Part shown: one piece after another, positions 1-64,000 of the stretch
Numbering within the stretch: position 1 is the first letter of the stretch
Layout of the letters: the number at the start of each line of letters is the position of its first letter
DNA from: a virus
Length of the DNA stretch: 64,000 nt
Virus record (IMG/VR): IMGVR_UViG_3300012953_000013
Span: 120,867 to 184,866 of that record
Direction: 5' to 3' (one strand)
Made by a program: the position numbers and the translations under genes
Notes under the pieces: generated by a model
The model's database searches: none
What the model saw: the letters and a program-made list of their open reading frames with translations, nothing else
Told to the model about the DNA's origin: nothing

Positions 1-2027
1 CTATTGACAAAACCCATGAAACTAGCAACGGAAATCTGGACTTTCTCTTTTTGCCACTCTTCAAAAAGCTTTGGAAAACCCGTGTTTCCATTCATTTCTA
101 TTGGAAAACTAGCAATATTTTGGTTATACATGTAAGAAGCTTTATCGTTAAATGTATAGAATATCAATTGAACTTCATTAAACCTTTTAGTTTCCATCAG
201 GGGAGCGCCTATAAACAAACTGGCCAACCTTCCAAAAGAGCACCAATTAGAATTATCTTTTACTCTTGATGGATGGTTAGGAATTCTAGAAGAAGTTGAC
301 GTTTTAGATTCTCCCCTTGGTTTTAAAAATGGATCTCCCTGAGATTTTGCTATTCTTAATTTTCTTGTGATAGTTCCTGCAATTGTTGTCTGAATCTCGC
401 TTGTAGAATCCACTGCAGCTTGAAGAGAGTCTGCAAGAGCTTCTGTATCTCCACCAGCATTATTAGCGCTTCTCATAAAAGCCTGAATTTCTTCAAATTT
501 TTCACCAGAAAACATTGCGCCAGCATTTGTTGGGCTTAAGTTAGAAATTGTCGACATTCCAGTGACGTCTGCCATCTCTGGGCTGTCTCCCAAGACGCTT
601 CTTCGCAATAAATTAATTGACTCTATTAAAGCTTCAAGGGCCTGATATTTTGTTGTTGCTTCTGGCGAAACTCCAACATCAGTAACATTTATTGAGCTGG
701 CTCCTTTAGATACGCAGCTTAAAGAAATCTCTACTTGACCATCATCTTTAAAAGTATATTTTGAGTTGTATACTCCGAATTTCTCTTTTACCCTCAGAGC
801 ATTAATAAACATACCATAAGGATTATTAATATTCCCATTGTTTCCAGGGGCGTCTGGATGGCTCCAGCCATACTCTATGAGAAGCTCTGTTTGACCAAAA
901 GATGATGGTTTAACAAAAGCACCAATTTCGCCAAGCCTAGACCTATCATGAAGTACCAGCTTGATCTCTGCTGATTTGTGAGCCATCATTCCACGAGTAG
1001 GGGTAATTTTTATGCTTAATGAAGTCATTGTCATAAAAGGGCGCATTTTATCTAAAACGGGCGCGCCTCTTGGTGAACCTGCTTGGCCTGGCCAAGGAAC
1101 TTCTTGACCGCCGGAAGTTCGAGTTCTAGCACTTGCTTCTGTAAAAGCTGCAACTTCATCATAGCTAGAATAGTTTTCCCAGGAAGGGACTAAAGTTTGC
1201 GGTGAAGTGAAGATTTCCATTCCAGCTGAAGAATATTGGGCTGGTACTGCATCTGTGGGAGGAGCTGTACCGGCTGAAGCTGCTGCAGAATTGGCAGCAG
1301 CATTTTGGTTTGCTGCTGTCTCAGCAGCTGCAGCATCTGCAGAAGCAGCTGCCGCGCTTTTGGCTTGAGCAATTATACTATCTGCTGAATCGACTGTAAT
1401 TTTTGACATCCCGTTTAAGAATCTTAAATTGCTGATTCCAGAATATTTCATATTCGCCCCTTCGCCAGTAACTTGGGGGCCAGGGGTTATAACCTCAACA
1501 TCTACATAGGGAACAGCTCGAGACCATTCTAGTGTTGGTATCATATTCATAAATACTTCTACACCGCCAGTATCTCTTTGCCCAAAATTTAGCATAGCAG
1601 GAAGTATTTGAACGCAACAAAGACCGGGTTGAGCTTTGTTCGGAGCAGATGGATTAGATGCGGCACTTCCAATCTGATTGCCAAGCATATCATTCATTGT
1701 TATTCCAGAAAGAATACCTGTAGAATCAGACCCAACGCCATTAGTCCCTATCATATAAAATGCTTTTTTAAGGGCTGATGAGTCTCCGCCAGCAGCGGCT
1801 TCTCCAATTTTTGTCAGTATTTCAGCTAAAAATAACCCGCCATCTGTAAGACCTGTAACAACTTCAAAAGCTTTTGCATTCATGCTGAGGCCTGTAGTAG
1901 GGTCTTCTCCCTCTACTTGCCCCTCTTCCATTTGAAGCGCTTTTAAGAAAAAATCGTCTAAACTAGCAGCGTTACCGTATTTCTTGAGTTGCCTAATAGC
2001 TAAAGTAATATCATCAAAATTACTCAT
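1..2027 (-). CDS. Partial gene of at least 675 aa (3' end outside the window), putative baseplate hub / late-control-D-like structural protein
   Basis: Missing from the ORF track because it has no stop in the window. I translated it from ATG at 2027 (MSNFDDITLAIRQLKKYG...ELLIEYGWSHPD...FMGFVN) and it stays open to position 3. It directly follows the LysM-like gene, the usual hub position. Function is inferred from gene order. Confidence 0.6.
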   Translation of the reverse strand, partial: MSNFDDITLAIRQLKKYGNAASLDDFFLKALQMEEGQVEGEDPTTGLSMNAKAFEVVTGLTDGGLFLAEILTKIGEAAAGGDSSALKKAFYMIGTNGVGSDSTGILSGITMNDMLGNQIGSAASNPSAPNKAQPGLCCVQILPAMLNFGQRDTGGVEVFMNMIPTLEWSRAVPYVDVEVITPGPQVTGEGANMKYSGISNLRFLNGMSKITVDSADSIIAQAKSAAAASADAAAAETAANQNAAANSAAASAGTAPPTDAVPAQYSSAGMEIFTSPQTLVPSWENYSSYDEVAAFTEASARTRTSGGQEVPWPGQAGSPRGAPVLDKMRPFMTMTSLSIKITPTRGMMAHKSAEIKLVLHDRSRLGEIGAFVKPSSFGQTELLIEYGWSHPDAPGNNGNINNPYGMFINALRVKEKFGVYNSKYTFKDDGQVEISLSCVSKGASSINVTDVGVSPEATTKYQALEALIESINLLRRSVLGDSPEMADVTGMSTISNLSPTNAGAMFSGEKFEEIQAFMRSANNAGGDTEALADSLQAAVDSTSEIQTTIAGTITRKLRIAKSQGDPFLKPRGESKTSTSSRIPNHPSRVKDNSNWCSFGRLASLFIGAPLMETKRFNEVQLIFYTFNDKASYMYNQNIASFPIEMNGNTGFPKLFEEWQKEKVQISVASFMGFVN

Positions 2028-2030
2028 GAT

Positions 2031-2330
2031 TTACCCCACATATAGAGAAACCTGAGACAGATCTGTTGGTATTGTTAAAACTATTCCAGGCGGTACTTGT
2101 AAAGCCCAGCCAATTCCGCTAGCTGCCGCAATAATCCACCAAAGTCCAGCATCACCATAAGTTTTTCCCGCTATAATGTCTAGACGTTCTCCAGCTTTAA
2201 CCTGTCTTCTTTCAACAGTTAAAGATCCATTTTGCGCAGCAGAATAAAGAGCTATTCCAGCTCTTCCAGTTCCAACTGTAGAACCACCCTTTAGAACTGG
2301 CGATCTTGAGTATCTTCTTATTGCTGCCAT
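2031..2330 (-). CDS. LysM-like baseplate protein (P2 gpX / T4 gp53-like)
   Basis: 99 aa with a LysM-type pattern (AGERLDIIAGKTYGDAGLWWIIAAASGI...VPPGIVLTIP). Lies downstream of the tape measure and tube-initiator-like genes. Confidence 0.75.
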   Translation of the reverse strand: MAAIRRYSRSPVLKGGSTVGTGRAGIALYSAAQNGSLTVERRQVKAGERLDIIAGKTYGDAGLWWIIAAASGIGWALQVPPGIVLTIPTDLSQVSLYVG

Positions 2331-2335
2331 GATTA

Positions 2336-5300
2336 TTATGCTCCCTCGGGTTTTGGATCGTCTTCTTCTTCTGGAGGTGGAGGTAGTAATTTAGCCAACG
2401 CCTCAGTCAACATTGCTTTCGTATTTGTTTCTGCTGTCAAAGAATGTCCAGAACCAAATAGACCTCTAACAATTCCACCAACATTATATGCTGGGGCTCG
2501 AATTGCTCCGTCGTAATCTAGACCAAGTGGAATATCGTGAATTGGAGAGAATCCCATTGTTACTTTTACATAAGTCGGCGCCCTTCTTCCGGGAGTTTCA
2601 TCCCAAGGGGCTAAATTCCAATCAAAATCAAGCTGGGTTATTGCTCCAGCAATACCCTTACCACCAGATTCATGAAAAGCACGAACTATGCTGTTTCCAG
2701 ATATATCTCCCTCTTTAGTTCCGAAAAAGTCTTTGAGTCCATCTGCTGTAAAAAGAGTCGGTTCTGGTGGATCTGCAAACGGGTTAGGCAAGCCACCAGC
2801 ACTAGCTGCTGAACCAAGAGTATTATTAATAGCGTCTAAAGCGGCTTGTTCATGATCTAAGATTAAATCCATATCTCCGCAAATAACACATTGGTTAGCG
2901 GGATCTTTTAAGCCTTTAACTAAAGGTCCAGCCTCGTCTAAAACCACAGCATATCTTACTCTAGCTTTTTCTTTTACTCTCGTTTTTGTGTTATCTGAAG
3001 CATTTTCTGTTCCCCCACCAGATACATCAACAACTGGCCTGATAACAAAGCCAGCAACCTTACCTTTTCTATCAGCTTCTTGACTGGCTGGAACTTTAAG
3101 CTTTCCAAAAAATGCTTCTTTAAAATTAACTGTAGTTACATCTAATTTACAAATCTTGTATCTTGAAGGTTTTATTATCACTGTTGAACCGACTGCAAAA
3201 CCTTTAGATACTCCGGGTATCATTGGAAGGCCTGCAGCAACTGCTATATTAGCTGCTATGGCTTCTTCATATGGGGGCGGGCCATTTTGAGCTTCTGCAT
3301 GGAGGTTCTCCATATAGTCCATAACATTTTTAATTTTCCCGTCCATGTCTTCTTGCTTATCAACTCCAATATCTTTATACGGAGCTTTACTATCTATTGT
3401 GAAACTTGAACTTCCAAGACCGAAAAGCCTAGATAAACTTTGGATTGAATAGTTGCTTGACCAAAGTTCTCCAACTCTTAAGCGAATTATTGGAGAAGCA
3501 GTTGGAACTTGAGAGAATGGCATTATAAACGTGTTCTTTCCATCTGCAGATTTCTTCATTGTGCCTTTAGACCAAGATGGATATACCATAGCAACTAATC
3601 TATTGATTGCGAAATACATTTCATCCATATCTTCTGGTCCTGTAGCCACCATAAAGAAGCTCAACCCCATAGACCTCTTAGTCTTCTTATAGATCATGAC
3701 GTCGTCCATCCTACCAAATCCGCCCATATTACTCCATTCAGGAGCAAAACTATCGGTAAAACTGTCTATAAAAGTGTGCATTGCTAAAATTTCATTAGTT
3801 CTAAGATCGTGAAAATAAAATGGTATGTAATAAGCATTTAGCTCATCTTCAAACTGCTGCCTTTCATCTGCAGTATATCTGCCGCCAAGAGGTCTTGCTG
3901 GAACATCATCGCTAGCAGATTGGGGAGATCCTTCATCTTTTGGAGCAATTCCACCAAATTTCTGGGTTTTTTCTCCTAGTCTTCCAACACCTTTCGGCAT
4001 TTTGCCAGCAACTCCAAAAGCTTCATTGAAACCCATTGCAGCATTTGCGCCCAATACGTTTGGTGGCAACAAATATCTACTCGGAGTAGAACCAAATCTC
4101 CAAGCCAACCTATAGTCTGGATCTTTACCCATTAAAGTCCTAGATTTAATATGAAGATTTGCAATTCCAGGAGCTAATCTGTCTGGTTGTCCTTGGGCGC
4201 TTGTATATGGTGAAAATTCCATAGCTCCACCACTAAAACCACCGGACAATAATACTATATCCCCTAAAGAAGCAAGAGTGTTTAAAAACTGGAATGTTGT
4301 CGAGGTTGCAAAAGCGTCTAAGACAACAAAGACACTCTCTAATCCTCCAACAATGTTACTAAAATCTGCTTCAGCAATTGAGTTTGAAATTTGTTCTAAA
4401 TCTCTAATTGCAGCCCTAGAAACAATGATAAAATACCCTGATGAAATTACGTCTATGATTCTAAAGTAAAACTGTAAAATTCCATAAAACATAGCTGCTA
4501 AAAAGCTTTTTCCAGAACGCAATATTGGCATTCTTAAAAGTTTCATCAGCCATTTCCCAATAGTCAGATCACCGAAATCAGGTTGGCCTGCAGCAGCACC
4601 CATTGGAAGGGGCTCGGGAGTCTCTTCCACTTGGCCTGGTGGGAACATTAAGAAAATTAAGCTGATTATAGCCGCTAAAATTATTCCAGCAACTAAAACT
4701 GCTACAGCTGCTATAACCGCTAAAACGATCATCCCAGTGGGTAGAGGTCCGTCGAAAGGTTCTAAATAACTGTTTAGTTGCCCATAAGATTTTGCATTTT
4801 TAGCGTCAAGCCCTTCGGTATTAGCGCCTTTTCTTCTAATTCCATCCTGCTTTAAATCAGTATTGGGGTTTCCGGGGTGGTCGCCAAATGGATTTCCATG
4901 AGCGTTTTCAGTCCTAAGTGAAGATCGACTAACTTTCGCAAGTTGAAGCTGCACATCTATTCCTTGACCTATTGCATTTGTTTGATCTGCGCTGTCTGGA
5001 TTAGCATCTGAATCACTTGCGCCAGCGGCTGAAAGCATCAATGAAAATCCTACTTTGGCCAACTCTTCAAAAGCTGCACCTTCAGCATCTTCATTGTATC
5101 TTCCCATGGTTTTCTGGATGCTGAACATACCGTCTGAATATTCTTTATCTTGGATGTATGGGGACTCTGTACCAGGTGAAAACCTGTTATATTTTAAAAC
5201 ATCTGAAACTTTTTTGCGAAGATCAACGCCTGGATCAGATGCATTTTCTACCGTTTCATAAACACCACTCCAAACATCACCCACAACTTTGCCTAAAAGT

Positions 5301-5701
5301 TCATGTCCGTCAGTTTGGCTGCTTTTGTCTAAAAAGTCAGTTAAGGGGCCAATAGTACCGCCACCTTCGGCGTCTGGAGTAGAACCATCAGTAATAGTCG
5401 CATAATATGATTTTGCTACTTGCTGAACTCCGGCCATAAAACCATCAGGCATAACCCCATCGACAGCTATATCGATTAGTTCTGGAGTCCCTAAAACTAA
5501 AGGGTCATCCGGCGTTGTTTTTTCAACAGGAGCAGTTGGGTGGTATTGGTTTGTTTCTGTAGACGATAGCATCCACTGTCCCAAAGTCTCCATAGAGGAG
5601 TCTTTGAGATCTGACGTCTCAAATGCAACTGGTTCAGCCGGAGCTTCTTCAGCGGCTGGATCAGATGTTGGCGTAAAATCGCTATCTTTAACTTCAGACA
5701 C
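2336..5701 (-). CDS. 1121-aa tail protein with a tube-initiator-like (gp48/gp54) domain and a hydrophobic transmembrane-like segment
   Basis: GTG start with a GAGGT RBS. The segment IPFYFHDLRTNEILAMHTFIDSFTDSFAPEWS...GRMDDVMIYKKTKRSMGLSF...PIIRLRVGELW resembles tube-initiator domains. Hydrophobic stretch GMIVLAVIAAVAVLVAGIILAAIISLIFLMF. Confidence 0.6.
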   Translation of the reverse strand: MSEVKDSDFTPTSDPAAEEAPAEPVAFETSDLKDSSMETLGQWMLSSTETNQYHPTAPVEKTTPDDPLVLGTPELIDIAVDGVMPDGFMAGVQQVAKSYYATITDGSTPDAEGGGTIGPLTDFLDKSSQTDGHELLGKVVGDVWSGVYETVENASDPGVDLRKKVSDVLKYNRFSPGTESPYIQDKEYSDGMFSIQKTMGRYNEDAEGAAFEELAKVGFSLMLSAAGASDSDANPDSADQTNAIGQGIDVQLQLAKVSRSSLRTENAHGNPFGDHPGNPNTDLKQDGIRRKGANTEGLDAKNAKSYGQLNSYLEPFDGPLPTGMIVLAVIAAVAVLVAGIILAAIISLIFLMFPPGQVEETPEPLPMGAAAGQPDFGDLTIGKWLMKLLRMPILRSGKSFLAAMFYGILQFYFRIIDVISSGYFIIVSRAAIRDLEQISNSIAEADFSNIVGGLESVFVVLDAFATSTTFQFLNTLASLGDIVLLSGGFSGGAMEFSPYTSAQGQPDRLAPGIANLHIKSRTLMGKDPDYRLAWRFGSTPSRYLLPPNVLGANAAMGFNEAFGVAGKMPKGVGRLGEKTQKFGGIAPKDEGSPQSASDDVPARPLGGRYTADERQQFEDELNAYYIPFYFHDLRTNEILAMHTFIDSFTDSFAPEWSNMGGFGRMDDVMIYKKTKRSMGLSFFMVATGPEDMDEMYFAINRLVAMVYPSWSKGTMKKSADGKNTFIMPFSQVPTASPIIRLRVGELWSSNYSIQSLSRLFGLGSSSFTIDSKAPYKDIGVDKQEDMDGKIKNVMDYMENLHAEAQNGPPPYEEAIAANIAVAAGLPMIPGVSKGFAVGSTVIIKPSRYKICKLDVTTVNFKEAFFGKLKVPASQEADRKGKVAGFVIRPVVDVSGGGTENASDNTKTRVKEKARVRYAVVLDEAGPLVKGLKDPANQCVICGDMDLILDHEQAALDAINNTLGSAASAGGLPNPFADPPEPTLFTADGLKDFFGTKEGDISGNSIVRAFHESGGKGIAGAITQLDFDWNLAPWDETPGRRAPTYVKVTMGFSPIHDIPLGLDYDGAIRAPAYNVGGIVRGLFGSGHSLTAETNTKAMLTEALAKLLPPPPEEEDDPKPEGA

Positions 5702-5723
5702 AATTACCTCTTAATATCCTTAA

Positions 5724-6029
5724 TTATCTTCCACCCATTTTTTTCTTAGCAAGTTCCTGGAATCTTTTCTTTCCTTCAGGGGTGCTAAGCATTGTCTTAA
5801 AGTGGTCTAAAACTTTTTGGTATTTTTCTGACTGAATTTTGGCTTCTTTAAGAACTTCAGATTTTTCTACGTCTTGAAGATCTTTAGTTACTTCTTTAAA
5901 CGCAGCAGTTTCTTGTAGAAACTCGAATATATTCAGCTTGTTGATTTCTTCTACAGTTTCTCCGACTCCAAAAGGGCCGCCTCTTTCGTCAAATTTAACT
6001 TTATTTTTTTGTTCGTCTTTTTTACTCAT
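5724..6029 (-). CDS. Hypothetical protein (101 aa, charged, helical)
   Basis: AAGGAG RBS; fills the gap between the tape measure and the next gene. Confidence 0.7.
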   Translation of the reverse strand: MSKKDEQKNKVKFDERGGPFGVGETVEEINKLNIFEFLQETAAFKEVTKDLQDVEKSEVLKEAKIQSEKYQKVLDHFKTMLSTPEGKKRFQELAKKKMGGR

Positions 6030-6038
6030 TTTATCTCC

Positions 6039-9000
6039 TTAAGCTGTTGAGCCTCCAAGTGATGAAACTCGAGAACTTGACCCTCTCAATACTAAATCAC
6101 TCTCAATTAGTGGTGTAGCAACATCCATAGCCTTCATCGTGACATTTAAGCTCATGTTAATAGTAACATTACCATCCGCAATTGTAATATTATCTCGCTT
6201 AACTCTAAGGCTTTCGTTAACTTGCTCTAGAACAGCATCGATATTTAATGGTGTTATATTTGAGAGTCTTGCTGCTTGATCGTTGTATGCTTGAACAATA
6301 TCTGCAATATGTTTTACGCCTTCTCCAACGGCGACCTGATCAAAATCCATAATACCGGATTCTGCAATATCGGCTGCCATATCAGTAAAGCCTTTAGACA
6401 TCCTTCCAAGATCTCTAGCGCTGTTAATCCAACTAGTAGCCATTTCCGGATTAATTGTAAATCCTCCTGAAGCAGCTAAAGTAGCAGCGGTATTAGCCCA
6501 AACATCTAAGCCAATGATATCGGCAACATGATTAACCATTTGAACAATTGCTGTGCTGGCAGCTCCGCCACCTTCAGAAAAATCTTCATTAAGAGCTGAT
6601 TGGTTTTCTTCCCACGCTTTTAAGATTTTTCCAATGCCATTAATCATATCTCCAAACGCTTTGGCTTTTTCTCCCATTCCTTCTGGCATCGCCCGAAGAC
6701 CACGGACCATTGATCGTACCAATCTTGGAATAGTTGGCCCAATTCTATCAAGAAGCGTTGTCATCGCGCCGACGACAGCGTTAATTTTTTCATCTACACC
6801 CTCACCGGTGACTGCACCGACAATTGAGTCCATTGCCCCATGATTTTCTACGACTGCTGTAATTGGTCCCGACATAGCTGAAGCTAAGTTTGCAACTCCA
6901 CCAACCATGCCCGCAATAGCTTCAGCACCCTTAAGCGCTTTTTCATCCATTTTACCAGCCATGCCCACCAGAAGCTCGATCATTCGAGTCATAGTATCGC
7001 CAACAGCTTCAATGAACCTAACAGACATATTAACCATATCATCCATGCTGGTATCACCAAATACTTCGCTGGCTACACCAACCATTGCCATGTCTAGTCC
7101 AAGGCCACCAATAGCTGCAGTGGCTTCTATTACTTTACCAACAATGTCTACAATTTGTGCAGTTCTTTCAGGATCGGCGACAGGCACCCTCATTACAGCA
7201 TCAATAACTCTGCCAACATCATCAAACGCCGTTGATGCAAAGTCTGCTGCAGCAGAAATTCCTTCTTGGATAAACCTTACTACTGGCATAAACAGCCTGA
7301 ATGCCGCGCCAAGAACTGCGAGACCTGCAACTGAAGAGAGTGCTCCCTTCATTACATCAATAGCACGCTCGATTTTGTCCATTCCGCCAGGCATTGCATC
7401 GAAAATCTTGACCATTCTGGCTAGGGCTGTTGCAAATGTACCTGCAGCTGCAACTAATAAATCAGCCCCGGCTTCTAGGCCCGGAACTGCTGCAAGGAGA
7501 ACTGGAATTGCAAGAGTAAGGGCAGCTCCACCGATAGCGAGCCCTGCAATCGCTAAGAAAGTTAATCCCATTGTTCCGAGAATTCCAATAACTCTCATGA
7601 GATCCATTCCGTCAAATACCTTAACCACTTCTCTCAACGCTAGTGCAAACACGCCTCCTGCCACATACAAGAAGGCTGCACCTGCTAGCATACCTAGAGC
7701 ACCAAGACCAAGGGTTATACCACCATCGGCAATCATAGCGGCGCCGCCAAGAGCAGCACCCCAAACTGCAAGTGCTGATAAGCCTATCATCGCGAGGAGC
7801 TCTACAACTCTCAGAAAATCTATCCCTGCGAGGACTTTATCAATTACCATGATGGCAACCGCAAACAATCCGCCCGCTATACCCAAGAATGCTGCAGCGG
7901 CAACCATTCCTAAACCGCCACGGATCATATCTGCTTCTTTGATCTGCTTAGCCATTTTAGAAAGCACCCAAGCAGCTCCAATAGCAGCGCCCATAGCTAA
8001 GAACGCTTTTCCAATATCTTCCCAAGCAATCGGGCTTAAGATAACTGCTGCTGTAGCGATGGCAATAGCCATAATAACAACAGTTCCGCCAATAAATGCA
8101 GCGACTTTCAATCCAGTTATAATAGCTTTGTTTACATTACCTTCGTCAATGTCAGCGATATCGTTAATCGCGCCTGAAAGCCTTTCAGTAAAACTCTTTT
8201 TCGGAAGAGCGTTTTCATCGGATGCATTTTTTGTGTCTTCAGCCATTTTAACGCCTAGCCAAGAAAGAATTTTAGCTTTAAGGTATTCCATTGCAACAGC
8301 TTTAGCTAAAGCAACTGTAAACTGCAGTGCTAACCAACCGGCCATGGCCGTTAATACTATGGCAACCTTACCCTTATGGGCCCACATTACTTGGCCCAAA
8401 GCTTTTGTTAGTTCCCAAATAAGCGTCGGCAAGGCATCCATGAGAGCGCCAAAAGCGTCGCCGAAAGCTCCCATAAGAGCTCCGCCAATCGTTGTTCTAT
8501 CTCCGCCGCCTCCACCAGCACCTGAAAGAGCGTCTGCTAAACCGCGAATCATCTCAACAAGTTTTTCAGTAACCCAGGGTATCATTCCTGTGATAATACC
8601 ACCAAAAGCATTAATCATGTTGACAGCACCCTCTTTCATCTTGTCGACAAAGGTGCCTGTTCTGCTTAAGTGGTCATCAAAGATTCCCATAAGGCTGTCC
8701 ATCAAAGTTTGAACAGCAGCTGCTGGATCTGTAGCTAATTGGCCGAAAAACGTCCTAAAAACTTCTGTGACTTGGCTCATCGTGGTTCGCCACTCGCCTG
8801 GATCGAAAAATCCAGCAAGTCCCTCTAAAAAGTCTTTGACTCCCGGGAACATTTCAACGAACATTTTGCCAACTTCTTTACCGGCTTTGTGGACTTCTCG
8901 AAGCATTCCATAAAAATTCCGAGCCAAAGCAAGGAATTCTTTTGAGTTCATAATGCCATCAACAACGCCCTGGAAGAATGCACTAAATGGGCCGCCCATA

Positions 9001-10562
9001 TTTTCTTTGCCACCACCTAGAGCTTCATGGACTTTATCAATAGATTTAGCCAACACAAGGTTAGCCTCTTCTTGGGAAATCGCACCGGCTGCGGCTGCAT
9101 CAGCAGCTGAATTAAAGTCATCCAATCCAAGCTCAGCATTTTCCGGATCAAAAGCACCAGCCAATGCTTCTTGAGACATCCCTGTGATATCCGCCATTCT
9201 TGCTTTTTCTTGACGGCTCATCTCGTCGAATGATTGGCCTGTCTCTAAGAATGATTGGCGAATCATCTCAGCTTTTTCAGCCGGATCAGCATTCATAAGC
9301 TCCATGGTATCTACAGTCATACCAAAAGTGCCTGCTAATTCACTGGCAGCTTGAGCGGCGCCTTCAAAATCATCAGTTTTTGCTGTGATACCTTGAAGGT
9401 CTTTCATGGCTATACCAAGTTTGGCAGCATAAGCTGCGGTTGATGTTAAAGACTCTACAGACATTCCACCGAAAGTAGCGTAATCTGCGGTCATATCATT
9501 AATATTCTTACCAATACGTTTAGCATCAACACCAAACTGTTGAGAGAGATGAACTGTTCCACGTGCGACATCATCTAGCATCGTGCTAAGTTCTTGGCCA
9601 GAGTGTGCAGCCATAAGTTGCATATTGGACATAGCTTCTGCTTCAATGCCCAAAGCTTTATTAGCTATAACATAAGAATCTATATTTTGCGCAAAATCAT
9701 CAGCAACTTTTCCAAGTGTATCACCAAGCGCTGCCGCGACTTCTCCAGTATATTGAATGGCTGCTGCCATTCCATCAGGTCCACGGCCAAACATTGCAGT
9801 AGCGCTGGCACCTTCCATGCCCATATTTTTAACTGCCGTTTTTACTGCCGAGAACTCAGCACTAGAACGAGATATTTCTTTAGCTACCCCTTCCCATGCA
9901 TTTGCTACTTGGACACCTGCGCTTCCTGCTTGGTGAGCTGCGTCTGCTAAGAGACCCATTCCGCCAGAAATAGCTCCGAGAACTCCCATCCCGACGTTTC
10001 TTACAGCGCTAAATGCTCCGCCGATTACATTTGTAATTTGTGTGAAACCAGAACTTAGGGCTTGGGTCAAGTCTCCTATAGAGATTCCTGCAAGAGCTGC
10101 AGAAAAAGCTTTTGCAGCCACACTTGAGCCTTCAATGTTTTTAGCTACACCCTCGAATGGTTTGATTTTCTTGACTTGATCGAAGATATCACTGAGATTT
10201 TCGGCATCTTCAATGCCCTCTTTGAATTCGTCCCAGAAATCTTTTTGAGTTTTCTTTAGTTTGGCAGAATTTTTCGTAGCATTTTTTAACGCCTCTGCTA
10301 AGTTTGAAGATGCATCGCCAGATCCTGTAGCTGCTTTTTGTGCTGCTTGCAGGGCTGCGGCTAAATTACTCGTATTAGTACTTGATTCTTTAGTGTCGCC
10401 AGCAATTCCCCCCAAGGCTTCTTTAAGAGCTCCTGCTAAATTAGCTTGAGCGCCAAGGGAATTATTTTGGGCATTAATCAGGCTCTGACGGTCAGCCAAC
10501 AATTGTTGGATCTGCCTTTGTAAATTTAGTTGATTTTCTAAATTTTGGGTTTCGTCAGACAT
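6039..10562 (-). CDS. Tail tape measure protein
   Basis: 1507 aa, rich in Ala/Gly/Met and helical, with a hydrophobic central region. Lies downstream of the sheath, tube and chaperone genes. GAGG RBS. Confidence 0.85.
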   Translation of the reverse strand: MSDETQNLENQLNLQRQIQQLLADRQSLINAQNNSLGAQANLAGALKEALGGIAGDTKESSTNTSNLAAALQAAQKAATGSGDASSNLAEALKNATKNSAKLKKTQKDFWDEFKEGIEDAENLSDIFDQVKKIKPFEGVAKNIEGSSVAAKAFSAALAGISIGDLTQALSSGFTQITNVIGGAFSAVRNVGMGVLGAISGGMGLLADAAHQAGSAGVQVANAWEGVAKEISRSSAEFSAVKTAVKNMGMEGASATAMFGRGPDGMAAAIQYTGEVAAALGDTLGKVADDFAQNIDSYVIANKALGIEAEAMSNMQLMAAHSGQELSTMLDDVARGTVHLSQQFGVDAKRIGKNINDMTADYATFGGMSVESLTSTAAYAAKLGIAMKDLQGITAKTDDFEGAAQAASELAGTFGMTVDTMELMNADPAEKAEMIRQSFLETGQSFDEMSRQEKARMADITGMSQEALAGAFDPENAELGLDDFNSAADAAAAGAISQEEANLVLAKSIDKVHEALGGGKENMGGPFSAFFQGVVDGIMNSKEFLALARNFYGMLREVHKAGKEVGKMFVEMFPGVKDFLEGLAGFFDPGEWRTTMSQVTEVFRTFFGQLATDPAAAVQTLMDSLMGIFDDHLSRTGTFVDKMKEGAVNMINAFGGIITGMIPWVTEKLVEMIRGLADALSGAGGGGGDRTTIGGALMGAFGDAFGALMDALPTLIWELTKALGQVMWAHKGKVAIVLTAMAGWLALQFTVALAKAVAMEYLKAKILSWLGVKMAEDTKNASDENALPKKSFTERLSGAINDIADIDEGNVNKAIITGLKVAAFIGGTVVIMAIAIATAAVILSPIAWEDIGKAFLAMGAAIGAAWVLSKMAKQIKEADMIRGGLGMVAAAAFLGIAGGLFAVAIMVIDKVLAGIDFLRVVELLAMIGLSALAVWGAALGGAAMIADGGITLGLGALGMLAGAAFLYVAGGVFALALREVVKVFDGMDLMRVIGILGTMGLTFLAIAGLAIGGAALTLAIPVLLAAVPGLEAGADLLVAAAGTFATALARMVKIFDAMPGGMDKIERAIDVMKGALSSVAGLAVLGAAFRLFMPVVRFIQEGISAAADFASTAFDDVGRVIDAVMRVPVADPERTAQIVDIVGKVIEATAAIGGLGLDMAMVGVASEVFGDTSMDDMVNMSVRFIEAVGDTMTRMIELLVGMAGKMDEKALKGAEAIAGMVGGVANLASAMSGPITAVVENHGAMDSIVGAVTGEGVDEKINAVVGAMTTLLDRIGPTIPRLVRSMVRGLRAMPEGMGEKAKAFGDMINGIGKILKAWEENQSALNEDFSEGGGAASTAIVQMVNHVADIIGLDVWANTAATLAASGGFTINPEMATSWINSARDLGRMSKGFTDMAADIAESGIMDFDQVAVGEGVKHIADIVQAYNDQAARLSNITPLNIDAVLEQVNESLRVKRDNITIADGNVTINMSLNVTMKAMDVATPLIESDLVLRGSSSRVSSLGGSTA

Positions 10563-10657
10563 CTACATCCTCTGGTGGCAATCTGTTGCTTTCAACTCAT
10601 CAGATAAGTATTCCATCAAACAAATGTTTGGCAATACTCAGATGATAAATCTGATTC

Positions 10658-10906
10658 TTAAAACGGCCATCTCCAGCCAAACTCACGGCTGAAGTTTTTT
10701 GCTTTTTGGTTTTTTTGCTCCAGAGCAACTTCGACATCTTCAGTTGAACCCTCTTGTAAAACGCAATAAAGGTTCTTAGAAGCTTCTAAAACTTCCTTGA
10801 ACCTTTTTATTTGCGGACCGCTGCCTTTAATCTCTACCTGAGGTCTCATTCCGAGAATATAGGCAGCCGAACTTGATATAAGCTGTTTTTTATTTTTGGT
10901 TTTCAT
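10658..10906 (-). CDS. Hypothetical protein (82 aa)
   Basis: GGTGGAG RBS; two tandem ATAGTTA motifs upstream. Confidence 0.7.
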   Translation of the reverse strand: MKTKNKKQLISSSAAYILGMRPQVEIKGSGPQIKRFKEVLEASKNLYCVLQEGSTEDVEVALEQKNQKAKNFSREFGWRWPF

Positions 10907-10941
10907 ACAATAACTCCACCTTTACATATAACTATTAACTA

Positions 10942-11200
10942 TCACGTAAATCTGCGAAGTTTTGCTGGAACTTGTGCTCTTCCTCTTCCCTGCATGGCTC
11001 TAGTGTTTGGTTCATTTTGGGCAGCTCCTCTGCTAGCCCCATTAGATTTCTTAATCTCGCTATTCAATCTTTGAATAAACCATCTTCTCTTCCAAATGGG
11101 TATAGTCATGCACTCATGGTAGCTAAATCCCATGTAATACATTAATAGAAAAGTTTCTTCTAAATAGACTTCCTTATCATTCGGAGTCAGGCCAAAAAAA
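10942..11200 (-). CDS. Tail-assembly chaperone C-terminal ('T') frame, probably reached by frameshifting
   Basis: The frame of the track ORF 10942..11142 stays open upstream to 11220 and reads FFGLTPNDKEVYLEETFLLMYYMGFSYHECMTIPIWKRRWF. It overlaps the end of the 287-aa gene at a run of seven T (11194-11200). ATG 11142 has no RBS. Confidence 0.65.
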
Positions 11201-12040
11201 CGAGGCTCCCAGAGGGAGCTTTACCTCCGAAGATTCAAGGCAGCTAGGACAGTCCATCCAAGCTTTCATGTCAATACCTGGCTCGTTTTTATCGATATAC
11301 TTTCTCAGGAACAGTGAATCTTTCGCTGGCATATTCCTAATAAAGAATCCGATTTTTGTCTTATCAGTAACATCATCAATTGAATGAATACTGTAACTCA
11401 AACGAGTCGTAACAAGGTTATCATTAAGCATACCCTGCTTCTTTTTTCTCTCTTGCATTTGAGATATTTCTTTTTCCTCTACACCAGTTAAGAAACGCCA
11501 CTTAACTTTCTTTCGTGTAACTGGAAGTTCGCACTCAAATAAATTAGCACCAGGAGAAATTGGAGCTATGTCCAGTCTCTTAATTGGAAGCTCAGCGAGG
11601 TTGAATTCTTGCTTCGACCTTTGGCCGCATGCTGGACAATCTACCTCAACCTTATATCCAACTCCATAACCTGTAATTCTTAATGCAACCATTAAAGCAT
11701 TTCTATCGCCTGTAAGAGCTCGTTCTGCATCAAACCCTTCGTCTACAACGCAAGACTTAAGAAGTTCAGAAACAACTGTACCCTTTTTAATAAGGGCTTT
11801 TGAAGTTAGAATATCTTCTTCTCTTGCCGTCATGGCTCTAATTGAAATGGTTTCTTTTCCGTGCATCGGTGAATCGGCAGGATATGTAATCCCCCTAGAG
11901 GGAAGTGGTACTGCTTCTACAGGAACTTCAAAACCAAAATCATCTTTCATCACATTTCTCGATGGAAGACCTTGAGGGTTGCTACTTGCTCCCGTAAAAA
12001 CTTCATTGCGTTTTGTTCTATCGCTTTTTTCTTCTGACAT
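11177..12040 (-). CDS. Tail/baseplate assembly chaperone (T4 gp26-like) with two CxxC motifs
   Basis: 287 aa with IRAMTAREEDIL, DRNALMVALRITGYG, CPACG, CPSC, ending FFWPDSE. Located between the tube and tape measure genes. Confidence 0.7.
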   Translation of the reverse strand: MSEEKSDRTKRNEVFTGASSNPQGLPSRNVMKDDFGFEVPVEAVPLPSRGITYPADSPMHGKETISIRAMTAREEDILTSKALIKKGTVVSELLKSCVVDEGFDAERALTGDRNALMVALRITGYGVGYKVEVDCPACGQRSKQEFNLAELPIKRLDIAPISPGANLFECELPVTRKKVKWRFLTGVEEKEISQMQERKKKQGMLNDNLVTTRLSYSIHSIDDVTDKTKIGFFIRNMPAKDSLFLRKYIDKNEPGIDMKAWMDCPSCLESSEVKLPLGASFFWPDSE

Positions 12041-12101
12041 CTAATCAACTCCTATATGCAGAATACCATATAATTCAAATATAAATATATCTCTTGTAAA
12101 A

Positions 12102-12135
12102 TAAAAGGGAAAGCATAAAGCTTTCCCTTTTTTTT
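12102..12135 (-). terminator. Intrinsic terminator after the tail tube gene
   Basis: Stem AAAAGGGAAAGC-ATAAA-GCTTTCCCTTTT flanked by A/T tracts; may act in both directions. Confidence 0.85.
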
Positions 12136-12156
12136 ATGGAGCAATTTAGAAATATA

Positions 12157-12645
12157 CTAGTATTGCAGCACACAGTTATCAAACCGGATTGTCAATGCAA
12201 TCTCGGTTGGATCTTCAGTACCATAATCTAGATCGCCAAATCCAGCGGATGTTAAGAAACATCCTTTAAGGTCCCATAATTCTACAACGGTACCTACTGG
12301 GTCAAGCATCTTGAGCTGGCAATCTCTCTTGTAGAAATCGGCATACCCTGATCTTCCTGAAACTGTTTCAGTATGAGTACGTACCCACTCCATGACTTGC
12401 TGCGCACCAGAAGGGGCAATTGGGTCATAAAGTGTAACGCTTATAGCGTCGTAGTTGAGCTTTCCAGCCAAATATCTGCGGCTATTAATATACTGGATCT
12501 CTTGTTCTGAAATTGTTACGTTTGGTCGGGCCGCAGCCTTCATTAAGAATGCATCAATCCCCTCTATAGCGAAAACCCATCGAAATTTTCTTTTGGGCTC
12601 GAACTTATTGGGGAGCATATCTCCAACTGCTAATGTTTCTGCCAT
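12157..12645 (-). CDS. Tail tube protein (T4 gp19-like)
   Basis: 162 aa with FEPKRKFRW, YINSRRYLAGK, VTLYDPIAPSGAQQVMEW and IALTIRFD; immediately downstream of the sheath genes. Confidence 0.9.
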   Translation of the reverse strand: MAETLAVGDMLPNKFEPKRKFRWVFAIEGIDAFLMKAAARPNVTISEQEIQYINSRRYLAGKLNYDAISVTLYDPIAPSGAQQVMEWVRTHTETVSGRSGYADFYKRDCQLKMLDPVGTVVELWDLKGCFLTSAGFGDLDYGTEDPTEIALTIRFDNCVLQY

Positions 12646-12691
12646 TTTATTACTCCTATATCTCTAATTATTAAGCTTAGCATGTTAGTTA

Positions 12692-15600
12692 CTAAATCTC
12701 CGTACCATTATTGGTAACAACAAAGTCCAGAGAGATAAATTCGATAGATCTCGTTGGTTGTAAGAAGATCTTACCTCTGATTGTATTGTTTTCCACGTCT
12801 GCCTGAGTGGTGGTTGTGGTATCAATAATAACTTTGAATCTATCAAGTCCCTGCTGCTGCTGGATTCTAGTAAGAACTGGATTAACTGCAGCTGAGAATC
12901 TTGCCAGTGTATCCTCTCGATTAGGCTCGAATAGGAATGTATCTGCGATTCTTCTAACTTTTCTACGAATGTCGATCAGTAGACGTCTTACGTTAACTCT
13001 ATCAAGCGATGAAGCTGCTGCAAGAAGTGTTTTCTGGCCGAATACAACGACCCCAGCCGAAGTTGGGAATTTTGTGATTGGGTTAACATCGGCATCATAG
13101 AGAGAATCTAGATTTCCTCTACTCAAGTTAACCGTCGTTTGGACTACTCTCTTTAGAGCACCTCTAGTAAAACCAGCTGGTGCAAACCAAGGATAAGCAA
13201 CCTTATCATTATGTGCGAAGGCTCCAAGTACTGCTACTGAAGGCGCGCACCTTACATTGGTGTTGGTACCAGGGTCTGTAACTAATACGTCTGGGAAGTA
13301 AGCAGCTCCAAAAGAACTGTCCATTACCCTAGACTTAAAGTCATCAACCGTGTTACCAACGCTGACATTTTGAAGATTGGATGCGGTAACTACATTATTG
13401 AGAGCATCTCTTTCTTCGATATCCATAATGTATATCGCGTCGAATCTCTCTTCCGTCTTAGTCAAGGCGTAATCAGTTACCTTAGTTTCCCTAATGCCTG
13501 GGATAGCAAGAATCTGTACGTCAACGTCGGACTTTTCAGCCATAACATCTAAGGCCTTCATGTAAGTCTTAACCGTTGGACCATCAGCTTGCCCCTGATT
13601 TTCATCATCCATTTCTCTAACACATGCAAGGTTCGAAAGTGATGATTTCTCTTTATCAAAGATATTAACACCGTTGAATCCACCCTGCACTGGGAATGTG
13701 AATTTCAAGAATTTTGTAGAAGCTGGATCGCTAAAGTCCTTAGCAACATCCAAAAATCTTCCCTGGTCTTCAGTTCCGTCTTCTTTTCTCATAGCAGAAG
13801 CTAATTTGCCAGTTCTTCTATATTGAGCAAATGCCCACTCTTTAGAATCAACGACATCAGAAACCGACTTAGTATGAATCTGGATTCTTTCCATCGTGAA
13901 GACGTTATTGTTGAACCTATCAGAATCTAATACTGTTCCTTCAACATCTACTGCACCACGGTTATCTCCAACCCAAGAAGCTCTGTTGACTGTCTGGAAG
14001 TGAGAATAATATCTTGAGAATGATAAAGCGCCGTCTCCAACATTGGAGCTCTTGTTTGGCTCATTCCAAGAAACCAAGTTTTCAAACTGGAATCCCCACG
14101 GAAGTCTAGAATTAACTTCTCTAGATGGGTCGGTACCCAAAGAAATATTTCTTCGAAGAACATTTGGTGGCTCTACTATGCTCTGCATGGCAGCAGCTGA
14201 AATATATCCTTCATCTACGTCGCCATCTTCATTTACGCAAGGGGTACATGCATCACCAGTAAAGATCTCAGACCCTGAGGTTACTAAGTGGTAAGGACCA
14301 GAATATCCAACTGGAAGAGCTGAATTGTCTATGTTTCTATTGGTAACGTCTGAATGCATTTCAACTCTAATAAGTCTCGATACGTTAGGATGAGTACCTT
14401 CAACAACCACTCTCTGGTTTCCAGCCATTTTATCAAAATCGTAATAAATGTTATAGTCACCAATTCTTCTTGCGATGTAGTTATCAGATCCTGGGTCTAA
14501 ATTGACTCCTGGGAATACTTCTAATGCAGCATCTTCACTAGGCGGAACTCCGTCTGGTGGATATATTCTCTTAACGAGAACATCGAAAGATCCAAACGAG
14601 TTATCTAGTTTTCCATTTTTAAGATTATCAATCTGAATTCTAAAGTCTTCGCTACCATTCTTTCCGTCATCTAAAGCATGAATCTTGAAAAGAGTTTTGC
14701 TGTTAGCGCCGAATTTTTGAGATGTAACCCATGGAGAGAATGCTGTTCTGAATCTGTCCTGGAATCCTTCAAAGTTTGGTACCGTTGCTGAACCAGCATT
14801 TCTATCAAGCGAGCTAGTCATTAAGAATGCGATTGGCTCCATATTTGAACCTGTTGGAACCCAATCTGCACCACCAGCTAAAATACCCGATCCAGTTACT
14901 ACTGCAACGTTTGGATGGATTGGATAATAGTTGTAAAGCAGGTGACCGGCTTCTTGAATCTTAAGTGGATCAGTATTTAAAATGTTTGGCAAGTATGTCG
15001 GATTCAAAGGAGAAAGCGACGCGGTTACTCTGTTTGGATATGCTTCAGTATCAATATGCCCGTTAAGCAACATGGTGAACTGATAATTGGAAGTACTAGA
15101 AATATTAACGTTTCCAATCCAACCTCCAGCTCCAGTTCCTTGATCATCAGCAGCATCAGACCCCGGTTCATTACTAGCGTAAGATCCACTTAGAGAAGCA
15201 ATAACTCCTGACGGAGTCATGATTACTCCGAGGAGAATCGGGTGTGCTAATCCTTCACTAAAGTCTCCCGTTCCTCCAGCTAAACTATCGGCAACTCCAC
15301 CAGCAGATGGAATTGCAATTGCTCCGCCGCCATCTACAACTTCTGCAAGATCTATGCTGTTTCCAATTGTACCAGTGGTATCCGCAGTTAAATCAGTATC
15401 ACCAATTACAGTACCCTCGGCAGCGGTTAAACTATCAATACCGTTTGTTGCACCATCAGCAAAGTCAGCTCCATAAGTTGCAACTGAAGCATCGGCCGTT
15501 CCATTAATAGCAGCTCTAAGATTGGTGGCTGATGTAGCTGTATCAGATTCAGCAAGTACATGAATTTGATTAGTTCCACCAGCTGCTCCGATTGGATCTG

Positions 15601-16270
15601 CCTTAAAAATAATTCTAACGGTTCCACCAGCACCACCGAAATCACTACCATAACCAGCGGGTATAACAACTGTAATTTCATCATCTGGAGCAGGAATTCC
15701 AGTTAAGCCAATAGCATCATCTAAAGATGCAGCTTCTCCTGCTGTTACTTGAGTATCCTGAATTCCAGAATCGCTGAGGAATGTACTCCCATTTGATTCT
15801 GAAAGGAAAGCACCAAGCATGTAGGTTCTACCAAGAGGGGTTGAATCGCCTCCTGCTACTGCATATGGGTTGTCTCCGACAAATCCGTTTCCACCAACTA
15901 GCCGTTGGCCAACGGTAAAACCAGCGTTTTTAACTCCGCCAGCCTCAATCGAATTTCCATCTGCATCAGCCGTTCCAGCTGTTGACCTTTTAACTCCTGT
16001 ACCGACTCCGAGCACTCGAAGGAATGTTCCCGATCGAGAATTCTTCATCCACTCGTACATTGCCAGTGGTCCAAGTTTCTGTCCATCAGTAGCACCAAAA
16101 ATTGCTACAAAGTCTTGCCAGGTCGCCACAGTCTGGGGTACGAATGCAGGACCTTGTAGCGAAGTGCCGATGACACCTGCTGGAGTCCCCTGCGGTTTGA
16201 TCGCTGTGGGTCCTGACAGATCAATTTCTGTTGTGCCTACCCCGGGGCTTCTAAATGTAAGTTCTGCCAT
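12692..16270 (-). CDS. Tail sheath protein, paralogue B (T4 gp18-like)
   Basis: 1192 aa. N-terminus FRSPGV...PAGVIGTSLQGPAFVP. C-terminal sheath motifs YPWFAPAGFTRG, INPI, VFGQKTL, LDRVNVRRLL, LFEPN, GKIFLQPTRSIEFI. Confidence 0.93.
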   Translation of the reverse strand: MAELTFRSPGVGTTEIDLSGPTAIKPQGTPAGVIGTSLQGPAFVPQTVATWQDFVAIFGATDGQKLGPLAMYEWMKNSRSGTFLRVLGVGTGVKRSTAGTADADGNSIEAGGVKNAGFTVGQRLVGGNGFVGDNPYAVAGGDSTPLGRTYMLGAFLSESNGSTFLSDSGIQDTQVTAGEAASLDDAIGLTGIPAPDDEITVVIPAGYGSDFGGAGGTVRIIFKADPIGAAGGTNQIHVLAESDTATSATNLRAAINGTADASVATYGADFADGATNGIDSLTAAEGTVIGDTDLTADTTGTIGNSIDLAEVVDGGGAIAIPSAGGVADSLAGGTGDFSEGLAHPILLGVIMTPSGVIASLSGSYASNEPGSDAADDQGTGAGGWIGNVNISSTSNYQFTMLLNGHIDTEAYPNRVTASLSPLNPTYLPNILNTDPLKIQEAGHLLYNYYPIHPNVAVVTGSGILAGGADWVPTGSNMEPIAFLMTSSLDRNAGSATVPNFEGFQDRFRTAFSPWVTSQKFGANSKTLFKIHALDDGKNGSEDFRIQIDNLKNGKLDNSFGSFDVLVKRIYPPDGVPPSEDAALEVFPGVNLDPGSDNYIARRIGDYNIYYDFDKMAGNQRVVVEGTHPNVSRLIRVEMHSDVTNRNIDNSALPVGYSGPYHLVTSGSEIFTGDACTPCVNEDGDVDEGYISAAAMQSIVEPPNVLRRNISLGTDPSREVNSRLPWGFQFENLVSWNEPNKSSNVGDGALSFSRYYSHFQTVNRASWVGDNRGAVDVEGTVLDSDRFNNNVFTMERIQIHTKSVSDVVDSKEWAFAQYRRTGKLASAMRKEDGTEDQGRFLDVAKDFSDPASTKFLKFTFPVQGGFNGVNIFDKEKSSLSNLACVREMDDENQGQADGPTVKTYMKALDVMAEKSDVDVQILAIPGIRETKVTDYALTKTEERFDAIYIMDIEERDALNNVVTASNLQNVSVGNTVDDFKSRVMDSSFGAAYFPDVLVTDPGTNTNVRCAPSVAVLGAFAHNDKVAYPWFAPAGFTRGALKRVVQTTVNLSRGNLDSLYDADVNPITKFPTSAGVVVFGQKTLLAAASSLDRVNVRRLLIDIRRKVRRIADTFLFEPNREDTLARFSAAVNPVLTRIQQQQGLDRFKVIIDTTTTTQADVENNTIRGKIFLQPTRSIEFISLDFVVTNNGTEI

Positions 16271-16304
16271 TATTTTCTCCTAATATCTATCAGATACTTA
16301 TTCA

Positions 16305-19300
16305 CTACACGAACAATACGCCGCTATTTGTTATAATAAAATCAATTGCGATAAATTCGATTGATCTCGTTGGTACAACAACAATTCTTCCGTTAAGCCT
16401 ATTTTGTTCCACATCGTCTGTAGTATTATTAGTACTGTCACAGACAACCGCGAACTTTTCAATACCCTGTTGGGATTGAACTAAGGCTAAGATTGGAGCA
16501 ATCTGTCCAACAAACCTCTGTCTTGTTGCTGGCGTGTTAGGTTCAAAAAGAAGTTTATCTGCAATTTGAACAACGAGCCTCTTCACTTCTAAGAGCATTC
16601 TTCGAACATTAACTCTATCTAGTGCCGACTTGGCTTTTTGTAGAGTTTTCTGACCGAATATTACGAATCCGCCCTGCGGGAAGTTAGCAATTGGGTTAAT
16701 TCTAGCATCATAGAGAGTATCTCTATCAGCTGTACTTAATCTTACTTCAGTGTTAACCACGGTACCTAAAGAACCACGATTGAATCCTGCTGGAGCAAAC
16801 CATGGATATGCAACCTGGTCATTATAACCAAGAGCTCCATAAGCCACTACAGAAGAGGGAACCCTAACGTTCATATTATTGATAGGATCAGAAATATAAA
16901 CGTCTGGATAGTAAGTTGCTGCGTAGTTATTATCAAACCCGCGTCCCTCAAACTGCTCTGCGGTTTCTCTAGGGTTGCTAAATGCATCTGAGTCATCGAA
17001 AAGTCTGTTTTCATCTTCGTCATATTGCTGAATATCCATTACGAACATTGCCATCGAATAATCTTGATTTAATCTTGCAGCGTGATCTGTAACGAATGGA
17101 TCTCTAATTCCTGGTATAGCTAACAAGTTTGTGTTAACTATCATTGGATCTGTCATTATTTCGCATGCTTTTCTGTATGAGAAAATAACGTTATTAAGAG
17201 ATCCAGCACCCATCATTGTGCCGTCATCAGTACCTGCTAATCCAAGTCCTCCCGTGAAATCTGAACCAGCTTTTCCACCAGCATCGGTAGAAGCCGCTCT
17301 ATCTCTCATTAGCCTAATATCTTTATCAAGAATGTTCAGCCCATCAAAACCTCCATAGAAAAGGTTGGTAAACTTAGCATAGTTTGTAAATCTATTAAAC
17401 TTAATAGAGCTTGATTGTATTAACGATGCGAACGTAAGCCTATTACCCCACCCAAGCGGATCAGGAATCGTGTAATCGCTTCCATCTGGCTCTCCATCTC
17501 TTAAGTAGAAAGCCTGCATCATGTGCTCATTAGCTGAGCCTGTTATCGTATTAAGACTAACCTCGGTATTGGTCAAGGCAACCTTTGCTAGCGTAAACTT
17601 GTTATTATTGAATACGTCAGCGCCTGTGCCTGATACCAGGTTGTCACATTTTTGAATACCATTAAATCTTGTGTATGCATTAACGAGAGGGTTGAATACT
17701 CCACCAGCATTTGGATCTAGTGTTGGTGTTGCTATTCCAGAAGTACTGTAAGAAGAACTAAGTGGAATTCTAGCAGTCATTGTTCCCCAATATAGTCTTG
17801 GGTCAATGCGCTCATTTTCACCAACTTGACCCTGGTATGTCAAATCGCTTGATTTTGTTTTTCCTCTAGTAACCTTGCAGCGGAATGGAAGTGGAGGAAC
17901 AACAGCACCTGTTAACAATAGAGCCATTTCTTGGTCATCGTTTTCTCCACCCGACATCATTCTCTGGTTACCAGCTTCTTCAGTTGTAACAACTTTTCCA
18001 TTGGCGGTTAGACCAGTGAACCAATCTGTAAGAGTATCATTTGTCTTTAAGACTGGCATGCCTCGGAATCCGAATGGCATAGAAGTTGCAGGAACCTGTT
18101 TTCTATATACCGCATCATTGACAATAACTCTGATGTTAGCTGACTTGTTTGGATATTTTCCAGAAACGACTAGTCGTCTTTCTGCAGGATCCTCAGCATC
18201 AAAGTCATATTTTGCTTTCATGTCACCGATTTGCTTTCCAATGAACCTATCACTATTTGGATCTAAAGATAGATTCGGGAATGTTTCTACAAATTCTTTT
18301 GACGTATCTAGATCGTGAAGTTTTCTAACTTCTACGTTAAATGTTCCGTATTGGTCGTTTTCATCAGTAGAAGCGACCAAGTTGCTAATGGATATTTTTA
18401 GTTGCTCATTAGCATAAGCTCCATCACTGAGAGCTTCAAAATAGAATAGATCGTGCTCTTGAGTTCCGAACGGCTGCGATATGAAATCGGTAGTTCTCGG
18501 AGTTGTATATCTCGTATCGAATCTACCAAAAGAATCTACCCAATCATCTCCAAGCCCAACAGCATTTTCTACTGACGACCCTGAAATAATTCCAATAGAA
18601 TTATCCCTCCAGCTCACTGGAGCTAGCTCATCTTCGACTGCGTAGTCTAAATAAAGGATATGGTTTGATTCTTCAAATAAGTCTGGTTCTGAGTTTAGTG
18701 ACTTCCCAATATAATGCGCACTGGCCGGATTCAAAGAAGCTGTATAGATTCTTAGTCCCGGAACGTTATCATCATTTCCCCATGCTTGACCAGCAGAAGA
18801 AGAAACAATAAATTTGAACGTCTGGAACTGAGCATTGGTATCAGCTTTTGCAGTATTATCTACCGTCATCTGCGTAGCTAAACACTTCGTAGACGTTGAT
18901 CCTCCAACCCATGAAGCATCGATATGCTGGTCATAACTTGCGATCAAAGACCTAGATCCCGTAGAGTTCAAAATAACTCCGCGGACAAGGTTTACTGTGT
19001 TCTCAGCAGCTTCTCCGAAATCATCATCTCTAGTAGAAAGGTCAGGATAACTCTTGTTTGACGTAAACAGCGGAAATCCAACGCCCTCTTCAGATGCTGA
19101 CACATAATGTGCAGCAACCAAAAATTGCACAGCACCCTGTGCGGTTGGATGAGCGTCTGCTGCATCTCCGCAAGCCTGTGATGTTACTCTAAATCCTGCG
19201 TTTTTTACGATTCCATAAGAGACAGTATTACTCATATCGGTAGAAGTAGCATTAGCTCCTGCACCGAGTACTCTTGTGTATGTTACTGCATCTTTATGTT

Positions 19301-19523
19301 TTAAATATTCTCTAACTGCGTAGGGTCCGAATCTATCGGGGTCAAGAGTTCCGAATCTTGTTTCGAAATCTGCGAAAGATCCCACTGATACCGGAACAAA
19401 TGCAGGCCCTTTTTCTGCAGTACCAATAACTCCTGCAGGAGTTCCGAGCGGGGATTTCTGTCTCTGTGAAAGATCGATTTCCTGCTCAAAAAATCCTGGA
19501 GATCGGAATGTTTGTTCTGCCAT
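16305..19523 (-). CDS. Tail sheath protein, paralogue A (T4 gp18-like)
   Basis: 1072 aa. FRSPGF...PAGVIGTAEKGPAFVP; YPWFAPAGFNRG, IFGQKTL, LDRVNVRRMLL, LFEPN, PTRSIEFIAIDF. Confidence 0.93.
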   Translation of the reverse strand: MAEQTFRSPGFFEQEIDLSQRQKSPLGTPAGVIGTAEKGPAFVPVSVGSFADFETRFGTLDPDRFGPYAVREYLKHKDAVTYTRVLGAGANATSTDMSNTVSYGIVKNAGFRVTSQACGDAADAHPTAQGAVQFLVAAHYVSASEEGVGFPLFTSNKSYPDLSTRDDDFGEAAENTVNLVRGVILNSTGSRSLIASYDQHIDASWVGGSTSTKCLATQMTVDNTAKADTNAQFQTFKFIVSSSAGQAWGNDDNVPGLRIYTASLNPASAHYIGKSLNSEPDLFEESNHILYLDYAVEDELAPVSWRDNSIGIISGSSVENAVGLGDDWVDSFGRFDTRYTTPRTTDFISQPFGTQEHDLFYFEALSDGAYANEQLKISISNLVASTDENDQYGTFNVEVRKLHDLDTSKEFVETFPNLSLDPNSDRFIGKQIGDMKAKYDFDAEDPAERRLVVSGKYPNKSANIRVIVNDAVYRKQVPATSMPFGFRGMPVLKTNDTLTDWFTGLTANGKVVTTEEAGNQRMMSGGENDDQEMALLLTGAVVPPLPFRCKVTRGKTKSSDLTYQGQVGENERIDPRLYWGTMTARIPLSSSYSTSGIATPTLDPNAGGVFNPLVNAYTRFNGIQKCDNLVSGTGADVFNNNKFTLAKVALTNTEVSLNTITGSANEHMMQAFYLRDGEPDGSDYTIPDPLGWGNRLTFASLIQSSSIKFNRFTNYAKFTNLFYGGFDGLNILDKDIRLMRDRAASTDAGGKAGSDFTGGLGLAGTDDGTMMGAGSLNNVIFSYRKACEIMTDPMIVNTNLLAIPGIRDPFVTDHAARLNQDYSMAMFVMDIQQYDEDENRLFDDSDAFSNPRETAEQFEGRGFDNNYAATYYPDVYISDPINNMNVRVPSSVVAYGALGYNDQVAYPWFAPAGFNRGSLGTVVNTEVRLSTADRDTLYDARINPIANFPQGGFVIFGQKTLQKAKSALDRVNVRRMLLEVKRLVVQIADKLLFEPNTPATRQRFVGQIAPILALVQSQQGIEKFAVVCDSTNNTTDDVEQNRLNGRIVVVPTRSIEFIAIDFIITNSGVLFV

Positions 19524-19557
19524 GTTTTATCTCCTCAAGCTCTTATGCTGTCTATAG

Positions 19558-19564
19558 TAAGTAT
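19558..19564 (-). promoter_or_regulatory. Putative late-promoter motif ATANTTA upstream of sheath A (representative copy)
   Basis: ATACTTA about 35 nt upstream of the start. The same heptamer occurs upstream of about 18 genes (listed in findings). Confidence 0.6.
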
Positions 19565-19583
19565 TAATGTTAAACTCAAAAAA

Positions 19584-20864
19584 TTATTTTGGTGTGAGTA
19601 CTATTTCACCCAAATCAAAGGTTAATTGCTCCCTGTACACAGTTTCGCCCTTCCTTTGGTTCCTAGAAGTGATATTCAATCTCTGTTTCACCATTTCTCC
19701 GGTAACTTTATCACGATAAACTCTCTCAACTGTTAACGGTTCTCTCCCAGCTTGAGTACCACCGACTGTTGTCGTTTTGTAATACTCAGGGTCAGGAGTG
19801 ACTGCGTGACCACCAATTACTGCTGCTGATCTAGGATCATCCATAGTTTTTAAATCCTGCAAAATATAGTCATCTGGATTTCCGCTTGGAATTCCTTCAA
19901 CCTGTATTTGTTCTGGTATGGCTGATACTTCGGTCATGTCAAAAGTAATTTGCGGAGCAGAAATATATTTTCTAATTGCGCTTTCTCCACCCGGAAAGGT
20001 TGGATTCACTATATATCCTGTTACTTCCACTGTTATTGTGTACTTAATTATTCTCTCATCGTCCGTGAATTCATCAAAATTTAATTCTGAACCTAAAGAA
20101 TCACCAAAAAATGCTGTAAACCAATATCCTTTATCAGTCTCGATCCTAAATGTCCTACCACCCTGACTGTGGTAAGAAGACATTATAGCATTTAAAACAT
20201 CATTCATTTGTTGCATATATTGGGCCCAAAGAGTAACATCGTAAGTAGCTGTAAAATATTTTGGCGCTCTCATGGTGTAGATCTCATATATATTATTTCC
20301 AAGTTTATCAGAAATTAGTTTTCCAGATTGGAAATCTTGAGATTCATCTCTTTTTGGTGCTCTTTTAGCTATTTCTCCAGGTTTAGTTCCATCGCCTTCA
20401 GATAAATTTGGATTGACGTTTGGTAAATAGTGGCCTGAAAAAGCGCGATCGTCTTGGTTTTCTAAATTTTCTTTATTTATTAAACGTTGATAAGATGGGT
20501 CTTTAGAAGAGAGTTTCTTCTTTATGGTTATATTACCATTTTGATTTGTTCCCATCCCTCTAGTGGCATTCTGGGTTATCCCGCTTCTTAAAATAGACAC
20601 TAGTGGTAAAATCAAAGCCCCTGCTTTATCTCTTAACGGCTTTCTTCTTCTTAAGACTGCAAATCTTTCGCCTGTCGCAAATATAACAGGTATTCTTTTA
20701 GAGTTTTTGTTATTTTCTTTGTAGAACAAGGGTAAATCTTCATTAAAAAGCTTAAACAAGGCTCTATCAACATCTTCTATTGTGCAAGATGGTACATGGA
20801 GATCTTCTCCATTAGAAGAACCTTCTGGATTTGCTTCGGGACTAGTTTGAAAATACGTAGACAT
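19584..20864 (-). CDS. Tail terminator / sheath stabiliser (T4 gp15-like)
   Basis: 426 aa with DVDRALFKLF, RIPVIFATGERF, LPLVSILRSG and YDVTLWAQYMQQMN; located between the neck and sheath genes. Confidence 0.65.
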   Translation of the reverse strand: MSTYFQTSPEANPEGSSNGEDLHVPSCTIEDVDRALFKLFNEDLPLFYKENNKNSKRIPVIFATGERFAVLRRRKPLRDKAGALILPLVSILRSGITQNATRGMGTNQNGNITIKKKLSSKDPSYQRLINKENLENQDDRAFSGHYLPNVNPNLSEGDGTKPGEIAKRAPKRDESQDFQSGKLISDKLGNNIYEIYTMRAPKYFTATYDVTLWAQYMQQMNDVLNAIMSSYHSQGGRTFRIETDKGYWFTAFFGDSLGSELNFDEFTDDERIIKYTITVEVTGYIVNPTFPGGESAIRKYISAPQITFDMTEVSAIPEQIQVEGIPSGNPDDYILQDLKTMDDPRSAAVIGGHAVTPDPEYYKTTTVGGTQAGREPLTVERVYRDKVTGEMVKQRLNITSRNQRKGETVYREQLTFDLGEIVLTPK

Positions 20865-21547
20865 TATCCCTCCCTTATCCCTTCATCTGCATAGAAAGAA
20901 GACGATACCCCAGAATCATCTCCGCGAGGCGAAACTTCAGCTGGTTCATTAGATATAGGGGTATCTAGTTTTCCTTGCTGAATTAAAGCTCTGTTGTCTC
21001 CAGTCGGTCCAAGTCTATTCTCTTTAAATCCGCGCTGTTGAACAAAAACTTTTTGGGTTGCATCTTCGTCTGAATACCCTTCATCTGTTGGGCCGTGTGG
21101 AATCTTATTGATTAGGCCTTTTCGAGCTTGCTTACAATCTAAAATAAATCCAGTGCTGTATTCCACTTGTCCATATATCGTAGAGTCTATTTTTGAAGTT
21201 AATATCTCAAAAAAGGTATCTCCATAAGAAACGAAATCGCCAGCTTCAACGTCAAGCTGCTTAAACATCACGTCTCTATACTGAAGCCAAACAGTTATCT
21301 TATTTTTTTGTTCTATACCAAACTTGTTAACTACGACATCATCTTGATGCCACTCCACTCTAGCGTCTATTTCTACTGGTGGATTAAATACTTTTTCCTG
21401 CGCTTCTTCATAAACGTCGTGGACATCTGACAAGTCTTTTCTGACCTTATAATAATATACCTTTTGTCCGACAACATCTTTAATGATTTCTTGAGAAAGA
21501 TCTGAAATTAAATCTAGTTCGCGAGGTGTTACAAAGAGTCTAGCCAT
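20864..21547 (-). CDS. Neck / head-closure protein (T4 gp14-like)
   Basis: 227 aa with EIIKDVVGQKVYYY, FGIEQ and GDFVSYGDTFFEI; its stop overlaps the next start (TAATG). Confidence 0.65.
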   Translation of the reverse strand: MARLFVTPRELDLISDLSQEIIKDVVGQKVYYYKVRKDLSDVHDVYEEAQEKVFNPPVEIDARVEWHQDDVVVNKFGIEQKNKITVWLQYRDVMFKQLDVEAGDFVSYGDTFFEILTSKIDSTIYGQVEYSTGFILDCKQARKGLINKIPHGPTDEGYSDEDATQKVFVQQRGFKENRLGPTGDNRALIQQGKLDTPISNEPAEVSPRGDDSGVSSSFYADEGIREG

Positions 21548-21551
21548 TTTT

Positions 21552-22721
21552 TTATCCTATCACTATGCATTTACCCATGGGTATTGGAATTGTTTTTAGA
21601 ACTCGCTGGAGATTTTCTGCTTTAGTAGCTTCTCCCTCCACCATCTTCTCGTACGTTAAACTCTCTAACCATTCACTCATACTAGTTTTTAACTTTTCTT
21701 TATCCTCTCTTCCTTGCGTTACTAATGTTGATCCATCTAACTGCAGATCTCCCCCAGGGATTGGAACGCTAGAAAACTTAGATCTAATCAACCCAAGAAG
21801 TTCTTTACAGTTAGCTAATGTGTAATCGAATATCCACTGTTTTCCCATACTATTAATAGTTGAATAGCTTATCCACCCAAATGGAACATTTGAGGGTCCC
21901 GCAACACCATGAATACTGGAATCATTATAAGCTGGGTCAAATGGATCAGAACCAAAGCCAACTCTAAACCAAAGCTTTTTTGGATCTGAAGAAGTTGGAG
22001 TTGGAAATATTCTTATTTGAGTGCCTTGCGTTCTATAAGAGAAATTTGATCTTCTTACTCTATTAGACAAATCCATTTGTCCGCCGCGAAGAACATCTTC
22101 AAATACGGGTAGTACATAAAATACAGTCTCTGGAGTAAATGACTCAAAACTAAATTCGTTGTTTAAGTAATTTATTGCAGAGGTTGTATCGAAAAATCTA
22201 TAAGCAGCCTGAGGGCTGAAATGATAGACTTCTAAAATCTTTAATTTTCCAGCGCCATTACCGTTTAAGCTAGACGAAAATATAAGGTTTCCACTTTCAT
22301 CTTTAAGCGAACTATAGATATCGTAATCTTGCTGATCTTTCTTTAATTGAATTGAACCAGAAACAGTATTATATGAACCACCAATTCCAGCTTCCTGAGA
22401 GTATGGTTCTGCTAGCCTTAAAATAAAGTCCATAGTTTCATGGGCATATTTCCCTTGAACGTTTGAACCTGTAGACATCCCCATAAGATTAGAAAGCTGT
22501 GATTTAGCTTGATATTCATTTATAAGAGTACCATATTCCATGGACGACTCTTCAAAACAAGCCCAAATCTGTTTCTTAGTCAATTCAACTGATAGAATAT
22601 CATCGCCCAGCTTTCTTTTTACATAAGTGACTAAAGAATCAGCGTCTTGTTGAAAGTCTGAATCGTCGTCAAATATACCAAAAGGTGTTGGTTTTAAAGT
22701 TTTATAAAAAGCTGTTGCCAT
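21552..22721 (-). CDS. Neck / head-tail adaptor protein (T4 gp13-like)
   Basis: 389 aa with YVKRKLGDDILSVELT, WIFDYTLANCKELLGLIRSKF and PGGDLQLDG; first gene of the neck cluster. Confidence 0.7.
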   Translation of the reverse strand: MATAFYKTLKPTPFGIFDDDSDFQQDADSLVTYVKRKLGDDILSVELTKKQIWACFEESSMEYGTLINEYQAKSQLSNLMGMSTGSNVQGKYAHETMDFILRLAEPYSQEAGIGGSYNTVSGSIQLKKDQQDYDIYSSLKDESGNLIFSSSLNGNGAGKLKILEVYHFSPQAAYRFFDTTSAINYLNNEFSFESFTPETVFYVLPVFEDVLRGGQMDLSNRVRRSNFSYRTQGTQIRIFPTPTSSDPKKLWFRVGFGSDPFDPAYNDSSIHGVAGPSNVPFGWISYSTINSMGKQWIFDYTLANCKELLGLIRSKFSSVPIPGGDLQLDGSTLVTQGREDKEKLKTSMSEWLESLTYEKMVEGEATKAENLQRVLKTIPIPMGKCIVIG

Positions 22722-22790
22722 TTAGATACTCCAATGAATCTCCTAACTAAATATAAAAGAAGATCCGTTAAATTCTTGGGTATCTAAATG
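22719..22790 (-). promoter_or_regulatory. Long RNA hairpin covering the RBS and AUG of the neck gene
   Basis: CATTTAGATAC (22719-22729) and GTATCTAAATG (22780-22790) form a perfect 11-bp inverted repeat, extended by CCAA/TTGG. An inner stem GGAUCUUCU/AGGAGAUUC is also possible. The ATATTTA motif sits in the loop. Confidence 0.7.
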
Positions 22791-22863
22791 AAGGCTTTGC
22801 CCTAGGGAAGATGCGCGTGTGATTTTTACAATAGAATTTGAGAATTATTTTTTGAAATTATTT

Positions 22864-24006
22864 TCACATTCCGCCAATAATAGAGATAGCGATTAATCCT
22901 GGAAGCCTGTCTTTAAGGTATACTCCAGAGAATAAAGTATTTGTTCTTCCACCAACATATGAAAATGCAGCTTCTATTTTATTACTAACTTCTGGATCAC
23001 CAGCCATTTCTGGAGTAACAACTAAAAGCATAACTCCAGTTTCTGAAGTTTTTGCTGGCGCAGGGCAAGGAGACGACTTAATACAGCCTTGGTATAAAGT
23101 AGAGCCAAGATCTCTAGCGCTTACATCTCTTATAACTGTACTACCGACAAGCATTCTTCCGGGGGCACTAAGACATTTTTCTAAATCTTTAGAATCGAAT
23201 GTTTGAATTGGTGATGTTTCATCTGCTAATTTAAGTACTTGTGAAATTAATTTTGCAAAATTCTTATTTGCACTTGGGTACATGCCTAGCATTCCAACTT
23301 TACCGCGAAGTAGCTGCAACTGTCTTTCATTATCTAAAACAATATGTGGAGAACTAGTAATATCTTTTAAAACAGATTTACTATTACTAGCGATTGTTGG
23401 ATTTAATAGTTCTTGAGCAGAAGGTTGAGTTACTACATAAACAACTTTTCCTGAAGCTCCAACAGAACTCAAATATCTCTCTAAAGACTTATGAAGGCTG
23501 TGGCACGCGCTACCTGTTCCGCCGCCGCCACCAGCCAATACGAAAAGCCAATCTACTTTCCCGATCCGGGTTCTGAGTGTATCTTCTACTAGAGCACCAT
23601 TATTACTAAGGACATCTTTCCCAAGGTCCACGTCCTTGCCTACGCCATCTGCTCCGGGTATTAACAGAAAATGGTCTTCAGGAACTCCATCGGGCTGGTC
23701 TTTTTCAGTAGTGTTTACCAAAACGGTTTTATTAAACCCTAAATCCAAAAACGCTTTAGCTAGTTTTCCACCACCACCACCAACTCCAATAAAAGCGCAA
23801 GAAATCGCTGAGGGTGCATCATTTTCTGGTAGCATTCTCTCATCAGCATCAGCTGGATCTTCATCATAGGCTTCTACGAAATCAAAATCGTCATCGTACA
23901 AGCTGTCTTTATCTTTTCCACTCATTTCTTTTTCTTCCTTTTTCAAATTAACTTTAGAGTTGACGGGCATAGCTGGTTTATATGCTTCTTTGAGTGTACA
24001 TGCCAT
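22864..24006 (-). CDS. Tubulin/FtsZ-superfamily GTPase (PhuZ/TubZ-like)
   Basis: FIGVGGGGGK, VNTTEKD, signature LAGGGGGTGS, IVLDN and a T7-loop-like FDSKDL. The start could instead be the ATG at 23933. Confidence 0.88.
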   Translation of the reverse strand: MACTLKEAYKPAMPVNSKVNLKKEEKEMSGKDKDSLYDDDFDFVEAYDEDPADADERMLPENDAPSAISCAFIGVGGGGGKLAKAFLDLGFNKTVLVNTTEKDQPDGVPEDHFLLIPGADGVGKDVDLGKDVLSNNGALVEDTLRTRIGKVDWLFVLAGGGGGTGSACHSLHKSLERYLSSVGASGKVVYVVTQPSAQELLNPTIASNSKSVLKDITSSPHIVLDNERQLQLLRGKVGMLGMYPSANKNFAKLISQVLKLADETSPIQTFDSKDLEKCLSAPGRMLVGSTVIRDVSARDLGSTLYQGCIKSSPCPAPAKTSETGVMLLVVTPEMAGDPEVSNKIEAAFSYVGGRTNTLFSGVYLKDRLPGLIAISIIGGM

Positions 24007-24054
24007 GAAATACCCTTATTCATATTCATAATTATTCACTTAAAGCAAAAAGCA

Positions 24055-24345
24055 TTAAATTAAACGGGCTGCTCTAGCTGGATAAGTCACAGACTCTAAT
24101 GCTGATTTTAGCTTTTTTCTATCTACTTTTTTAACTTTTAGATCGGCTACTTCTTTTTCTAAAGCAGCGCAACGAGCTTCTAGAGACTTAACTAAAGACT
24201 CTAAAGTAGATGCTGTAGATTTAGTTGATTTCTTGGCTGTAGTTGTTTTCTTAGCTGGGATGCTTTTTTTGGCTGTCGTTTTTTTAGAAACTACTTTTTC
24301 TTCAGTGGTTGTTTCTTTAACAGCTTCTGTTGTTTCTGTTGACAT
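24055..24345 (-). CDS. Small Lys/Thr-rich protein with a C-terminal coiled coil
   Basis: GGAGG RBS; KKTTAKKSIPAKKTTTAKKSTK followed by heptads LESLVKSLEARCAALEKEVADL. Confidence 0.75.
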   Translation of the reverse strand: MSTETTEAVKETTTEEKVVSKKTTAKKSIPAKKTTTAKKSTKSTASTLESLVKSLEARCAALEKEVADLKVKKVDRKKLKSALESVTYPARAARLI

Positions 24346-24392
24346 ACGTCCTCCATGGCTATAATAATATAATAATAATTATGCATTTAAAA

Positions 24393-24429
24393 TAAAAAAA
24401 AGAGAGGGACCCGCTAAGGGGTCCCTCTC
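24393..24429 (-). terminator. Intrinsic terminator after the major capsid gene
   Basis: 11-bp stem GAGAGGGACCC/GGGTCCCTCTC followed by a U8 tract on the minus strand. Confidence 0.9.
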
Positions 24430-24454
24430 AGTTTTGGACGCTATCTAATAAGGA

Positions 24455-26353
24455 TTAGATTACGTTAAGGTCTTGAACGGTTACTGTACCGTAGAAGTCA
24501 GAACGAACCATCTTCTTACCATATCGAGTCATAACACCCTTACGTGGGGTGAAGTCCTCAGGAGCGAAGATTGTTGGTGTGACAATAAGTGGTACGTATG
24601 GAGCATAGACATATCCAGTCTCCAAGTAGCTTCCGCCCTTGTATCCGACGAGGACCTTGTTCCGTGGGAAGTAAGGATCCTTGTAGACCGTGAAGCGGTT
24701 ACTAAGAGTACCAACCTGCTCAGCACCAAGGCTCATTGGCTGGCTAACCTGACCATCACCATCAAGGCTGTACTTCGGACGATAAAGGACCGAAGCCTCG
24801 AGGATAGTAGCGATATCAGGGCTTACTACGATAAAGTTTGCCGAACCGCGAAGAGTAAGTCTGTGAATCTCATTAGCGACGTCAATGACTGTCTCTACGA
24901 GAGTCTCATACCATTCTCTAACTGTTCCTGTGAAGGAAGCGTTTGCGGGAACTCCACCACTTCCACCAGTTGTCTTATTGACAAAGTTACCTGGTGCGCG
25001 GCTCCAGTAATAGTTGGTCTTAGCCTGAGTAAGGAGATCGTTAAGAATCTCTCTATCAAGCTCTAGAGCAACCTGCTCGGAGAGGATCTGAGTAAGCTCA
25101 ACCTCAGCGTCAAGGCTGTGGTAAGCATTCAAGTCCTGCGCGAGTTCTGGCGACCAGCGAGCGCGGAGCTTACGGGTTACAGCAGTAACTGCAATTGATT
25201 CGATCTTGATATCGATCTCTGGAATCTCCGGAGATGGGGTTGTACCAAAATCAGACTCAAAGGTTGGAATAACTAGAGTATCTCCAGTTCCAGTACTGAG
25301 ACTTGGATCAAGCGGGTAGTTAACTGTCATCAAAGCAGAGTTAGCTACTGGCTCGCCAATAACACCTGAGACTACGCAAAGAAGTCCAGTTCCAGAAGCC
25401 GAAAGATCAGCTAAAGGATCTGCGGTGAATTTACCACCAGCAACTGTACCAATCTGGTTAAGTCTGCGAACATTGAGAAGATTTGTACTTCCCTGAATTT
25501 GCTGACCCTGCAGATCGTTACCAACTACTGCCAGTCCGTCTGGATCTGTTCCAAGTGCATCTGAAACAAGTGCGAACTCTTTAACCAGAGTAGCATCAGC
25601 ATCAGTAAAGTTATCAGTTGCTACAACAACGAAACTGTATACACCGCCACCAGCGTTACCACCTGGGAAGTCTCCATTATCGTTGTCTTGGATGTCTCTT
25701 GTAATTACTGGGTCGAACTGGAAGAGTTTTCCATCAGATCCTGTAGCAAATCCAGACTGACCACCAACCATTGTTCCACCGGCACCAAAAGCACCAGAAA
25801 GAAGAAGATCGGCTTCGCCTGTAAGTGCGAAGGAAGAGTGGACTCTAGAATATCCAGAACCAGCAAGGTTGTATTGACCACCTACACCCAAAGATCCAGA
25901 GCGTACGCCCTTTCCTGGAGGTGCATTGTAGATTGAAGAACCTGTGGTGTAGGTAGCAGCATTAGTGCCCTCTCTACCAACGTTGGTTCCATACGTGTAG
26001 TCAAGATAGAATAAAAGGCCAGAAGGAAGGCTCATAGGCTGGATAGAAACCAGCTCATTTGCGATCAATCCACCGAATACTCTACGGACGATTGGGAATG
26101 CGATGTTCGTGAATCCACGAATATCACCACTGGAAGTGAGGTTTCCACCACCAGTTGAAAGGCTGTTAGCCTCTCTAAGAACTTGGGCAGCCTGATTTTC
26201 AAGCAGAGTAGCCATGTTCTCGCGGGTTGTTCCTTCAAGACCTCTAAGAAGTCCTGTTCGGGCCCACTTTTCGATTAGTCGACGGTTCTGGGTTCCGACG
26301 TGTCGTTGCCGAATACCCTCTGTCAACTGATTGAGTGTAAATTTCTTACTCAT
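24455..26353 (-). CDS. Major capsid protein (T4 gp23-like, HK97 fold)
   Basis: 632 aa with IEKWARTGLLRGL, FPIVRRVF, VSIQPMSLPSGLLFY, TRKLRARWSPELAQDLNAYHSLDAEVELT, GYVYAPYVPL, FTPRKGVMTRYG. Confidence 0.95.
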   Translation of the reverse strand: MSKKFTLNQLTEGIRQRHVGTQNRRLIEKWARTGLLRGLEGTTRENMATLLENQAAQVLREANSLSTGGGNLTSSGDIRGFTNIAFPIVRRVFGGLIANELVSIQPMSLPSGLLFYLDYTYGTNVGREGTNAATYTTGSSIYNAPPGKGVRSGSLGVGGQYNLAGSGYSRVHSSFALTGEADLLLSGAFGAGGTMVGGQSGFATGSDGKLFQFDPVITRDIQDNDNGDFPGGNAGGGVYSFVVVATDNFTDADATLVKEFALVSDALGTDPDGLAVVGNDLQGQQIQGSTNLLNVRRLNQIGTVAGGKFTADPLADLSASGTGLLCVVSGVIGEPVANSALMTVNYPLDPSLSTGTGDTLVIPTFESDFGTTPSPEIPEIDIKIESIAVTAVTRKLRARWSPELAQDLNAYHSLDAEVELTQILSEQVALELDREILNDLLTQAKTNYYWSRAPGNFVNKTTGGSGGVPANASFTGTVREWYETLVETVIDVANEIHRLTLRGSANFIVVSPDIATILEASVLYRPKYSLDGDGQVSQPMSLGAEQVGTLSNRFTVYKDPYFPRNKVLVGYKGGSYLETGYVYAPYVPLIVTPTIFAPEDFTPRKGVMTRYGKKMVRSDFYGTVTVQDLNVI

Positions 26354-26375
26354 TTTAGTTTTCTCCTATAAGGGT

Positions 26376-28049
26376 TTATTTGTTATGTAGTCCAGCAAGG
26401 ACTGCCCACCTGTCGACCTCAACACCACTCTTTGCCGGGGCTGCCGACCGGGTTGATCTGGATGCGGATGAAAGCAATCTAGAAGATCCCTCGGAAAGGG
26501 TTCTTCCGGATCTACGCTGTAGTGAATTACTAAGTGTCTGATATAGCAACTTAGCTTCTTTGATTGTGGAAGCCTTATCAAGGGCTTCAACGATAGCGCG
26601 CTGCTGCTTAGTAGAAAGTCCACGATTTTGCATGAGCTTATTTGCAAAAAGCAGTTTTGCGTTAAACAGATTCATTTCTTGTAACTGTCTCTTTAAACGA
26701 ACATTTTCTCTAGCGGCTGCTGTAGGACGGTTATTTCTAACTGCTCTACGCGCTCGAGATTCATTTACTTTTCTTCTGTTGCGACGTGCGCGACGGCGAC
26801 GTGATTCAACAGTTGGTTCTGGAACGCTGGGATCTCCAAGCTCATCTGCAAGAGCATTGATCAGATCTTCTTCGCTGACATCGAGTTCGATATCACCAAG
26901 ATCTTCCCCACCGTGAGCAAGAGCAGGATCAGCTTCAGCAGCTCTTCCCTCTTCTTGTTCTCGAAGACGTCTCATACGACGAAGCTCTCGGCGAATCGCG
27001 GCTTCAGAGATTTCATACATCTCATCAGTTTCCTCGAGCTCAAGCTCGACGCCTTCTTCTTCTTCGACTTCAACGTCTTCTTCTTCTCCCTCTTCCCCGA
27101 CTGCAACGTCGAGTCCGAGTGCGGCACCTAAATCTTCCAAGGCACCTGTTGCAGCTTCTACATCGACATCTTCAGCCGCTGGAATTTCTTCCTCGACTTC
27201 GACCTCTTCGTCTTCTACTGCGATTTCATCTTCCTGTTCACGGAGACCCTCATCTTGAGCCAACTCTTCAAAGAGTCTACGGAACGCTGACCTATCTTTT
27301 CTCCTAGACATATCTTTTATCTCCTTAAGCATTCCTAGAATTCGGTATTCGAGTCTCTCGTCAACAGACTCGCTCATAATTATTACGCTCTGTGACAAAC
27401 TAAATACTTCATTCAATAATTTGCCATAGTATGTTAAAGCTATTTTCTTTTCAGAAACATTTAGTTTACGAAAATCAACACCATCAATAGCTTCTTTCAG
27501 ATTTTTAATTCTTTTGGAAATTAAACTAACTCTTCCAGAAACTTTTTGATTTCTCGAACGATTAATATAAGACTCTAACATATCAAGACCCGCTTTACTT
27601 AAAAGCAGGTCTTCATCTTCAACACTAACTTCTTCTTCATCATCATCATCTTCTTCTTCACCCTCTAAATCCAGGTGAAGCTCACCATCAATATCTAAAG
27701 TGATATCAGGTTCTTCTTCTACATCATCATCCTCTTCTCCAACTTCTTCTTCCGAAGAAATTACAGTCCCCAAATCAATAGTAGTAGTTGGAGATGGAGC
27801 AGATGTTGCAGTTGGAGCAGTCATCACCGGGGTCTCTTCAACATCTTCAACTTCAGTATCGACTTCTTCATCGAATTCTTCGTCGAATTCATCAGATAAC
27901 TGTTGTTCAATCATTAGTTGAATCTGCGGCGTGAGGGCTTCAATAATCTTGTTTTTTGCATTTTGCTCAGCAGCTTGTTTTAACTGCTTAGCTTCTATAA
28001 TTGCGTCTTGATAAAGGTTTAAACTCATACTTCCCACCAAATAAGGCAT
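26376..28049 (-). CDS. Prohead core / scaffold protein (T4 gp22-like position)
   Basis: Very acidic (E/D runs), about 550 aa, immediately upstream of the capsid gene. C-terminal NLFNAKLLFANKL...WAVLAGL. The true start may be the ATG at 28028 (MSLNLYQDA). Confidence 0.75.
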   Translation of the reverse strand: MPYLVGSMSLNLYQDAIIEAKQLKQAAEQNAKNKIIEALTPQIQLMIEQQLSDEFDEEFDEEVDTEVEDVEETPVMTAPTATSAPSPTTTIDLGTVISSEEEVGEEDDDVEEEPDITLDIDGELHLDLEGEEEDDDDEEEVSVEDEDLLLSKAGLDMLESYINRSRNQKVSGRVSLISKRIKNLKEAIDGVDFRKLNVSEKKIALTYYGKLLNEVFSLSQSVIIMSESVDERLEYRILGMLKEIKDMSRRKDRSAFRRLFEELAQDEGLREQEDEIAVEDEEVEVEEEIPAAEDVDVEAATGALEDLGAALGLDVAVGEEGEEEDVEVEEEEGVELELEETDEMYEISEAAIRRELRRMRRLREQEEGRAAEADPALAHGGEDLGDIELDVSEEDLINALADELGDPSVPEPTVESRRRRARRNRRKVNESRARRAVRNNRPTAAARENVRLKRQLQEMNLFNAKLLFANKLMQNRGLSTKQQRAIVEALDKASTIKEAKLLYQTLSNSLQRRSGRTLSEGSSRLLSSASRSTRSAAPAKSGVEVDRWAVLAGLHNK

Positions 28050-28056
28050 TTTGAAT

Positions 28057-28063
28057 TAAATAT
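28057..28063 (-). promoter_or_regulatory. Putative late-promoter motif ATANTTA upstream of the scaffold/capsid genes
   Basis: ATATTTA in the short intergenic gap. Confidence 0.55.
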
Positions 28064-28088
28064 AACACTCAAATTGCTAATTCCTTTT

Positions 28089-28667
28089 CTAAATTTCATC
28101 TTCTTGTTCTTTGTGAATCAAATATACCAATTTCTTTAGATCTTTAATATTATTTTCATCTTCATCAGAAGATAAAATATCTTCAAGTGAATAACTAGGT
28201 TCATCTATTATATATTCAGGATACGGGCTTTTAGAAAAACCTCTCTTGGTTCCTGTGGGTTTGGAATTGCTTCTAAAGCCAACAGTTGGACCTGGGTGCG
28301 GAAGAGATTCTCCACTGCCCCCAAAACCAGAACCGGTTCTACCTGCATACATTTTTGGAAATGGCACCATACCCTTTGAAGTAGAAAGTTCTGATATTTT
28401 AGTAGCAGAACCGACATAGTAAAATGGGTCTGTTTTTTTCCATGCTAAAGAATCGCCTGGTTGATAGTTTAATAATTTACTTAAAACTTTTTCCACTGTG
28501 TCTGACTCTATAGCACTCTCAGCCTCCTCGTCATCAACGGGAGGCTGAGAATATTGATCAAAGCTTCTAGGTTGGTCAAAGTTGGGTTCTAGAGTACCGT
28601 AACCTAAATCTTTACGAGCGTCGTAAGGATGTCCAGTTATTCCTGATGGATGCTTGGGTATGGGCAC
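28089..28667 (-). CDS. Hypothetical protein (192 aa) in the head module
   Basis: Intact ORF tiling with its neighbours. Confidence 0.7.
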   Translation of the reverse strand: MPIPKHPSGITGHPYDARKDLGYGTLEPNFDQPRSFDQYSQPPVDDEEAESAIESDTVEKVLSKLLNYQPGDSLAWKKTDPFYYVGSATKISELSTSKGMVPFPKMYAGRTGSGFGGSGESLPHPGPTVGFRSNSKPTGTKRGFSKSPYPEYIIDEPSYSLEDILSSDEDENNIKDLKKLVYLIHKEQEDEI

Positions 28668-28684
28668 GATACTCTATACCCTTA

Positions 28685-29224
28685 CTATGAACTATATGGT
28701 GATTTACCAAGTCCATATGAACCAAGAGTTGCTGTATCTTGCTGTGCAGAAGAATCTACAACACCAAGCTGTGAACCAACTCCAACCCCAGGCGTATCAT
28801 TTGGTGTCTCACCAAATCCAGCTGGAGCTTCACCTTGATCGGCGGGATTTACGCTACCAGGACCAGGAGAAACAGGGTTTGGTACCCAAGCCGAAGCAGG
28901 TCTTCCTGCATCTCCAGTATCAGCTTCACCAAGTGTTGGCGGCGCTGGGGACGCGTTTGTAGAACTAAAGTTCATTGAAACTCCCCCTGGAAATAAATCA
29001 TTACCTTCTATCACCGCATCGAGAACATTCTCTTGATACCACTTCATCATTGGATTTGCTGACGAGTCTTTAGTTCCATCGTCTTTTAACTGATCTATTA
29101 CTTCTAACGGTGTTGCTGGAAAGCATGATTTAACTGATGCAGTATCGCTGGTAGAAAGACCACCAATCTGCCCAAGAGCTTTAACTGTTGAGTTTATTAA
29201 TACTGTTCCTTGTTTCGCTGCCAT
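28685..29224 (-). CDS. Hypothetical Pro/Gly/Ser-rich protein (179 aa)
   Basis: AGGAG RBS; tiles with its neighbours. Confidence 0.7.
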   Translation of the reverse strand: MAAKQGTVLINSTVKALGQIGGLSTSDTASVKSCFPATPLEVIDQLKDDGTKDSSANPMMKWYQENVLDAVIEGNDLFPGGVSMNFSSTNASPAPPTLGEADTGDAGRPASAWVPNPVSPGPGSVNPADQGEAPAGFGETPNDTPGVGVGSQLGVVDSSAQQDTATLGSYGLGKSPYSS

Positions 29225-29233
29225 TTTTATCTC

Positions 29234-29530
29234 CTATAGTTTTCTTTTAATTCTTTTTGAAACGTTTCTTCGTTTATTACTAACTTCACGGAGCTTTCTA
29301 CGTAACTTTGCTTCTTGAACTTTTAAAACTTTAAGGTGATCGATGTCTTTAGCTAGCACATCTGCTTGGTCTGCCGCATCAACTTCATCTGCGGAAACTT
29401 TTTCAGGATCTTCAACACCAGACTCAATTGGGTCCGACGTTTCTCTTAGACGGCGTCTTTCTTGGACGATCATCTTTCTTAACATTGTTGGCGTAAGTGA
29501 TTTTACGCTCTTTCGTTTTCTTGTGGCCAT
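29234..29530 (-). CDS. Hypothetical protein (98 aa, basic termini and acidic core)
   Basis: AGGAG RBS and an upstream ATAGTTA motif. Confidence 0.7.
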   Translation of the reverse strand: MATRKRKSVKSLTPTMLRKMIVQERRRLRETSDPIESGVEDPEKVSADEVDAADQADVLAKDIDHLKVLKVQEAKLRRKLREVSNKRRNVSKRIKRKL

Positions 29531-29606
29531 GGAACTTTTACTCCTAAATTCAGCGGTGTTCTCAAATAACTATCACATTCGTGAGAGTTTTTTCTAATAT
29601 TTATTT

Positions 29607-30032
29607 TTAAACTTCATCAAAAGCTAATGCAGCCCAATTGTTAGCAGCTTCACCAAATATATCAGTCGGATCTGCTCCGCTAACCGCTTTAGCTGCAGGG
29701 TCTCCATTAACTGCAACTTGGGTTGCATGACCTGATTGATTTTCTTGTCCTAGCTGCTCTTGGAGAGTGGTTCTAGCGGTGTCAGCCAATATATTACCTA
29801 AAACCGGGTCTTCCGTACATGCTGCAACGCTTTCGTCAACCCTTTTGTTAAAATTTATATTTTCTAGGGCAGGACGTGATGCTTTTGCTTGTCTTCTTCT
29901 TGGAGCGCTTTTTTTAGTTTTTGATTCTTGCAAAAAATTTTCAGAATTTCCCGGGCTCAAACCCTCTACTAAAACTTCTACTAAGCACTCTTTAATTAAA
30001 CTTTTTAATTGATTTCTTGACATTTTTGCCAT
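29607..30032 (-). CDS. Hypothetical protein (141 aa)
   Basis: AGGAG RBS; N-terminal LKSLIKECLVEVL helix. Confidence 0.7.
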   Translation of the reverse strand: MAKMSRNQLKSLIKECLVEVLVEGLSPGNSENFLQESKTKKSAPRRRQAKASRPALENINFNKRVDESVAACTEDPVLGNILADTARTTLQEQLGQENQSGHATQVAVNGDPAAKAVSGADPTDIFGEAANNWAALAFDEV

Positions 30033-30047
30033 AACTTAACTAACTCC

Positions 30048-30404
30048 TTAACCAGTGGTACCATAATCATCTTGATCGTAAAGAGGGATATTTCCAGATG
30101 GAATTCCAGTAAGGGAAACACAAACTCCTGTTGGTGAACCGCCAGCTGCTTGAACTCTAATTTTTCTAGCTTTAACCCTAAAGTGATAAACGCCAGTAGT
30201 CAAACTCATTGTTGTGGGTCCGCCGCTTGTTGAATCTTGAAAGTCTAAAGTGGCGGTTCCTTGGACTGACAATATAATTTCACTAGAAACATACGCCAGG
30301 GTAATAATTGCGGTGGCTCCATCTGCTACATCAGCTACATAAGGAACACCAGAAACTTGATAAGAGCCTACGTCTCCGGCTCCCGGATTTGACCAACGTG
30401 CCAT
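30048..30404 (-). CDS. Hypothetical beta-rich protein (118 aa), possibly a head component
   Basis: Starts directly after the protease stop codon (TAA ATG). Confidence 0.65.
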   Translation of the reverse strand: MARWSNPGAGDVGSYQVSGVPYVADVADGATAIITLAYVSSEIILSVQGTATLDFQDSTSGGPTTMSLTTGVYHFRVKARKIRVQAAGGSPTGVCVSLTGIPSGNIPLYDQDDYGTTG

Positions 30405-31013
30405 TTACTTTTCTCCCCAGCTTAAAATATCATTAAATATTCTATCAATTTTATCACTGCTATTAAAATGTTTATCTAATTCAGCTTCGTTTATTTCTCT
30501 TCCCTCGCGCATCATAAAAGCTCCAGGGGTTGATGGTTCACTTACAAAGTCCCAACAAATAAGCTGAAAATCATCTTGAACAACGTCTGTGTCTCCATCT
30601 CTTCTGGTAGAGCCGACGCCTCTAGAAGATATTCCAAGAGTAACTCCGGATTCTACTAAGCTTTGAAGTATTTTTCCTGCTGGAGTGTCTAACAGTTCTA
30701 CAGAACCGTAGCAGACTCCGCCCTCCATATAAGCTTCTCTGACTATGTGAGATACATTTTTAAGTTCTACAACTGAAGAATCAGGATGGTCACACTCGCC
30801 TAAGGCACGGTTTTCTCTAATGAATTTTTGATAATTTCTTACTTCTCTATCAAGAATTACTTCTGGATATACTCTTCCGTTTTGATTAAGGGTATCTGCT
30901 TTTTGCAAAATACCTCTCATAACTAATTTTCCGTCATTTTGCTCGCGAGTTTCTTTTATCATCTCAGCCGAGTATTCAAACGGTGTCCAATCAGTTAAAA
31001 GTTTTCTACTCAT
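30405..31013 (-). CDS. Prohead protease (T4 gp21-like)
   Basis: GILQKADTLNQNGRVYP, ALGECDHP, LGISSRGVGS, WDFVSEPSTPGA. Confidence 0.93.
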   Translation of the reverse strand: MSRKLLTDWTPFEYSAEMIKETREQNDGKLVMRGILQKADTLNQNGRVYPEVILDREVRNYQKFIRENRALGECDHPDSSVVELKNVSHIVREAYMEGGVCYGSVELLDTPAGKILQSLVESGVTLGISSRGVGSTRRDGDTDVVQDDFQLICWDFVSEPSTPGAFMMREGREINEAELDKHFNSSDKIDRIFNDILSWGEK

Positions 31014-31842
31014 TTTTTTCTCCTAATTGTTCGCAAAGCTTGCAAGCTAACAAAAACTTAGCAACATTTTCATCATCAATAATTTCTTCATTCAGATATG
31101 AAACTTGAGATATAACTTCTGACGTTTTTTCTAAAAGAATTTTATTTTCGCAGATAACTTCAAACTTCTTAGTTTTTTCTATAACCTCAGATTTTACTTC
31201 GCTTAAAATTTTGCGAGTAGTGCCATAATCTCCACAAACATATGATTCTAAAATTCTAGACTGCCTATTAGACAATACCGGGCTATATTTTTTGTGGAAC
31301 TTATCTCTCATAATCTTAATCACTAGATTGTCTACTTCAGGGTTTACTTGCTCTTGAAGCTTTTTATGAGCAGGTTTTTCTTCTCTTAGTAGATCATGAG
31401 CTTTATTTTCATATTCAACCAATTTTTGAAGATTATCTTTTGATTTTCCTCTCCATAAATTCATTAAATTCTGAATGGTCGCTAGATTTCTATAATCAGG
31501 AACGGCTCTAGAATAAAAGCTGTCTTCGTTAAGAGTGTAATTTATATCTTTTATAAGAAGCGATTTTTCAATATCTAATTTTTTCTTATTTAAAGAATTA
31601 GTCGCTGATTTTGCTTCTTTTAAAATATTAGTTGCTAAAGAATCACTAGAGGCATGAACTTTTAAAAGTGCATTAAAGATTTTGAATTCTCTGAATATTT
31701 CTCCATCTTTTTCATAGTGGTCATCAATTATTTTTTTAATAAGCATTGCTTTCTTCTGATTCTTTTCAATTAAAGATTCAGAAAAAGCTTGAGCTAATTG
31801 TTCGTATATAATTCCAACATTTCTTTTTTTGTTATGTCTCAT
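31006..31842 (-). CDS. Hypothetical helical protein (278 aa) between portal and protease
   Basis: Overlaps both neighbours; begins MRHNKKRNVGIIYE. Confidence 0.75.
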   Translation of the reverse strand: MRHNKKRNVGIIYEQLAQAFSESLIEKNQKKAMLIKKIIDDHYEKDGEIFREFKIFNALLKVHASSDSLATNILKEAKSATNSLNKKKLDIEKSLLIKDINYTLNEDSFYSRAVPDYRNLATIQNLMNLWRGKSKDNLQKLVEYENKAHDLLREEKPAHKKLQEQVNPEVDNLVIKIMRDKFHKKYSPVLSNRQSRILESYVCGDYGTTRKILSEVKSEVIEKTKKFEVICENKILLEKTSEVISQVSYLNEEIIDDENVAKFLLACKLCEQLGEKNE

Positions 31843-33863
31843 TCATCATCCTCGCTCAAGGCAATATTGTCAACCATGAGATTTTCGTCAATGACTTCAA
31901 GATCTAAGTCAGGCTCTTCATTTAACAAACTACTCTGTTTATTACTTATCACCTTAGAAAGCTTACTTATAATAGAAATTGTACTGCGATCTAATCGAGG
32001 AGAATCGCCAACTTCAGATAAATTGCCTTCAGCTTCTAAATCTTTTATTAATCCTTCCCCAAATGGGTTTTTGAGGTAGTCTTCGTCATAAGGTTTATTC
32101 ATTGAATCTCTTTTTCGTGTATTTCTTCCAACCCCAGTAATACTAGAAAAATCTGGAGAATGAATTTTTCCAGATGTGTTTATCTCTCTTCTGTTTCTTG
32201 GCATGGGGTCTCCCCAAATATTTTTCACCATATTATCTACTTTGATAGGGCCGTCTTCATCATCCATACTGAGCCTGATTATTTCTTCGCTATCATCTTC
32301 TTCTTCGTCATCCCCATCGATTTCTCTAAAGTTTTCTTTTGTAGAGCTTGGCTCAATTGGGTTTCCATCCAAGACTGATGGGTTTGACTTGACATCGCTA
32401 GCAAATAAGTCTCCGCCACCGCCGGCATCATCACCACCACCACCACCGCCTCCGGCTTCTGGTGGTTGACCAGCGGCTTCTAGTTCTGCGGCTGCCGCAG
32501 CATCTTCTAGCATCTCTGCTTCAGTTGCTTCGATTTCTTCATCGTTTAAACCTAAAACATTTTTTCTAACCCATCTCTTGCTAACCATTCCCTCAGGAAC
32601 TTTTCCGGCGATGTCAAATTTAGTACTAATAAGCTCTAATTTTTGTTGTTGGGCTATACTCGATGGGTTAGATAACTTAAGACTAAAATCAATTAGGTCT
32701 TCGCCTTCAAAACCATGAGAATACAGATGAATCATGGCTATCTTATTTAATTCAGCAATAACAGTTTTTTGAATTCTTGCAATGGTTCTCGAAAACCTAA
32801 TATCCTCTTGGGCTAATGTAGCTTTTGAACCTATCTCTTCGTCATACCCTAAGTAAGCTTTTGGTATCTTCAGGGCCGCAAACATTTTCTTTTGGATATA
32901 TTCCACATCTTCGATAGCAGCAGTGTTCTGACCCCCAGCTAGGGATTCGATCTTTGTCCCTGAATCTCCTCCTCGCACTGGAATAAAGTAATCCTCATCT
33001 ACTGAAAGTGGATTATATCTGAGGTCAACTCTGCCGTCAGACTTATTAATAACTGGATTTGTTTTAAGAGAATTTTTTGCTTGTTCCAAATATTGCGCTG
33101 CATCTTCTGGCGGAACATTACCAATATCAATATAAAATACTCTACGCTCGGGTGCGCGAATGACTCGATAAACTAGCATAGCGTCTTCAATAAGAATTAA
33201 CTGGCGCCAAATTCTGCGAGCAGGATCTAAAACACTAGATCCGTATGGAAGAAATGCATCATTGGCTAATAATCTGAAATGAGTTACTTGCCAGTTTTCT
33301 AAAACCTGATTTCCTTGAGTCATCCATCTAAACCTAACTGCAGTTGGATCATCCGGATCATAACCCTCTTCACGTTCCATCTCAGAAATGGGGATTGGAT
33401 AACATCCAACAACACCAAACTCGGGAGAGACGTCGTTGAACAAAAAGAAATCACCATACTTGCATAGATTTCTGACCCACATTGTTAAGTTAAAATCTAC
33501 ATTAATCGTATCATAAAAAAGAGTTCTTAAAAGCTCTCTAATTTTTCTATTTTCAGAATATATGTGTAAAACATTCCCTTTATCATCTGGAGAAGAAGTT
33601 TCTTCCGAATATATGTCAAGAGCTGACGCTATCTCTGGAGTGGCTTCCATTTCAGAAAAGTCTGAATATCTGGCCATTCTATCAAATGATCCATACGCGC
33701 TTAAAGTGCTGGAATAAGCATCTCTATGCGCAGCTTTAAACTGCTCTAAAGAGCTTTGCGATGCTTGTTTTGAATCAAAAGAACGGACTCTTCTCTTGAC
33801 ACTAGGCCCAGTTCTAAATAACTGGGTTAATTTTCTAAATAAACTTGGACTCTTATCTGCCAT
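31839..33863 (-). CDS. Portal protein (T4 gp20-like)
   Basis: EIASALDIYSEE, RNLCKYGDFF, WRQLILIEDAMLVYRVIRAPERRVFYIDIGN, EDYFIPVRGG, LKIPKAYLG. Confidence 0.93.
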   Translation of the reverse strand: MADKSPSLFRKLTQLFRTGPSVKRRVRSFDSKQASQSSLEQFKAAHRDAYSSTLSAYGSFDRMARYSDFSEMEATPEIASALDIYSEETSSPDDKGNVLHIYSENRKIRELLRTLFYDTINVDFNLTMWVRNLCKYGDFFLFNDVSPEFGVVGCYPIPISEMEREEGYDPDDPTAVRFRWMTQGNQVLENWQVTHFRLLANDAFLPYGSSVLDPARRIWRQLILIEDAMLVYRVIRAPERRVFYIDIGNVPPEDAAQYLEQAKNSLKTNPVINKSDGRVDLRYNPLSVDEDYFIPVRGGDSGTKIESLAGGQNTAAIEDVEYIQKKMFAALKIPKAYLGYDEEIGSKATLAQEDIRFSRTIARIQKTVIAELNKIAMIHLYSHGFEGEDLIDFSLKLSNPSSIAQQQKLELISTKFDIAGKVPEGMVSKRWVRKNVLGLNDEEIEATEAEMLEDAAAAAELEAAGQPPEAGGGGGGGDDAGGGGDLFASDVKSNPSVLDGNPIEPSSTKENFREIDGDDEEEDDSEEIIRLSMDDEDGPIKVDNMVKNIWGDPMPRNRREINTSGKIHSPDFSSITGVGRNTRKRDSMNKPYDEDYLKNPFGEGLIKDLEAEGNLSEVGDSPRLDRSTISIISKLSKVISNKQSSLLNEEPDLDLEVIDENLMVDNIALSEDDE

Positions 33864-33890
33864 AACATTCCCGAATAACTAACTATTTAT

Positions 33891-35495
33891 CTATTTTAAC
33901 AACCAATCCATGTTACCGAAAACAGAATTGGAATTTTCTTCTTCAGAGTCTCCTGGATTCGAACCTAAAACTACAGGCTTGAATGGATTGACTCTTGCAA
34001 AATCTCTAAGATTAGGATCTAATTCAGCAGGGGGATTATTTTTATGCACCCCCATTGCATCTAGCATAGTAGCATTAATATCTACTGATTGTTGGCTCCG
34101 ATTCGACGTATCATAGAGCCAAATACCAATAGCTAAAGACATTACCAAATCATCATTTTTATCTCTCATCGCCTGAGCCTTATTACCCTTCCAAATAAAT
34201 GTTTTCATTTCTTCATAGAGGCGAGAAGAGTAAAGCGATATCTCTTTGTTTCTAATAACTTGTTCAAGTTTTGTCAAAATTTGAGCTCTAGAATTTCCTT
34301 GAGTTGAAAATCCAGCTTTGCCTATAGAACCATTTCCATATAACACTTCGTATTTATCTTTTTCTCTCTTAAAATAAATGTTGCTATATTTTAAATCTTG
34401 AAGCCTCACCAAAACGGCATATCCGTAAGTGTTGCTCTCCGGACATATTAAAGCTTCATTATATCTTTTACCAGCCTCAACAAGTAAGACAGCAAATTGA
34501 TCTGGCGGAATTTTACCCTTGAACTCACAAACAACTTCTGAAGTGTTCGTGTCTATAACATGAAAAGCAGAATAATCTTTTGAGTCTCCTCTAGAAACAT
34601 CCGCTGATATTATATACTTGTGGTCGCTTAAACTATATTTCCAAACCCAAACATTATTTTCTGGTCCCCACTTTTCCATTGGTGGTTTAACACAATAAGA
34701 TAAATACTTGATTTCATCTATAGATAAAAATGTTTCTCCAGAAGCAGCAAAATCGCACATAAGCTCTTGTGCGACTTGTTTTTCATCCATGTTTTTGCAT
34801 TCATTTTCAAACCAAGCGTCGTCTCTTTCAGGATGAACATCCCAAGGGAGTTTGATTGGATTAAACTCGTTTTCTCCAGACTCTGCCTTTTGATATAAAT
34901 CGTAATATTGGCCACCCACACCATTTGGTGTCGATAGTACAATTGCGCGACCACCAGTAGAAAGTGTGGGGTACAAGCCCATCCACAATTCGTCAAAATT
35001 TCTAACAAACGCGGCCTCATCAACGATTAATAAAGTTAGTGCTTCTGAACGACCGGCATCTTCAGATGTAGGGATTGCCTTTATTTGAGAACCATTGCTG
35101 AACTCTATCGACTGTTTATTGTTTGTGATAATCTCTGGAAGAATTAGCCAAGGCGGTAAGCTATTCATAGCGACTTTTACTTTTTTGATAAAATTCATCG
35201 CGACAGCTAACTTAGTAGCGATTACTAAAACATTTTTATCTTTATAAAAAATAGCTAACCAGACAGCATAAGCAGCAGTTAAAGTTGACAAACCAAGCTG
35301 ACGCGATTTAACGATAACGTTGAACCTATGGTCATTAAAATCTTTTACACAATTATCTTGAAAGGGATAAGTTTTAAAAGGAATCGTTCCTCTAGTGGGG
35401 TGCTGGATCTTTACATACTTATTGAAGAAGTGAGCCGGATCTTTCCCACATTTTACGATTTCTTTGATTTGTCTTTGTTTGTTATTTGCTGCCAT
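33891..35495 (-). CDS. terL: Terminase large subunit (T4 gp17-like)
   Basis: Walker A VKSRQLGLST, Walker B LLIVDEAAF, STPNG, and nuclease motifs ISADVSRGDSKDYSAF and DDLVMSLAI. Confidence 0.95.
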   Translation of the reverse strand: MAANNKQRQIKEIVKCGKDPAHFFNKYVKIQHPTRGTIPFKTYPFQDNCVKDFNDHRFNVIVKSRQLGLSTLTAAYAVWLAIFYKDKNVLVIATKLAVAMNFIKKVKVAMNSLPPWLILPEIITNNKQSIEFSNGSQIKAIPTSEDAGRSEALTLLIVDEAAFVRNFDELWMGLYPTLSTGGRAIVLSTPNGVGGQYYDLYQKAESGENEFNPIKLPWDVHPERDDAWFENECKNMDEKQVAQELMCDFAASGETFLSIDEIKYLSYCVKPPMEKWGPENNVWVWKYSLSDHKYIISADVSRGDSKDYSAFHVIDTNTSEVVCEFKGKIPPDQFAVLLVEAGKRYNEALICPESNTYGYAVLVRLQDLKYSNIYFKREKDKYEVLYGNGSIGKAGFSTQGNSRAQILTKLEQVIRNKEISLYSSRLYEEMKTFIWKGNKAQAMRDKNDDLVMSLAIGIWLYDTSNRSQQSVDINATMLDAMGVHKNNPPAELDPNLRDFARVNPFKPVVLGSNPGDSEEENSNSVFGNMDWLLK

Positions 35496-35502
35496 TCTGA
35501 CA

Positions 35503-35880
35503 TTAGCTCACTTCAAAATCCGCGTATCTTCTATAAAGAACTACTTTTCTGGGATTTACTGAAGAAGCTTGGATATACTGCACATCTTCGTCACTAGAAA
35601 CTTCTTTAGCAGTAAGAGTTTCTCCCAAAATATCTTTATATTGTTTTTTAGCACTAGAGAGACGAGAATTAATTCTTTCTGCTGCTTCTAGAGCTACAGC
35701 TGGAATTTGCGAATTCATAGACCTCTCTGAAGCAAGATAAACAACAGTACTGTATGTTATCCTTACTAGATCACCGTGAAACTTTGCAGTACACTTAAAT
35801 TCATCGCTAGATTTACCCCAGCTCGTTTCTAATATTTGCCCGAGGGCATTAATTTGTTTTGTTTCTAACATTTTCCTCAC
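35503..35880 (-). CDS. Hypothetical protein (about 122-125 aa)
   Basis: Directly upstream of terL. The probable start is ATG 35871, preceded by GAGG. Confidence 0.7.
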   Translation of the reverse strand: MRKMLETKQINALGQILETSWGKSSDEFKCTAKFHGDLVRITYSTVVYLASERSMNSQIPAVALEAAERINSRLSSAKKQYKDILGETLTAKEVSSDEDVQYIQASSVNPRKVVLYRRYADFEVS

Positions 35881-36104
35881 CTCAGAATATAACTAGGTAT
35901 CTGTTTTCTTTTATTACTCAAAGAGTTTTTAGTCTCTTCATCCAAAGATAACTCTTTAGCATTTTTAACTCCACGTACAACTAAATATTCTTCTCTACAC
36001 TCATAACAACAATTAGAAGATAAAAACGTAAAAACATCCTTAGCATCTTTCATAAGAGTTAAACAGACTGGGCATTCAAAAGGGACATAATTGTTATTTT
36101 CCAT
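35877..36104 (-). CDS. Small putative zinc-finger protein (75 aa)
   Basis: CPVC...CCYEC; tightly packed with its neighbours. Confidence 0.6.
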   Translation of the reverse strand: MENNNYVPFECPVCLTLMKDAKDVFTFLSSNCCYECREEYLVVRGVKNAKELSLDEETKNSLSNKRKQIPSYILR

Positions 36105-36106
36105 GA

Positions 36107-39100
36107 CTATTCAACCACCACCCGGGAATCTTTCCCTTTAGAAGTTATTTCGATAATATTATCAGCTGCATCTTTAATAGCGTCAATATGAGAAATAACA
36201 AAAATGCACTTAAACCACCGCTTAAGAGACGTTAATAATCTGTTACAGGCTTCTACATTCATTTCGTCTAAAGTCCCAAAACCTTCGTCAATTATTAATA
36301 TATCACTTTTTGGTAAAGAAGAAATGTTTATAAGAGCAACCCTCATAGCTAGAGAAGAAATCATTTTTTCCATACCAGAGCCGCATTCAATAATTCTTCT
36401 TGAATCTCCATAGTTGATATAAATGTCCATTGCGTTAGAAGAAGAATCAGCTTCGAGCTCAACAGTAAATCCGACAACGCCCTGAAGAATTCTAGAAATT
36501 TCTTCATTAATTTTTGGTAATTGAGAGCTCAAAATCTGAATTGGAATACCCCTTTTATCAAAAGCTCTCATTATAAGCTCAAATATTCTCCACTCGCCCA
36601 ACAACCTTGCGTATTCCTCTCTTTCTTCTTCTAATCTACTAAGTTCAGAGCTAAGAAGACCGATTGTTTCACTGGTACTAAGCCTTTTGGCATCAATAAT
36701 CTTAAACTCGCTTTCAAGTTCAGAAATCTGAGTTTTCAGCTTATCGAGCTCACTTACTTCTTCAGATTCTACCACTCTAGATTTCAGACTTCTTAACTCA
36801 TCTTCCATGTGAATTAAGCTATCTGTTATATTGATTTTTTCTCTATCAGTATCATTTTGAAGAATTTTTATATCAGATATTTCTATCTTCAGCTTACTTT
36901 CATTTTCTAAAAGCTTTTGGTATTTTTCTATTTTTTCAGCTAAATTTTCACTTTGGATAATACTAAATGATTTTTCAGCAGCAACTACTTTTTCTTTAGA
37001 TTCTAAAGAAAGTTGTTTTTGCTCATTTATCTGCAACTTAGCTTCATCTGACTTTACAACATATTGGCAGTCTGGCAAGTGCTCAAAACAGTCGCAGGGT
37101 TCTAGTTTTTTAGCTAATTTTTTCTTACTTTCTAACTTTTGAAGCTCAAGCTCGTGCTGGTGCTTTAAATCTCTAAGCGTTCTCTCTAGATCATTTTGCG
37201 CAGACAACCTTTCTTTTAATTCGTCAATAGGAAACTGGTTTTTGACCGTCCTTATTTTATTTAATTTTTGATTAACAGAATCATAAGATTCTCTAATTTC
37301 AACTTCTTTTTCTTCTAACTTAAGAAGCCGCTTTTTAGAAATATCAATCTGAGTTTCTTGATTTTTAACATCTGTGGGGGTAACTACATCTTGGGCGTTT
37401 TGACTTGCAGCACTTATTTTTAATGTCTGCAGTCTTTGCTGAATAGTTGTATATTCAGACTCGAAAGAATCTCTTTCAGTTTGAAGCTGTCTTAACTTAA
37501 GAGCTTTTTCCAGAATTAAAGATTTCCACTCTCTTTCTGGATATTTTGACAAAAGGGTTTTAGTATAATTTGACTCTTCTTTAACTGCATCTAAAAGTTT
37601 TTCAAAAATATCTAAATCTAAAAAGTGAGAAAGAATTTGCTTTCTCTGGGTAGCTCTATTTTTAATAAAAGCATTCATATCTCCCTGTGACGCAAATGAA
37701 GTCAGTAAGAAATTCTCTTTAGTCCCAATAAGATCTCTTAAAAATTTATCTGTATCTCTTCTTTGCTCCCCACTCATATCAATGGCATTTCCGTCAGAAT
37801 CAACTTGCCAAAAATTTGCTTGGGTTGCGGCGCTGACTATCCCTTTTCTATTCTGTTTTTTAACAGATTGTCTTTCAACTCGATAAGTGTTTCCATTAAC
37901 TTCAAAATCTATCTCAGAAATGCAATGACCTTTTCTCGTATTTATTACATGAAGATTTTTAATAGATCCGCGATCAGTAGAATTAAAAAGCGTATACATC
38001 ATAGTGCCGGGAATACTACTTTTTCCAGCTCTATTTCTACCAAACAAGCCAATAATTCCACTCAAATTTGAGAAATTAATCTTATTATTTTTTCCATAAG
38101 CAAAAGTATTAGAAAACTTCATTTCTTTTAAAGACCATTTAAGATTTCTAGGAGATTCAGTTTTTGATACTGCAGAAACTTGCTTTTTTATAACTTGTTC
38201 TATTTTATCCCACTCTTCTTCAGTGACTTCTTTCTCTGCGTAGAATTCTTTTAGCAAATTCAGTAAAACTGATGGGTCTCGCATATTCAGTAGCTCTTTA
38301 CCATCGGAAAAAGTAGCTACTGGAGCACTCTCAAAACTATCATATTTAAAGACTATTTCTGAAGCACCCAATTTTTCTTGAAGCTCTGAGTGAAGCTGTT
38401 TTATTTCTGCTTGAGGGATTGCAAATTCAGACTTAACTCTAAATCTAGCTCCGTGAGGTGATTTTTCAGCATTTTTAATAGTATCATAAACACTACCAGT
38501 CCACTCAATAGTAACAAATGGTTGGCTATGATACACCTCATGAAATGTACTGGTGAATTTGTCTTTACTTTCAATTTCCCAGAATAAAAATCCTTTACCA
38601 GGGTCTTCACCATAATTTTGTTGAATTGTAGAACCCGGATACGCAATTCTCTTTTCATTGTCTAGATACTGCATTTTATGGATATCACCAAGAAAAGCGA
38701 AATCAAAACCATCAAAAAACTTTGTTTCAACCTCTCCCTCTATATCCCAATTAATATCTGTTGTTGAACCGAGTACTCCGCCATGAAACACTGCAATGTT
38801 TACTTCGCCGGGCTTTGGTTTAACTTCTGGCCATTTTTCCTCGTCAAAACAAGAAAATACTCCCCAGTTGAAGCCGGGAACTCCAGTCGGGTAAACGCCG
38901 GAATCTTTATACAAAAACGTTTGGTCTAAATCTAATGCGTTTACAATAGGGGTAATCGCATCTTGACGATGCTTATTGCTTATAAGACCATCATGATTAC
39001 CAAGAATAACATGAGTAGGAGCTATATCGTTTAAACTTCTAAACCACCAAGAAAGTATATCGATCAACTCTGGAGAAATTCCCTGAGTTTTCGAATGGAC

Positions 39101-39238
39101 AATATCCCCACCAATAAAAATTACATCGGGATTTAAATCTCTAGCTTTGACGAACAAATCTTCGAAAGATTTCTTATATTCTTCATGCCTAGACATTCCC
39201 CTAAAATGAACGTCGGCTATATGAATACACTTAAACAT
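36107..39238 (-). CDS. Fused Mre11/SbcD nuclease - Rad50/SbcC ATPase (T4 gp47+gp46-like)
   Basis: N-terminal phosphoesterase motifs HIADVH, GGDIVH, LGNHDG, FHG, LGDIH. Then Walker A GRNRAGKSS, Q-loop SQG, a coiled coil, signature GSGMEK, Walker B IIDEGFGTLD and H-loop ISH. Confidence 0.92.
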   Translation of the reverse strand: MFKCIHIADVHFRGMSRHEEYKKSFEDLFVKARDLNPDVIFIGGDIVHSKTQGISPELIDILSWWFRSLNDIAPTHVILGNHDGLISNKHRQDAITPIVNALDLDQTFLYKDSGVYPTGVPGFNWGVFSCFDEEKWPEVKPKPGEVNIAVFHGGVLGSTTDINWDIEGEVETKFFDGFDFAFLGDIHKMQYLDNEKRIAYPGSTIQQNYGEDPGKGFLFWEIESKDKFTSTFHEVYHSQPFVTIEWTGSVYDTIKNAEKSPHGARFRVKSEFAIPQAEIKQLHSELQEKLGASEIVFKYDSFESAPVATFSDGKELLNMRDPSVLLNLLKEFYAEKEVTEEEWDKIEQVIKKQVSAVSKTESPRNLKWSLKEMKFSNTFAYGKNNKINFSNLSGIIGLFGRNRAGKSSIPGTMMYTLFNSTDRGSIKNLHVINTRKGHCISEIDFEVNGNTYRVERQSVKKQNRKGIVSAATQANFWQVDSDGNAIDMSGEQRRDTDKFLRDLIGTKENFLLTSFASQGDMNAFIKNRATQRKQILSHFLDLDIFEKLLDAVKEESNYTKTLLSKYPEREWKSLILEKALKLRQLQTERDSFESEYTTIQQRLQTLKISAASQNAQDVVTPTDVKNQETQIDISKKRLLKLEEKEVEIRESYDSVNQKLNKIRTVKNQFPIDELKERLSAQNDLERTLRDLKHQHELELQKLESKKKLAKKLEPCDCFEHLPDCQYVVKSDEAKLQINEQKQLSLESKEKVVAAEKSFSIIQSENLAEKIEKYQKLLENESKLKIEISDIKILQNDTDREKINITDSLIHMEDELRSLKSRVVESEEVSELDKLKTQISELESEFKIIDAKRLSTSETIGLLSSELSRLEEEREEYARLLGEWRIFELIMRAFDKRGIPIQILSSQLPKINEEISRILQGVVGFTVELEADSSSNAMDIYINYGDSRRIIECGSGMEKMISSLAMRVALINISSLPKSDILIIDEGFGTLDEMNVEACNRLLTSLKRWFKCIFVISHIDAIKDAADNIIEITSKGKDSRVVVE

Positions 39239-39246
39239 TTACACTC

Positions 39247-40197
39247 CTATACAGCGGAACCAGAACGAATTTTGCTGATCATGTGCACTAATTTATCAGC
39301 TGGTTTCCATGGTTTAGCTTTATTTTTTCTTTTTTGAAACTCTATTCTAGACATCTCTCCAACGTCTTCGTATCCTGAGCAATCTACTATTTTAACATCG
39401 ATTCCATATTGGTAGAAATTTTCAGCTATTTTCATAGTTTTTAATATTGCGTCAGGGTCTAGCGCCAGGATAACCGAAGAGTTGTTTTGAATAATTCTCT
39501 GAAACAAGAGATACCTTTCGTTTAAAGATGACCCTAGTATACAAGTAGAATTTGATCCCGCATTAAACATATCAAAAGGGCCCTCTACTAAAGTAATTGG
39601 ATTTTTCCAATTCAGATTAATCTCATTAAAAATAAGATCCCTCTTTGGATATCTTGCGTTAATGTATTTGGGAAACTTTCCGTCTATAGATCTAGCTACA
39701 AAATAATTTAATTCTGCTTCGCAGTCAAACGAAGGAATAATCAACCTTCTCTTAAACTTTCCAGAAGAACAACTTCCTAATTTGAATCTCCAAAGATCCC
39801 TCTGAGTCATTCCTCTCTCTTTTGTATATGATATTGTGTCCCTAATGTCTGGGTCCCTAGAACTATAATTCTGGGCTAAGAGAATAAATCCTCGGGGAAC
39901 TTCCGGCTTCTTAATTTCTTCTTCTTGGATTTCTGATAATTGCTTTTCATCATAAACCCTGGTATATTCCTTGAACTTTTCGGGAAAGTATTTTTTTAAA
40001 GTATACTTGAGAGATTTTCCTTTTAAATCGCATACCCAGCAGTGATGAGCTCCGTCATGAATTCGGATTATTAGCTTCTTTTTTTCTGGTCGATCTTTTG
40101 AGCATGCAGGACAATTTACAGCAATTCCGCCCCTGTTAATAGGGCCGTTACCGAACGTTGACTTTAAGAACGATATTTTGGCTTCATCACTGTTCAT
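39247..40197 (-). CDS. DNA primase (zinc-binding domain plus TOPRIM)
   Basis: CPAC...HCWVC zinc finger, LIIPSFD...YFVARS, TLVEGPFD, ALDPDA. Confidence 0.85.
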   Translation of the reverse strand: MNSDEAKISFLKSTFGNGPINRGGIAVNCPACSKDRPEKKKLIIRIHDGAHHCWVCDLKGKSLKYTLKKYFPEKFKEYTRVYDEKQLSEIQEEEIKKPEVPRGFILLAQNYSSRDPDIRDTISYTKERGMTQRDLWRFKLGSCSSGKFKRRLIIPSFDCEAELNYFVARSIDGKFPKYINARYPKRDLIFNEINLNWKNPITLVEGPFDMFNAGSNSTCILGSSLNERYLLFQRIIQNNSSVILALDPDAILKTMKIAENFYQYGIDVKIVDCSGYEDVGEMSRIEFQKRKNKAKPWKPADKLVHMISKIRSGSAV

Positions 40198-40220
40198 ATT
40201 AGAATTTTATCTAATATTTC

Positions 40221-40754
40221 TTATTGTACAAGTCCAGCCCTAGCAATAACATATGCATCGGCCATATCGTATACATAGTCTTCTAGAACTACTTGGCCTT
40301 TTCTTGGTCCTCTAGTCATGACTCTAGTTGGCCATTCGTGAATAATCTCTCCATTGACCCAGGATAATACTTGCTCTTTAGTAGACAAATCAGACTTGCG
40401 ATCAATCTTTATTCCAAGGGATTTTCTGGCAGCGTTAACATTTAGAAACTCAGGGGTTATGCCAAAAATATCTTTCACCATAAAAGAAACAACACCGTTA
40501 AATCTCGCTAAAGACATCAGGGTTTTAGCCGAAGATAGTCCTCGACGGAAAGCCTGGAGATTTTCTTCGACATATACAATTTCAATTTCGTGATCTAAAA
40601 ATAAACTATGGAGAAAGTCTTTGACGCTCAAGGCTTTTTCCATCCAGTCAGCTCCCTTGGGCTTGAAATGGTAGAAAAAGCTTTTGTTTTTTAAAGTGTC
40701 ATTAACGTATATGCCAATGCAACTAGTTGAAATGTCTAATCCACAAATAATCAT
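40221..40754 (-). CDS. ruvC: RuvC-like Holliday junction resolvase
   Basis: GLDISTSCIG, VYVEE and DMADAYVIA match the catalytic acidic pattern. Confidence 0.8.
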   Translation of the reverse strand: MIICGLDISTSCIGIYVNDTLKNKSFFYHFKPKGADWMEKALSVKDFLHSLFLDHEIEIVYVEENLQAFRRGLSSAKTLMSLARFNGVVSFMVKDIFGITPEFLNVNAARKSLGIKIDRKSDLSTKEQVLSWVNGEIIHEWPTRVMTRGPRKGQVVLEDYVYDMADAYVIARAGLVQ

Positions 40755-40755
40755 C

Positions 40756-43230
40756 TTAATAATCTATTTTAATCCTAACCAGATATTTTTCACCAATTTT
40801 TTTAACAAGTGGTCTTGCAAGGTTGCTTCTGGTTATAACATTAAGATTATTATCATGGAGTTGGATGCTGTTAAATGCCACGAAATGACCGTCTGTGGTA
40901 TTTGCATAATCATCTGACTTACTTTTATCGTTAAAAGTGGGATTAGAAGAAGACGTAAATAAGTTGGGAGACAGAATCACGTTAACTTCGTAAGTATGAA
41001 CATTATGCTCACCCTTAAAATTAATCTCAAATTGATCTTGCCCGAATAACGGTATGTTTGGGGATTTTATAACCGCGATGCCTTCTTCGTATAAAATGTT
41101 TCCTACAGAATTCCATTTAGCTTGCGGAGAATTACAGTCAGCTCTAAAAAGATTCCCAAATCCGTCATCTTTTATCTTCATTCCAATAGCACCAGAAGAA
41201 CCAGTTAAAGCAGTGTCTTCTATAACAAAAGTGCCAGGAAGAATTCTGTTTCCATAAAATAGATTCGAAGCATCGAAAAAATAAAGCTCGTTAGAAGAAC
41301 TGTCTTGCGTTCTTTGGACTACAGTGAGCTGGAATGGATCTACTACTGCATCATCACCAGAAGTCATAAAATCTGGGTCGTAAGCTGATCCTCCTGCTAA
41401 TGCTTTTGCTAAATCACTTTCTTCTGCGTTTGGATCTCCTCTAAGTTTTAGGGCTTCAACGCTACTAGTTGCAACGAGATTTCTCAAAGTTACTAGTGAG
41501 TAGTCTAAAAATCCTCTATCATCTATAAATTGGTCAGTTGGAGTTCCAGATCTCCACTGAGGCCTATTAGTTACATTACCACTTGCTAGGAGATTAAAAT
41601 TTGGTTCGAATTTTCCATTATCGCATGGAAGTAAAAATAACTGTCTGTTTCTAAAATAGTTACTATAGTTTCCGCGATCCCAATTAATTTGGTTTGCGGT
41701 AGCCCATAAAGTATCTGCTGTCACGACTGATGCTGTTAAGCAATAATGCCGCGGATAAATTCCAGTAGCAAAATCTCTAGTAAAGTTTTCTATATTGAGG
41801 TCATGTCCTCCAACCCCAAACGATAAGTCTATATTAAAAGGCTCAGACGAAGCTGTCATTTTAGTAAAATAAGGTGTAGTTAATAAACTTCTGTAAGGGC
41901 TCTCTTTTACATAAAAAGGAGGTAGGTAAAACAATAGGCTATTAAAGTTTGAGGGCCCTGAGCTTAAATCTGATTCTCTCTCTTGAGGGGTTAAATATTT
42001 ATTGTATATTCTAATTTCGTGGACATCAGCATTGGGTTTGTGATACAAAGACAGCGGATCAGCAATTTCAAAATTTCCGCTTTCATCTGGAATTCCCTCA
42101 GCAGTAGAACACCCTGCATTAAAGAATCTTTTCATCTCTGGAATAATGTTATCATCATTAGGAGCATCATAATAATTTCCAACTACTAGCGGAATAAAAT
42201 CTTCTAAATGTGAAGAATTCAAACTAGCGGTCATCAAATTCATTTTAATTTCTGAATCTGGATCATTATCTATCCACATGGAGCCGGTACCATAATTGTG
42301 GTTTTGATCCCAACTAATAGTTACTTGATGCCATGAATTTAGTTTTAGTGAATTATCTTCAGACAAAAATATAAATTCTTCTGGGCTTGATCTCTTGTTA
42401 TTTCTTATTGTTGTATCTACTCTAGACGGTGCAACGTCAGCGCTGTGAGACAACTGGCACATTATTCTAAAAGCTTCTGGGTTTCCATAATCGTCTTTTT
42501 CTGAGCCAGATACCAAAGAAATAGCAAAAGAAGAAGAAGAATGTAAAATAGTTCCAGCATGATACTCTGCTCTGTCTGCCGTAGTTGTTCTTCTTGGGTT
42601 GACCCAAAATGAAACAGTGAAACTAGAGGTACAAATATATTGGTTGGTTGTCATTCCAGGCGCTGGAGCTGGATAAAGAAGACAAGAATTTTCTGGTATA
42701 TTAGATGCTGTAAAAAAAGTTAAGCAATTATAGTTTGTATAAGCCCAATCTAACTGAGAATACCTGCTTGAATAAAAATCAAATAAAATGTCTTTAACGA
42801 CATTTTTTCTTAAAGTATTGCTAGTAAAGCTAAAAGAAGGCTTAAATCTCCATATCTCCATAAACTTATTAAGTTCGGGAGACTGCTTTTGAGAATTAAC
42901 TTTTTGAAGATATTTTTCGTAAGCACCACTTCTATCTTTCGCTTCTTCAAAAATTGGAGGGTTTTCTTCAACTAAATCTCTCCACGTATTTTCATATGAA
43001 TTAGCTAAAAACACCTTTTCTTCGCCGCCAAAACCCTCATTGTCTTTAGGGTTTGGCTTGACAGAAAAAGGGCTAGACTCTATTCTTTGTCTATTGAACG
43101 GTGATCTATTAGCATATACGTAAACTGAACCTGTTATCCCTGAATGAGAAGAAGAAGAGAATGTTCTCTTAGGATGCAGCTCCAGTGTTACTGTATCTAT
43201 ATGATCTTTGGTGATTGGAATAATTGCCAT
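40756..43230 (-). CDS. 824-aa structural protein with a LamG/concanavalin-like region, probably baseplate
   Basis: FTVSFWVNP...GTIL, WHQVTISWD and VHEIRIYNKYL are LamG-like. The C-terminus resembles that of the 438-aa neighbour. Confidence 0.55.
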   Translation of the reverse strand: MAIIPITKDHIDTVTLELHPKRTFSSSSHSGITGSVYVYANRSPFNRQRIESSPFSVKPNPKDNEGFGGEEKVFLANSYENTWRDLVEENPPIFEEAKDRSGAYEKYLQKVNSQKQSPELNKFMEIWRFKPSFSFTSNTLRKNVVKDILFDFYSSRYSQLDWAYTNYNCLTFFTASNIPENSCLLYPAPAPGMTTNQYICTSSFTVSFWVNPRRTTTADRAEYHAGTILHSSSSFAISLVSGSEKDDYGNPEAFRIMCQLSHSADVAPSRVDTTIRNNKRSSPEEFIFLSEDNSLKLNSWHQVTISWDQNHNYGTGSMWIDNDPDSEIKMNLMTASLNSSHLEDFIPLVVGNYYDAPNDDNIIPEMKRFFNAGCSTAEGIPDESGNFEIADPLSLYHKPNADVHEIRIYNKYLTPQERESDLSSGPSNFNSLLFYLPPFYVKESPYRSLLTTPYFTKMTASSEPFNIDLSFGVGGHDLNIENFTRDFATGIYPRHYCLTASVVTADTLWATANQINWDRGNYSNYFRNRQLFLLPCDNGKFEPNFNLLASGNVTNRPQWRSGTPTDQFIDDRGFLDYSLVTLRNLVATSSVEALKLRGDPNAEESDLAKALAGGSAYDPDFMTSGDDAVVDPFQLTVVQRTQDSSSNELYFFDASNLFYGNRILPGTFVIEDTALTGSSGAIGMKIKDDGFGNLFRADCNSPQAKWNSVGNILYEEGIAVIKSPNIPLFGQDQFEINFKGEHNVHTYEVNVILSPNLFTSSSNPTFNDKSKSDDYANTTDGHFVAFNSIQLHDNNLNVITRSNLARPLVKKIGEKYLVRIKIDY

Positions 43231-43247
43231 TTATAACACAGTACATT

Positions 43248-44564
43248 TTAAAAATCAAGTCTAATTCTAATAGAGAGATCTCTTTCATCATTTTTTTCAA
43301 CCGGTCTAGATAATTTAGCTACAGCCAACAAATCATTATTTTCATTATAAAGACCAACAGTGGTCACAAATGCAAAAGTTCTAGCATTAGTTTCTCCTGG
43401 CGGAATAACTACGATGTTTCCATTACTATCCCTAAAAGTAGGATTAGAAGAGTAGTTAAACTCGTCTGAAGATGCCCTACAGAAATAAAGGCTTGAATTG
43501 ATATTTGTTACATTTTGGAATGTAGACGCTGTTTGAGATCCACTACTAAATCTGCAAGAAGCCAAATAATCAACAATATCATCAACTGAAGCAGACACAA
43601 ATAAATCTGGAATCAATTTGGCCTGAGGGTTGTCGCAACCTGAATCTGAACCTAAAATAGCTTGTCCTGCTCCAGCATCCCAATAAGACCCATTGGACAT
43701 AGCTCCAATTACCCCTGAAACGTGCTGGTCATGCATAAAACATTTTGCAGCGTCTAAAACAACTATTCCCTGATCATACCAGATTAATCCTAAGAATTGG
43801 TCTGTTTTTGCAGTATTTTTTATATAGCCAACATCACCGCCATAAAACTTTAATTGATTAGCAGAAGATCCAACATCTGCAACGATTATGGATCCAGAAG
43901 GAGATGTTCTATCTAAATTAGAACCAGTATATCCATTTTCTACGTCGATTTCAGTATACCAGTTGGGAAGTTCGGCATCAGTATAAGATCCATCAAAAAC
44001 CCCAGTAGAAAATAGCCGCATTGCAAAAGTTTCTCTCTTTATTTCATCTCTTGCAAAAAGTCGTTTAAAGTTAATAAAGATAGCTTCTTCAATTTTTGAA
44101 CCAGAGGCTCCATTCTCTAAAATACTATGCCCATTAGGAATATTTCCATCGTATGCATTAACACCTGGAGCATAAAAAGAAGCTGTAGCATTACCCAGTA
44201 ATAATTGAGCGTACTGCTTATAAGTGTCTATCTTTTCTCTCATCATTACAGATGAAGAAGGGAATAGCATTTTTTTACTAGAATCTTCTCCAGTCGTACA
44301 CTGTAAAACAGTCTGGCTACCAGAATTTAAACCAATTGTCATATCTAATACAGCGTTAGCTGTCTGAAGAGAGAAATCTTGGTCATACACTGTTTGGAAA
44401 AGGGAGCTAGTTATTCCGGGCCCAATTCCTCCTGTAACGTAAACCTGATATTTCTTTCTTGTTGCTGACCCAGATATATCTTCTTGAATGACATCAACAA
44501 GCTGGTTTAAAACGCTAGTGGTCTGCGAGATATCTGAATCTGTAATAGTTTTAAAACTTCCCAT
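43248..44564 (-). CDS. 438-aa structural protein (baseplate / tail-collar-like C-terminus)
   Basis: C-terminal FNYSSNPTF...FVTTVGLYNENNDLLAVAKLSRPVEK. Confidence 0.55.
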   Translation of the reverse strand: MGSFKTITDSDISQTTSVLNQLVDVIQEDISGSATRKKYQVYVTGGIGPGITSSLFQTVYDQDFSLQTANAVLDMTIGLNSGSQTVLQCTTGEDSSKKMLFPSSSVMMREKIDTYKQYAQLLLGNATASFYAPGVNAYDGNIPNGHSILENGASGSKIEEAIFINFKRLFARDEIKRETFAMRLFSTGVFDGSYTDAELPNWYTEIDVENGYTGSNLDRTSPSGSIIVADVGSSANQLKFYGGDVGYIKNTAKTDQFLGLIWYDQGIVVLDAAKCFMHDQHVSGVIGAMSNGSYWDAGAGQAILGSDSGCDNPQAKLIPDLFVSASVDDIVDYLASCRFSSGSQTASTFQNVTNINSSLYFCRASSDEFNYSSNPTFRDSNGNIVVIPPGETNARTFAFVTTVGLYNENNDLLAVAKLSRPVEKNDERDLSIRIRLDF

Positions 44565-44580
44565 TTAACTCTCTCTTAAC

Positions 44581-45291
44581 TTATTTTTGAATTTCAAACT
44601 CGGTGGTTACTGATGCTCCGCTGGCACGTCCAGAAATAGTAACTTGAGTTTTAATCACCGGACTTGATCCGCCTGTAGAATATATGTTATAAAAATCATC
44701 GCTAAAAGACTTAACGGATATTGTCAAATTAACTTTACCACCCTGCGTAGATGTCAAACTATCAGAAGCAATTGTTACTGTAGCCACATTGTTCGACACT
44801 GATTTTGTACTTGTTCCGCCGCCGTTTTGTCTTGAGACATTCAGGAATCTATTATCCCATTGCACCACGAATGCACTATCAACTAAATCAGTAGGTACTG
44901 CACCGACGCCGGCAGCTACTGCTTGCTCTACTGTTATATTTTGGGTTATCCCAGAAGCACTACCTCGGGAAAACGTACCCCCTAAGGTAAAATTTGTAAT
45001 TGAAAGTGTTGGTAAAACGATTAGGTCTGGAACGCTAACGCTAAGCAGCCTATATTTTAGGGCTAAATCACCGTTTGTTTGTGCTTCAAAAACCGGGGTA
45101 TTTTTAGAGATTTTTTCTTTCCCTACAGTAGTTCCAAATTTTTGAATGATAGAATAATCAACTTCGTCATCTCCAAAAGCAAATTTTGAAATGACAAAAC
45201 TACCATCATTCTTAGCCAAGGTCGCTCTTCCCGTGTCAGTCAATACAGCATCAACTATAATATTGTTTGTAGAATGATCTAAAAATCCCAT
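44581..45291 (-). CDS. 236-aa structural protein (tail-collar-like N-terminus)
   Basis: IVDAVLTDTGRATLA...ISKFAFGDDEVDY; GAGGA RBS and ATATTTA motif upstream. Confidence 0.55.
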   Translation of the reverse strand: MGFLDHSTNNIIVDAVLTDTGRATLAKNDGSFVISKFAFGDDEVDYSIIQKFGTTVGKEKISKNTPVFEAQTNGDLALKYRLLSVSVPDLIVLPTLSITNFTLGGTFSRGSASGITQNITVEQAVAAGVGAVPTDLVDSAFVVQWDNRFLNVSRQNGGGTSTKSVSNNVATVTIASDSLTSTQGGKVNLTISVKSFSDDFYNIYSTGGSSPVIKTQVTISGRASGASVTTEFEIQK

Positions 45292-45308
45292 GTTTTATTC
45301 CTCTTCAC

Positions 45309-45315
45309 TAAATAT
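45309..45315 (-). promoter_or_regulatory. Putative late-promoter motif ATANTTA upstream of the 236-aa gene
   Basis: ATATTTA just 5' of the GAGGA RBS; a second copy lies at 45372-45378. Confidence 0.55.
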
Positions 45316-45415
45316 AGCAAATTTCTCGTTTTGATAAAAAATTCAGCACTCAAAAGGTTGCTTATCCCATTTAATTATACCTGCAAATCGTCTTTCATAA
45401 AACTTATATCCCAGA

Positions 45416-47293
45416 TTAATCACCAGGCAAGAGATCATCTATGTCATCATTAAGATCTGGAGATCTTGTTAGGTATATGTTTAGCTTTTGATCTAGCTGT
45501 CTATCTAAATTTATTATCTGCATTTTATACATAGGCTCTGGTCTTCCCGTATGAGCCCCACTGCTAGTTTCAATAAAATTTTCTCTAATTCTAGTAGTTA
45601 TTATCTCTTCAGCGCCGCCGCCAGTTTTTATTATTGGCCCATTTAAAACCAAGCACTCCGGATCAAAATAAACTTTTAATTTAGAATGACCGCTATCTTT
45701 TATGCAATCTACAATTAGAGTTTCCTTTAAAGTAAAGTTTGGATATGGCTTTGGAGCACCAGCCCACCCGACTAAAACTGTATTCATTTTACCTTCAATT
45801 CTATTATAGCTCACTTTAAATTGAGTTGAGTATGGAGAGCTCAAGTCATGAGCATCAACAGAGCAAATTGTATAATAATACTCTCGATCAAACTCGAACT
45901 CAGGATCTTCATAGTGAACTGTAGTCCAATCTTTTTTCATATTGGTGAAAGTAGGAACTATTTCTGATCTTGTTGTCAAAATTTCACTATCGTCAAAGTC
46001 TATTTCAGAAATTAAAGTATACGCTTCATCTAAGCGATCTCTTCTAAATATTTGAAATCTTTTAATATCTTCTGGTGGATTGTGTGGCATATCCCAAAAC
46101 ATTAAAAGATTCTGTTCAGAAGAAAGAAAAAACTGAATGTTGTCTGGAGGCGGTGGCGGAGTAGTTTCGTTACAAGAAACTTCTATAAAGGGAGACCCTC
46201 TAGAAGAAACCAAGTGTGTTAATAACAAAACGTTTCCATGAGTGTATCCCGGAGCTAGAGAGTTCAAAAAGAAAACTGTTTTAATAGTATATTTGTAGGT
46301 TTTTCCATATATGACTTGCGTGTCTTGGTATCTTGTTTGGGTTTTTGAAACTATTGGAATAGTTTTTTCAAAAGTGTAACTTCCGTCTGATTCAACGCAA
46401 TATCTTTCTATTAAATACCCGCACAGTTGGACTGATGGTGGATAAGAACCCTCTACTAAACTTTGCGGCTCTGATAGTGGATCTACTGCATATTCAAAAT
46501 CTGTTATATAGGCTTTGTTAGAATCCAAAGTAGAAACCGCTTCTATTTGAATCCTGTCAGCATCTGTCAATATATTATCTACAGTACCCCAAAGTGGGCT
46601 GAACGGCGTGTTTTCTGAAGTGGTCAATATATCATGAACAAATTTCTTATTATAAAATCCGCCAACAGCATATTCAGATATTCCGCCTTGCTTTTGGACT
46701 GATAGATCTTCTCCTGTGGCTGGATCATAATATGTTAAATTTGACAGGGACTCTATATCAGTAGAGTCTAAAATATCTGAAGCATTGATTTTATTTGAAG
46801 TTATAGAATTAAATTTTAGAGCCGCTTCTAATGGGCTTAAGTTTCGATCTTTAGCTTTTTGATGAAGCAATGTAGCATCAATTTCAGCCTGAAGAGACTC
46901 TGCAATTGAGTCGTCTTGAACTGCAATAAACGATGTCCTTTCCGATTGAGCGTCAACTTCGCTTAGTATTTTATGAGATTCATTTAATAGAACATCAATT
47001 TTTTGTTGTTTAGAAAATTTTGGAAATAGAGACTCTTCTAAATTAGAAATATTTTCTAAGGCTGTAAACTCTAAAATAATTTCTCTTGCTGGAATTCCCG
47101 GCTTTGCATTTTCAGGAAGAAAATCACTTCTCGGAGTATGCCTTTTAACTGCATGTATATCAGAGTATGCATTGTTAGAAACTCTTTCATTTTTAACAAA
47201 ATAATTGTATTTAAAGATCCCATCAAAGTTTTGAGGTTCTGGTACATCAAACGCAAAAGTAGTATACGAAGGAGCTGACTTTTTAACACTCAT
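45416..47293 (-). CDS. 625-aa protein with fibronectin-III-like beta-sandwich segments
   Basis: PPPPDNIQF...LMFWDMP...IKRFQIFRR...YYYTICSVDAHDLSS; also YKYTIKTV. ATGA overlap with the upstream gene. Confidence 0.55.
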   Translation of the reverse strand: MSVKKSAPSYTTFAFDVPEPQNFDGIFKYNYFVKNERVSNNAYSDIHAVKRHTPRSDFLPENAKPGIPAREIILEFTALENISNLEESLFPKFSKQQKIDVLLNESHKILSEVDAQSERTSFIAVQDDSIAESLQAEIDATLLHQKAKDRNLSPLEAALKFNSITSNKINASDILDSTDIESLSNLTYYDPATGEDLSVQKQGGISEYAVGGFYNKKFVHDILTTSENTPFSPLWGTVDNILTDADRIQIEAVSTLDSNKAYITDFEYAVDPLSEPQSLVEGSYPPSVQLCGYLIERYCVESDGSYTFEKTIPIVSKTQTRYQDTQVIYGKTYKYTIKTVFFLNSLAPGYTHGNVLLLTHLVSSRGSPFIEVSCNETTPPPPPDNIQFFLSSEQNLLMFWDMPHNPPEDIKRFQIFRRDRLDEAYTLISEIDFDDSEILTTRSEIVPTFTNMKKDWTTVHYEDPEFEFDREYYYTICSVDAHDLSSPYSTQFKVSYNRIEGKMNTVLVGWAGAPKPYPNFTLKETLIVDCIKDSGHSKLKVYFDPECLVLNGPIIKTGGGAEEIITTRIRENFIETSSGAHTGRPEPMYKMQIINLDRQLDQKLNIYLTRSPDLNDDIDDLLPGD

Positions 47294-50200
47294 CTATCTC
47301 TCTCCTCGTTCGTAGTTGTTATCATAACATTATTTGGGTCTGTTTCACTTAACGTAACCCCATAAGGAGCTGTTTCATTAACCCCACGAACAATTGTGAA
47401 CATCAAAGATCCAAACGACATACTACCTTCATCTGCTCTAGTATTAATTCTCATTTTAACTGGCTGTAAACCCTCTATTGTTGGATCATCTTCTGTAATT
47501 AAAAATTCTCCAGAATTAATTAAAGACTGCTGATAACCCTCATAAATGTTTTTGCAATTCTGGGTTATGCTGGTTTTAATAGCGCCAGCCTCTATTTGAT
47601 TTTTATACAAATCCCAACTAGCAATTTGAAACTCGTCTGGATCTACTAAAATATATAAGACTCTATCAAAATATTTAGCACCAAGTATTTTATCTCTCAT
47701 CGATTCAGCGCTAAAAAGCCTTGAAGAAGCAGCATTTGTAAAAGATTCAAAAAGTGAAGACTCTACTTCTGTAAATTCGCCTGAAGCAATTTCAGACGAA
47801 AACGTAGAAACCATGTTGCTATAACTAGAAACTGAAGCATTTTTTGAAGCATTTGTGCTCAAAGTATTATAAGTTAAAGCCTCAATATCTTCTAAGGGCA
47901 TAAAAAGACTCTCTATTTTTGTACTATCTAAACCAGACTCTAAATCTGTATAAATAGAGCCTAGAGCTGAGGCGAAATCTATCGCATATTCATTTATTGG
48001 AATTTCAAGACCAGATTTTGCTGTACAAAAATCGTCTTCACTCATGCCAAGCCCAACTACTAATTTATAGTATTTTTCTAGTAAGTAAGAAGCTAGTGTA
48101 TTTGAATATATGTCGTAAAAATCTTCATTAGCACTATCTAGAGTTGTTAATTCACTCAATTTTTCTTTTTGCGCGTAATCTGCTTTAAAAACAGGGTCTG
48201 ATTCTCCAGGAGAACCCTCGATAGTTAAAAACCTATACCTTGTGAAACTTGTAGCCCTGACCAAATCTTCCCAATCATTAATCGCGACGCCCTCTAACAT
48301 AAGTTTTCCAGTGGTTGAGTCTATTGTCAACTCGTCGAAAGCATCTGGCTGTACATAAAGCTCATAATCAAATCTAAATAATTTTGGAATGATTGAAAAA
48401 ATCGGATAATCCGGTAAATTAGCTGAGACTCTCATGCCAAACAGAGGTGAATCTTTTCCAGAAATTGACATGCTGGAATTAATCTCTGTATTGTTTGGCC
48501 CCGAATAAGTAGCATTTTCATCGTATATAGTAGAGAAAAGGGTGGCCGGAATTCCAACAACAGAAGTTTTTATATTTGCGCCTTCAACATCGAATAATGA
48601 AGATACTTGCATCATTAACTCTAGCGCTTTAAGCTGCTTAGGGGTTATTATTTCAGAATGAGAAACATACCCATTACTCTCATCGCCTTTTTGTCTATTT
48701 AGGGCAGCAGTTTTTAAGTTTAATTGTTCTGGAGTGAGATTTCCTAAAACATCATTACCTGCTTGAGTTTGGCCGAGTTCTTCTAAAAGAATCTCTAGAG
48801 AACTTTGTTCAGAATCACTTTCTGTAGTTAATCCATCTACTGCTGTCTCAGCGTAAGTAGATATTCTTTCTGAGTATTTTCTTAAAATATCAAGACCAAC
48901 ACCAAGTCGAATGTCTTCATATTCAGCATTTAATAGCTGTTTAGCTAAAACCATCATTGATTTACTTAATTGCACACCACCAAATTGAGTATCATCTAGC
49001 CACCAAGAAGAAGATTGGTCAAAAATTGAGTCCATAACGCCAGCTTGTTCTGCAACAGATATAGAACTTATTGACTTGCTTAAAAGCTCTGTAATTGGAG
49101 AATCTGATGCGTCACCAGCTAAATTGTGAATAAGCCAAATTGGCCATGGAAGAAGTTTCCAAGATTGAGCTATGTCTGATGCTGCTAAAGTAGCAAAATA
49201 ACCGTCTATTAATTCTAAAAACTGCATTGTGTGTTCTGAAGATAGACCCGATGGATCTTCTCCTATTTGCTCGGCTATAACATTAAATTGGTCTCCCATG
49301 CCTTCAAACATATCTCTTAGTTCGTTTTCTAGTCCTTCTGCGTTGTCTGGAAATATTTTGCCATCAATCGAAGACCCAGCCATCCCCATAAATAAAATAA
49401 CAACATAAATGAGTGCTGTCAAAATATCATCACCCGGATCGTCTTCTGTTTTTGCAGCGTTTTCAAATGCGGCGGCCCATTGATCTAGTATCAAGTTTAA
49501 TTTATCTTCTGGTGTTAAAGCACTAGATGTTAATCTATCTAACAATTGAGATGGGGTTGCAGCAGAGTTATTAATGTCGTCGCTAACATTTACCATTGCC
49601 CCCCAGTCACCAAGGCCCATTGTTGATTGCATATTGCCAAAAAGATATACACCGTATGAATAAAACCATCCCAGTGAAGTGTCGTGGTGATGATAAGTGC
49701 CAAATGCGGCGGCCCCATAGTTATCAGTAGATATTCCGGTGTCTCCATACAGGGCTTGCGCCGTGGAGTTTGTAAATTCTAAAAACATCGCCGAATTATC
49801 TGTGAGGCCTGCTCCAGTAAAATTACGAACGCCGCCGATTAAAGCTTCTTTGTTTTTTCCAAACTGGGGTATCTGAAGTTCGTTAGTGTAGTGAGCTGGC
49901 CTATCAAGAGAAAGTAGCGTTGGAACTCCTTGCACAGATGGATTAACACTTTTTGTTAATGTACAATTCATATCTTTTAGTGGGTTACTAGAGTTCATAG
50001 CATCAATGACTCCACCTAATATGCTAGATATTGGAGCTCCAGAAAAAAGCATTTTTTTATCTTCACTTCTAGTCATGTTGCCAACCATAGCGTTTAAAAC
50101 TGGAACCCAATATCCTGTATTGATAGAAGTAAAAGATCCAAAACCAGCGATGAAATCCATATTTCCAGATGCATATAACGAATTTAGAGTAAATATTTGT

Positions 50201-52716
50201 TTATTATATGGTGGTGCTTTTGACTCTACAGCAGGAAACCAAGAGTCTGTGCTTGATGTTTCTTGTATTTCCATAACAGGGCTTAGACAATTATAAAGAA
50301 CTGTCATAACTGCGTCTATTACGCATGCAGCGACTGGTATAATATTGGCTGGCAAGTAGCCATCTGACTCTACATCTTTAGCCCACATAATGCAAGCTGA
50401 CTGCCAAGCTTCTAATATTTTTGAATCTAATATCATTAAACCAACAGCTTTACTTGCATCGCCGGCAAATTGATTGATCGTATCTCCAAATTCTCCACCT
50501 TGAAGACTTGCATCACCACCTAAGCTACCGCCGATACCGTCTATTAAAATGGTATCCATGAAATTTCGTAACTCTTTGTTTTCTTCTGTATCCCAAGTTC
50601 CACAAAAGGTTCTAGTTGGAGAATATGGATTCCAAATTAACCCCGTTTCTTGCATCATACCTGAATACATTTGATCTGTTTGGGCTATTCCCTCAGTAGC
50701 AAAACCACCTGATAACTCATCAGAGGTATTTGAGTGGTTTTTAATATCATCTAGTAGCCCAACAAGATATGCATATAATCCGCCTCTTTGACCAGATAAA
50801 TCAGTCGAAGTAGAAGTTCCGGGATAAACATTAGAGCGAATTTCAGCCTCAACTTTTACTTCTTGAGAGGTATTCGATTTGCCGTCAAAATGTGTCTCTG
50901 TATATGTTATTTCTTCTACAGAAACCGTATCAGAAAAAGTTAGAAACCCTTTCTCGTAATCTTCAACAAATTTTTCTATAATCCCCTTTGCAAATTCGGG
51001 ATAATTCATAATAAAGTGAATACCCCAACATTTGTAAAAAGCTTCAGTATTGGTATCTATTTCCTCTCCTACTCTAAGAAGAGATGGGTTTAAACCAATA
51101 TATTTTCCAAAATTTTTAGAATATCTATCATTGATTATTTTTTGAACATTATAACTGAAGTTTAGCGGACTTGTTGGATGAGTATTGGCAGCAGCCGAGC
51201 CTGTTTCTCCCAAAACTGTTCCACGTTTGTCTAGTAATTTAAATAGCTGTAAAAATATGTTTGACGCGTCTTCTAAATTATCTTGCAGTTTTGAAACCTG
51301 GGAGCTATATAGCCCAAGGTCTATTTTTCCTGAAGAAGAAAAACCTTTATCTACCAAAGATTTTACGCCGGCGAAAGTTTTTTCTGGAATACTCATAGAG
51401 CTAGAATCTGTACCAACTGCCTCAGAAGTTTGATATGTGTCTGAATCTGTAGAAACCACGCAAGTAGTGCTATCAATCGTAAACAATTCAGAAACTAGAC
51501 CATTCTCATAAGATGCAAAATCTGGAACATATTGAAAATATCTTTGTCCAGCAGAAGAGTTAGTTAGCTTTTTATAGTAAGATCCATAGGGATCCCAACC
51601 AAAAACATGCTTAAATAGACTTGGATTAGGAGCTGTTGTGGAAGTGAAATAATTAGATTCAACATATTTCTCTAGCATACCTCTCAAGACTTCATCTTCA
51701 TCACCCTCTTCAGCTATGATTTTGCCAATCTGGCTTGAAGCTGTTAAGTCTCTGCATAGTCTTATTATTCCAACATTTTTTTCTTGAAACCCTATTACTC
51801 CAGAGTTTATATCTCCAAAAACATTGAGAATAGCAGTGTTTTCAGAAGGACTAGGGAGGCTTTGGATTGGATAATCTCCGAGAAATCTGTGGGATCTGCC
51901 AAGATAAGCTTGGTTTGGTGTAGCGATAGCACAAGAAAATGCAAGATCATTTATTAGCTGTAGCAAAAGAGTAGCATCTTTTCCAGCACTAATCGTCCTG
52001 TCAAGGACTATATCCATACTATTATTCCAATCCATAGTTTGGATCATGTACTCTTTAAACGTCGTTCCTATACCACCCATATCAATAGTGTTTGTCGTAA
52101 ATTCAGAGGGGTTAAACTCATAAAACTTAATGAAAGACGTAAAAGATGGACCAAGCTCAGCATATACTTTAAATGTGTAAGCTATTTTTAAAAATGCAAT
52201 TTCTGAAGCTGCAGCTGCCAAAGCAGATTCATACTGGGTTTTTGCGACAAGATAATTCTCATAATCTAAATTAACTGCAGAATTTAGGGCAGCAACAGCT
52301 GATTCTAGCTGCATTTTTCTTTTTGCTATTCTTGCTTTAAGCAATTTAGAGTTTTTACCACTAGAATCCTGCAGAGTAGAAGTCAGCGATTGAAAATCCA
52401 AAACAGATAAAAGCTCTGGCCTTAATACGCAAAGATTTTTAGAATTAAGCATTCTATTTTCTGGCGGAGAAGCATCTATAACAAGGCTTGTGGCTGTGTA
52501 TCTATCTTTTTCTATATTTTTTATAGAAGGGCTGATTATTTCTGCTGCAGCAGCTTGATTTCTTAGTAATTCTGCTTCAGAATAAATTTCAATAGATTCT
52601 AAATCTTGTTGCGCAATAGTCGTATCTTCATATGCTCCGCGAGCTGTAGGATCCAAAGCAGTTTGTTGGTGAACAACAACTTGGTTGGTTTGTACATGCT
52701 TGGTTTGGGCTCCCAT
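47290..52716 (-). CDS. Very large hypothetical protein (1808 aa), probably virion-associated
   Basis: Long uninterrupted ORF, translationally coupled on both sides; no family recognised. Confidence 0.7.
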   Translation of the reverse strand: MGAQTKHVQTNQVVVHQQTALDPTARGAYEDTTIAQQDLESIEIYSEAELLRNQAAAAEIISPSIKNIEKDRYTATSLVIDASPPENRMLNSKNLCVLRPELLSVLDFQSLTSTLQDSSGKNSKLLKARIAKRKMQLESAVAALNSAVNLDYENYLVAKTQYESALAAAASEIAFLKIAYTFKVYAELGPSFTSFIKFYEFNPSEFTTNTIDMGGIGTTFKEYMIQTMDWNNSMDIVLDRTISAGKDATLLLQLINDLAFSCAIATPNQAYLGRSHRFLGDYPIQSLPSPSENTAILNVFGDINSGVIGFQEKNVGIIRLCRDLTASSQIGKIIAEEGDEDEVLRGMLEKYVESNYFTSTTAPNPSLFKHVFGWDPYGSYYKKLTNSSAGQRYFQYVPDFASYENGLVSELFTIDSTTCVVSTDSDTYQTSEAVGTDSSSMSIPEKTFAGVKSLVDKGFSSSGKIDLGLYSSQVSKLQDNLEDASNIFLQLFKLLDKRGTVLGETGSAAANTHPTSPLNFSYNVQKIINDRYSKNFGKYIGLNPSLLRVGEEIDTNTEAFYKCWGIHFIMNYPEFAKGIIEKFVEDYEKGFLTFSDTVSVEEITYTETHFDGKSNTSQEVKVEAEIRSNVYPGTSTSTDLSGQRGGLYAYLVGLLDDIKNHSNTSDELSGGFATEGIAQTDQMYSGMMQETGLIWNPYSPTRTFCGTWDTEENKELRNFMDTILIDGIGGSLGGDASLQGGEFGDTINQFAGDASKAVGLMILDSKILEAWQSACIMWAKDVESDGYLPANIIPVAACVIDAVMTVLYNCLSPVMEIQETSSTDSWFPAVESKAPPYNKQIFTLNSLYASGNMDFIAGFGSFTSINTGYWVPVLNAMVGNMTRSEDKKMLFSGAPISSILGGVIDAMNSSNPLKDMNCTLTKSVNPSVQGVPTLLSLDRPAHYTNELQIPQFGKNKEALIGGVRNFTGAGLTDNSAMFLEFTNSTAQALYGDTGISTDNYGAAAFGTYHHHDTSLGWFYSYGVYLFGNMQSTMGLGDWGAMVNVSDDINNSAATPSQLLDRLTSSALTPEDKLNLILDQWAAAFENAAKTEDDPGDDILTALIYVVILFMGMAGSSIDGKIFPDNAEGLENELRDMFEGMGDQFNVIAEQIGEDPSGLSSEHTMQFLELIDGYFATLAASDIAQSWKLLPWPIWLIHNLAGDASDSPITELLSKSISSISVAEQAGVMDSIFDQSSSWWLDDTQFGGVQLSKSMMVLAKQLLNAEYEDIRLGVGLDILRKYSERISTYAETAVDGLTTESDSEQSSLEILLEELGQTQAGNDVLGNLTPEQLNLKTAALNRQKGDESNGYVSHSEIITPKQLKALELMMQVSSLFDVEGANIKTSVVGIPATLFSTIYDENATYSGPNNTEINSSMSISGKDSPLFGMRVSANLPDYPIFSIIPKLFRFDYELYVQPDAFDELTIDSTTGKLMLEGVAINDWEDLVRATSFTRYRFLTIEGSPGESDPVFKADYAQKEKLSELTTLDSANEDFYDIYSNTLASYLLEKYYKLVVGLGMSEDDFCTAKSGLEIPINEYAIDFASALGSIYTDLESGLDSTKIESLFMPLEDIEALTYNTLSTNASKNASVSSYSNMVSTFSSEIASGEFTEVESSLFESFTNAASSRLFSAESMRDKILGAKYFDRVLYILVDPDEFQIASWDLYKNQIEAGAIKTSITQNCKNIYEGYQQSLINSGEFLITEDDPTIEGLQPVKMRINTRADEGSMSFGSLMFTIVRGVNETAPYGVTLSETDPNNVMITTTNEERDR

Positions 52717-55367
52717 TAGTAACCTCTCCCCATTGTTAGTCTTAAATACTTGTCTTGACTGTGTTCTATTGTTTTTTCTCCCAGAGATTCTGAAATAGAG
52801 CCGTCAGGAAAAACACAATAAAACTTATATTTTACTTCCCCCAAAGCCCCTGCTAATTTTTTTTCTGATAGCGACCAAGCTAACTTCCAAGGCGCAGTTG
52901 CAACAGCAGTAGAAACAATACTTGTGACTCCTCCATAAGTACCGGTTATTAACCAATACCTGGGGCTATTTTCAAAAGTAAGAGTTGCATTCCAATTTAC
53001 CACCCAAGACACAATGTTAGATCTTCTATAGGGATCGTATGTTATATCTATGCGAGTTATTGATGGTTCTATATAAGCGCTCCTAGAAACTGATTCAGAC
53101 TTTACAACGCCAGTGCCTGAAGAACCAAGAGCGAGAATAGGCCAGCCATTGGATCCATCTAACTGATATGTAACATCTGGAAGAGTTTGATTCATTATGT
53201 ATTTTTGGCTTTTAAATTTAGCATAATCGTATAATATTTCATTACCCCTAGCTAGCGGCGGTAAAGGAGTCGTTGTTTTCGACATAATAGTTGAAACTAG
53301 CTGTCCAATATTAGCCGCATACTGTTTTACTCTATAAACATGATCTTTTGTAGTCTGTGCCGTTGAAATTGCTTCTATGGTCTGATTTCCCTGGAGGGGC
53401 TGGACGCTAGTTATTCTCTCCACTGCGCCGTTTTGGAGATTATACCTCTCAATCATATAAGAAGAAATAGTTTTCGAAGTGGCCCAAGTGTCCTCATAAG
53501 GAGTATTTAAGGGTTCAACCAAAGTACCATTATCAATAATCGCGTTTACTATAGAAGAACTATCTTCAGAAACTGTTTTATTTTCTGTAATTGTTATAAC
53601 TGAGCCAAGCATATCTGAAGGGCTGGGGTTTATATCTATATCAAAAGTTATCCCATGGGCAGCTTGATCTGGAGAGTTATAATGCAAGTAAAATGTTGAT
53701 ATCGAGTCGACGACAGAACCCTTTCTATACAGATCGCAAACTATTTGATAACGTCCTGGGTATAGATTTTCCAATGAAAAAGTAGAAGATTTTTCTAGTG
53801 CACCATTAGAAGTGCTTGGGGACTTAGTCAAATAAATCCATCCAGTTCTTGATTTTCCAGTTGGAAGTTTATTGTTGAAATTGCTTGAAGAAACTCTTTT
53901 TATATAGTATCTAAATTCATCTATATATGGAGATACTTTAGACAAGTATATTCCCGCTTGAGCGTCATTAAGCTTAATACACAGAATATTCGGATCACCA
54001 ATAGATGCATCGACTCTTTTATAAACTCCTGGCACAATAGCAGAAAATGAATCCCATGGTACTTGATCTACAGGATAAAGAAACTCGCCAGAGCTTCCGT
54101 CAGTATCGCTATTAACTTCATATAAATCTGCCCAAGTCTTACTTAGGCTGCAACAATCGTAATATCTACTTTCTGATGTTGACGGTACGTCTACCCAAGA
54201 CTCACTAAGCGCAGGAACTATTAAATCCCCTCCGTTATTCCACGATTGAGCATCTTGCTCGTTGTCCCAAACAACCTGCATAAACCATACAAGCATATCT
54301 ACTTTATTGGGATTTGTTACATAGACCCTGTCATGAGTCTCCATGTTGCTAACTTTTACTATTGGTTTTTTTAGAGAAATCGTCGATCTTTTTAGCATCT
54401 CAGATAAACTTATGTTTTTCTTAATAGATTCAGCTTTAAACCTAACTTCTGTGCCTTTGCTATAAAAACTTATCTCTATTTCTAGTGCATCCTTCATAAA
54501 CATATTTGTCATAGTTTTTTGAGCTGAAGGTAATCTAGAAAAATCAATTCTTGGTTTAACAGTACACGGAAAATATTTGTCTCTATATACAGAAAATTCT
54601 GGAAGCCTAACTTGAGCTAATGGATTCCAATTGAACATTTTTTTCCACAAAGCCCAAAATGAAGATAATTTTTTCGAATCGCCGATGTTTATTTTTTCTT
54701 GATCGCTTGATTGAACTTCTCCCAAAAATGAATAGTTGACTAAATTTCTTGGGTATTGGACTTTGCTTAAGTCTATTATAGAAGAAGAATAAACTCCAGA
54801 CAACTCTTTATAACAAGCCTTAAAAGGCTTTTGAGATCCCTCTGGCATATTATAAACAGATAGATCTGACTGGGGTTCGTACCTGTTACTCAATAATAGA
54901 AAGTTTCCTTCATTGAAAACTTTTTTAGAGATTTTAGCAATTGTCGCTTTGCGGCTGCCAGTTTCGCCCATCTCAGTCATTTGCAAATAAGATTTAATAG
55001 AATTGAATTGCGATATTTTTTCATCTGATATGAAATTCGCTAAAGAATACTTTTTATAAAAATAAGAAGAAAACTCTGGATCTGGTTTTCCAGGGAGAGA
55101 AAACTCTGAAGCAAAAAACTCATTAATGTCTGCTTCCATAGAATCAATATCACCAGAAAAATATTGATAGCTCTCATTTAGAGATTTTCCTTTTATTGAA
55201 AAAGAAAATTCATCTATTCCCATAGCCAGTAATTCCACTAGTGGTAAACCAAAGGAAAACTCGAACTTAAGAGATACATCTATCCCAGAAGAATCTATAT
55301 CAAGTTTACCAACAGGTTTAACCCAAAGAACATCTAATTTTTTTCCTTCTTGGATCTGGACTATCAT
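52716..55367 (-). CDS. Hypothetical protein (883 aa)
   Basis: Long ORF with TAATG overlaps on both sides. Confidence 0.7.
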   Translation of the reverse strand: MIVQIQEGKKLDVLWVKPVGKLDIDSSGIDVSLKFEFSFGLPLVELLAMGIDEFSFSIKGKSLNESYQYFSGDIDSMEADINEFFASEFSLPGKPDPEFSSYFYKKYSLANFISDEKISQFNSIKSYLQMTEMGETGSRKATIAKISKKVFNEGNFLLLSNRYEPQSDLSVYNMPEGSQKPFKACYKELSGVYSSSIIDLSKVQYPRNLVNYSFLGEVQSSDQEKINIGDSKKLSSFWALWKKMFNWNPLAQVRLPEFSVYRDKYFPCTVKPRIDFSRLPSAQKTMTNMFMKDALEIEISFYSKGTEVRFKAESIKKNISLSEMLKRSTISLKKPIVKVSNMETHDRVYVTNPNKVDMLVWFMQVVWDNEQDAQSWNNGGDLIVPALSESWVDVPSTSESRYYDCCSLSKTWADLYEVNSDTDGSSGEFLYPVDQVPWDSFSAIVPGVYKRVDASIGDPNILCIKLNDAQAGIYLSKVSPYIDEFRYYIKRVSSSNFNNKLPTGKSRTGWIYLTKSPSTSNGALEKSSTFSLENLYPGRYQIVCDLYRKGSVVDSISTFYLHYNSPDQAAHGITFDIDINPSPSDMLGSVITITENKTVSEDSSSIVNAIIDNGTLVEPLNTPYEDTWATSKTISSYMIERYNLQNGAVERITSVQPLQGNQTIEAISTAQTTKDHVYRVKQYAANIGQLVSTIMSKTTTPLPPLARGNEILYDYAKFKSQKYIMNQTLPDVTYQLDGSNGWPILALGSSGTGVVKSESVSRSAYIEPSITRIDITYDPYRRSNIVSWVVNWNATLTFENSPRYWLITGTYGGVTSIVSTAVATAPWKLAWSLSEKKLAGALGEVKYKFYCVFPDGSISESLGEKTIEHSQDKYLRLTMGRGY

Positions 55368-56332
55368 TATTCAAAAACCAAAGTAAAAATGTTGACAAAT
55401 GTTAGAGAGCCTACTGAGTCTCTGTATAATTTTCCGGCAAATAGCAGGTGAGGGTTGTAGTTGTTATCAACTTGAAATTCTCCAACGTCTACTATTGCTA
55501 ATTTATGCAATTTGTTTTCTGTTAAATCAGTAGAAAAAAGCTGGCAAAGCACGTTATTGGAAAGGCTTGTTTCTGAAAAATTTATCTCTTCGCAAACTTT
55601 TCCTTCTAGATAAGATTCTAGTTCTTCGTAAGTATCAAGTGGTGACTGATTTAAGTTATTATAGTTAGCCATAACGCTTCCAGTCACGGCACCAGTAAAG
55701 GGTTTCGTCACGGGGGGAAGAAATCTATAGTTTAAAAGATTTCCAAACTTATGATCTAAAAAAACACTTTCAGTTTGGTCAACATTCAATACGGTATTTT
55801 CAGACTCAGTGTTTATTGGAGACTCATTTGTTATATTGAACTGTATTTTATTTCTATCAATTCTAAACTGAACATTTTTGCTAAAATTAGATAATACTCT
55901 AGAACCAATAATCATTTGCCTTTTAAAGCTGTTAGTTGAACTATTCATTATTGAGTCTGTTACTAATTCTATGCTACCTGGATTATTAATAGTACCGCCA
56001 TAAGCGCCACCGATATTGTCCACGTCTTGAGACATTGTTAAGTCAAATGGTAAACCACCATAAACTACATAGTCGTCACTCGTGAAAGGCTGCATGGACC
56101 CTGCGGCATCAATCTCGTAAACTATAGTATCATTATCATCAGAAGCTGCTTCAAAATAAATTCTGCTTGCAAGGTCATCTACAACTCCATTAGATCCAGT
56201 TGTATAACTTATCTGCCTGTCAGTTATAGTTGCAAAACGAACGTCGAGTTCACCTCTAGCTGCCTGGTCTCTTCCAGTAACAGTTATTAGTGTATCTAGC
56301 ACCCTAGATTTGCTATCTAAAATTCCGGCCAA
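55367..56332 (-). CDS. 321-aa structural protein; N-terminus resembles the 236-aa protein
   Basis: TTG start with a GAGGA RBS. GILDSKSRVLDTLITVTGR compares with GFLDHSTNNIIVDAVLTDTGR. Confidence 0.6.
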   Translation of the reverse strand: MAGILDSKSRVLDTLITVTGRDQAARGELDVRFATITDRQISYTTGSNGVVDDLASRIYFEAASDDNDTIVYEIDAAGSMQPFTSDDYVVYGGLPFDLTMSQDVDNIGGAYGGTINNPGSIELVTDSIMNSSTNSFKRQMIIGSRVLSNFSKNVQFRIDRNKIQFNITNESPINTESENTVLNVDQTESVFLDHKFGNLLNYRFLPPVTKPFTGAVTGSVMANYNNLNQSPLDTYEELESYLEGKVCEEINFSETSLSNNVLCQLFSTDLTENKLHKLAIVDVGEFQVDNNYNPHLLFAGKLYRDSVGSLTFVNIFTLVFE

Positions 56333-56376
56333 AACAATCCTCTTTGATTTTTAAATATGCACTATAGTAAAAATTG

Positions 56377-56937
56377 CTAATCAGTATTATCATCTATAGC
56401 CAAAGAATCCTCTTCTTGGTCGACTGACTCTTCAATATCTCTAGAGTTTTCAGAAATTATAGATTTCATTTTTCTTACATCTCTAAATTTTTCTGGTCTA
56501 GTACCAGGCTTTCTTTTTCTACTTAAGTAAGCGTCCGGGTCTTCTTCTAAGTTAGACTTAATTTCTACTAATGTTTGTTGTCTTTTAACTAGTTCGCTCT
56601 CGATATCTGATAAAGATTTCATAAAATCGTCGATTTTAAAAATAGCTTGCTGGGCTTTTTCAAGATTAAAATCTATAATGGTTGGTTTGTCTGTTATAAA
56701 TTTGACTAACTGATTAAAACTTTCTAACACCACGCCCACAGCTTCTTCACCAGACTCAAGTCCAGATAGCGCAGTTTCGACCTCTTTTTTAAAATTAGCA
56801 ACTTCTGAAGCCAATATCCTCATTTGATATCTAGAAGAATTTAAGTTTTCCACCTGAGACATTATCTCTTTTTTTTCTTCAGAATATTTTTTAGAATGGC
56901 CAGAAAGAGCGTCTCTGATTTCGTTTATATCCAACAT
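56377..56937 (-). CDS. Coiled-coil hypothetical protein (186 aa)
   Basis: GAGGAG RBS, ATAATTA motif and heptad-rich sequence. Confidence 0.7.
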   Translation of the reverse strand: MLDINEIRDALSGHSKKYSEEKKEIMSQVENLNSSRYQMRILASEVANFKKEVETALSGLESGEEAVGVVLESFNQLVKFITDKPTIIDFNLEKAQQAIFKIDDFMKSLSDIESELVKRQQTLVEIKSNLEEDPDAYLSRKRKPGTRPEKFRDVRKMKSIISENSRDIEESVDQEEDSLAIDDNTD

Positions 56938-56982
56938 TAAAAAACTCCTCTAACATAATTATAATTTCGTTATTTTAACAAT

Positions 56983-57013
56983 AAAAAAGCGGGGGGAAAA
57001 TTTCCCCCCGCTT
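56983..57013 (-). terminator. Intrinsic terminator after the 721-aa gene
   Basis: AAGCGGGGGGAAA-A-TTTCCCCCCGCTT followed by a U6 tract on the minus strand. Confidence 0.9.
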
Positions 57014-57043
57014 AGGGTTAATTCAAGATGAATTGATTAAAGA

Positions 57044-59209
57044 TTATCTACCAGTAATCTGGAAGGTGTCTTTCTGTTCAATCTCAAATTTGCACTTGAG
57101 CCACAAGTCTGACTGATCGCCTGCTGGGTCAAGAAGAATAGCATCAGCTTCTTGTGGAATTTCAAGTACACCTGGGACAGACCCAGCCATACCTTCCATA
57201 ACAACCAAGATCGAGCCGTTAAGATAAACGTCAAGTCTAGGAAGCTTTTCTGCTAAGGTTGATCCAGCCATGGTGTTAAAGTTCCAATAATCACCAAAGT
57301 TATTTGGCTTAAGCAAGTCTCTAACTCCGGCACCAGCGTTACCACCATCGACTTGGTAGAACGAGACAGACCCCATATCATAGAACTGTACATTATTGTA
57401 CTGGTTCCATTGATCGCGGATCTGCTGTAATACCAAGCTGGTAGCTCCAGTATCGGGGTCAACAGAATTGTCTATAAGCTGAACACCAGGAAGTGCGGCA
57501 CCATCATTGAGAGATGGATCAGTTTCAAGCGCAATACTTAAACTCCACAGGTCATCACCGGAAACAGCAGCGGTCGTTAAATCGCCAGCTCCACCAGATC
57601 CACCATGCTTAACTCCATCCCAACCAATTGGCTGGAATCTGTGATAGATAGTCAAAGCAAATGTAGATGGATCACCTTGATAGGCACCCGGAATTTCATC
57701 AGCATATATATCCATTACGGCACCACCCTGCATATTTTGAGCGTCTCCCCACTGGGCATAGACCTCAATAGCTTCTTTGATCGCTTCTAGCTGCCCGAGT
57801 GGAGACACTGCCACTGGACCAAGGCCATGGTCGACCTTAGTACCAATTTCGCCACTCGATGGGTACGCTGAATCAACAAAAGAGAATTCTTTTGATTGAC
57901 CCGTAGCATCCATAATAGTCAGCTTACTCTGGTCTGCTCCACCCGTAAGACTAGCACTCGATACAATTTGATCGAAAGCACCATCTTGTGCGAATGAAAC
58001 CTGGAAAAGAGCAGATACGGATGCATCAGCCTGTATGAGGGCTTCAATATCGCTGAATGACGAAGGACCATTTTGTCCAGCTGGATCTCGGAAACGAATA
58101 ATCAATTCATCACCGGTCTGGCTTAAAGAAACAGAAGATGGATCCGATGATTGAGCGGTCTGAATGACCTCAACGCTAAGGTCGTTACCGGCCGAACCAG
58201 GTGTTACAGCTTCCACGGTTAATACATCACCACCCGTACCTGGAACGACATCGCGAGATGCAACTGTCGTAGCCGTTACCGGAGGCGCAGCTGGGTCGAG
58301 TACAATTCTAGATCTACGTACTTCGCCTCTGGCTGAGATGAGAGCAGAAAATGCACTGATTACGTCAGCGGTGTTCGCTGTTGTAATTGGTCCATAGACT
58401 CCAGTTTGAGAATCAAGATAGATGGATTCGGCAAGTAGTTGACCAGAGAATTTCATCACTTGGTCTCCTGGTTGATCACCAGTTCTTGGCACGAAGCCTC
58501 CTAAAGCTCTTTCAGAATAGCCTGAGGTACCACAAACCCCGAGTTCAAGCTCCATACCTGTTGCTCCAGCAGAGAAATTGTTACTGCTGACAACAACAAG
58601 GCCCTCACCGAAATCAGATTCGAGTCCTGCACCATAGGAACTAACCTTGGTGTGGAACTTGATTACTCCTGTAGGAGCACCTTCAGCTGCAAGAATAATT
58701 GCATCAAGAAGAGCAACTTTTCCTCCAAAAACAGCCTCATAGTTTTCGTATGAAGCAGGCGCCGAAGAGAGTTTAAGCTCATCAATGCTCCACAAGTTGG
58801 CATTGGCGATATTATTGTCATTGAGACGAAGCTCTGAAGCTCCTATCCCAAGTGACATCGCAGCAGCACCGTGCATGTTTGTATGCACCTTGACAGCGAA
58901 CAAATCGTTCCCGTCAGCAGATTCCACAATCGACGTTGGGATGTTAGGATCACCTAGCACCTGAGTTGGATTAGCAAAGTGACCAGGTTGTGCCTGGGAA
59001 AAACCAGCGTGACCATGGATTCTTCGAATTGCAGAAGCCATAATTGAAAGTGCTGATCCCAAGTTCTCTGAAGTAAGATCACTGGTTGCTGCCGGCATGC
59101 CGGAATTGTAGTCCAATGGGACAGAACCAGTATCAACGATACCCGCTTCATCGATTGGATTAAATGACTGCGTAACCGCGTGCAGTCTTAATTTAGTTGT
59201 AATAGCCAT
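57044..59209 (-). CDS. 721-aa Gly/Ala/Asp-rich virion structural protein (fibre- or decoration-like)
   Basis: AAGGAG RBS, beta-rich composition, and the segment VLTVEAVTPGSAGNDLSVEV. The C-terminal DVYLNG domain resembles that of the 724-aa protein. Confidence 0.6.
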   Translation of the reverse strand: MAITTKLRLHAVTQSFNPIDEAGIVDTGSVPLDYNSGMPAATSDLTSENLGSALSIMASAIRRIHGHAGFSQAQPGHFANPTQVLGDPNIPTSIVESADGNDLFAVKVHTNMHGAAAMSLGIGASELRLNDNNIANANLWSIDELKLSSAPASYENYEAVFGGKVALLDAIILAAEGAPTGVIKFHTKVSSYGAGLESDFGEGLVVVSSNNFSAGATGMELELGVCGTSGYSERALGGFVPRTGDQPGDQVMKFSGQLLAESIYLDSQTGVYGPITTANTADVISAFSALISARGEVRRSRIVLDPAAPPVTATTVASRDVVPGTGGDVLTVEAVTPGSAGNDLSVEVIQTAQSSDPSSVSLSQTGDELIIRFRDPAGQNGPSSFSDIEALIQADASVSALFQVSFAQDGAFDQIVSSASLTGGADQSKLTIMDATGQSKEFSFVDSAYPSSGEIGTKVDHGLGPVAVSPLGQLEAIKEAIEVYAQWGDAQNMQGGAVMDIYADEIPGAYQGDPSTFALTIYHRFQPIGWDGVKHGGSGGAGDLTTAAVSGDDLWSLSIALETDPSLNDGAALPGVQLIDNSVDPDTGATSLVLQQIRDQWNQYNNVQFYDMGSVSFYQVDGGNAGAGVRDLLKPNNFGDYWNFNTMAGSTLAEKLPRLDVYLNGSILVVMEGMAGSVPGVLEIPQEADAILLDPAGDQSDLWLKCKFEIEQKDTFQITGR

Positions 59210-59372
59210 TAATATATCTCCTTTTAATGTTGTTATGCTATGTGAACGACAAAAATGCCATTCAAGTTAAACATCAACTTGCTATTAACTTGATAACAAT
59301 ATTCAATGAGAACTTAACTGCTACTATTTTTTTGATTAACGACTGATAACTATAAGGTTTGGATTTTTAAAT

Positions 59373-59597
59373 TCATTTTCGAGGTTTGAATTTTAGCATT
59401 TTTCTCAACGTTCTCATATTATCATCATACTTGGTAAAATCTGACTTTAAAAATTCCATCGCAAGATCTTCTGCGATGTTCATTGGATCTGAAAATTCGA
59501 AACAATAGCGACCGGTGGGATGGATCCCACAGCTTTTTAGTTCTAATCCCTTTAGCATTAAATATGCCGCTATTCCTAAATCACTTGTTTCGTACAT
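59373..59597 (-). CDS. Small protein resembling DUF5659-type proteins
   Basis: YETSDLGIAAYL...RYCFEF...F. ATG 59597 has a GGAG RBS, so it is preferred over the track start at 59612. The family call is from memory of the motif only. Confidence 0.5.
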   Translation of the reverse strand: MYETSDLGIAAYLMLKGLELKSCGIHPTGRYCFEFSDPMNIAEDLAMEFLKSDFTKYDDNMRTLRKMLKFKPRK

Positions 59598-59631
59598 TAA
59601 TTGTCTCCGCATTACTAACTATTCATGAAAT

Positions 59632-61806
59632 CTAATTTAATTTAAATAAAAGTGAATCATGTTCTACCAGCGCAAAATAAAAAATTATGTCTGAATCACC
59701 ATCTCCTAAAACATAATCCTTATCTGTTCCAGAAAGTAAAAGTTGTCCGTTTAAGTAAATATCTGTCTTGTTCCAACTTTTTCCGTTTTCGCTAAAGGCA
59801 ATTCCTGGCACTTCTAACGCATAAGAGGCAGGCAAAGATCCGGTACAATCATAGGAAACTTTTTTTGGATCGGTTGACAAAATAATTTTATCGACCCCAT
59901 TATTTTCTATAGAGACACCCATGCTTCCAGTTATAACCCTCTCGTTTGTTAGATCAGGATCTAAATTCCAAGTTATAAAAGGAGCGTCACTCTTAACATT
60001 ACCGCCAGCTTCACCAACAAATTCGCCATCTGATATATAAGGATTAAATCCCGAAGTATCTAAAGGGAAAAGTAGGTCCATGTCTGTATAGAGCGCAAAA
60101 GTATTATAAGATAAAACGTCAGCATAATATTTGTTGCCGTTCAGTTCTGTCATACCAACAACCTCGGTGATTGTTACGCCCTGATTTTCGTTTAAGTTGT
60201 GATCTTCCACCGTGGTAACCACCCCAGGAACTCCCTGTGTGACATCAGAAATAGAACCTGTTACTATTCCTCCTGTAGCGGTTGATGAAATAATAACTTG
60301 GCCATTAGAAGCCGAGGTTATTTGTATAAACTTTCCAGCCACCAAGTAAGAAGATCCATCAGATAATTGCGTTAAAGATCCAGAAAGGCCCTCTGTGAAT
60401 ACCGCTTTGCCAGTATATAGGTTATCATTGGCCAGCATTGGAACAGTGCTCTGATCTATTGAAACTGTCTCTCCCGCTGAGGAACCGTTGAAGCTGAAAG
60501 CTGATATTCCCGTTCCTTCAGTTAAGCTAAACGGAGTACCCAAATCTCTACTGGCGTCTATAGCCGGCTGGATTATATTGTTCATGAAGGTACCGAAAGT
60601 ATTTTTTCTCTCTTCACTTAACGCAACATCGTAAAATACCATATAATCAGCTGATGTCGGTTGAGAAAATGGAAGGTTAGCAACATCAAGCTCAACTCCA
60701 TTTGATGTTACTTGAAGACCCCTAGAGGGAGAAGTAGCAACGCTTACTAAAGATTGAGATGATCCATCAAAATCATTCCCGGTCAATCCATCATTAAATT
60801 CTACTTTATTTGGAACTTTTTCTACTGATATTCCAGAAGAATCTATAGAAATTGTTGAGTCTGATGCTAGCACTGATACCGTTGCAGTAGAAGAGCCATC
60901 AAAATTTAAACCTGCTGGATCTAAACCATCACCCACAACTAGGGGGTTTGATAGAATTCCCGCAGAAGATAAATCAGCTATACTCTGCGCAGTAACGTAT
61001 CTAACTTGGTCACCATTTGATACGTCTCCTATCAACACTTTGTCTACTGAATCTACAGTGGCTGAGTTTAAGTTAGATGGATCTATTTTTAAGCCTGCAG
61101 AATCTACACTTAGCCCCTTATTTGATTCTATCTTAAGCGCAAGATCTACTGTCGCAGTGTTATTATATTGAGATGCTCCGAGAGTATCTCTTATTCCTCC
61201 GTTAGAATTAATCGTAAGAGGATTGTTTAAGGTGACATTCCCAGTTAAACCAAGGCTGAGTATAGAAGCTATACTTGTTACGTAGGGGGTGCCTCCGCTA
61301 GAAACTATCACATTCCAACCATCACTTATAGTTCCCGCTGGGTTTATATTGGATAAATCAAGTTTTAGCCCGCTAGAAGATACACTTATTCCCTTATAGG
61401 GTTCAGCTAAAATATCCACTGAGGTTGGTGCTGTTCCATTATAGGTAGATCCATAAGGGGTAAATCCATTTCCCATGGTGAGAACATCTGCGGGGGAAAT
61501 AGAGCCCACAGATATATTAATCTGACCATTAGACTCGCTTAATATAGTTACACCATTACCAGCAACTAAATAAGAACGGCCGTCTGGAATTTTTTGCAAC
61601 GACCCCGTAATTCCACCCGGGGCTCTTAATACGCCATAAGTCGTTAAATTAGGGTTTAATTTTTTGTCGACATTGGGGGTACCAAACTGTGTGTCCTTTG
61701 TGTATATAGACCCTTTTATCTCACCAGTTCTACTGTTTTTTACAGTAAGCTGATTAGATCTTCTAAGCTTGCCATTTGATATTTTTCCAGATGTCTTTTT
61801 AGCCAT
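59632..61806 (-). CDS. Tail-fibre-like protein (724 aa) with internal repeats
   Basis: Several repeats of about 40 aa (e.g. KGISVSSSGLKLD, KGLSVDSAGLKID, RGLQVTSNGVELD), a duplicated GSL...DG.SYLVAG...SNGQ module, and a distal ISDVTQGVPGVVTT...VVGMTELNG domain. Confidence 0.65.
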   Translation of the reverse strand: MAKKTSGKISNGKLRRSNQLTVKNSRTGEIKGSIYTKDTQFGTPNVDKKLNPNLTTYGVLRAPGGITGSLQKIPDGRSYLVAGNGVTILSESNGQINISVGSISPADVLTMGNGFTPYGSTYNGTAPTSVDILAEPYKGISVSSSGLKLDLSNINPAGTISDGWNVIVSSGGTPYVTSIASILSLGLTGNVTLNNPLTINSNGGIRDTLGASQYNNTATVDLALKIESNKGLSVDSAGLKIDPSNLNSATVDSVDKVLIGDVSNGDQVRYVTAQSIADLSSAGILSNPLVVGDGLDPAGLNFDGSSTATVSVLASDSTISIDSSGISVEKVPNKVEFNDGLTGNDFDGSSQSLVSVATSPSRGLQVTSNGVELDVANLPFSQPTSADYMVFYDVALSEERKNTFGTFMNNIIQPAIDASRDLGTPFSLTEGTGISAFSFNGSSAGETVSIDQSTVPMLANDNLYTGKAVFTEGLSGSLTQLSDGSSYLVAGKFIQITSASNGQVIISSTATGGIVTGSISDVTQGVPGVVTTVEDHNLNENQGVTITEVVGMTELNGNKYYADVLSYNTFALYTDMDLLFPLDTSGFNPYISDGEFVGEAGGNVKSDAPFITWNLDPDLTNERVITGSMGVSIENNGVDKIILSTDPKKVSYDCTGSLPASYALEVPGIAFSENGKSWNKTDIYLNGQLLLSGTDKDYVLGDGDSDIIFYFALVEHDSLLFKLN

Positions 61807-61849
61807 AGCGCATTTCCAAAAAATAAACTAACAAAATCTAATTATGAAA

Positions 61850-64000
61850 CTATTCGTAAACTGTATCGTCATCAGCTAAAACGACATCATAGGGTTCCAT
61901 TGGAATTTTGTCTGGTCTATCTCTACCGAATGGATAACTAGCATCAGATCCCCAGCATTGATCGAAAAATGGCAGCGATGATGTTGCATATGTTGAAAGA
62001 TTTCCAGACCTTGTGTTTGCTGGATCCATCTCTTCTATGATCCCAGGGTTTCCAGATGAAACTCCGTCAGGTACCCAAACCGGAGTCCTAAAAGTAATTT
62101 TAACCGGCTGTTCATTCAGCTCAATCGTATTTGCAGCATCTGCCCTTGAAGAGTTACCCATGATTGTAAATACAGAAAACTTCCTCGATTCTAGCATATC
62201 TCTAAATTGACCATAGTGATCTGACCTAAACACCGCTTGGGTATTTTGAGGTAGGGCATTAATAAGTCCATACTTCCAGCCTCTCGGCTTTTTCATTCTT
62301 CTAAATAGTCTATAAATTGGTGGATACCAACCATCTATGTTTGGCGCGCCCTCTGGATTGGCTGGATAACCAGTAGTTTCATCATCATTTATTGGATAAT
62401 GAATTTGCTCATTATGAGACTCTATTAAGTTTCCAAATCCTTCGCCCACCCCGAAAAATGTTTTTAGACTAGTTTTGGCTATCTCGCCAATGTGCGGAAC
62501 TTGACCATAGGTTTGGCTCTCCATTGTAAAACTAATTCCAAGCTGAGCACTCCCAAGATATCCTCCAGCCGAAGGAGGATTGGAAATAATTGGTGCGTAA
62601 CCAAAAAGATAGTTTAAGTCCATTCCAAGACTTCCAGATTTTGTCTGAGTCCAGGGCTGTCCCCAACCTTTATATACATCATTAGTTATCCAATTGAAAG
62701 CTGCAGCGATTCCGCCCTCTGGTGTGGACACTGCTTTTACTCCAAACCTCCTGAGCATAGGATCATCTGTTCCGGGTACTTTAGCAAATCTTGGTTCAAA
62801 TGGATATGCGCCCCACCAATCACTTGAGAATGGATTAGATAATTCTCCAATGCCTGTATTTGGTTCTCCACTAGCTCCGAACACCCCGAGAACAGCTGAC
62901 CCAGCGGATATTCCGCAAATCAAAAGATCTAGATCACCCTCATCATTCTCATTTCCAGGAACTAAACCAGAAGAAATTCCAGCGATTTCAGTTCTAAAAG
63001 GAGATAATCCCATACAAGCCCAGACCTGATCGATTCTCGGGGGTGCGGAATCCCAATAAACTTCTTCGTTGCAAGGGATGGTTACAAATCTATTAAACGA
63101 TCCAAATTCTCCTAAGTTTCCTCTTGTGGCAGTAGCTGCCACTGCACGAACAGGATTTGCCTGCAATAATCCTCCAACGAGGCTAGAGGTTGCATTTGGA
63201 ATTATTCCAAGCTGGGTTCCTCCCACATAGGGTCGGGAAAATTGCCATAGGTTCCAACCAGTTCCGGTACTATTTACAGATCCATGCATTAAAAATGGAT
63301 TTGCAGTATGGTCATTATTACTTGTACCGAAGTCCATATATGGAGTATCACCAGTACCAAGATTCCAAATAATATCTTGACCTGAAGCTGCCGACTCTAG
63401 AGAGTCCCAAAGAAAAATATATAAGGACTCATTTGAATAGGGAAAAGTGCTTGTATTGGGATTAGCAGAATCATATCCCCTGGCCCATATTGTGTATGAG
63501 CTGATTCCAGCAGTTTGAGTGCCATTAGAATCTTGCCACGTTACCCCTCCTGAGCCGTCATCGACTGCATGCAGGCTGCCGCAACAATTGTCACCGCCGC
63601 CAACATCAATCCAATATACCACAATTTTATCACCGATAACCGCTTTTCTGTACCCGTTCGCAGTAGGTATTTCGAAATCGTCAATTCCGGAAGAAGCACC
63701 TGGAAATTCTATATAGCTGTGAGTGGCCGCGACCGTACCTTCATATAAATCACCAGAAGTAGGATCTCCATTAACGAACAACTCGAAACAGTCCATGCCA
63801 GTTATTCCGTTAGGACCATTAATCGTTGCTGGGTCTACATTATCGTAATAGGTGGTTGTTCCTGGATCGAACCAGGGTTCCCTTACGTCGTCTAATACTG
63901 AGCCTGCAGGAAGAGGTTGGCCGCCGCCCGGTGGGTTCATCCACAGATTACTTCCTGGCCTGTTGTAGTTGTCATTTGGAGAAACATAATATACTCTACC
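61850..64000 (-). CDS. Partial large structural protein (5' end outside the window)
   Basis: The frame of track ORF 61850..63940 stays open to 64000 (GRVYYVSPNDNYNRPGSNLW-MNPPGG...). Rich in Gly, Ser and Pro. Confidence 0.65.
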   Translation of the reverse strand, partial: GRVYYVSPNDNYNRPGSNLWMNPPGGGQPLPAGSVLDDVREPWFDPGTTTYYDNVDPATINGPNGITGMDCFELFVNGDPTSGDLYEGTVAATHSYIEFPGASSGIDDFEIPTANGYRKAVIGDKIVVYWIDVGGGDNCCGSLHAVDDGSGGVTWQDSNGTQTAGISSYTIWARGYDSANPNTSTFPYSNESLYIFLWDSLESAASGQDIIWNLGTGDTPYMDFGTSNNDHTANPFLMHGSVNSTGTGWNLWQFSRPYVGGTQLGIIPNATSSLVGGLLQANPVRAVAATATRGNLGEFGSFNRFVTIPCNEEVYWDSAPPRIDQVWACMGLSPFRTEIAGISSGLVPGNENDEGDLDLLICGISAGSAVLGVFGASGEPNTGIGELSNPFSSDWWGAYPFEPRFAKVPGTDDPMLRRFGVKAVSTPEGGIAAAFNWITNDVYKGWGQPWTQTKSGSLGMDLNYLFGYAPIISNPPSAGGYLGSAQLGISFTMESQTYGQVPHIGEIAKTSLKTFFGVGEGFGNLIESHNEQIHYPINDDETTGYPANPEGAPNIDGWYPPIYRLFRRMKKPRGWKYGLINALPQNTQAVFRSDHYGQFRDMLESRKFSVFTIMGNSSRADAANTIELNEQPVKITFRTPVWVPDGVSSGNPGIIEEMDPANTRSGNLSTYATSSLPFFDQCWGSDASYPFGRDRPDKIPMEPYDVVLADDDTVYE

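What the first reader, a model, noticed from the sequence alone, without database searches (positions are those of the whole stretch)
22864..24006. Tubulin/FtsZ GTPase inside the head-neck operon, with no C-terminal tail and an acidic N-terminal extension
Seen in sequence: complete GTPase motifs (GVGGGGGK, GGGGGTGS, T7-like FDSKDL). The protein stops right at the end of the core fold (...IAISIIGGM). It carries an acidic N-terminal extension (DDDFDFVEAYDEDPADADE), lies two genes downstream of the major capsid gene and directly upstream of the neck genes, and has an ATANTTA motif upstream. Established: phiKZ-like PhuZ and plasmid/phage TubZ use a C-terminal tail for filament assembly. Inference: this is a distinct, late-expressed phage tubulin that may traffic capsids or organise assembly, polymerising differently (possibly via the N-terminal extension).
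Basis: partly seen in the sequence, partly recalled or inferred. Interest (0 to 1): 0.8.

Follow-up and report, generated by a model that had tools for sequence, protein, structure and literature searches.

The report
Tail-less tubulin of marine T4-like phages
An uncultured marine T4-like jumbo phage encodes an intact tubulin/FtsZ-type filament GTPase from a large, undescribed, virus-only family whose flexible conserved tail sits at the front of the protein instead of the back, which suggests that phages without a "phage nucleus" also build their own cytoskeleton.

Summary

It is not FtsZ (TIGR00065: 27.8 bits against a cut-off of 295) and not PhuZ (BLASTP E 2.2). It belongs to a distinct clade with more than 1000 metagenomic members, carried by marine T4-like phages of 185-293 kb. 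No cultured phage or isolate genome has it.

All 123 close members lack a C-terminal tail. In the 18-sequence alignment most begin with a conserved MAS-type peptide, followed by a linker of variable length. All carry the acidic DFDFVEAYDDDP motif, and F41 and F43 are invariant. Distant viral TubZ-like relatives (25-33% identity) also have an acidic N-terminus.

The capsid-tubulin-neck order holds in about 31 of 80 related loci. In the others the gene lies elsewhere, usually still behind the ATANTTA motif. That motif marks this phage's structural genes (13/18 against 12/73 upstream regions, p = 1e-5).

Polymerisation, timing and cargo remain inferred. The complex predictor was unavailable. This scan has noted the same family before on other DNA. 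I found no paper describing it.

The parts
22864..24006 (-). Tubulin/FtsZ-superfamily GTPase gene, 380 aa (P0001)
23821..24006 (-). N-terminal extension, residues 1-62: conserved start peptide (MAS[ST][VI][KR]-like; MACTLK here), a linker of variable length, then the acidic motif and MLPEN
   Evidence: Alignments A1 and A3. Disordered in both AF2 models. Across 122 members the N-region has a median length of 74 aa and a net charge of -13.
23839..23895 (-). Acidic short linear motif DDDFDFVEAYDEDPADADE, residues 38-56
   Evidence: F41 and F43 are invariant. D40, D42, V44, A46, Y47, D48, P51 and D55 are at least 90% conserved in 123 sequences. The motif is also present in the 42-46% identical relatives P0122 and P0123.
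23764..23787 (-). T1 nucleotide-binding loop GVGGGGGK, residues 74-81
   Evidence: G76 and G79 are invariant even in the 48-sequence wide alignment.
23509..23532 (-). T4 tubulin signature GGGGGTGS, residues 159-166
   Evidence: G163 and G165 are invariant in A2 and G161 is at least 90% conserved.
23182..23199 (-). T7 loop FDSKDL, residues 270-275, with the two catalytic Asp
   Evidence: It aligns with FtsZ NVDFAD. D271 is invariant and D274 at least 90% conserved in A2; both are invariant in A1 and A3.
24029..24035 (-). ATAATTA structural-gene promoter-like motif, 29 nt upstream of the tubulin ATG
   Evidence: The motif class is enriched upstream of morphogenetic genes (13/18 against 12/73, Fisher p 1e-5; shuffles give 1.7 +/- 1.2). 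It is found upstream of the tubulin in 40 of 54 loci of contexts A, B and D.
24055..24345 (-). 96-aa Lys-rich, coiled-coil protein gene filling the variable slot between the capsid gene and the tubulin; it has its own ATAATTA at 24376-24382
   Evidence: It is shared only with locus L005, so it is not a conserved partner.
24402..24429 (-). Intrinsic terminator directly after the capsid gene (11-bp stem with 8 GC pairs, followed by T8)
24455..26353 (-). gp23-like major capsid protein gene
   Evidence: Pfam Gp23 3.3e-77 and phrog_138.
21552..22721 (-). Head-tail adaptor (neck) gene directly downstream
   Evidence: phrog_211 2e-10. It is syntenic in all context-A loci.
22719..22790 (-). Hairpin between the tubulin and neck genes. 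It sequesters the neck-gene SD and AUG and carries ATATTTA (22748-22754) in its loop
   Evidence: Fold z-score -2.6. In relatives L006-L010 and L041 z is -2.5 to -6.6, and the stems differ in sequence.

Best explanation
The gene encodes a functional member of the tubulin/FtsZ superfamily. It belongs to an undescribed, virus-only family carried by uncultured marine T4-like jumbo phages. The core (residues 63-380) has the full two-domain fold, with every GTP-binding loop and both T7 catalytic aspartates. It therefore most likely assembles head-to-tail into protofilaments, each subunit completing the GTPase site of the next, as tail-less FtsZ and CetZ cores do. The tether that FtsZ, TubZ and PhuZ carry at the C-terminus appears to have moved to the N-terminus. 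There it consists of a conserved terminal peptide, a disordered linker of variable length and an invariant acidic-aromatic motif (DFDFVEAYDDDP). This motif probably binds in trans, either to the next subunit or to a phage-encoded partner. The gene has its own copy of the ATANTTA motif that precedes this phage's virion genes. I therefore infer that it is made together with the virion proteins. My best guess is that it forms an infection-stage cytoskeleton that positions or moves something, such as proheads, DNA or assembly sites, in a phage with no phage nucleus. Shown: the gene, the fold, residue conservation, family distribution, synteny and the motif association. Inferred: polymerisation (about 0.8), co-expression with virion genes (about 0.65) and a positioning or trafficking role (about 0.3).
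Against: The Pfam Tubulin score for this protein is below the gathering threshold (26.1 against 33). The capsid-neck position is not conserved across the family, so it gives no functional clue. No partner gene is conserved next to it. The motif is called a promoter only by association. No T4 gp55-like late sigma factor was found in the 185 kb, though that search is weak. The hairpin before the neck gene implies that transcripts running out of the tubulin gene should not translate the neck gene. That would also fit a tubulin made earlier or in much greater amount than the neck protein.
Confidence: 0.55

Rival explanations
1. It is a replicon-partition motor of the TubZ type. Filaments would segregate phage genomes during a carrier or pseudolysogenic state, coupled to DNA by a small DNA-binding adaptor.
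For: The nearest characterised relatives of the wider viral clade are TubZ and RepX. RepX scores 87 bits against the wide group and nests in it, and 15 of 48 relatives hit Pfam TubZ-like_C. A Lys-rich 96-aa protein lies directly upstream here. Small Hc1-like proteins lie upstream in another lineage.
Against: No upstream gene is conserved across lineages; p96 is shared with only one locus. The C-terminal tail by which TubZ binds TubR is absent in 123 of 123 members. The gene sits behind a structural-gene motif in a T4-like, presumably lytic, phage. No centromere-like repeat array was examined or seen.
Confidence: 0.12
2. It is a decoy of host FtsZ. A tail-less FtsZ look-alike would co-assemble with or cap host FtsZ and block cell division, because it cannot bind the membrane anchors.
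For: The best single-sequence matches in the PDB are FtsZ (E 1e-6; profile E 2e-9). E. coli FtsZ scores higher than RepX against the close family (40.8 against 27 bits). There is no C-terminal anchor peptide.
Against: Identity to FtsZ is only about 20%. TIGR00065 scores 27.8 bits against a cut-off of 295, so shared polymer interfaces are unlikely. The clade sits on a long stem away from FtsZ. The family keeps its own invariant N-terminal motif and both catalytic T7 aspartates, which a simple cap would not need.
Confidence: 0.1
3. It is a prohead- or virion-associated protein, either packaged or acting as an assembly chaperone. The N-terminal extension would serve as a targeting or propeptide segment removed by the T4-type prohead protease.
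For: It lies between the capsid and neck genes in about 31 of 80 loci. The phage encodes a head maturation protease (phrog_207) and about 20 proteins with a T4 capsid-targeting-like tag. An L-x-E site (MLPE|N) lies just before the core.
Against: The gene lies far from the capsid gene in three other lineages. The tubulin lacks the MKITKRQLRRIIKE tag. The P1 Glu is Asp in several members. Cultured T4-like relatives lack the gene altogether. The invariant GTPase and T7 residues point to a dynamic polymer.
Confidence: 0.08

Closest known systems
TubZ / RepX of Bacillus plasmids and Clostridium phage c-st (type III partition; PDB 4ei7, 2xka, 4xcq)
   Different: No helix H11 and no C-terminal tail. 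No TubR or tubC partner. It has an N-terminal acidic motif instead. Identity is 15-20%. It lies in a T4-like phage, not a plasmid or prophage.
FtsZ (bacterial cell-division GTPase)
   Same: Best sequence matches with the T1-T7 loops aligned. Both combine a core with a disordered linker and a conserved terminal peptide. The FtsZ core also polymerises without its tail (established knowledge).
   Different: The linker and peptide are at the N-terminus, not the C-terminus. It fails the FtsZ equivalog model by a wide margin (27.8 against 295 bits). There is no FtsZ_C Pfam hit, and it is phage-encoded.
CetZ (archaeal cell-shape tubulin/FtsZ relatives; PDB 4b45, 3zid)
   Different: CetZ is archaeal and cellular, with a different terminal architecture. 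No phylogenetic link was tested here.
PhuZ of nucleus-forming jumbo phages (Chimalliviridae)
   Same: Both are phage-encoded tubulins of jumbo phages. Both carry an acidic terminal peptide; in PhuZ it is needed for filament contacts (Kraemer 2012, from my own knowledge).
   Different: No detectable sequence similarity (BLASTP E 2.2; no phmmer hit). PhuZ has Pfam TubZ_C_2, which is not found here. The acidic peptide is N-terminal here rather than C-terminal. No chimallin was detected in this genome or in three relatives that are at least 92% complete.

Membership tests
Tubulin/FtsZ superfamily | Two-domain fold: a Rossmann-like GTPase domain, helix H7 and an activation domain | tested here: met
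Tubulin/FtsZ superfamily | Signature GGGTG[ST] (T4) and Gly-rich T1 loop | tested here: met
   GGGGGTGS at 159-166 and GVGGGGGK at 74-81. These residues are invariant across the family.
Tubulin/FtsZ superfamily | T7 loop with catalytic acidic residues that complete the neighbour's GTPase site | tested here: met
   FDSKDL aligns with FtsZ VDFAD. D271 and D274 are invariant in the family.
Tubulin/FtsZ superfamily | Pfam PF00091 at or above the gathering score | tested here: not met
   26.1 bits against 33 for this protein. All 48 aligned relatives hit PF00091 at E<0.01, the best at 6e-16. This reflects the model's limited reach to a divergent family, not evidence against the fold.
Tubulin/FtsZ superfamily | GTP-dependent polymerisation | not testable with these tools
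   It needs biochemistry. The complex predictor was unavailable.
FtsZ | Score above the NCBIfam TIGR00065 equivalog cut-off | tested here: not met
   27.8 bits against 295.2.
FtsZ | C-terminal linker plus a conserved anchor-binding peptide, and the FtsZ_C domain | tested here: not met
   The chain ends 2 residues after the last core strand. FtsZ_C is not among the families matched by any of 48 relatives.
TubZ (type III partition) | C-terminal helix H11 and a tail that binds TubR | tested here: not met
   In 117 close members only 5-10 residues follow GLIA[IL][ST]. The TubZ structures extend beyond the aligned range.
TubZ (type III partition) | An adjacent tubR gene and tubC centromere | tested here: not met
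   No upstream or downstream gene is conserved across the four genomic contexts. Centromere repeats were not searched for.
TubZ (type III partition) | Pfam TubZ_C or TubZ-like_C C-terminal domain | tested here: inconclusive
   No hit for P0001 at E<0.01, but 15 of 48 aligned relatives hit PF22453.
PhuZ | Pfam TubZ_C_2 (PF22334) domain and sequence similarity to PhuZ | tested here: not met
   phiKZ PhuZ hits PF22334 at 1.7e-37 and P0001 does not. BLASTP gives E 2.2 and phmmer finds no hit.
PhuZ | Co-occurrence with chimallin and the nucleus-forming core genome | tested here: inconclusive
   No chimallin match in this 71%-complete genome or in five relatives, three of them at least 92% complete. 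This was a single-sequence search without a positive control.

The most novel reading that the evidence does not exclude
Marine T4-like jumbo phages, which have no phage nucleus, build their own GTP-driven cytoskeleton. Its subunits carry an N-terminal tether (terminal peptide, disordered linker and acidic DFDF motif) that couples the filament to proheads, packaging machinery or phage DNA. This would be a second, independently organised phage cytoskeleton with reversed tail topology. It could be as widespread in the ocean as PhuZ is in Chimalliviridae.
Probability: 0.25. Interest if true: 0.85.

Novelty: new variant of a known kind. Interest (0 to 1): 0.62.

Why it matters
Only two phage tubulins have been studied. 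PhuZ is tied to the phage nucleus, and TubZ of phage c-st acts in prophage partition. This family shows that a third tubulin, under strong selection, is common in a different and ecologically important group of phages: marine T4-like jumbo phages. Its architecture is also unusual, with no C-terminal tail and a conserved tether at the N-terminus. If it polymerises, subcellular organisation by a viral cytoskeleton is not limited to nucleus-forming phages. The reversed tail would also offer a natural test of how terminal peptides control the assembly and cargo coupling of tubulin and FtsZ filaments. It would also give a concrete target (the DFDF motif and its binding site) for biochemical study.

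Tried and rejected
- A second AlphaFold run with a 123-sequence close-family alignment did not dock the N-terminal motif on the core (pLDDT below 50). This gives no support for intramolecular binding and is not evidence against binding in trans.
- Two marine metatranscriptome runs, laid as contigs, covered only the capsid gene and not the tubulin. This says nothing about tubulin expression.
- tblastn of P0001 and of the distant relative P0145 against 50,697 phage records found nothing, and no PHROG matched.
- BFVD held only matches of 18% identity or less.
- A T4 gp55 late-sigma search of the genome found nothing, which is uninformative. The chimallin searches were also empty, which is weak evidence.
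- I considered p96 as a TubR-like partner and rejected it, because only one related locus shares it.
- I considered the N-extension as a prohead-protease propeptide or capsid-targeting tag. It lacks the phage's MKITKRQLRRIIKE tag, and the L-x-E site has Asp at P1 in some members.
- The sigma-70-type promoter scan around the gene gave no more sites than shuffled sequence.
- MAG bins gave inconsistent labels (Flavobacteriales, Hyphomonadaceae, Halobacteriovorax), so no host can be named.
- The tree used only one FtsZ, one RepX and one PhuZ reference, all on long branches. It shows that the clade is separate but does not fix its deep position.

Full report
**Observation.** The ORF at window 22864-24006 lies on the minus strand and encodes 380 residues (P0001). 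All quoted strings are present: GVGGGGGK (74-81), GGGGGTGS (159-166), FDSKDL (270-275), the acidic DDDFDFVEAYDEDPADADE (38-56) and the C-terminal ...IAISIIGGM.

Reading the minus strand, the order is:
- large terminase, portal and head maturation protease
- a 557-aa protein
- the gp23-like capsid gene (24455-26353; Pfam Gp23 3e-77)
- a strong terminator (24402-24429)
- a 96-aa Lys-rich gene
- the tubulin
- a head-tail adaptor (phrog_211, 2e-10)
- a 227-aa gene
- a gp15-like gene
- two giant sheath paralogues
- a baseplate hub

. The window is the last 64 kb of a 184,866-bp IMG/VR contig that CheckV rates 71% complete.

**What the protein is.**
- Pfam Tubulin matches residues 71-231 at E 1.2e-5, below the gathering score.
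- The PDB sequence search finds FtsZ at E 1e-6, CetZ at 0.003 and TubZ at 0.05.
- A family profile raises these to 40, 36 and 30 bits, and still finds no PhuZ.
- AlphaFold2 with a 48-sequence alignment gives mean pLDDT 89.7. Residues 63-380 score above 94 and residues 1-60 are disordered.
- Foldseek matches FtsZ, TubZ and CetZ equally, at about E 1e-19.
- The chain ends at the last strand of the activation domain, so helix H11 and the tail of TubZ and PhuZ are absent.
- The FtsZ equivalog model scores 27.8 bits against a cut-off of 295.
- phiKZ PhuZ gives BLASTP E 2.2 and carries a different Pfam C-terminal domain, TubZ_C_2.

**Family.**
- The 5.8-billion-protein search returned more than 1000 hits. 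The top 120 are 65-100% identical and 353-478 aa long, come from marine sources and lie on contigs up to 308 kb.
- Among 50%-identity representatives, 603 score E<1e-3. These comprise one close cluster (70%), two at 42-46%, and then many full-length proteins at 25-33% identity.
- The distant relatives hit Pfam Tubulin (48/48), Tubulin_2 (31/48) and TubZ-like_C (15/48), but not FtsZ_C. ESM Atlas labels their clusters 87-100% viral.
- B. thuringiensis RepX scores 87 bits against this wider group, and E. coli FtsZ scores 62. Against the close family the scores are 27 and 41 bits. PhuZ scores nothing.
- In a quick ML tree the close family plus P0122 and P0123 form one clade (SH-aLRT 87) on a long stem. 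RepX nests in the wider viral group. FtsZ and PhuZ sit on very long branches. With one reference per known family, this shows separateness only.
- No cultured phage in INPHARED has the gene.
- Among 185,579 species genomes, only four MAG contigs carry it, with inconsistent taxonomic labels.

**Architecture.**
- In 123 close members the GTP-binding and T7 residues are invariant. So are F41, F43 and N62 of the N-terminal region, and D40, D42, V44, A46, Y47, D48, P51 and D55 are at least 90% conserved.
- The region before the motif starts with an MAS[ST][VI][KR]-like peptide in most lineages. A linker follows whose length varies by about 100 residues.
- The whole N-region has a median length of 74 aa and a net charge of -13.
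- None of the 123 has a C-terminal tail. Only 5-10 residues follow GLIA[IL][ST].
- The 25-33% relatives also begin with acidic-hydrophobic peptides such as FDIPDL (41 of 62, against 20 expected from shuffles). Thirty of 71 of them end in a short basic P..RL..L tail.
- The acidic N-terminus is therefore older than this family, and the loss of the C-tail is the family's own trait.
- Neither AlphaFold run docked the motif onto the core. That is what one expects of a linear motif that binds in trans.

**Genomic context.** In 80 IMG/VR loci the gene occurs in at least four arrangements.
- Context A (about 31 loci, including this window) is capsid, then 0-3 variable genes, then tubulin, neck, a p227-like gene, gp15 and two sheath genes. 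In these loci the tubulin (67-91% identity) is conserved as well as or better than the capsid (62-89%), neck (58-89%) and sheath (46-84%) proteins.
- Contexts B, C and D place the gene beside tRNA genes, PhoH, a sigma-70 region-4 protein or other genes, with no capsid or neck gene within 10 kb.
- Five long genomes of these types (242-293 kb; three at least 92% complete, one with terminal repeats) all encode gp23-type capsids 70-100 kb away from the tubulin.
- No neighbouring gene is shared by all contexts. The 96-aa upstream gene here is shared with one locus only.
- No chimallin homologue was found here or in five relatives, and there is a single tubulin gene.

**Expression signals.**
- ATANTTA occurs within 70 nt upstream of 13 of 18 genes with an intergenic gap in the morphogenetic window, against 12 of 73 elsewhere in the genome (Fisher p 1e-5).
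- Shuffled sequence gives 1.7 +/- 1.2 occurrences, and the antisense orientation occurs 3 times.
- The early region instead shows extended -10 sigma-70-like sequences.
- The tubulin has ATAATTA at -29, and the 96-aa gene has one at -37.
- The motif also precedes the tubulin in 18 of 24 context-A, 13 of 19 context-B and 9 of 11 context-D loci, but in 0 of 12 context-C loci.
- Between the tubulin and the neck gene, a hairpin pairs the neck-gene SD and AUG and holds ATATTTA in its loop (z -2.6). In relatives the same arrangement recurs with different stem sequences and z of -2.5 to -6.6.
- This resembles the T4 control of genes e, soc and 49 (from my own knowledge). It supports reading the motif as a promoter. 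It also implies that transcripts leaving the tubulin gene do not translate the neck gene.

**Interpretation.**
- Identity as a functional tubulin/FtsZ-superfamily protein is close to certain.
- Head-to-tail, GTP-dependent polymerisation is likely (about 0.8), given the invariant catalytic T7 residues and the strong purifying selection.
- Co-expression with virion genes is plausible (about 0.65).
- The cellular role is open. I favour a positioning or trafficking cytoskeleton tethered through the N-terminal motifs (about 0.3). This ranks ahead of TubZ-like partition (0.12), interference with host FtsZ (0.10) and a virion or prohead role (0.08).
The idea that a tail is required for assembly does not hold for FtsZ or CetZ cores.

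**Novelty.** Three literature searches and targeted reading found no description of this family. The papers read include jumbo-phage reviews to 2026, the 2023 FtsZ/tubulin phylogeny and the marine jumbo-phage survey. The same scan has noted the family repeatedly on other genomes, and follow-up agents reached similar verdicts. I class it as a new variant of a known kind.

Noticed in passing
window 22719-22790 (minus strand); also L006-L010, L041: A hairpin upstream of the neck gene pairs its SD and AUG and holds the ATATTTA motif in the loop. It recurs in relatives with different stem sequences (z -2.5 to -6.6). It looks like T4-style translational silencing of read-through transcripts.
   Followed up: partly
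window 24402-24429 (minus strand): Strong intrinsic terminator (11-bp stem with 8 GC pairs, then T8) directly after the major capsid gene. It separates the capsid transcript from the p96-tubulin unit.
   Followed up: partly
L012, L024, L025, L054, L058, L064, L066, L078, L082 (the 70 nt upstream of the tubulin): In genomic contexts B and C the tubulin gene lies immediately downstream of a tRNA gene; the T-arm and acceptor 3' end GGTTCGA(T/C)TCC...CCACCA are visible.
   Followed up: no
L049, about 130 nt upstream of the full-length tubulin gene: A truncated 106-aa duplicate of the tubulin N-terminus (through GIGGGG), closer to this window's allele than to the adjacent full gene. It looks like a remnant of allele replacement by recombination.
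   Followed up: no
slot between capsid and tubulin in context-A loci (L006, L007, L009, L056, L067, L069, L072, L076, L079); window 24055-24345: A hypervariable cargo slot. Relatives carry 1-3 paralogous Ala/Thr/Gly-rich proteins that start MPKVT..GLVQ..GSG (possible head decoration proteins), or a 297-aa protein. This window has a 96-aa Lys-rich, coiled-coil protein instead.
   Followed up: partly
window 16305-19523 and 12692-16270 (minus strand): Two tandem, very long (1072 and 1192 aa) tail-sheath paralogues, both matching phrog_23 only in their C-terminal third. The pair is conserved in relatives.
   Followed up: no
P0001 residues 307-315 (window about 23062-23088): A family-specific invariant loop GC[LI][KR]SSPCP with two invariant cysteines (C308, C314). 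It is absent from the 25-33% identical relatives and could be an interaction or redox-sensitive site.
   Followed up: no
genome G000 1-10280 (outside the window): About 20 small proteins begin with MKITKRQLRRIIKE-like tags that resemble T4 capsid-targeting sequences with an L/I-x-E cleavage site. The tubulin lacks this tag.
   Followed up: partly
genome G000, early region (for example about 11.8 kb, 20.7 kb and 99.5 kb): Upstream regions of non-structural genes carry extended -10 sequences (GTGnTATAAT), unlike the ATANTTA motif of the structural module. This suggests two promoter classes.
   Followed up: partly
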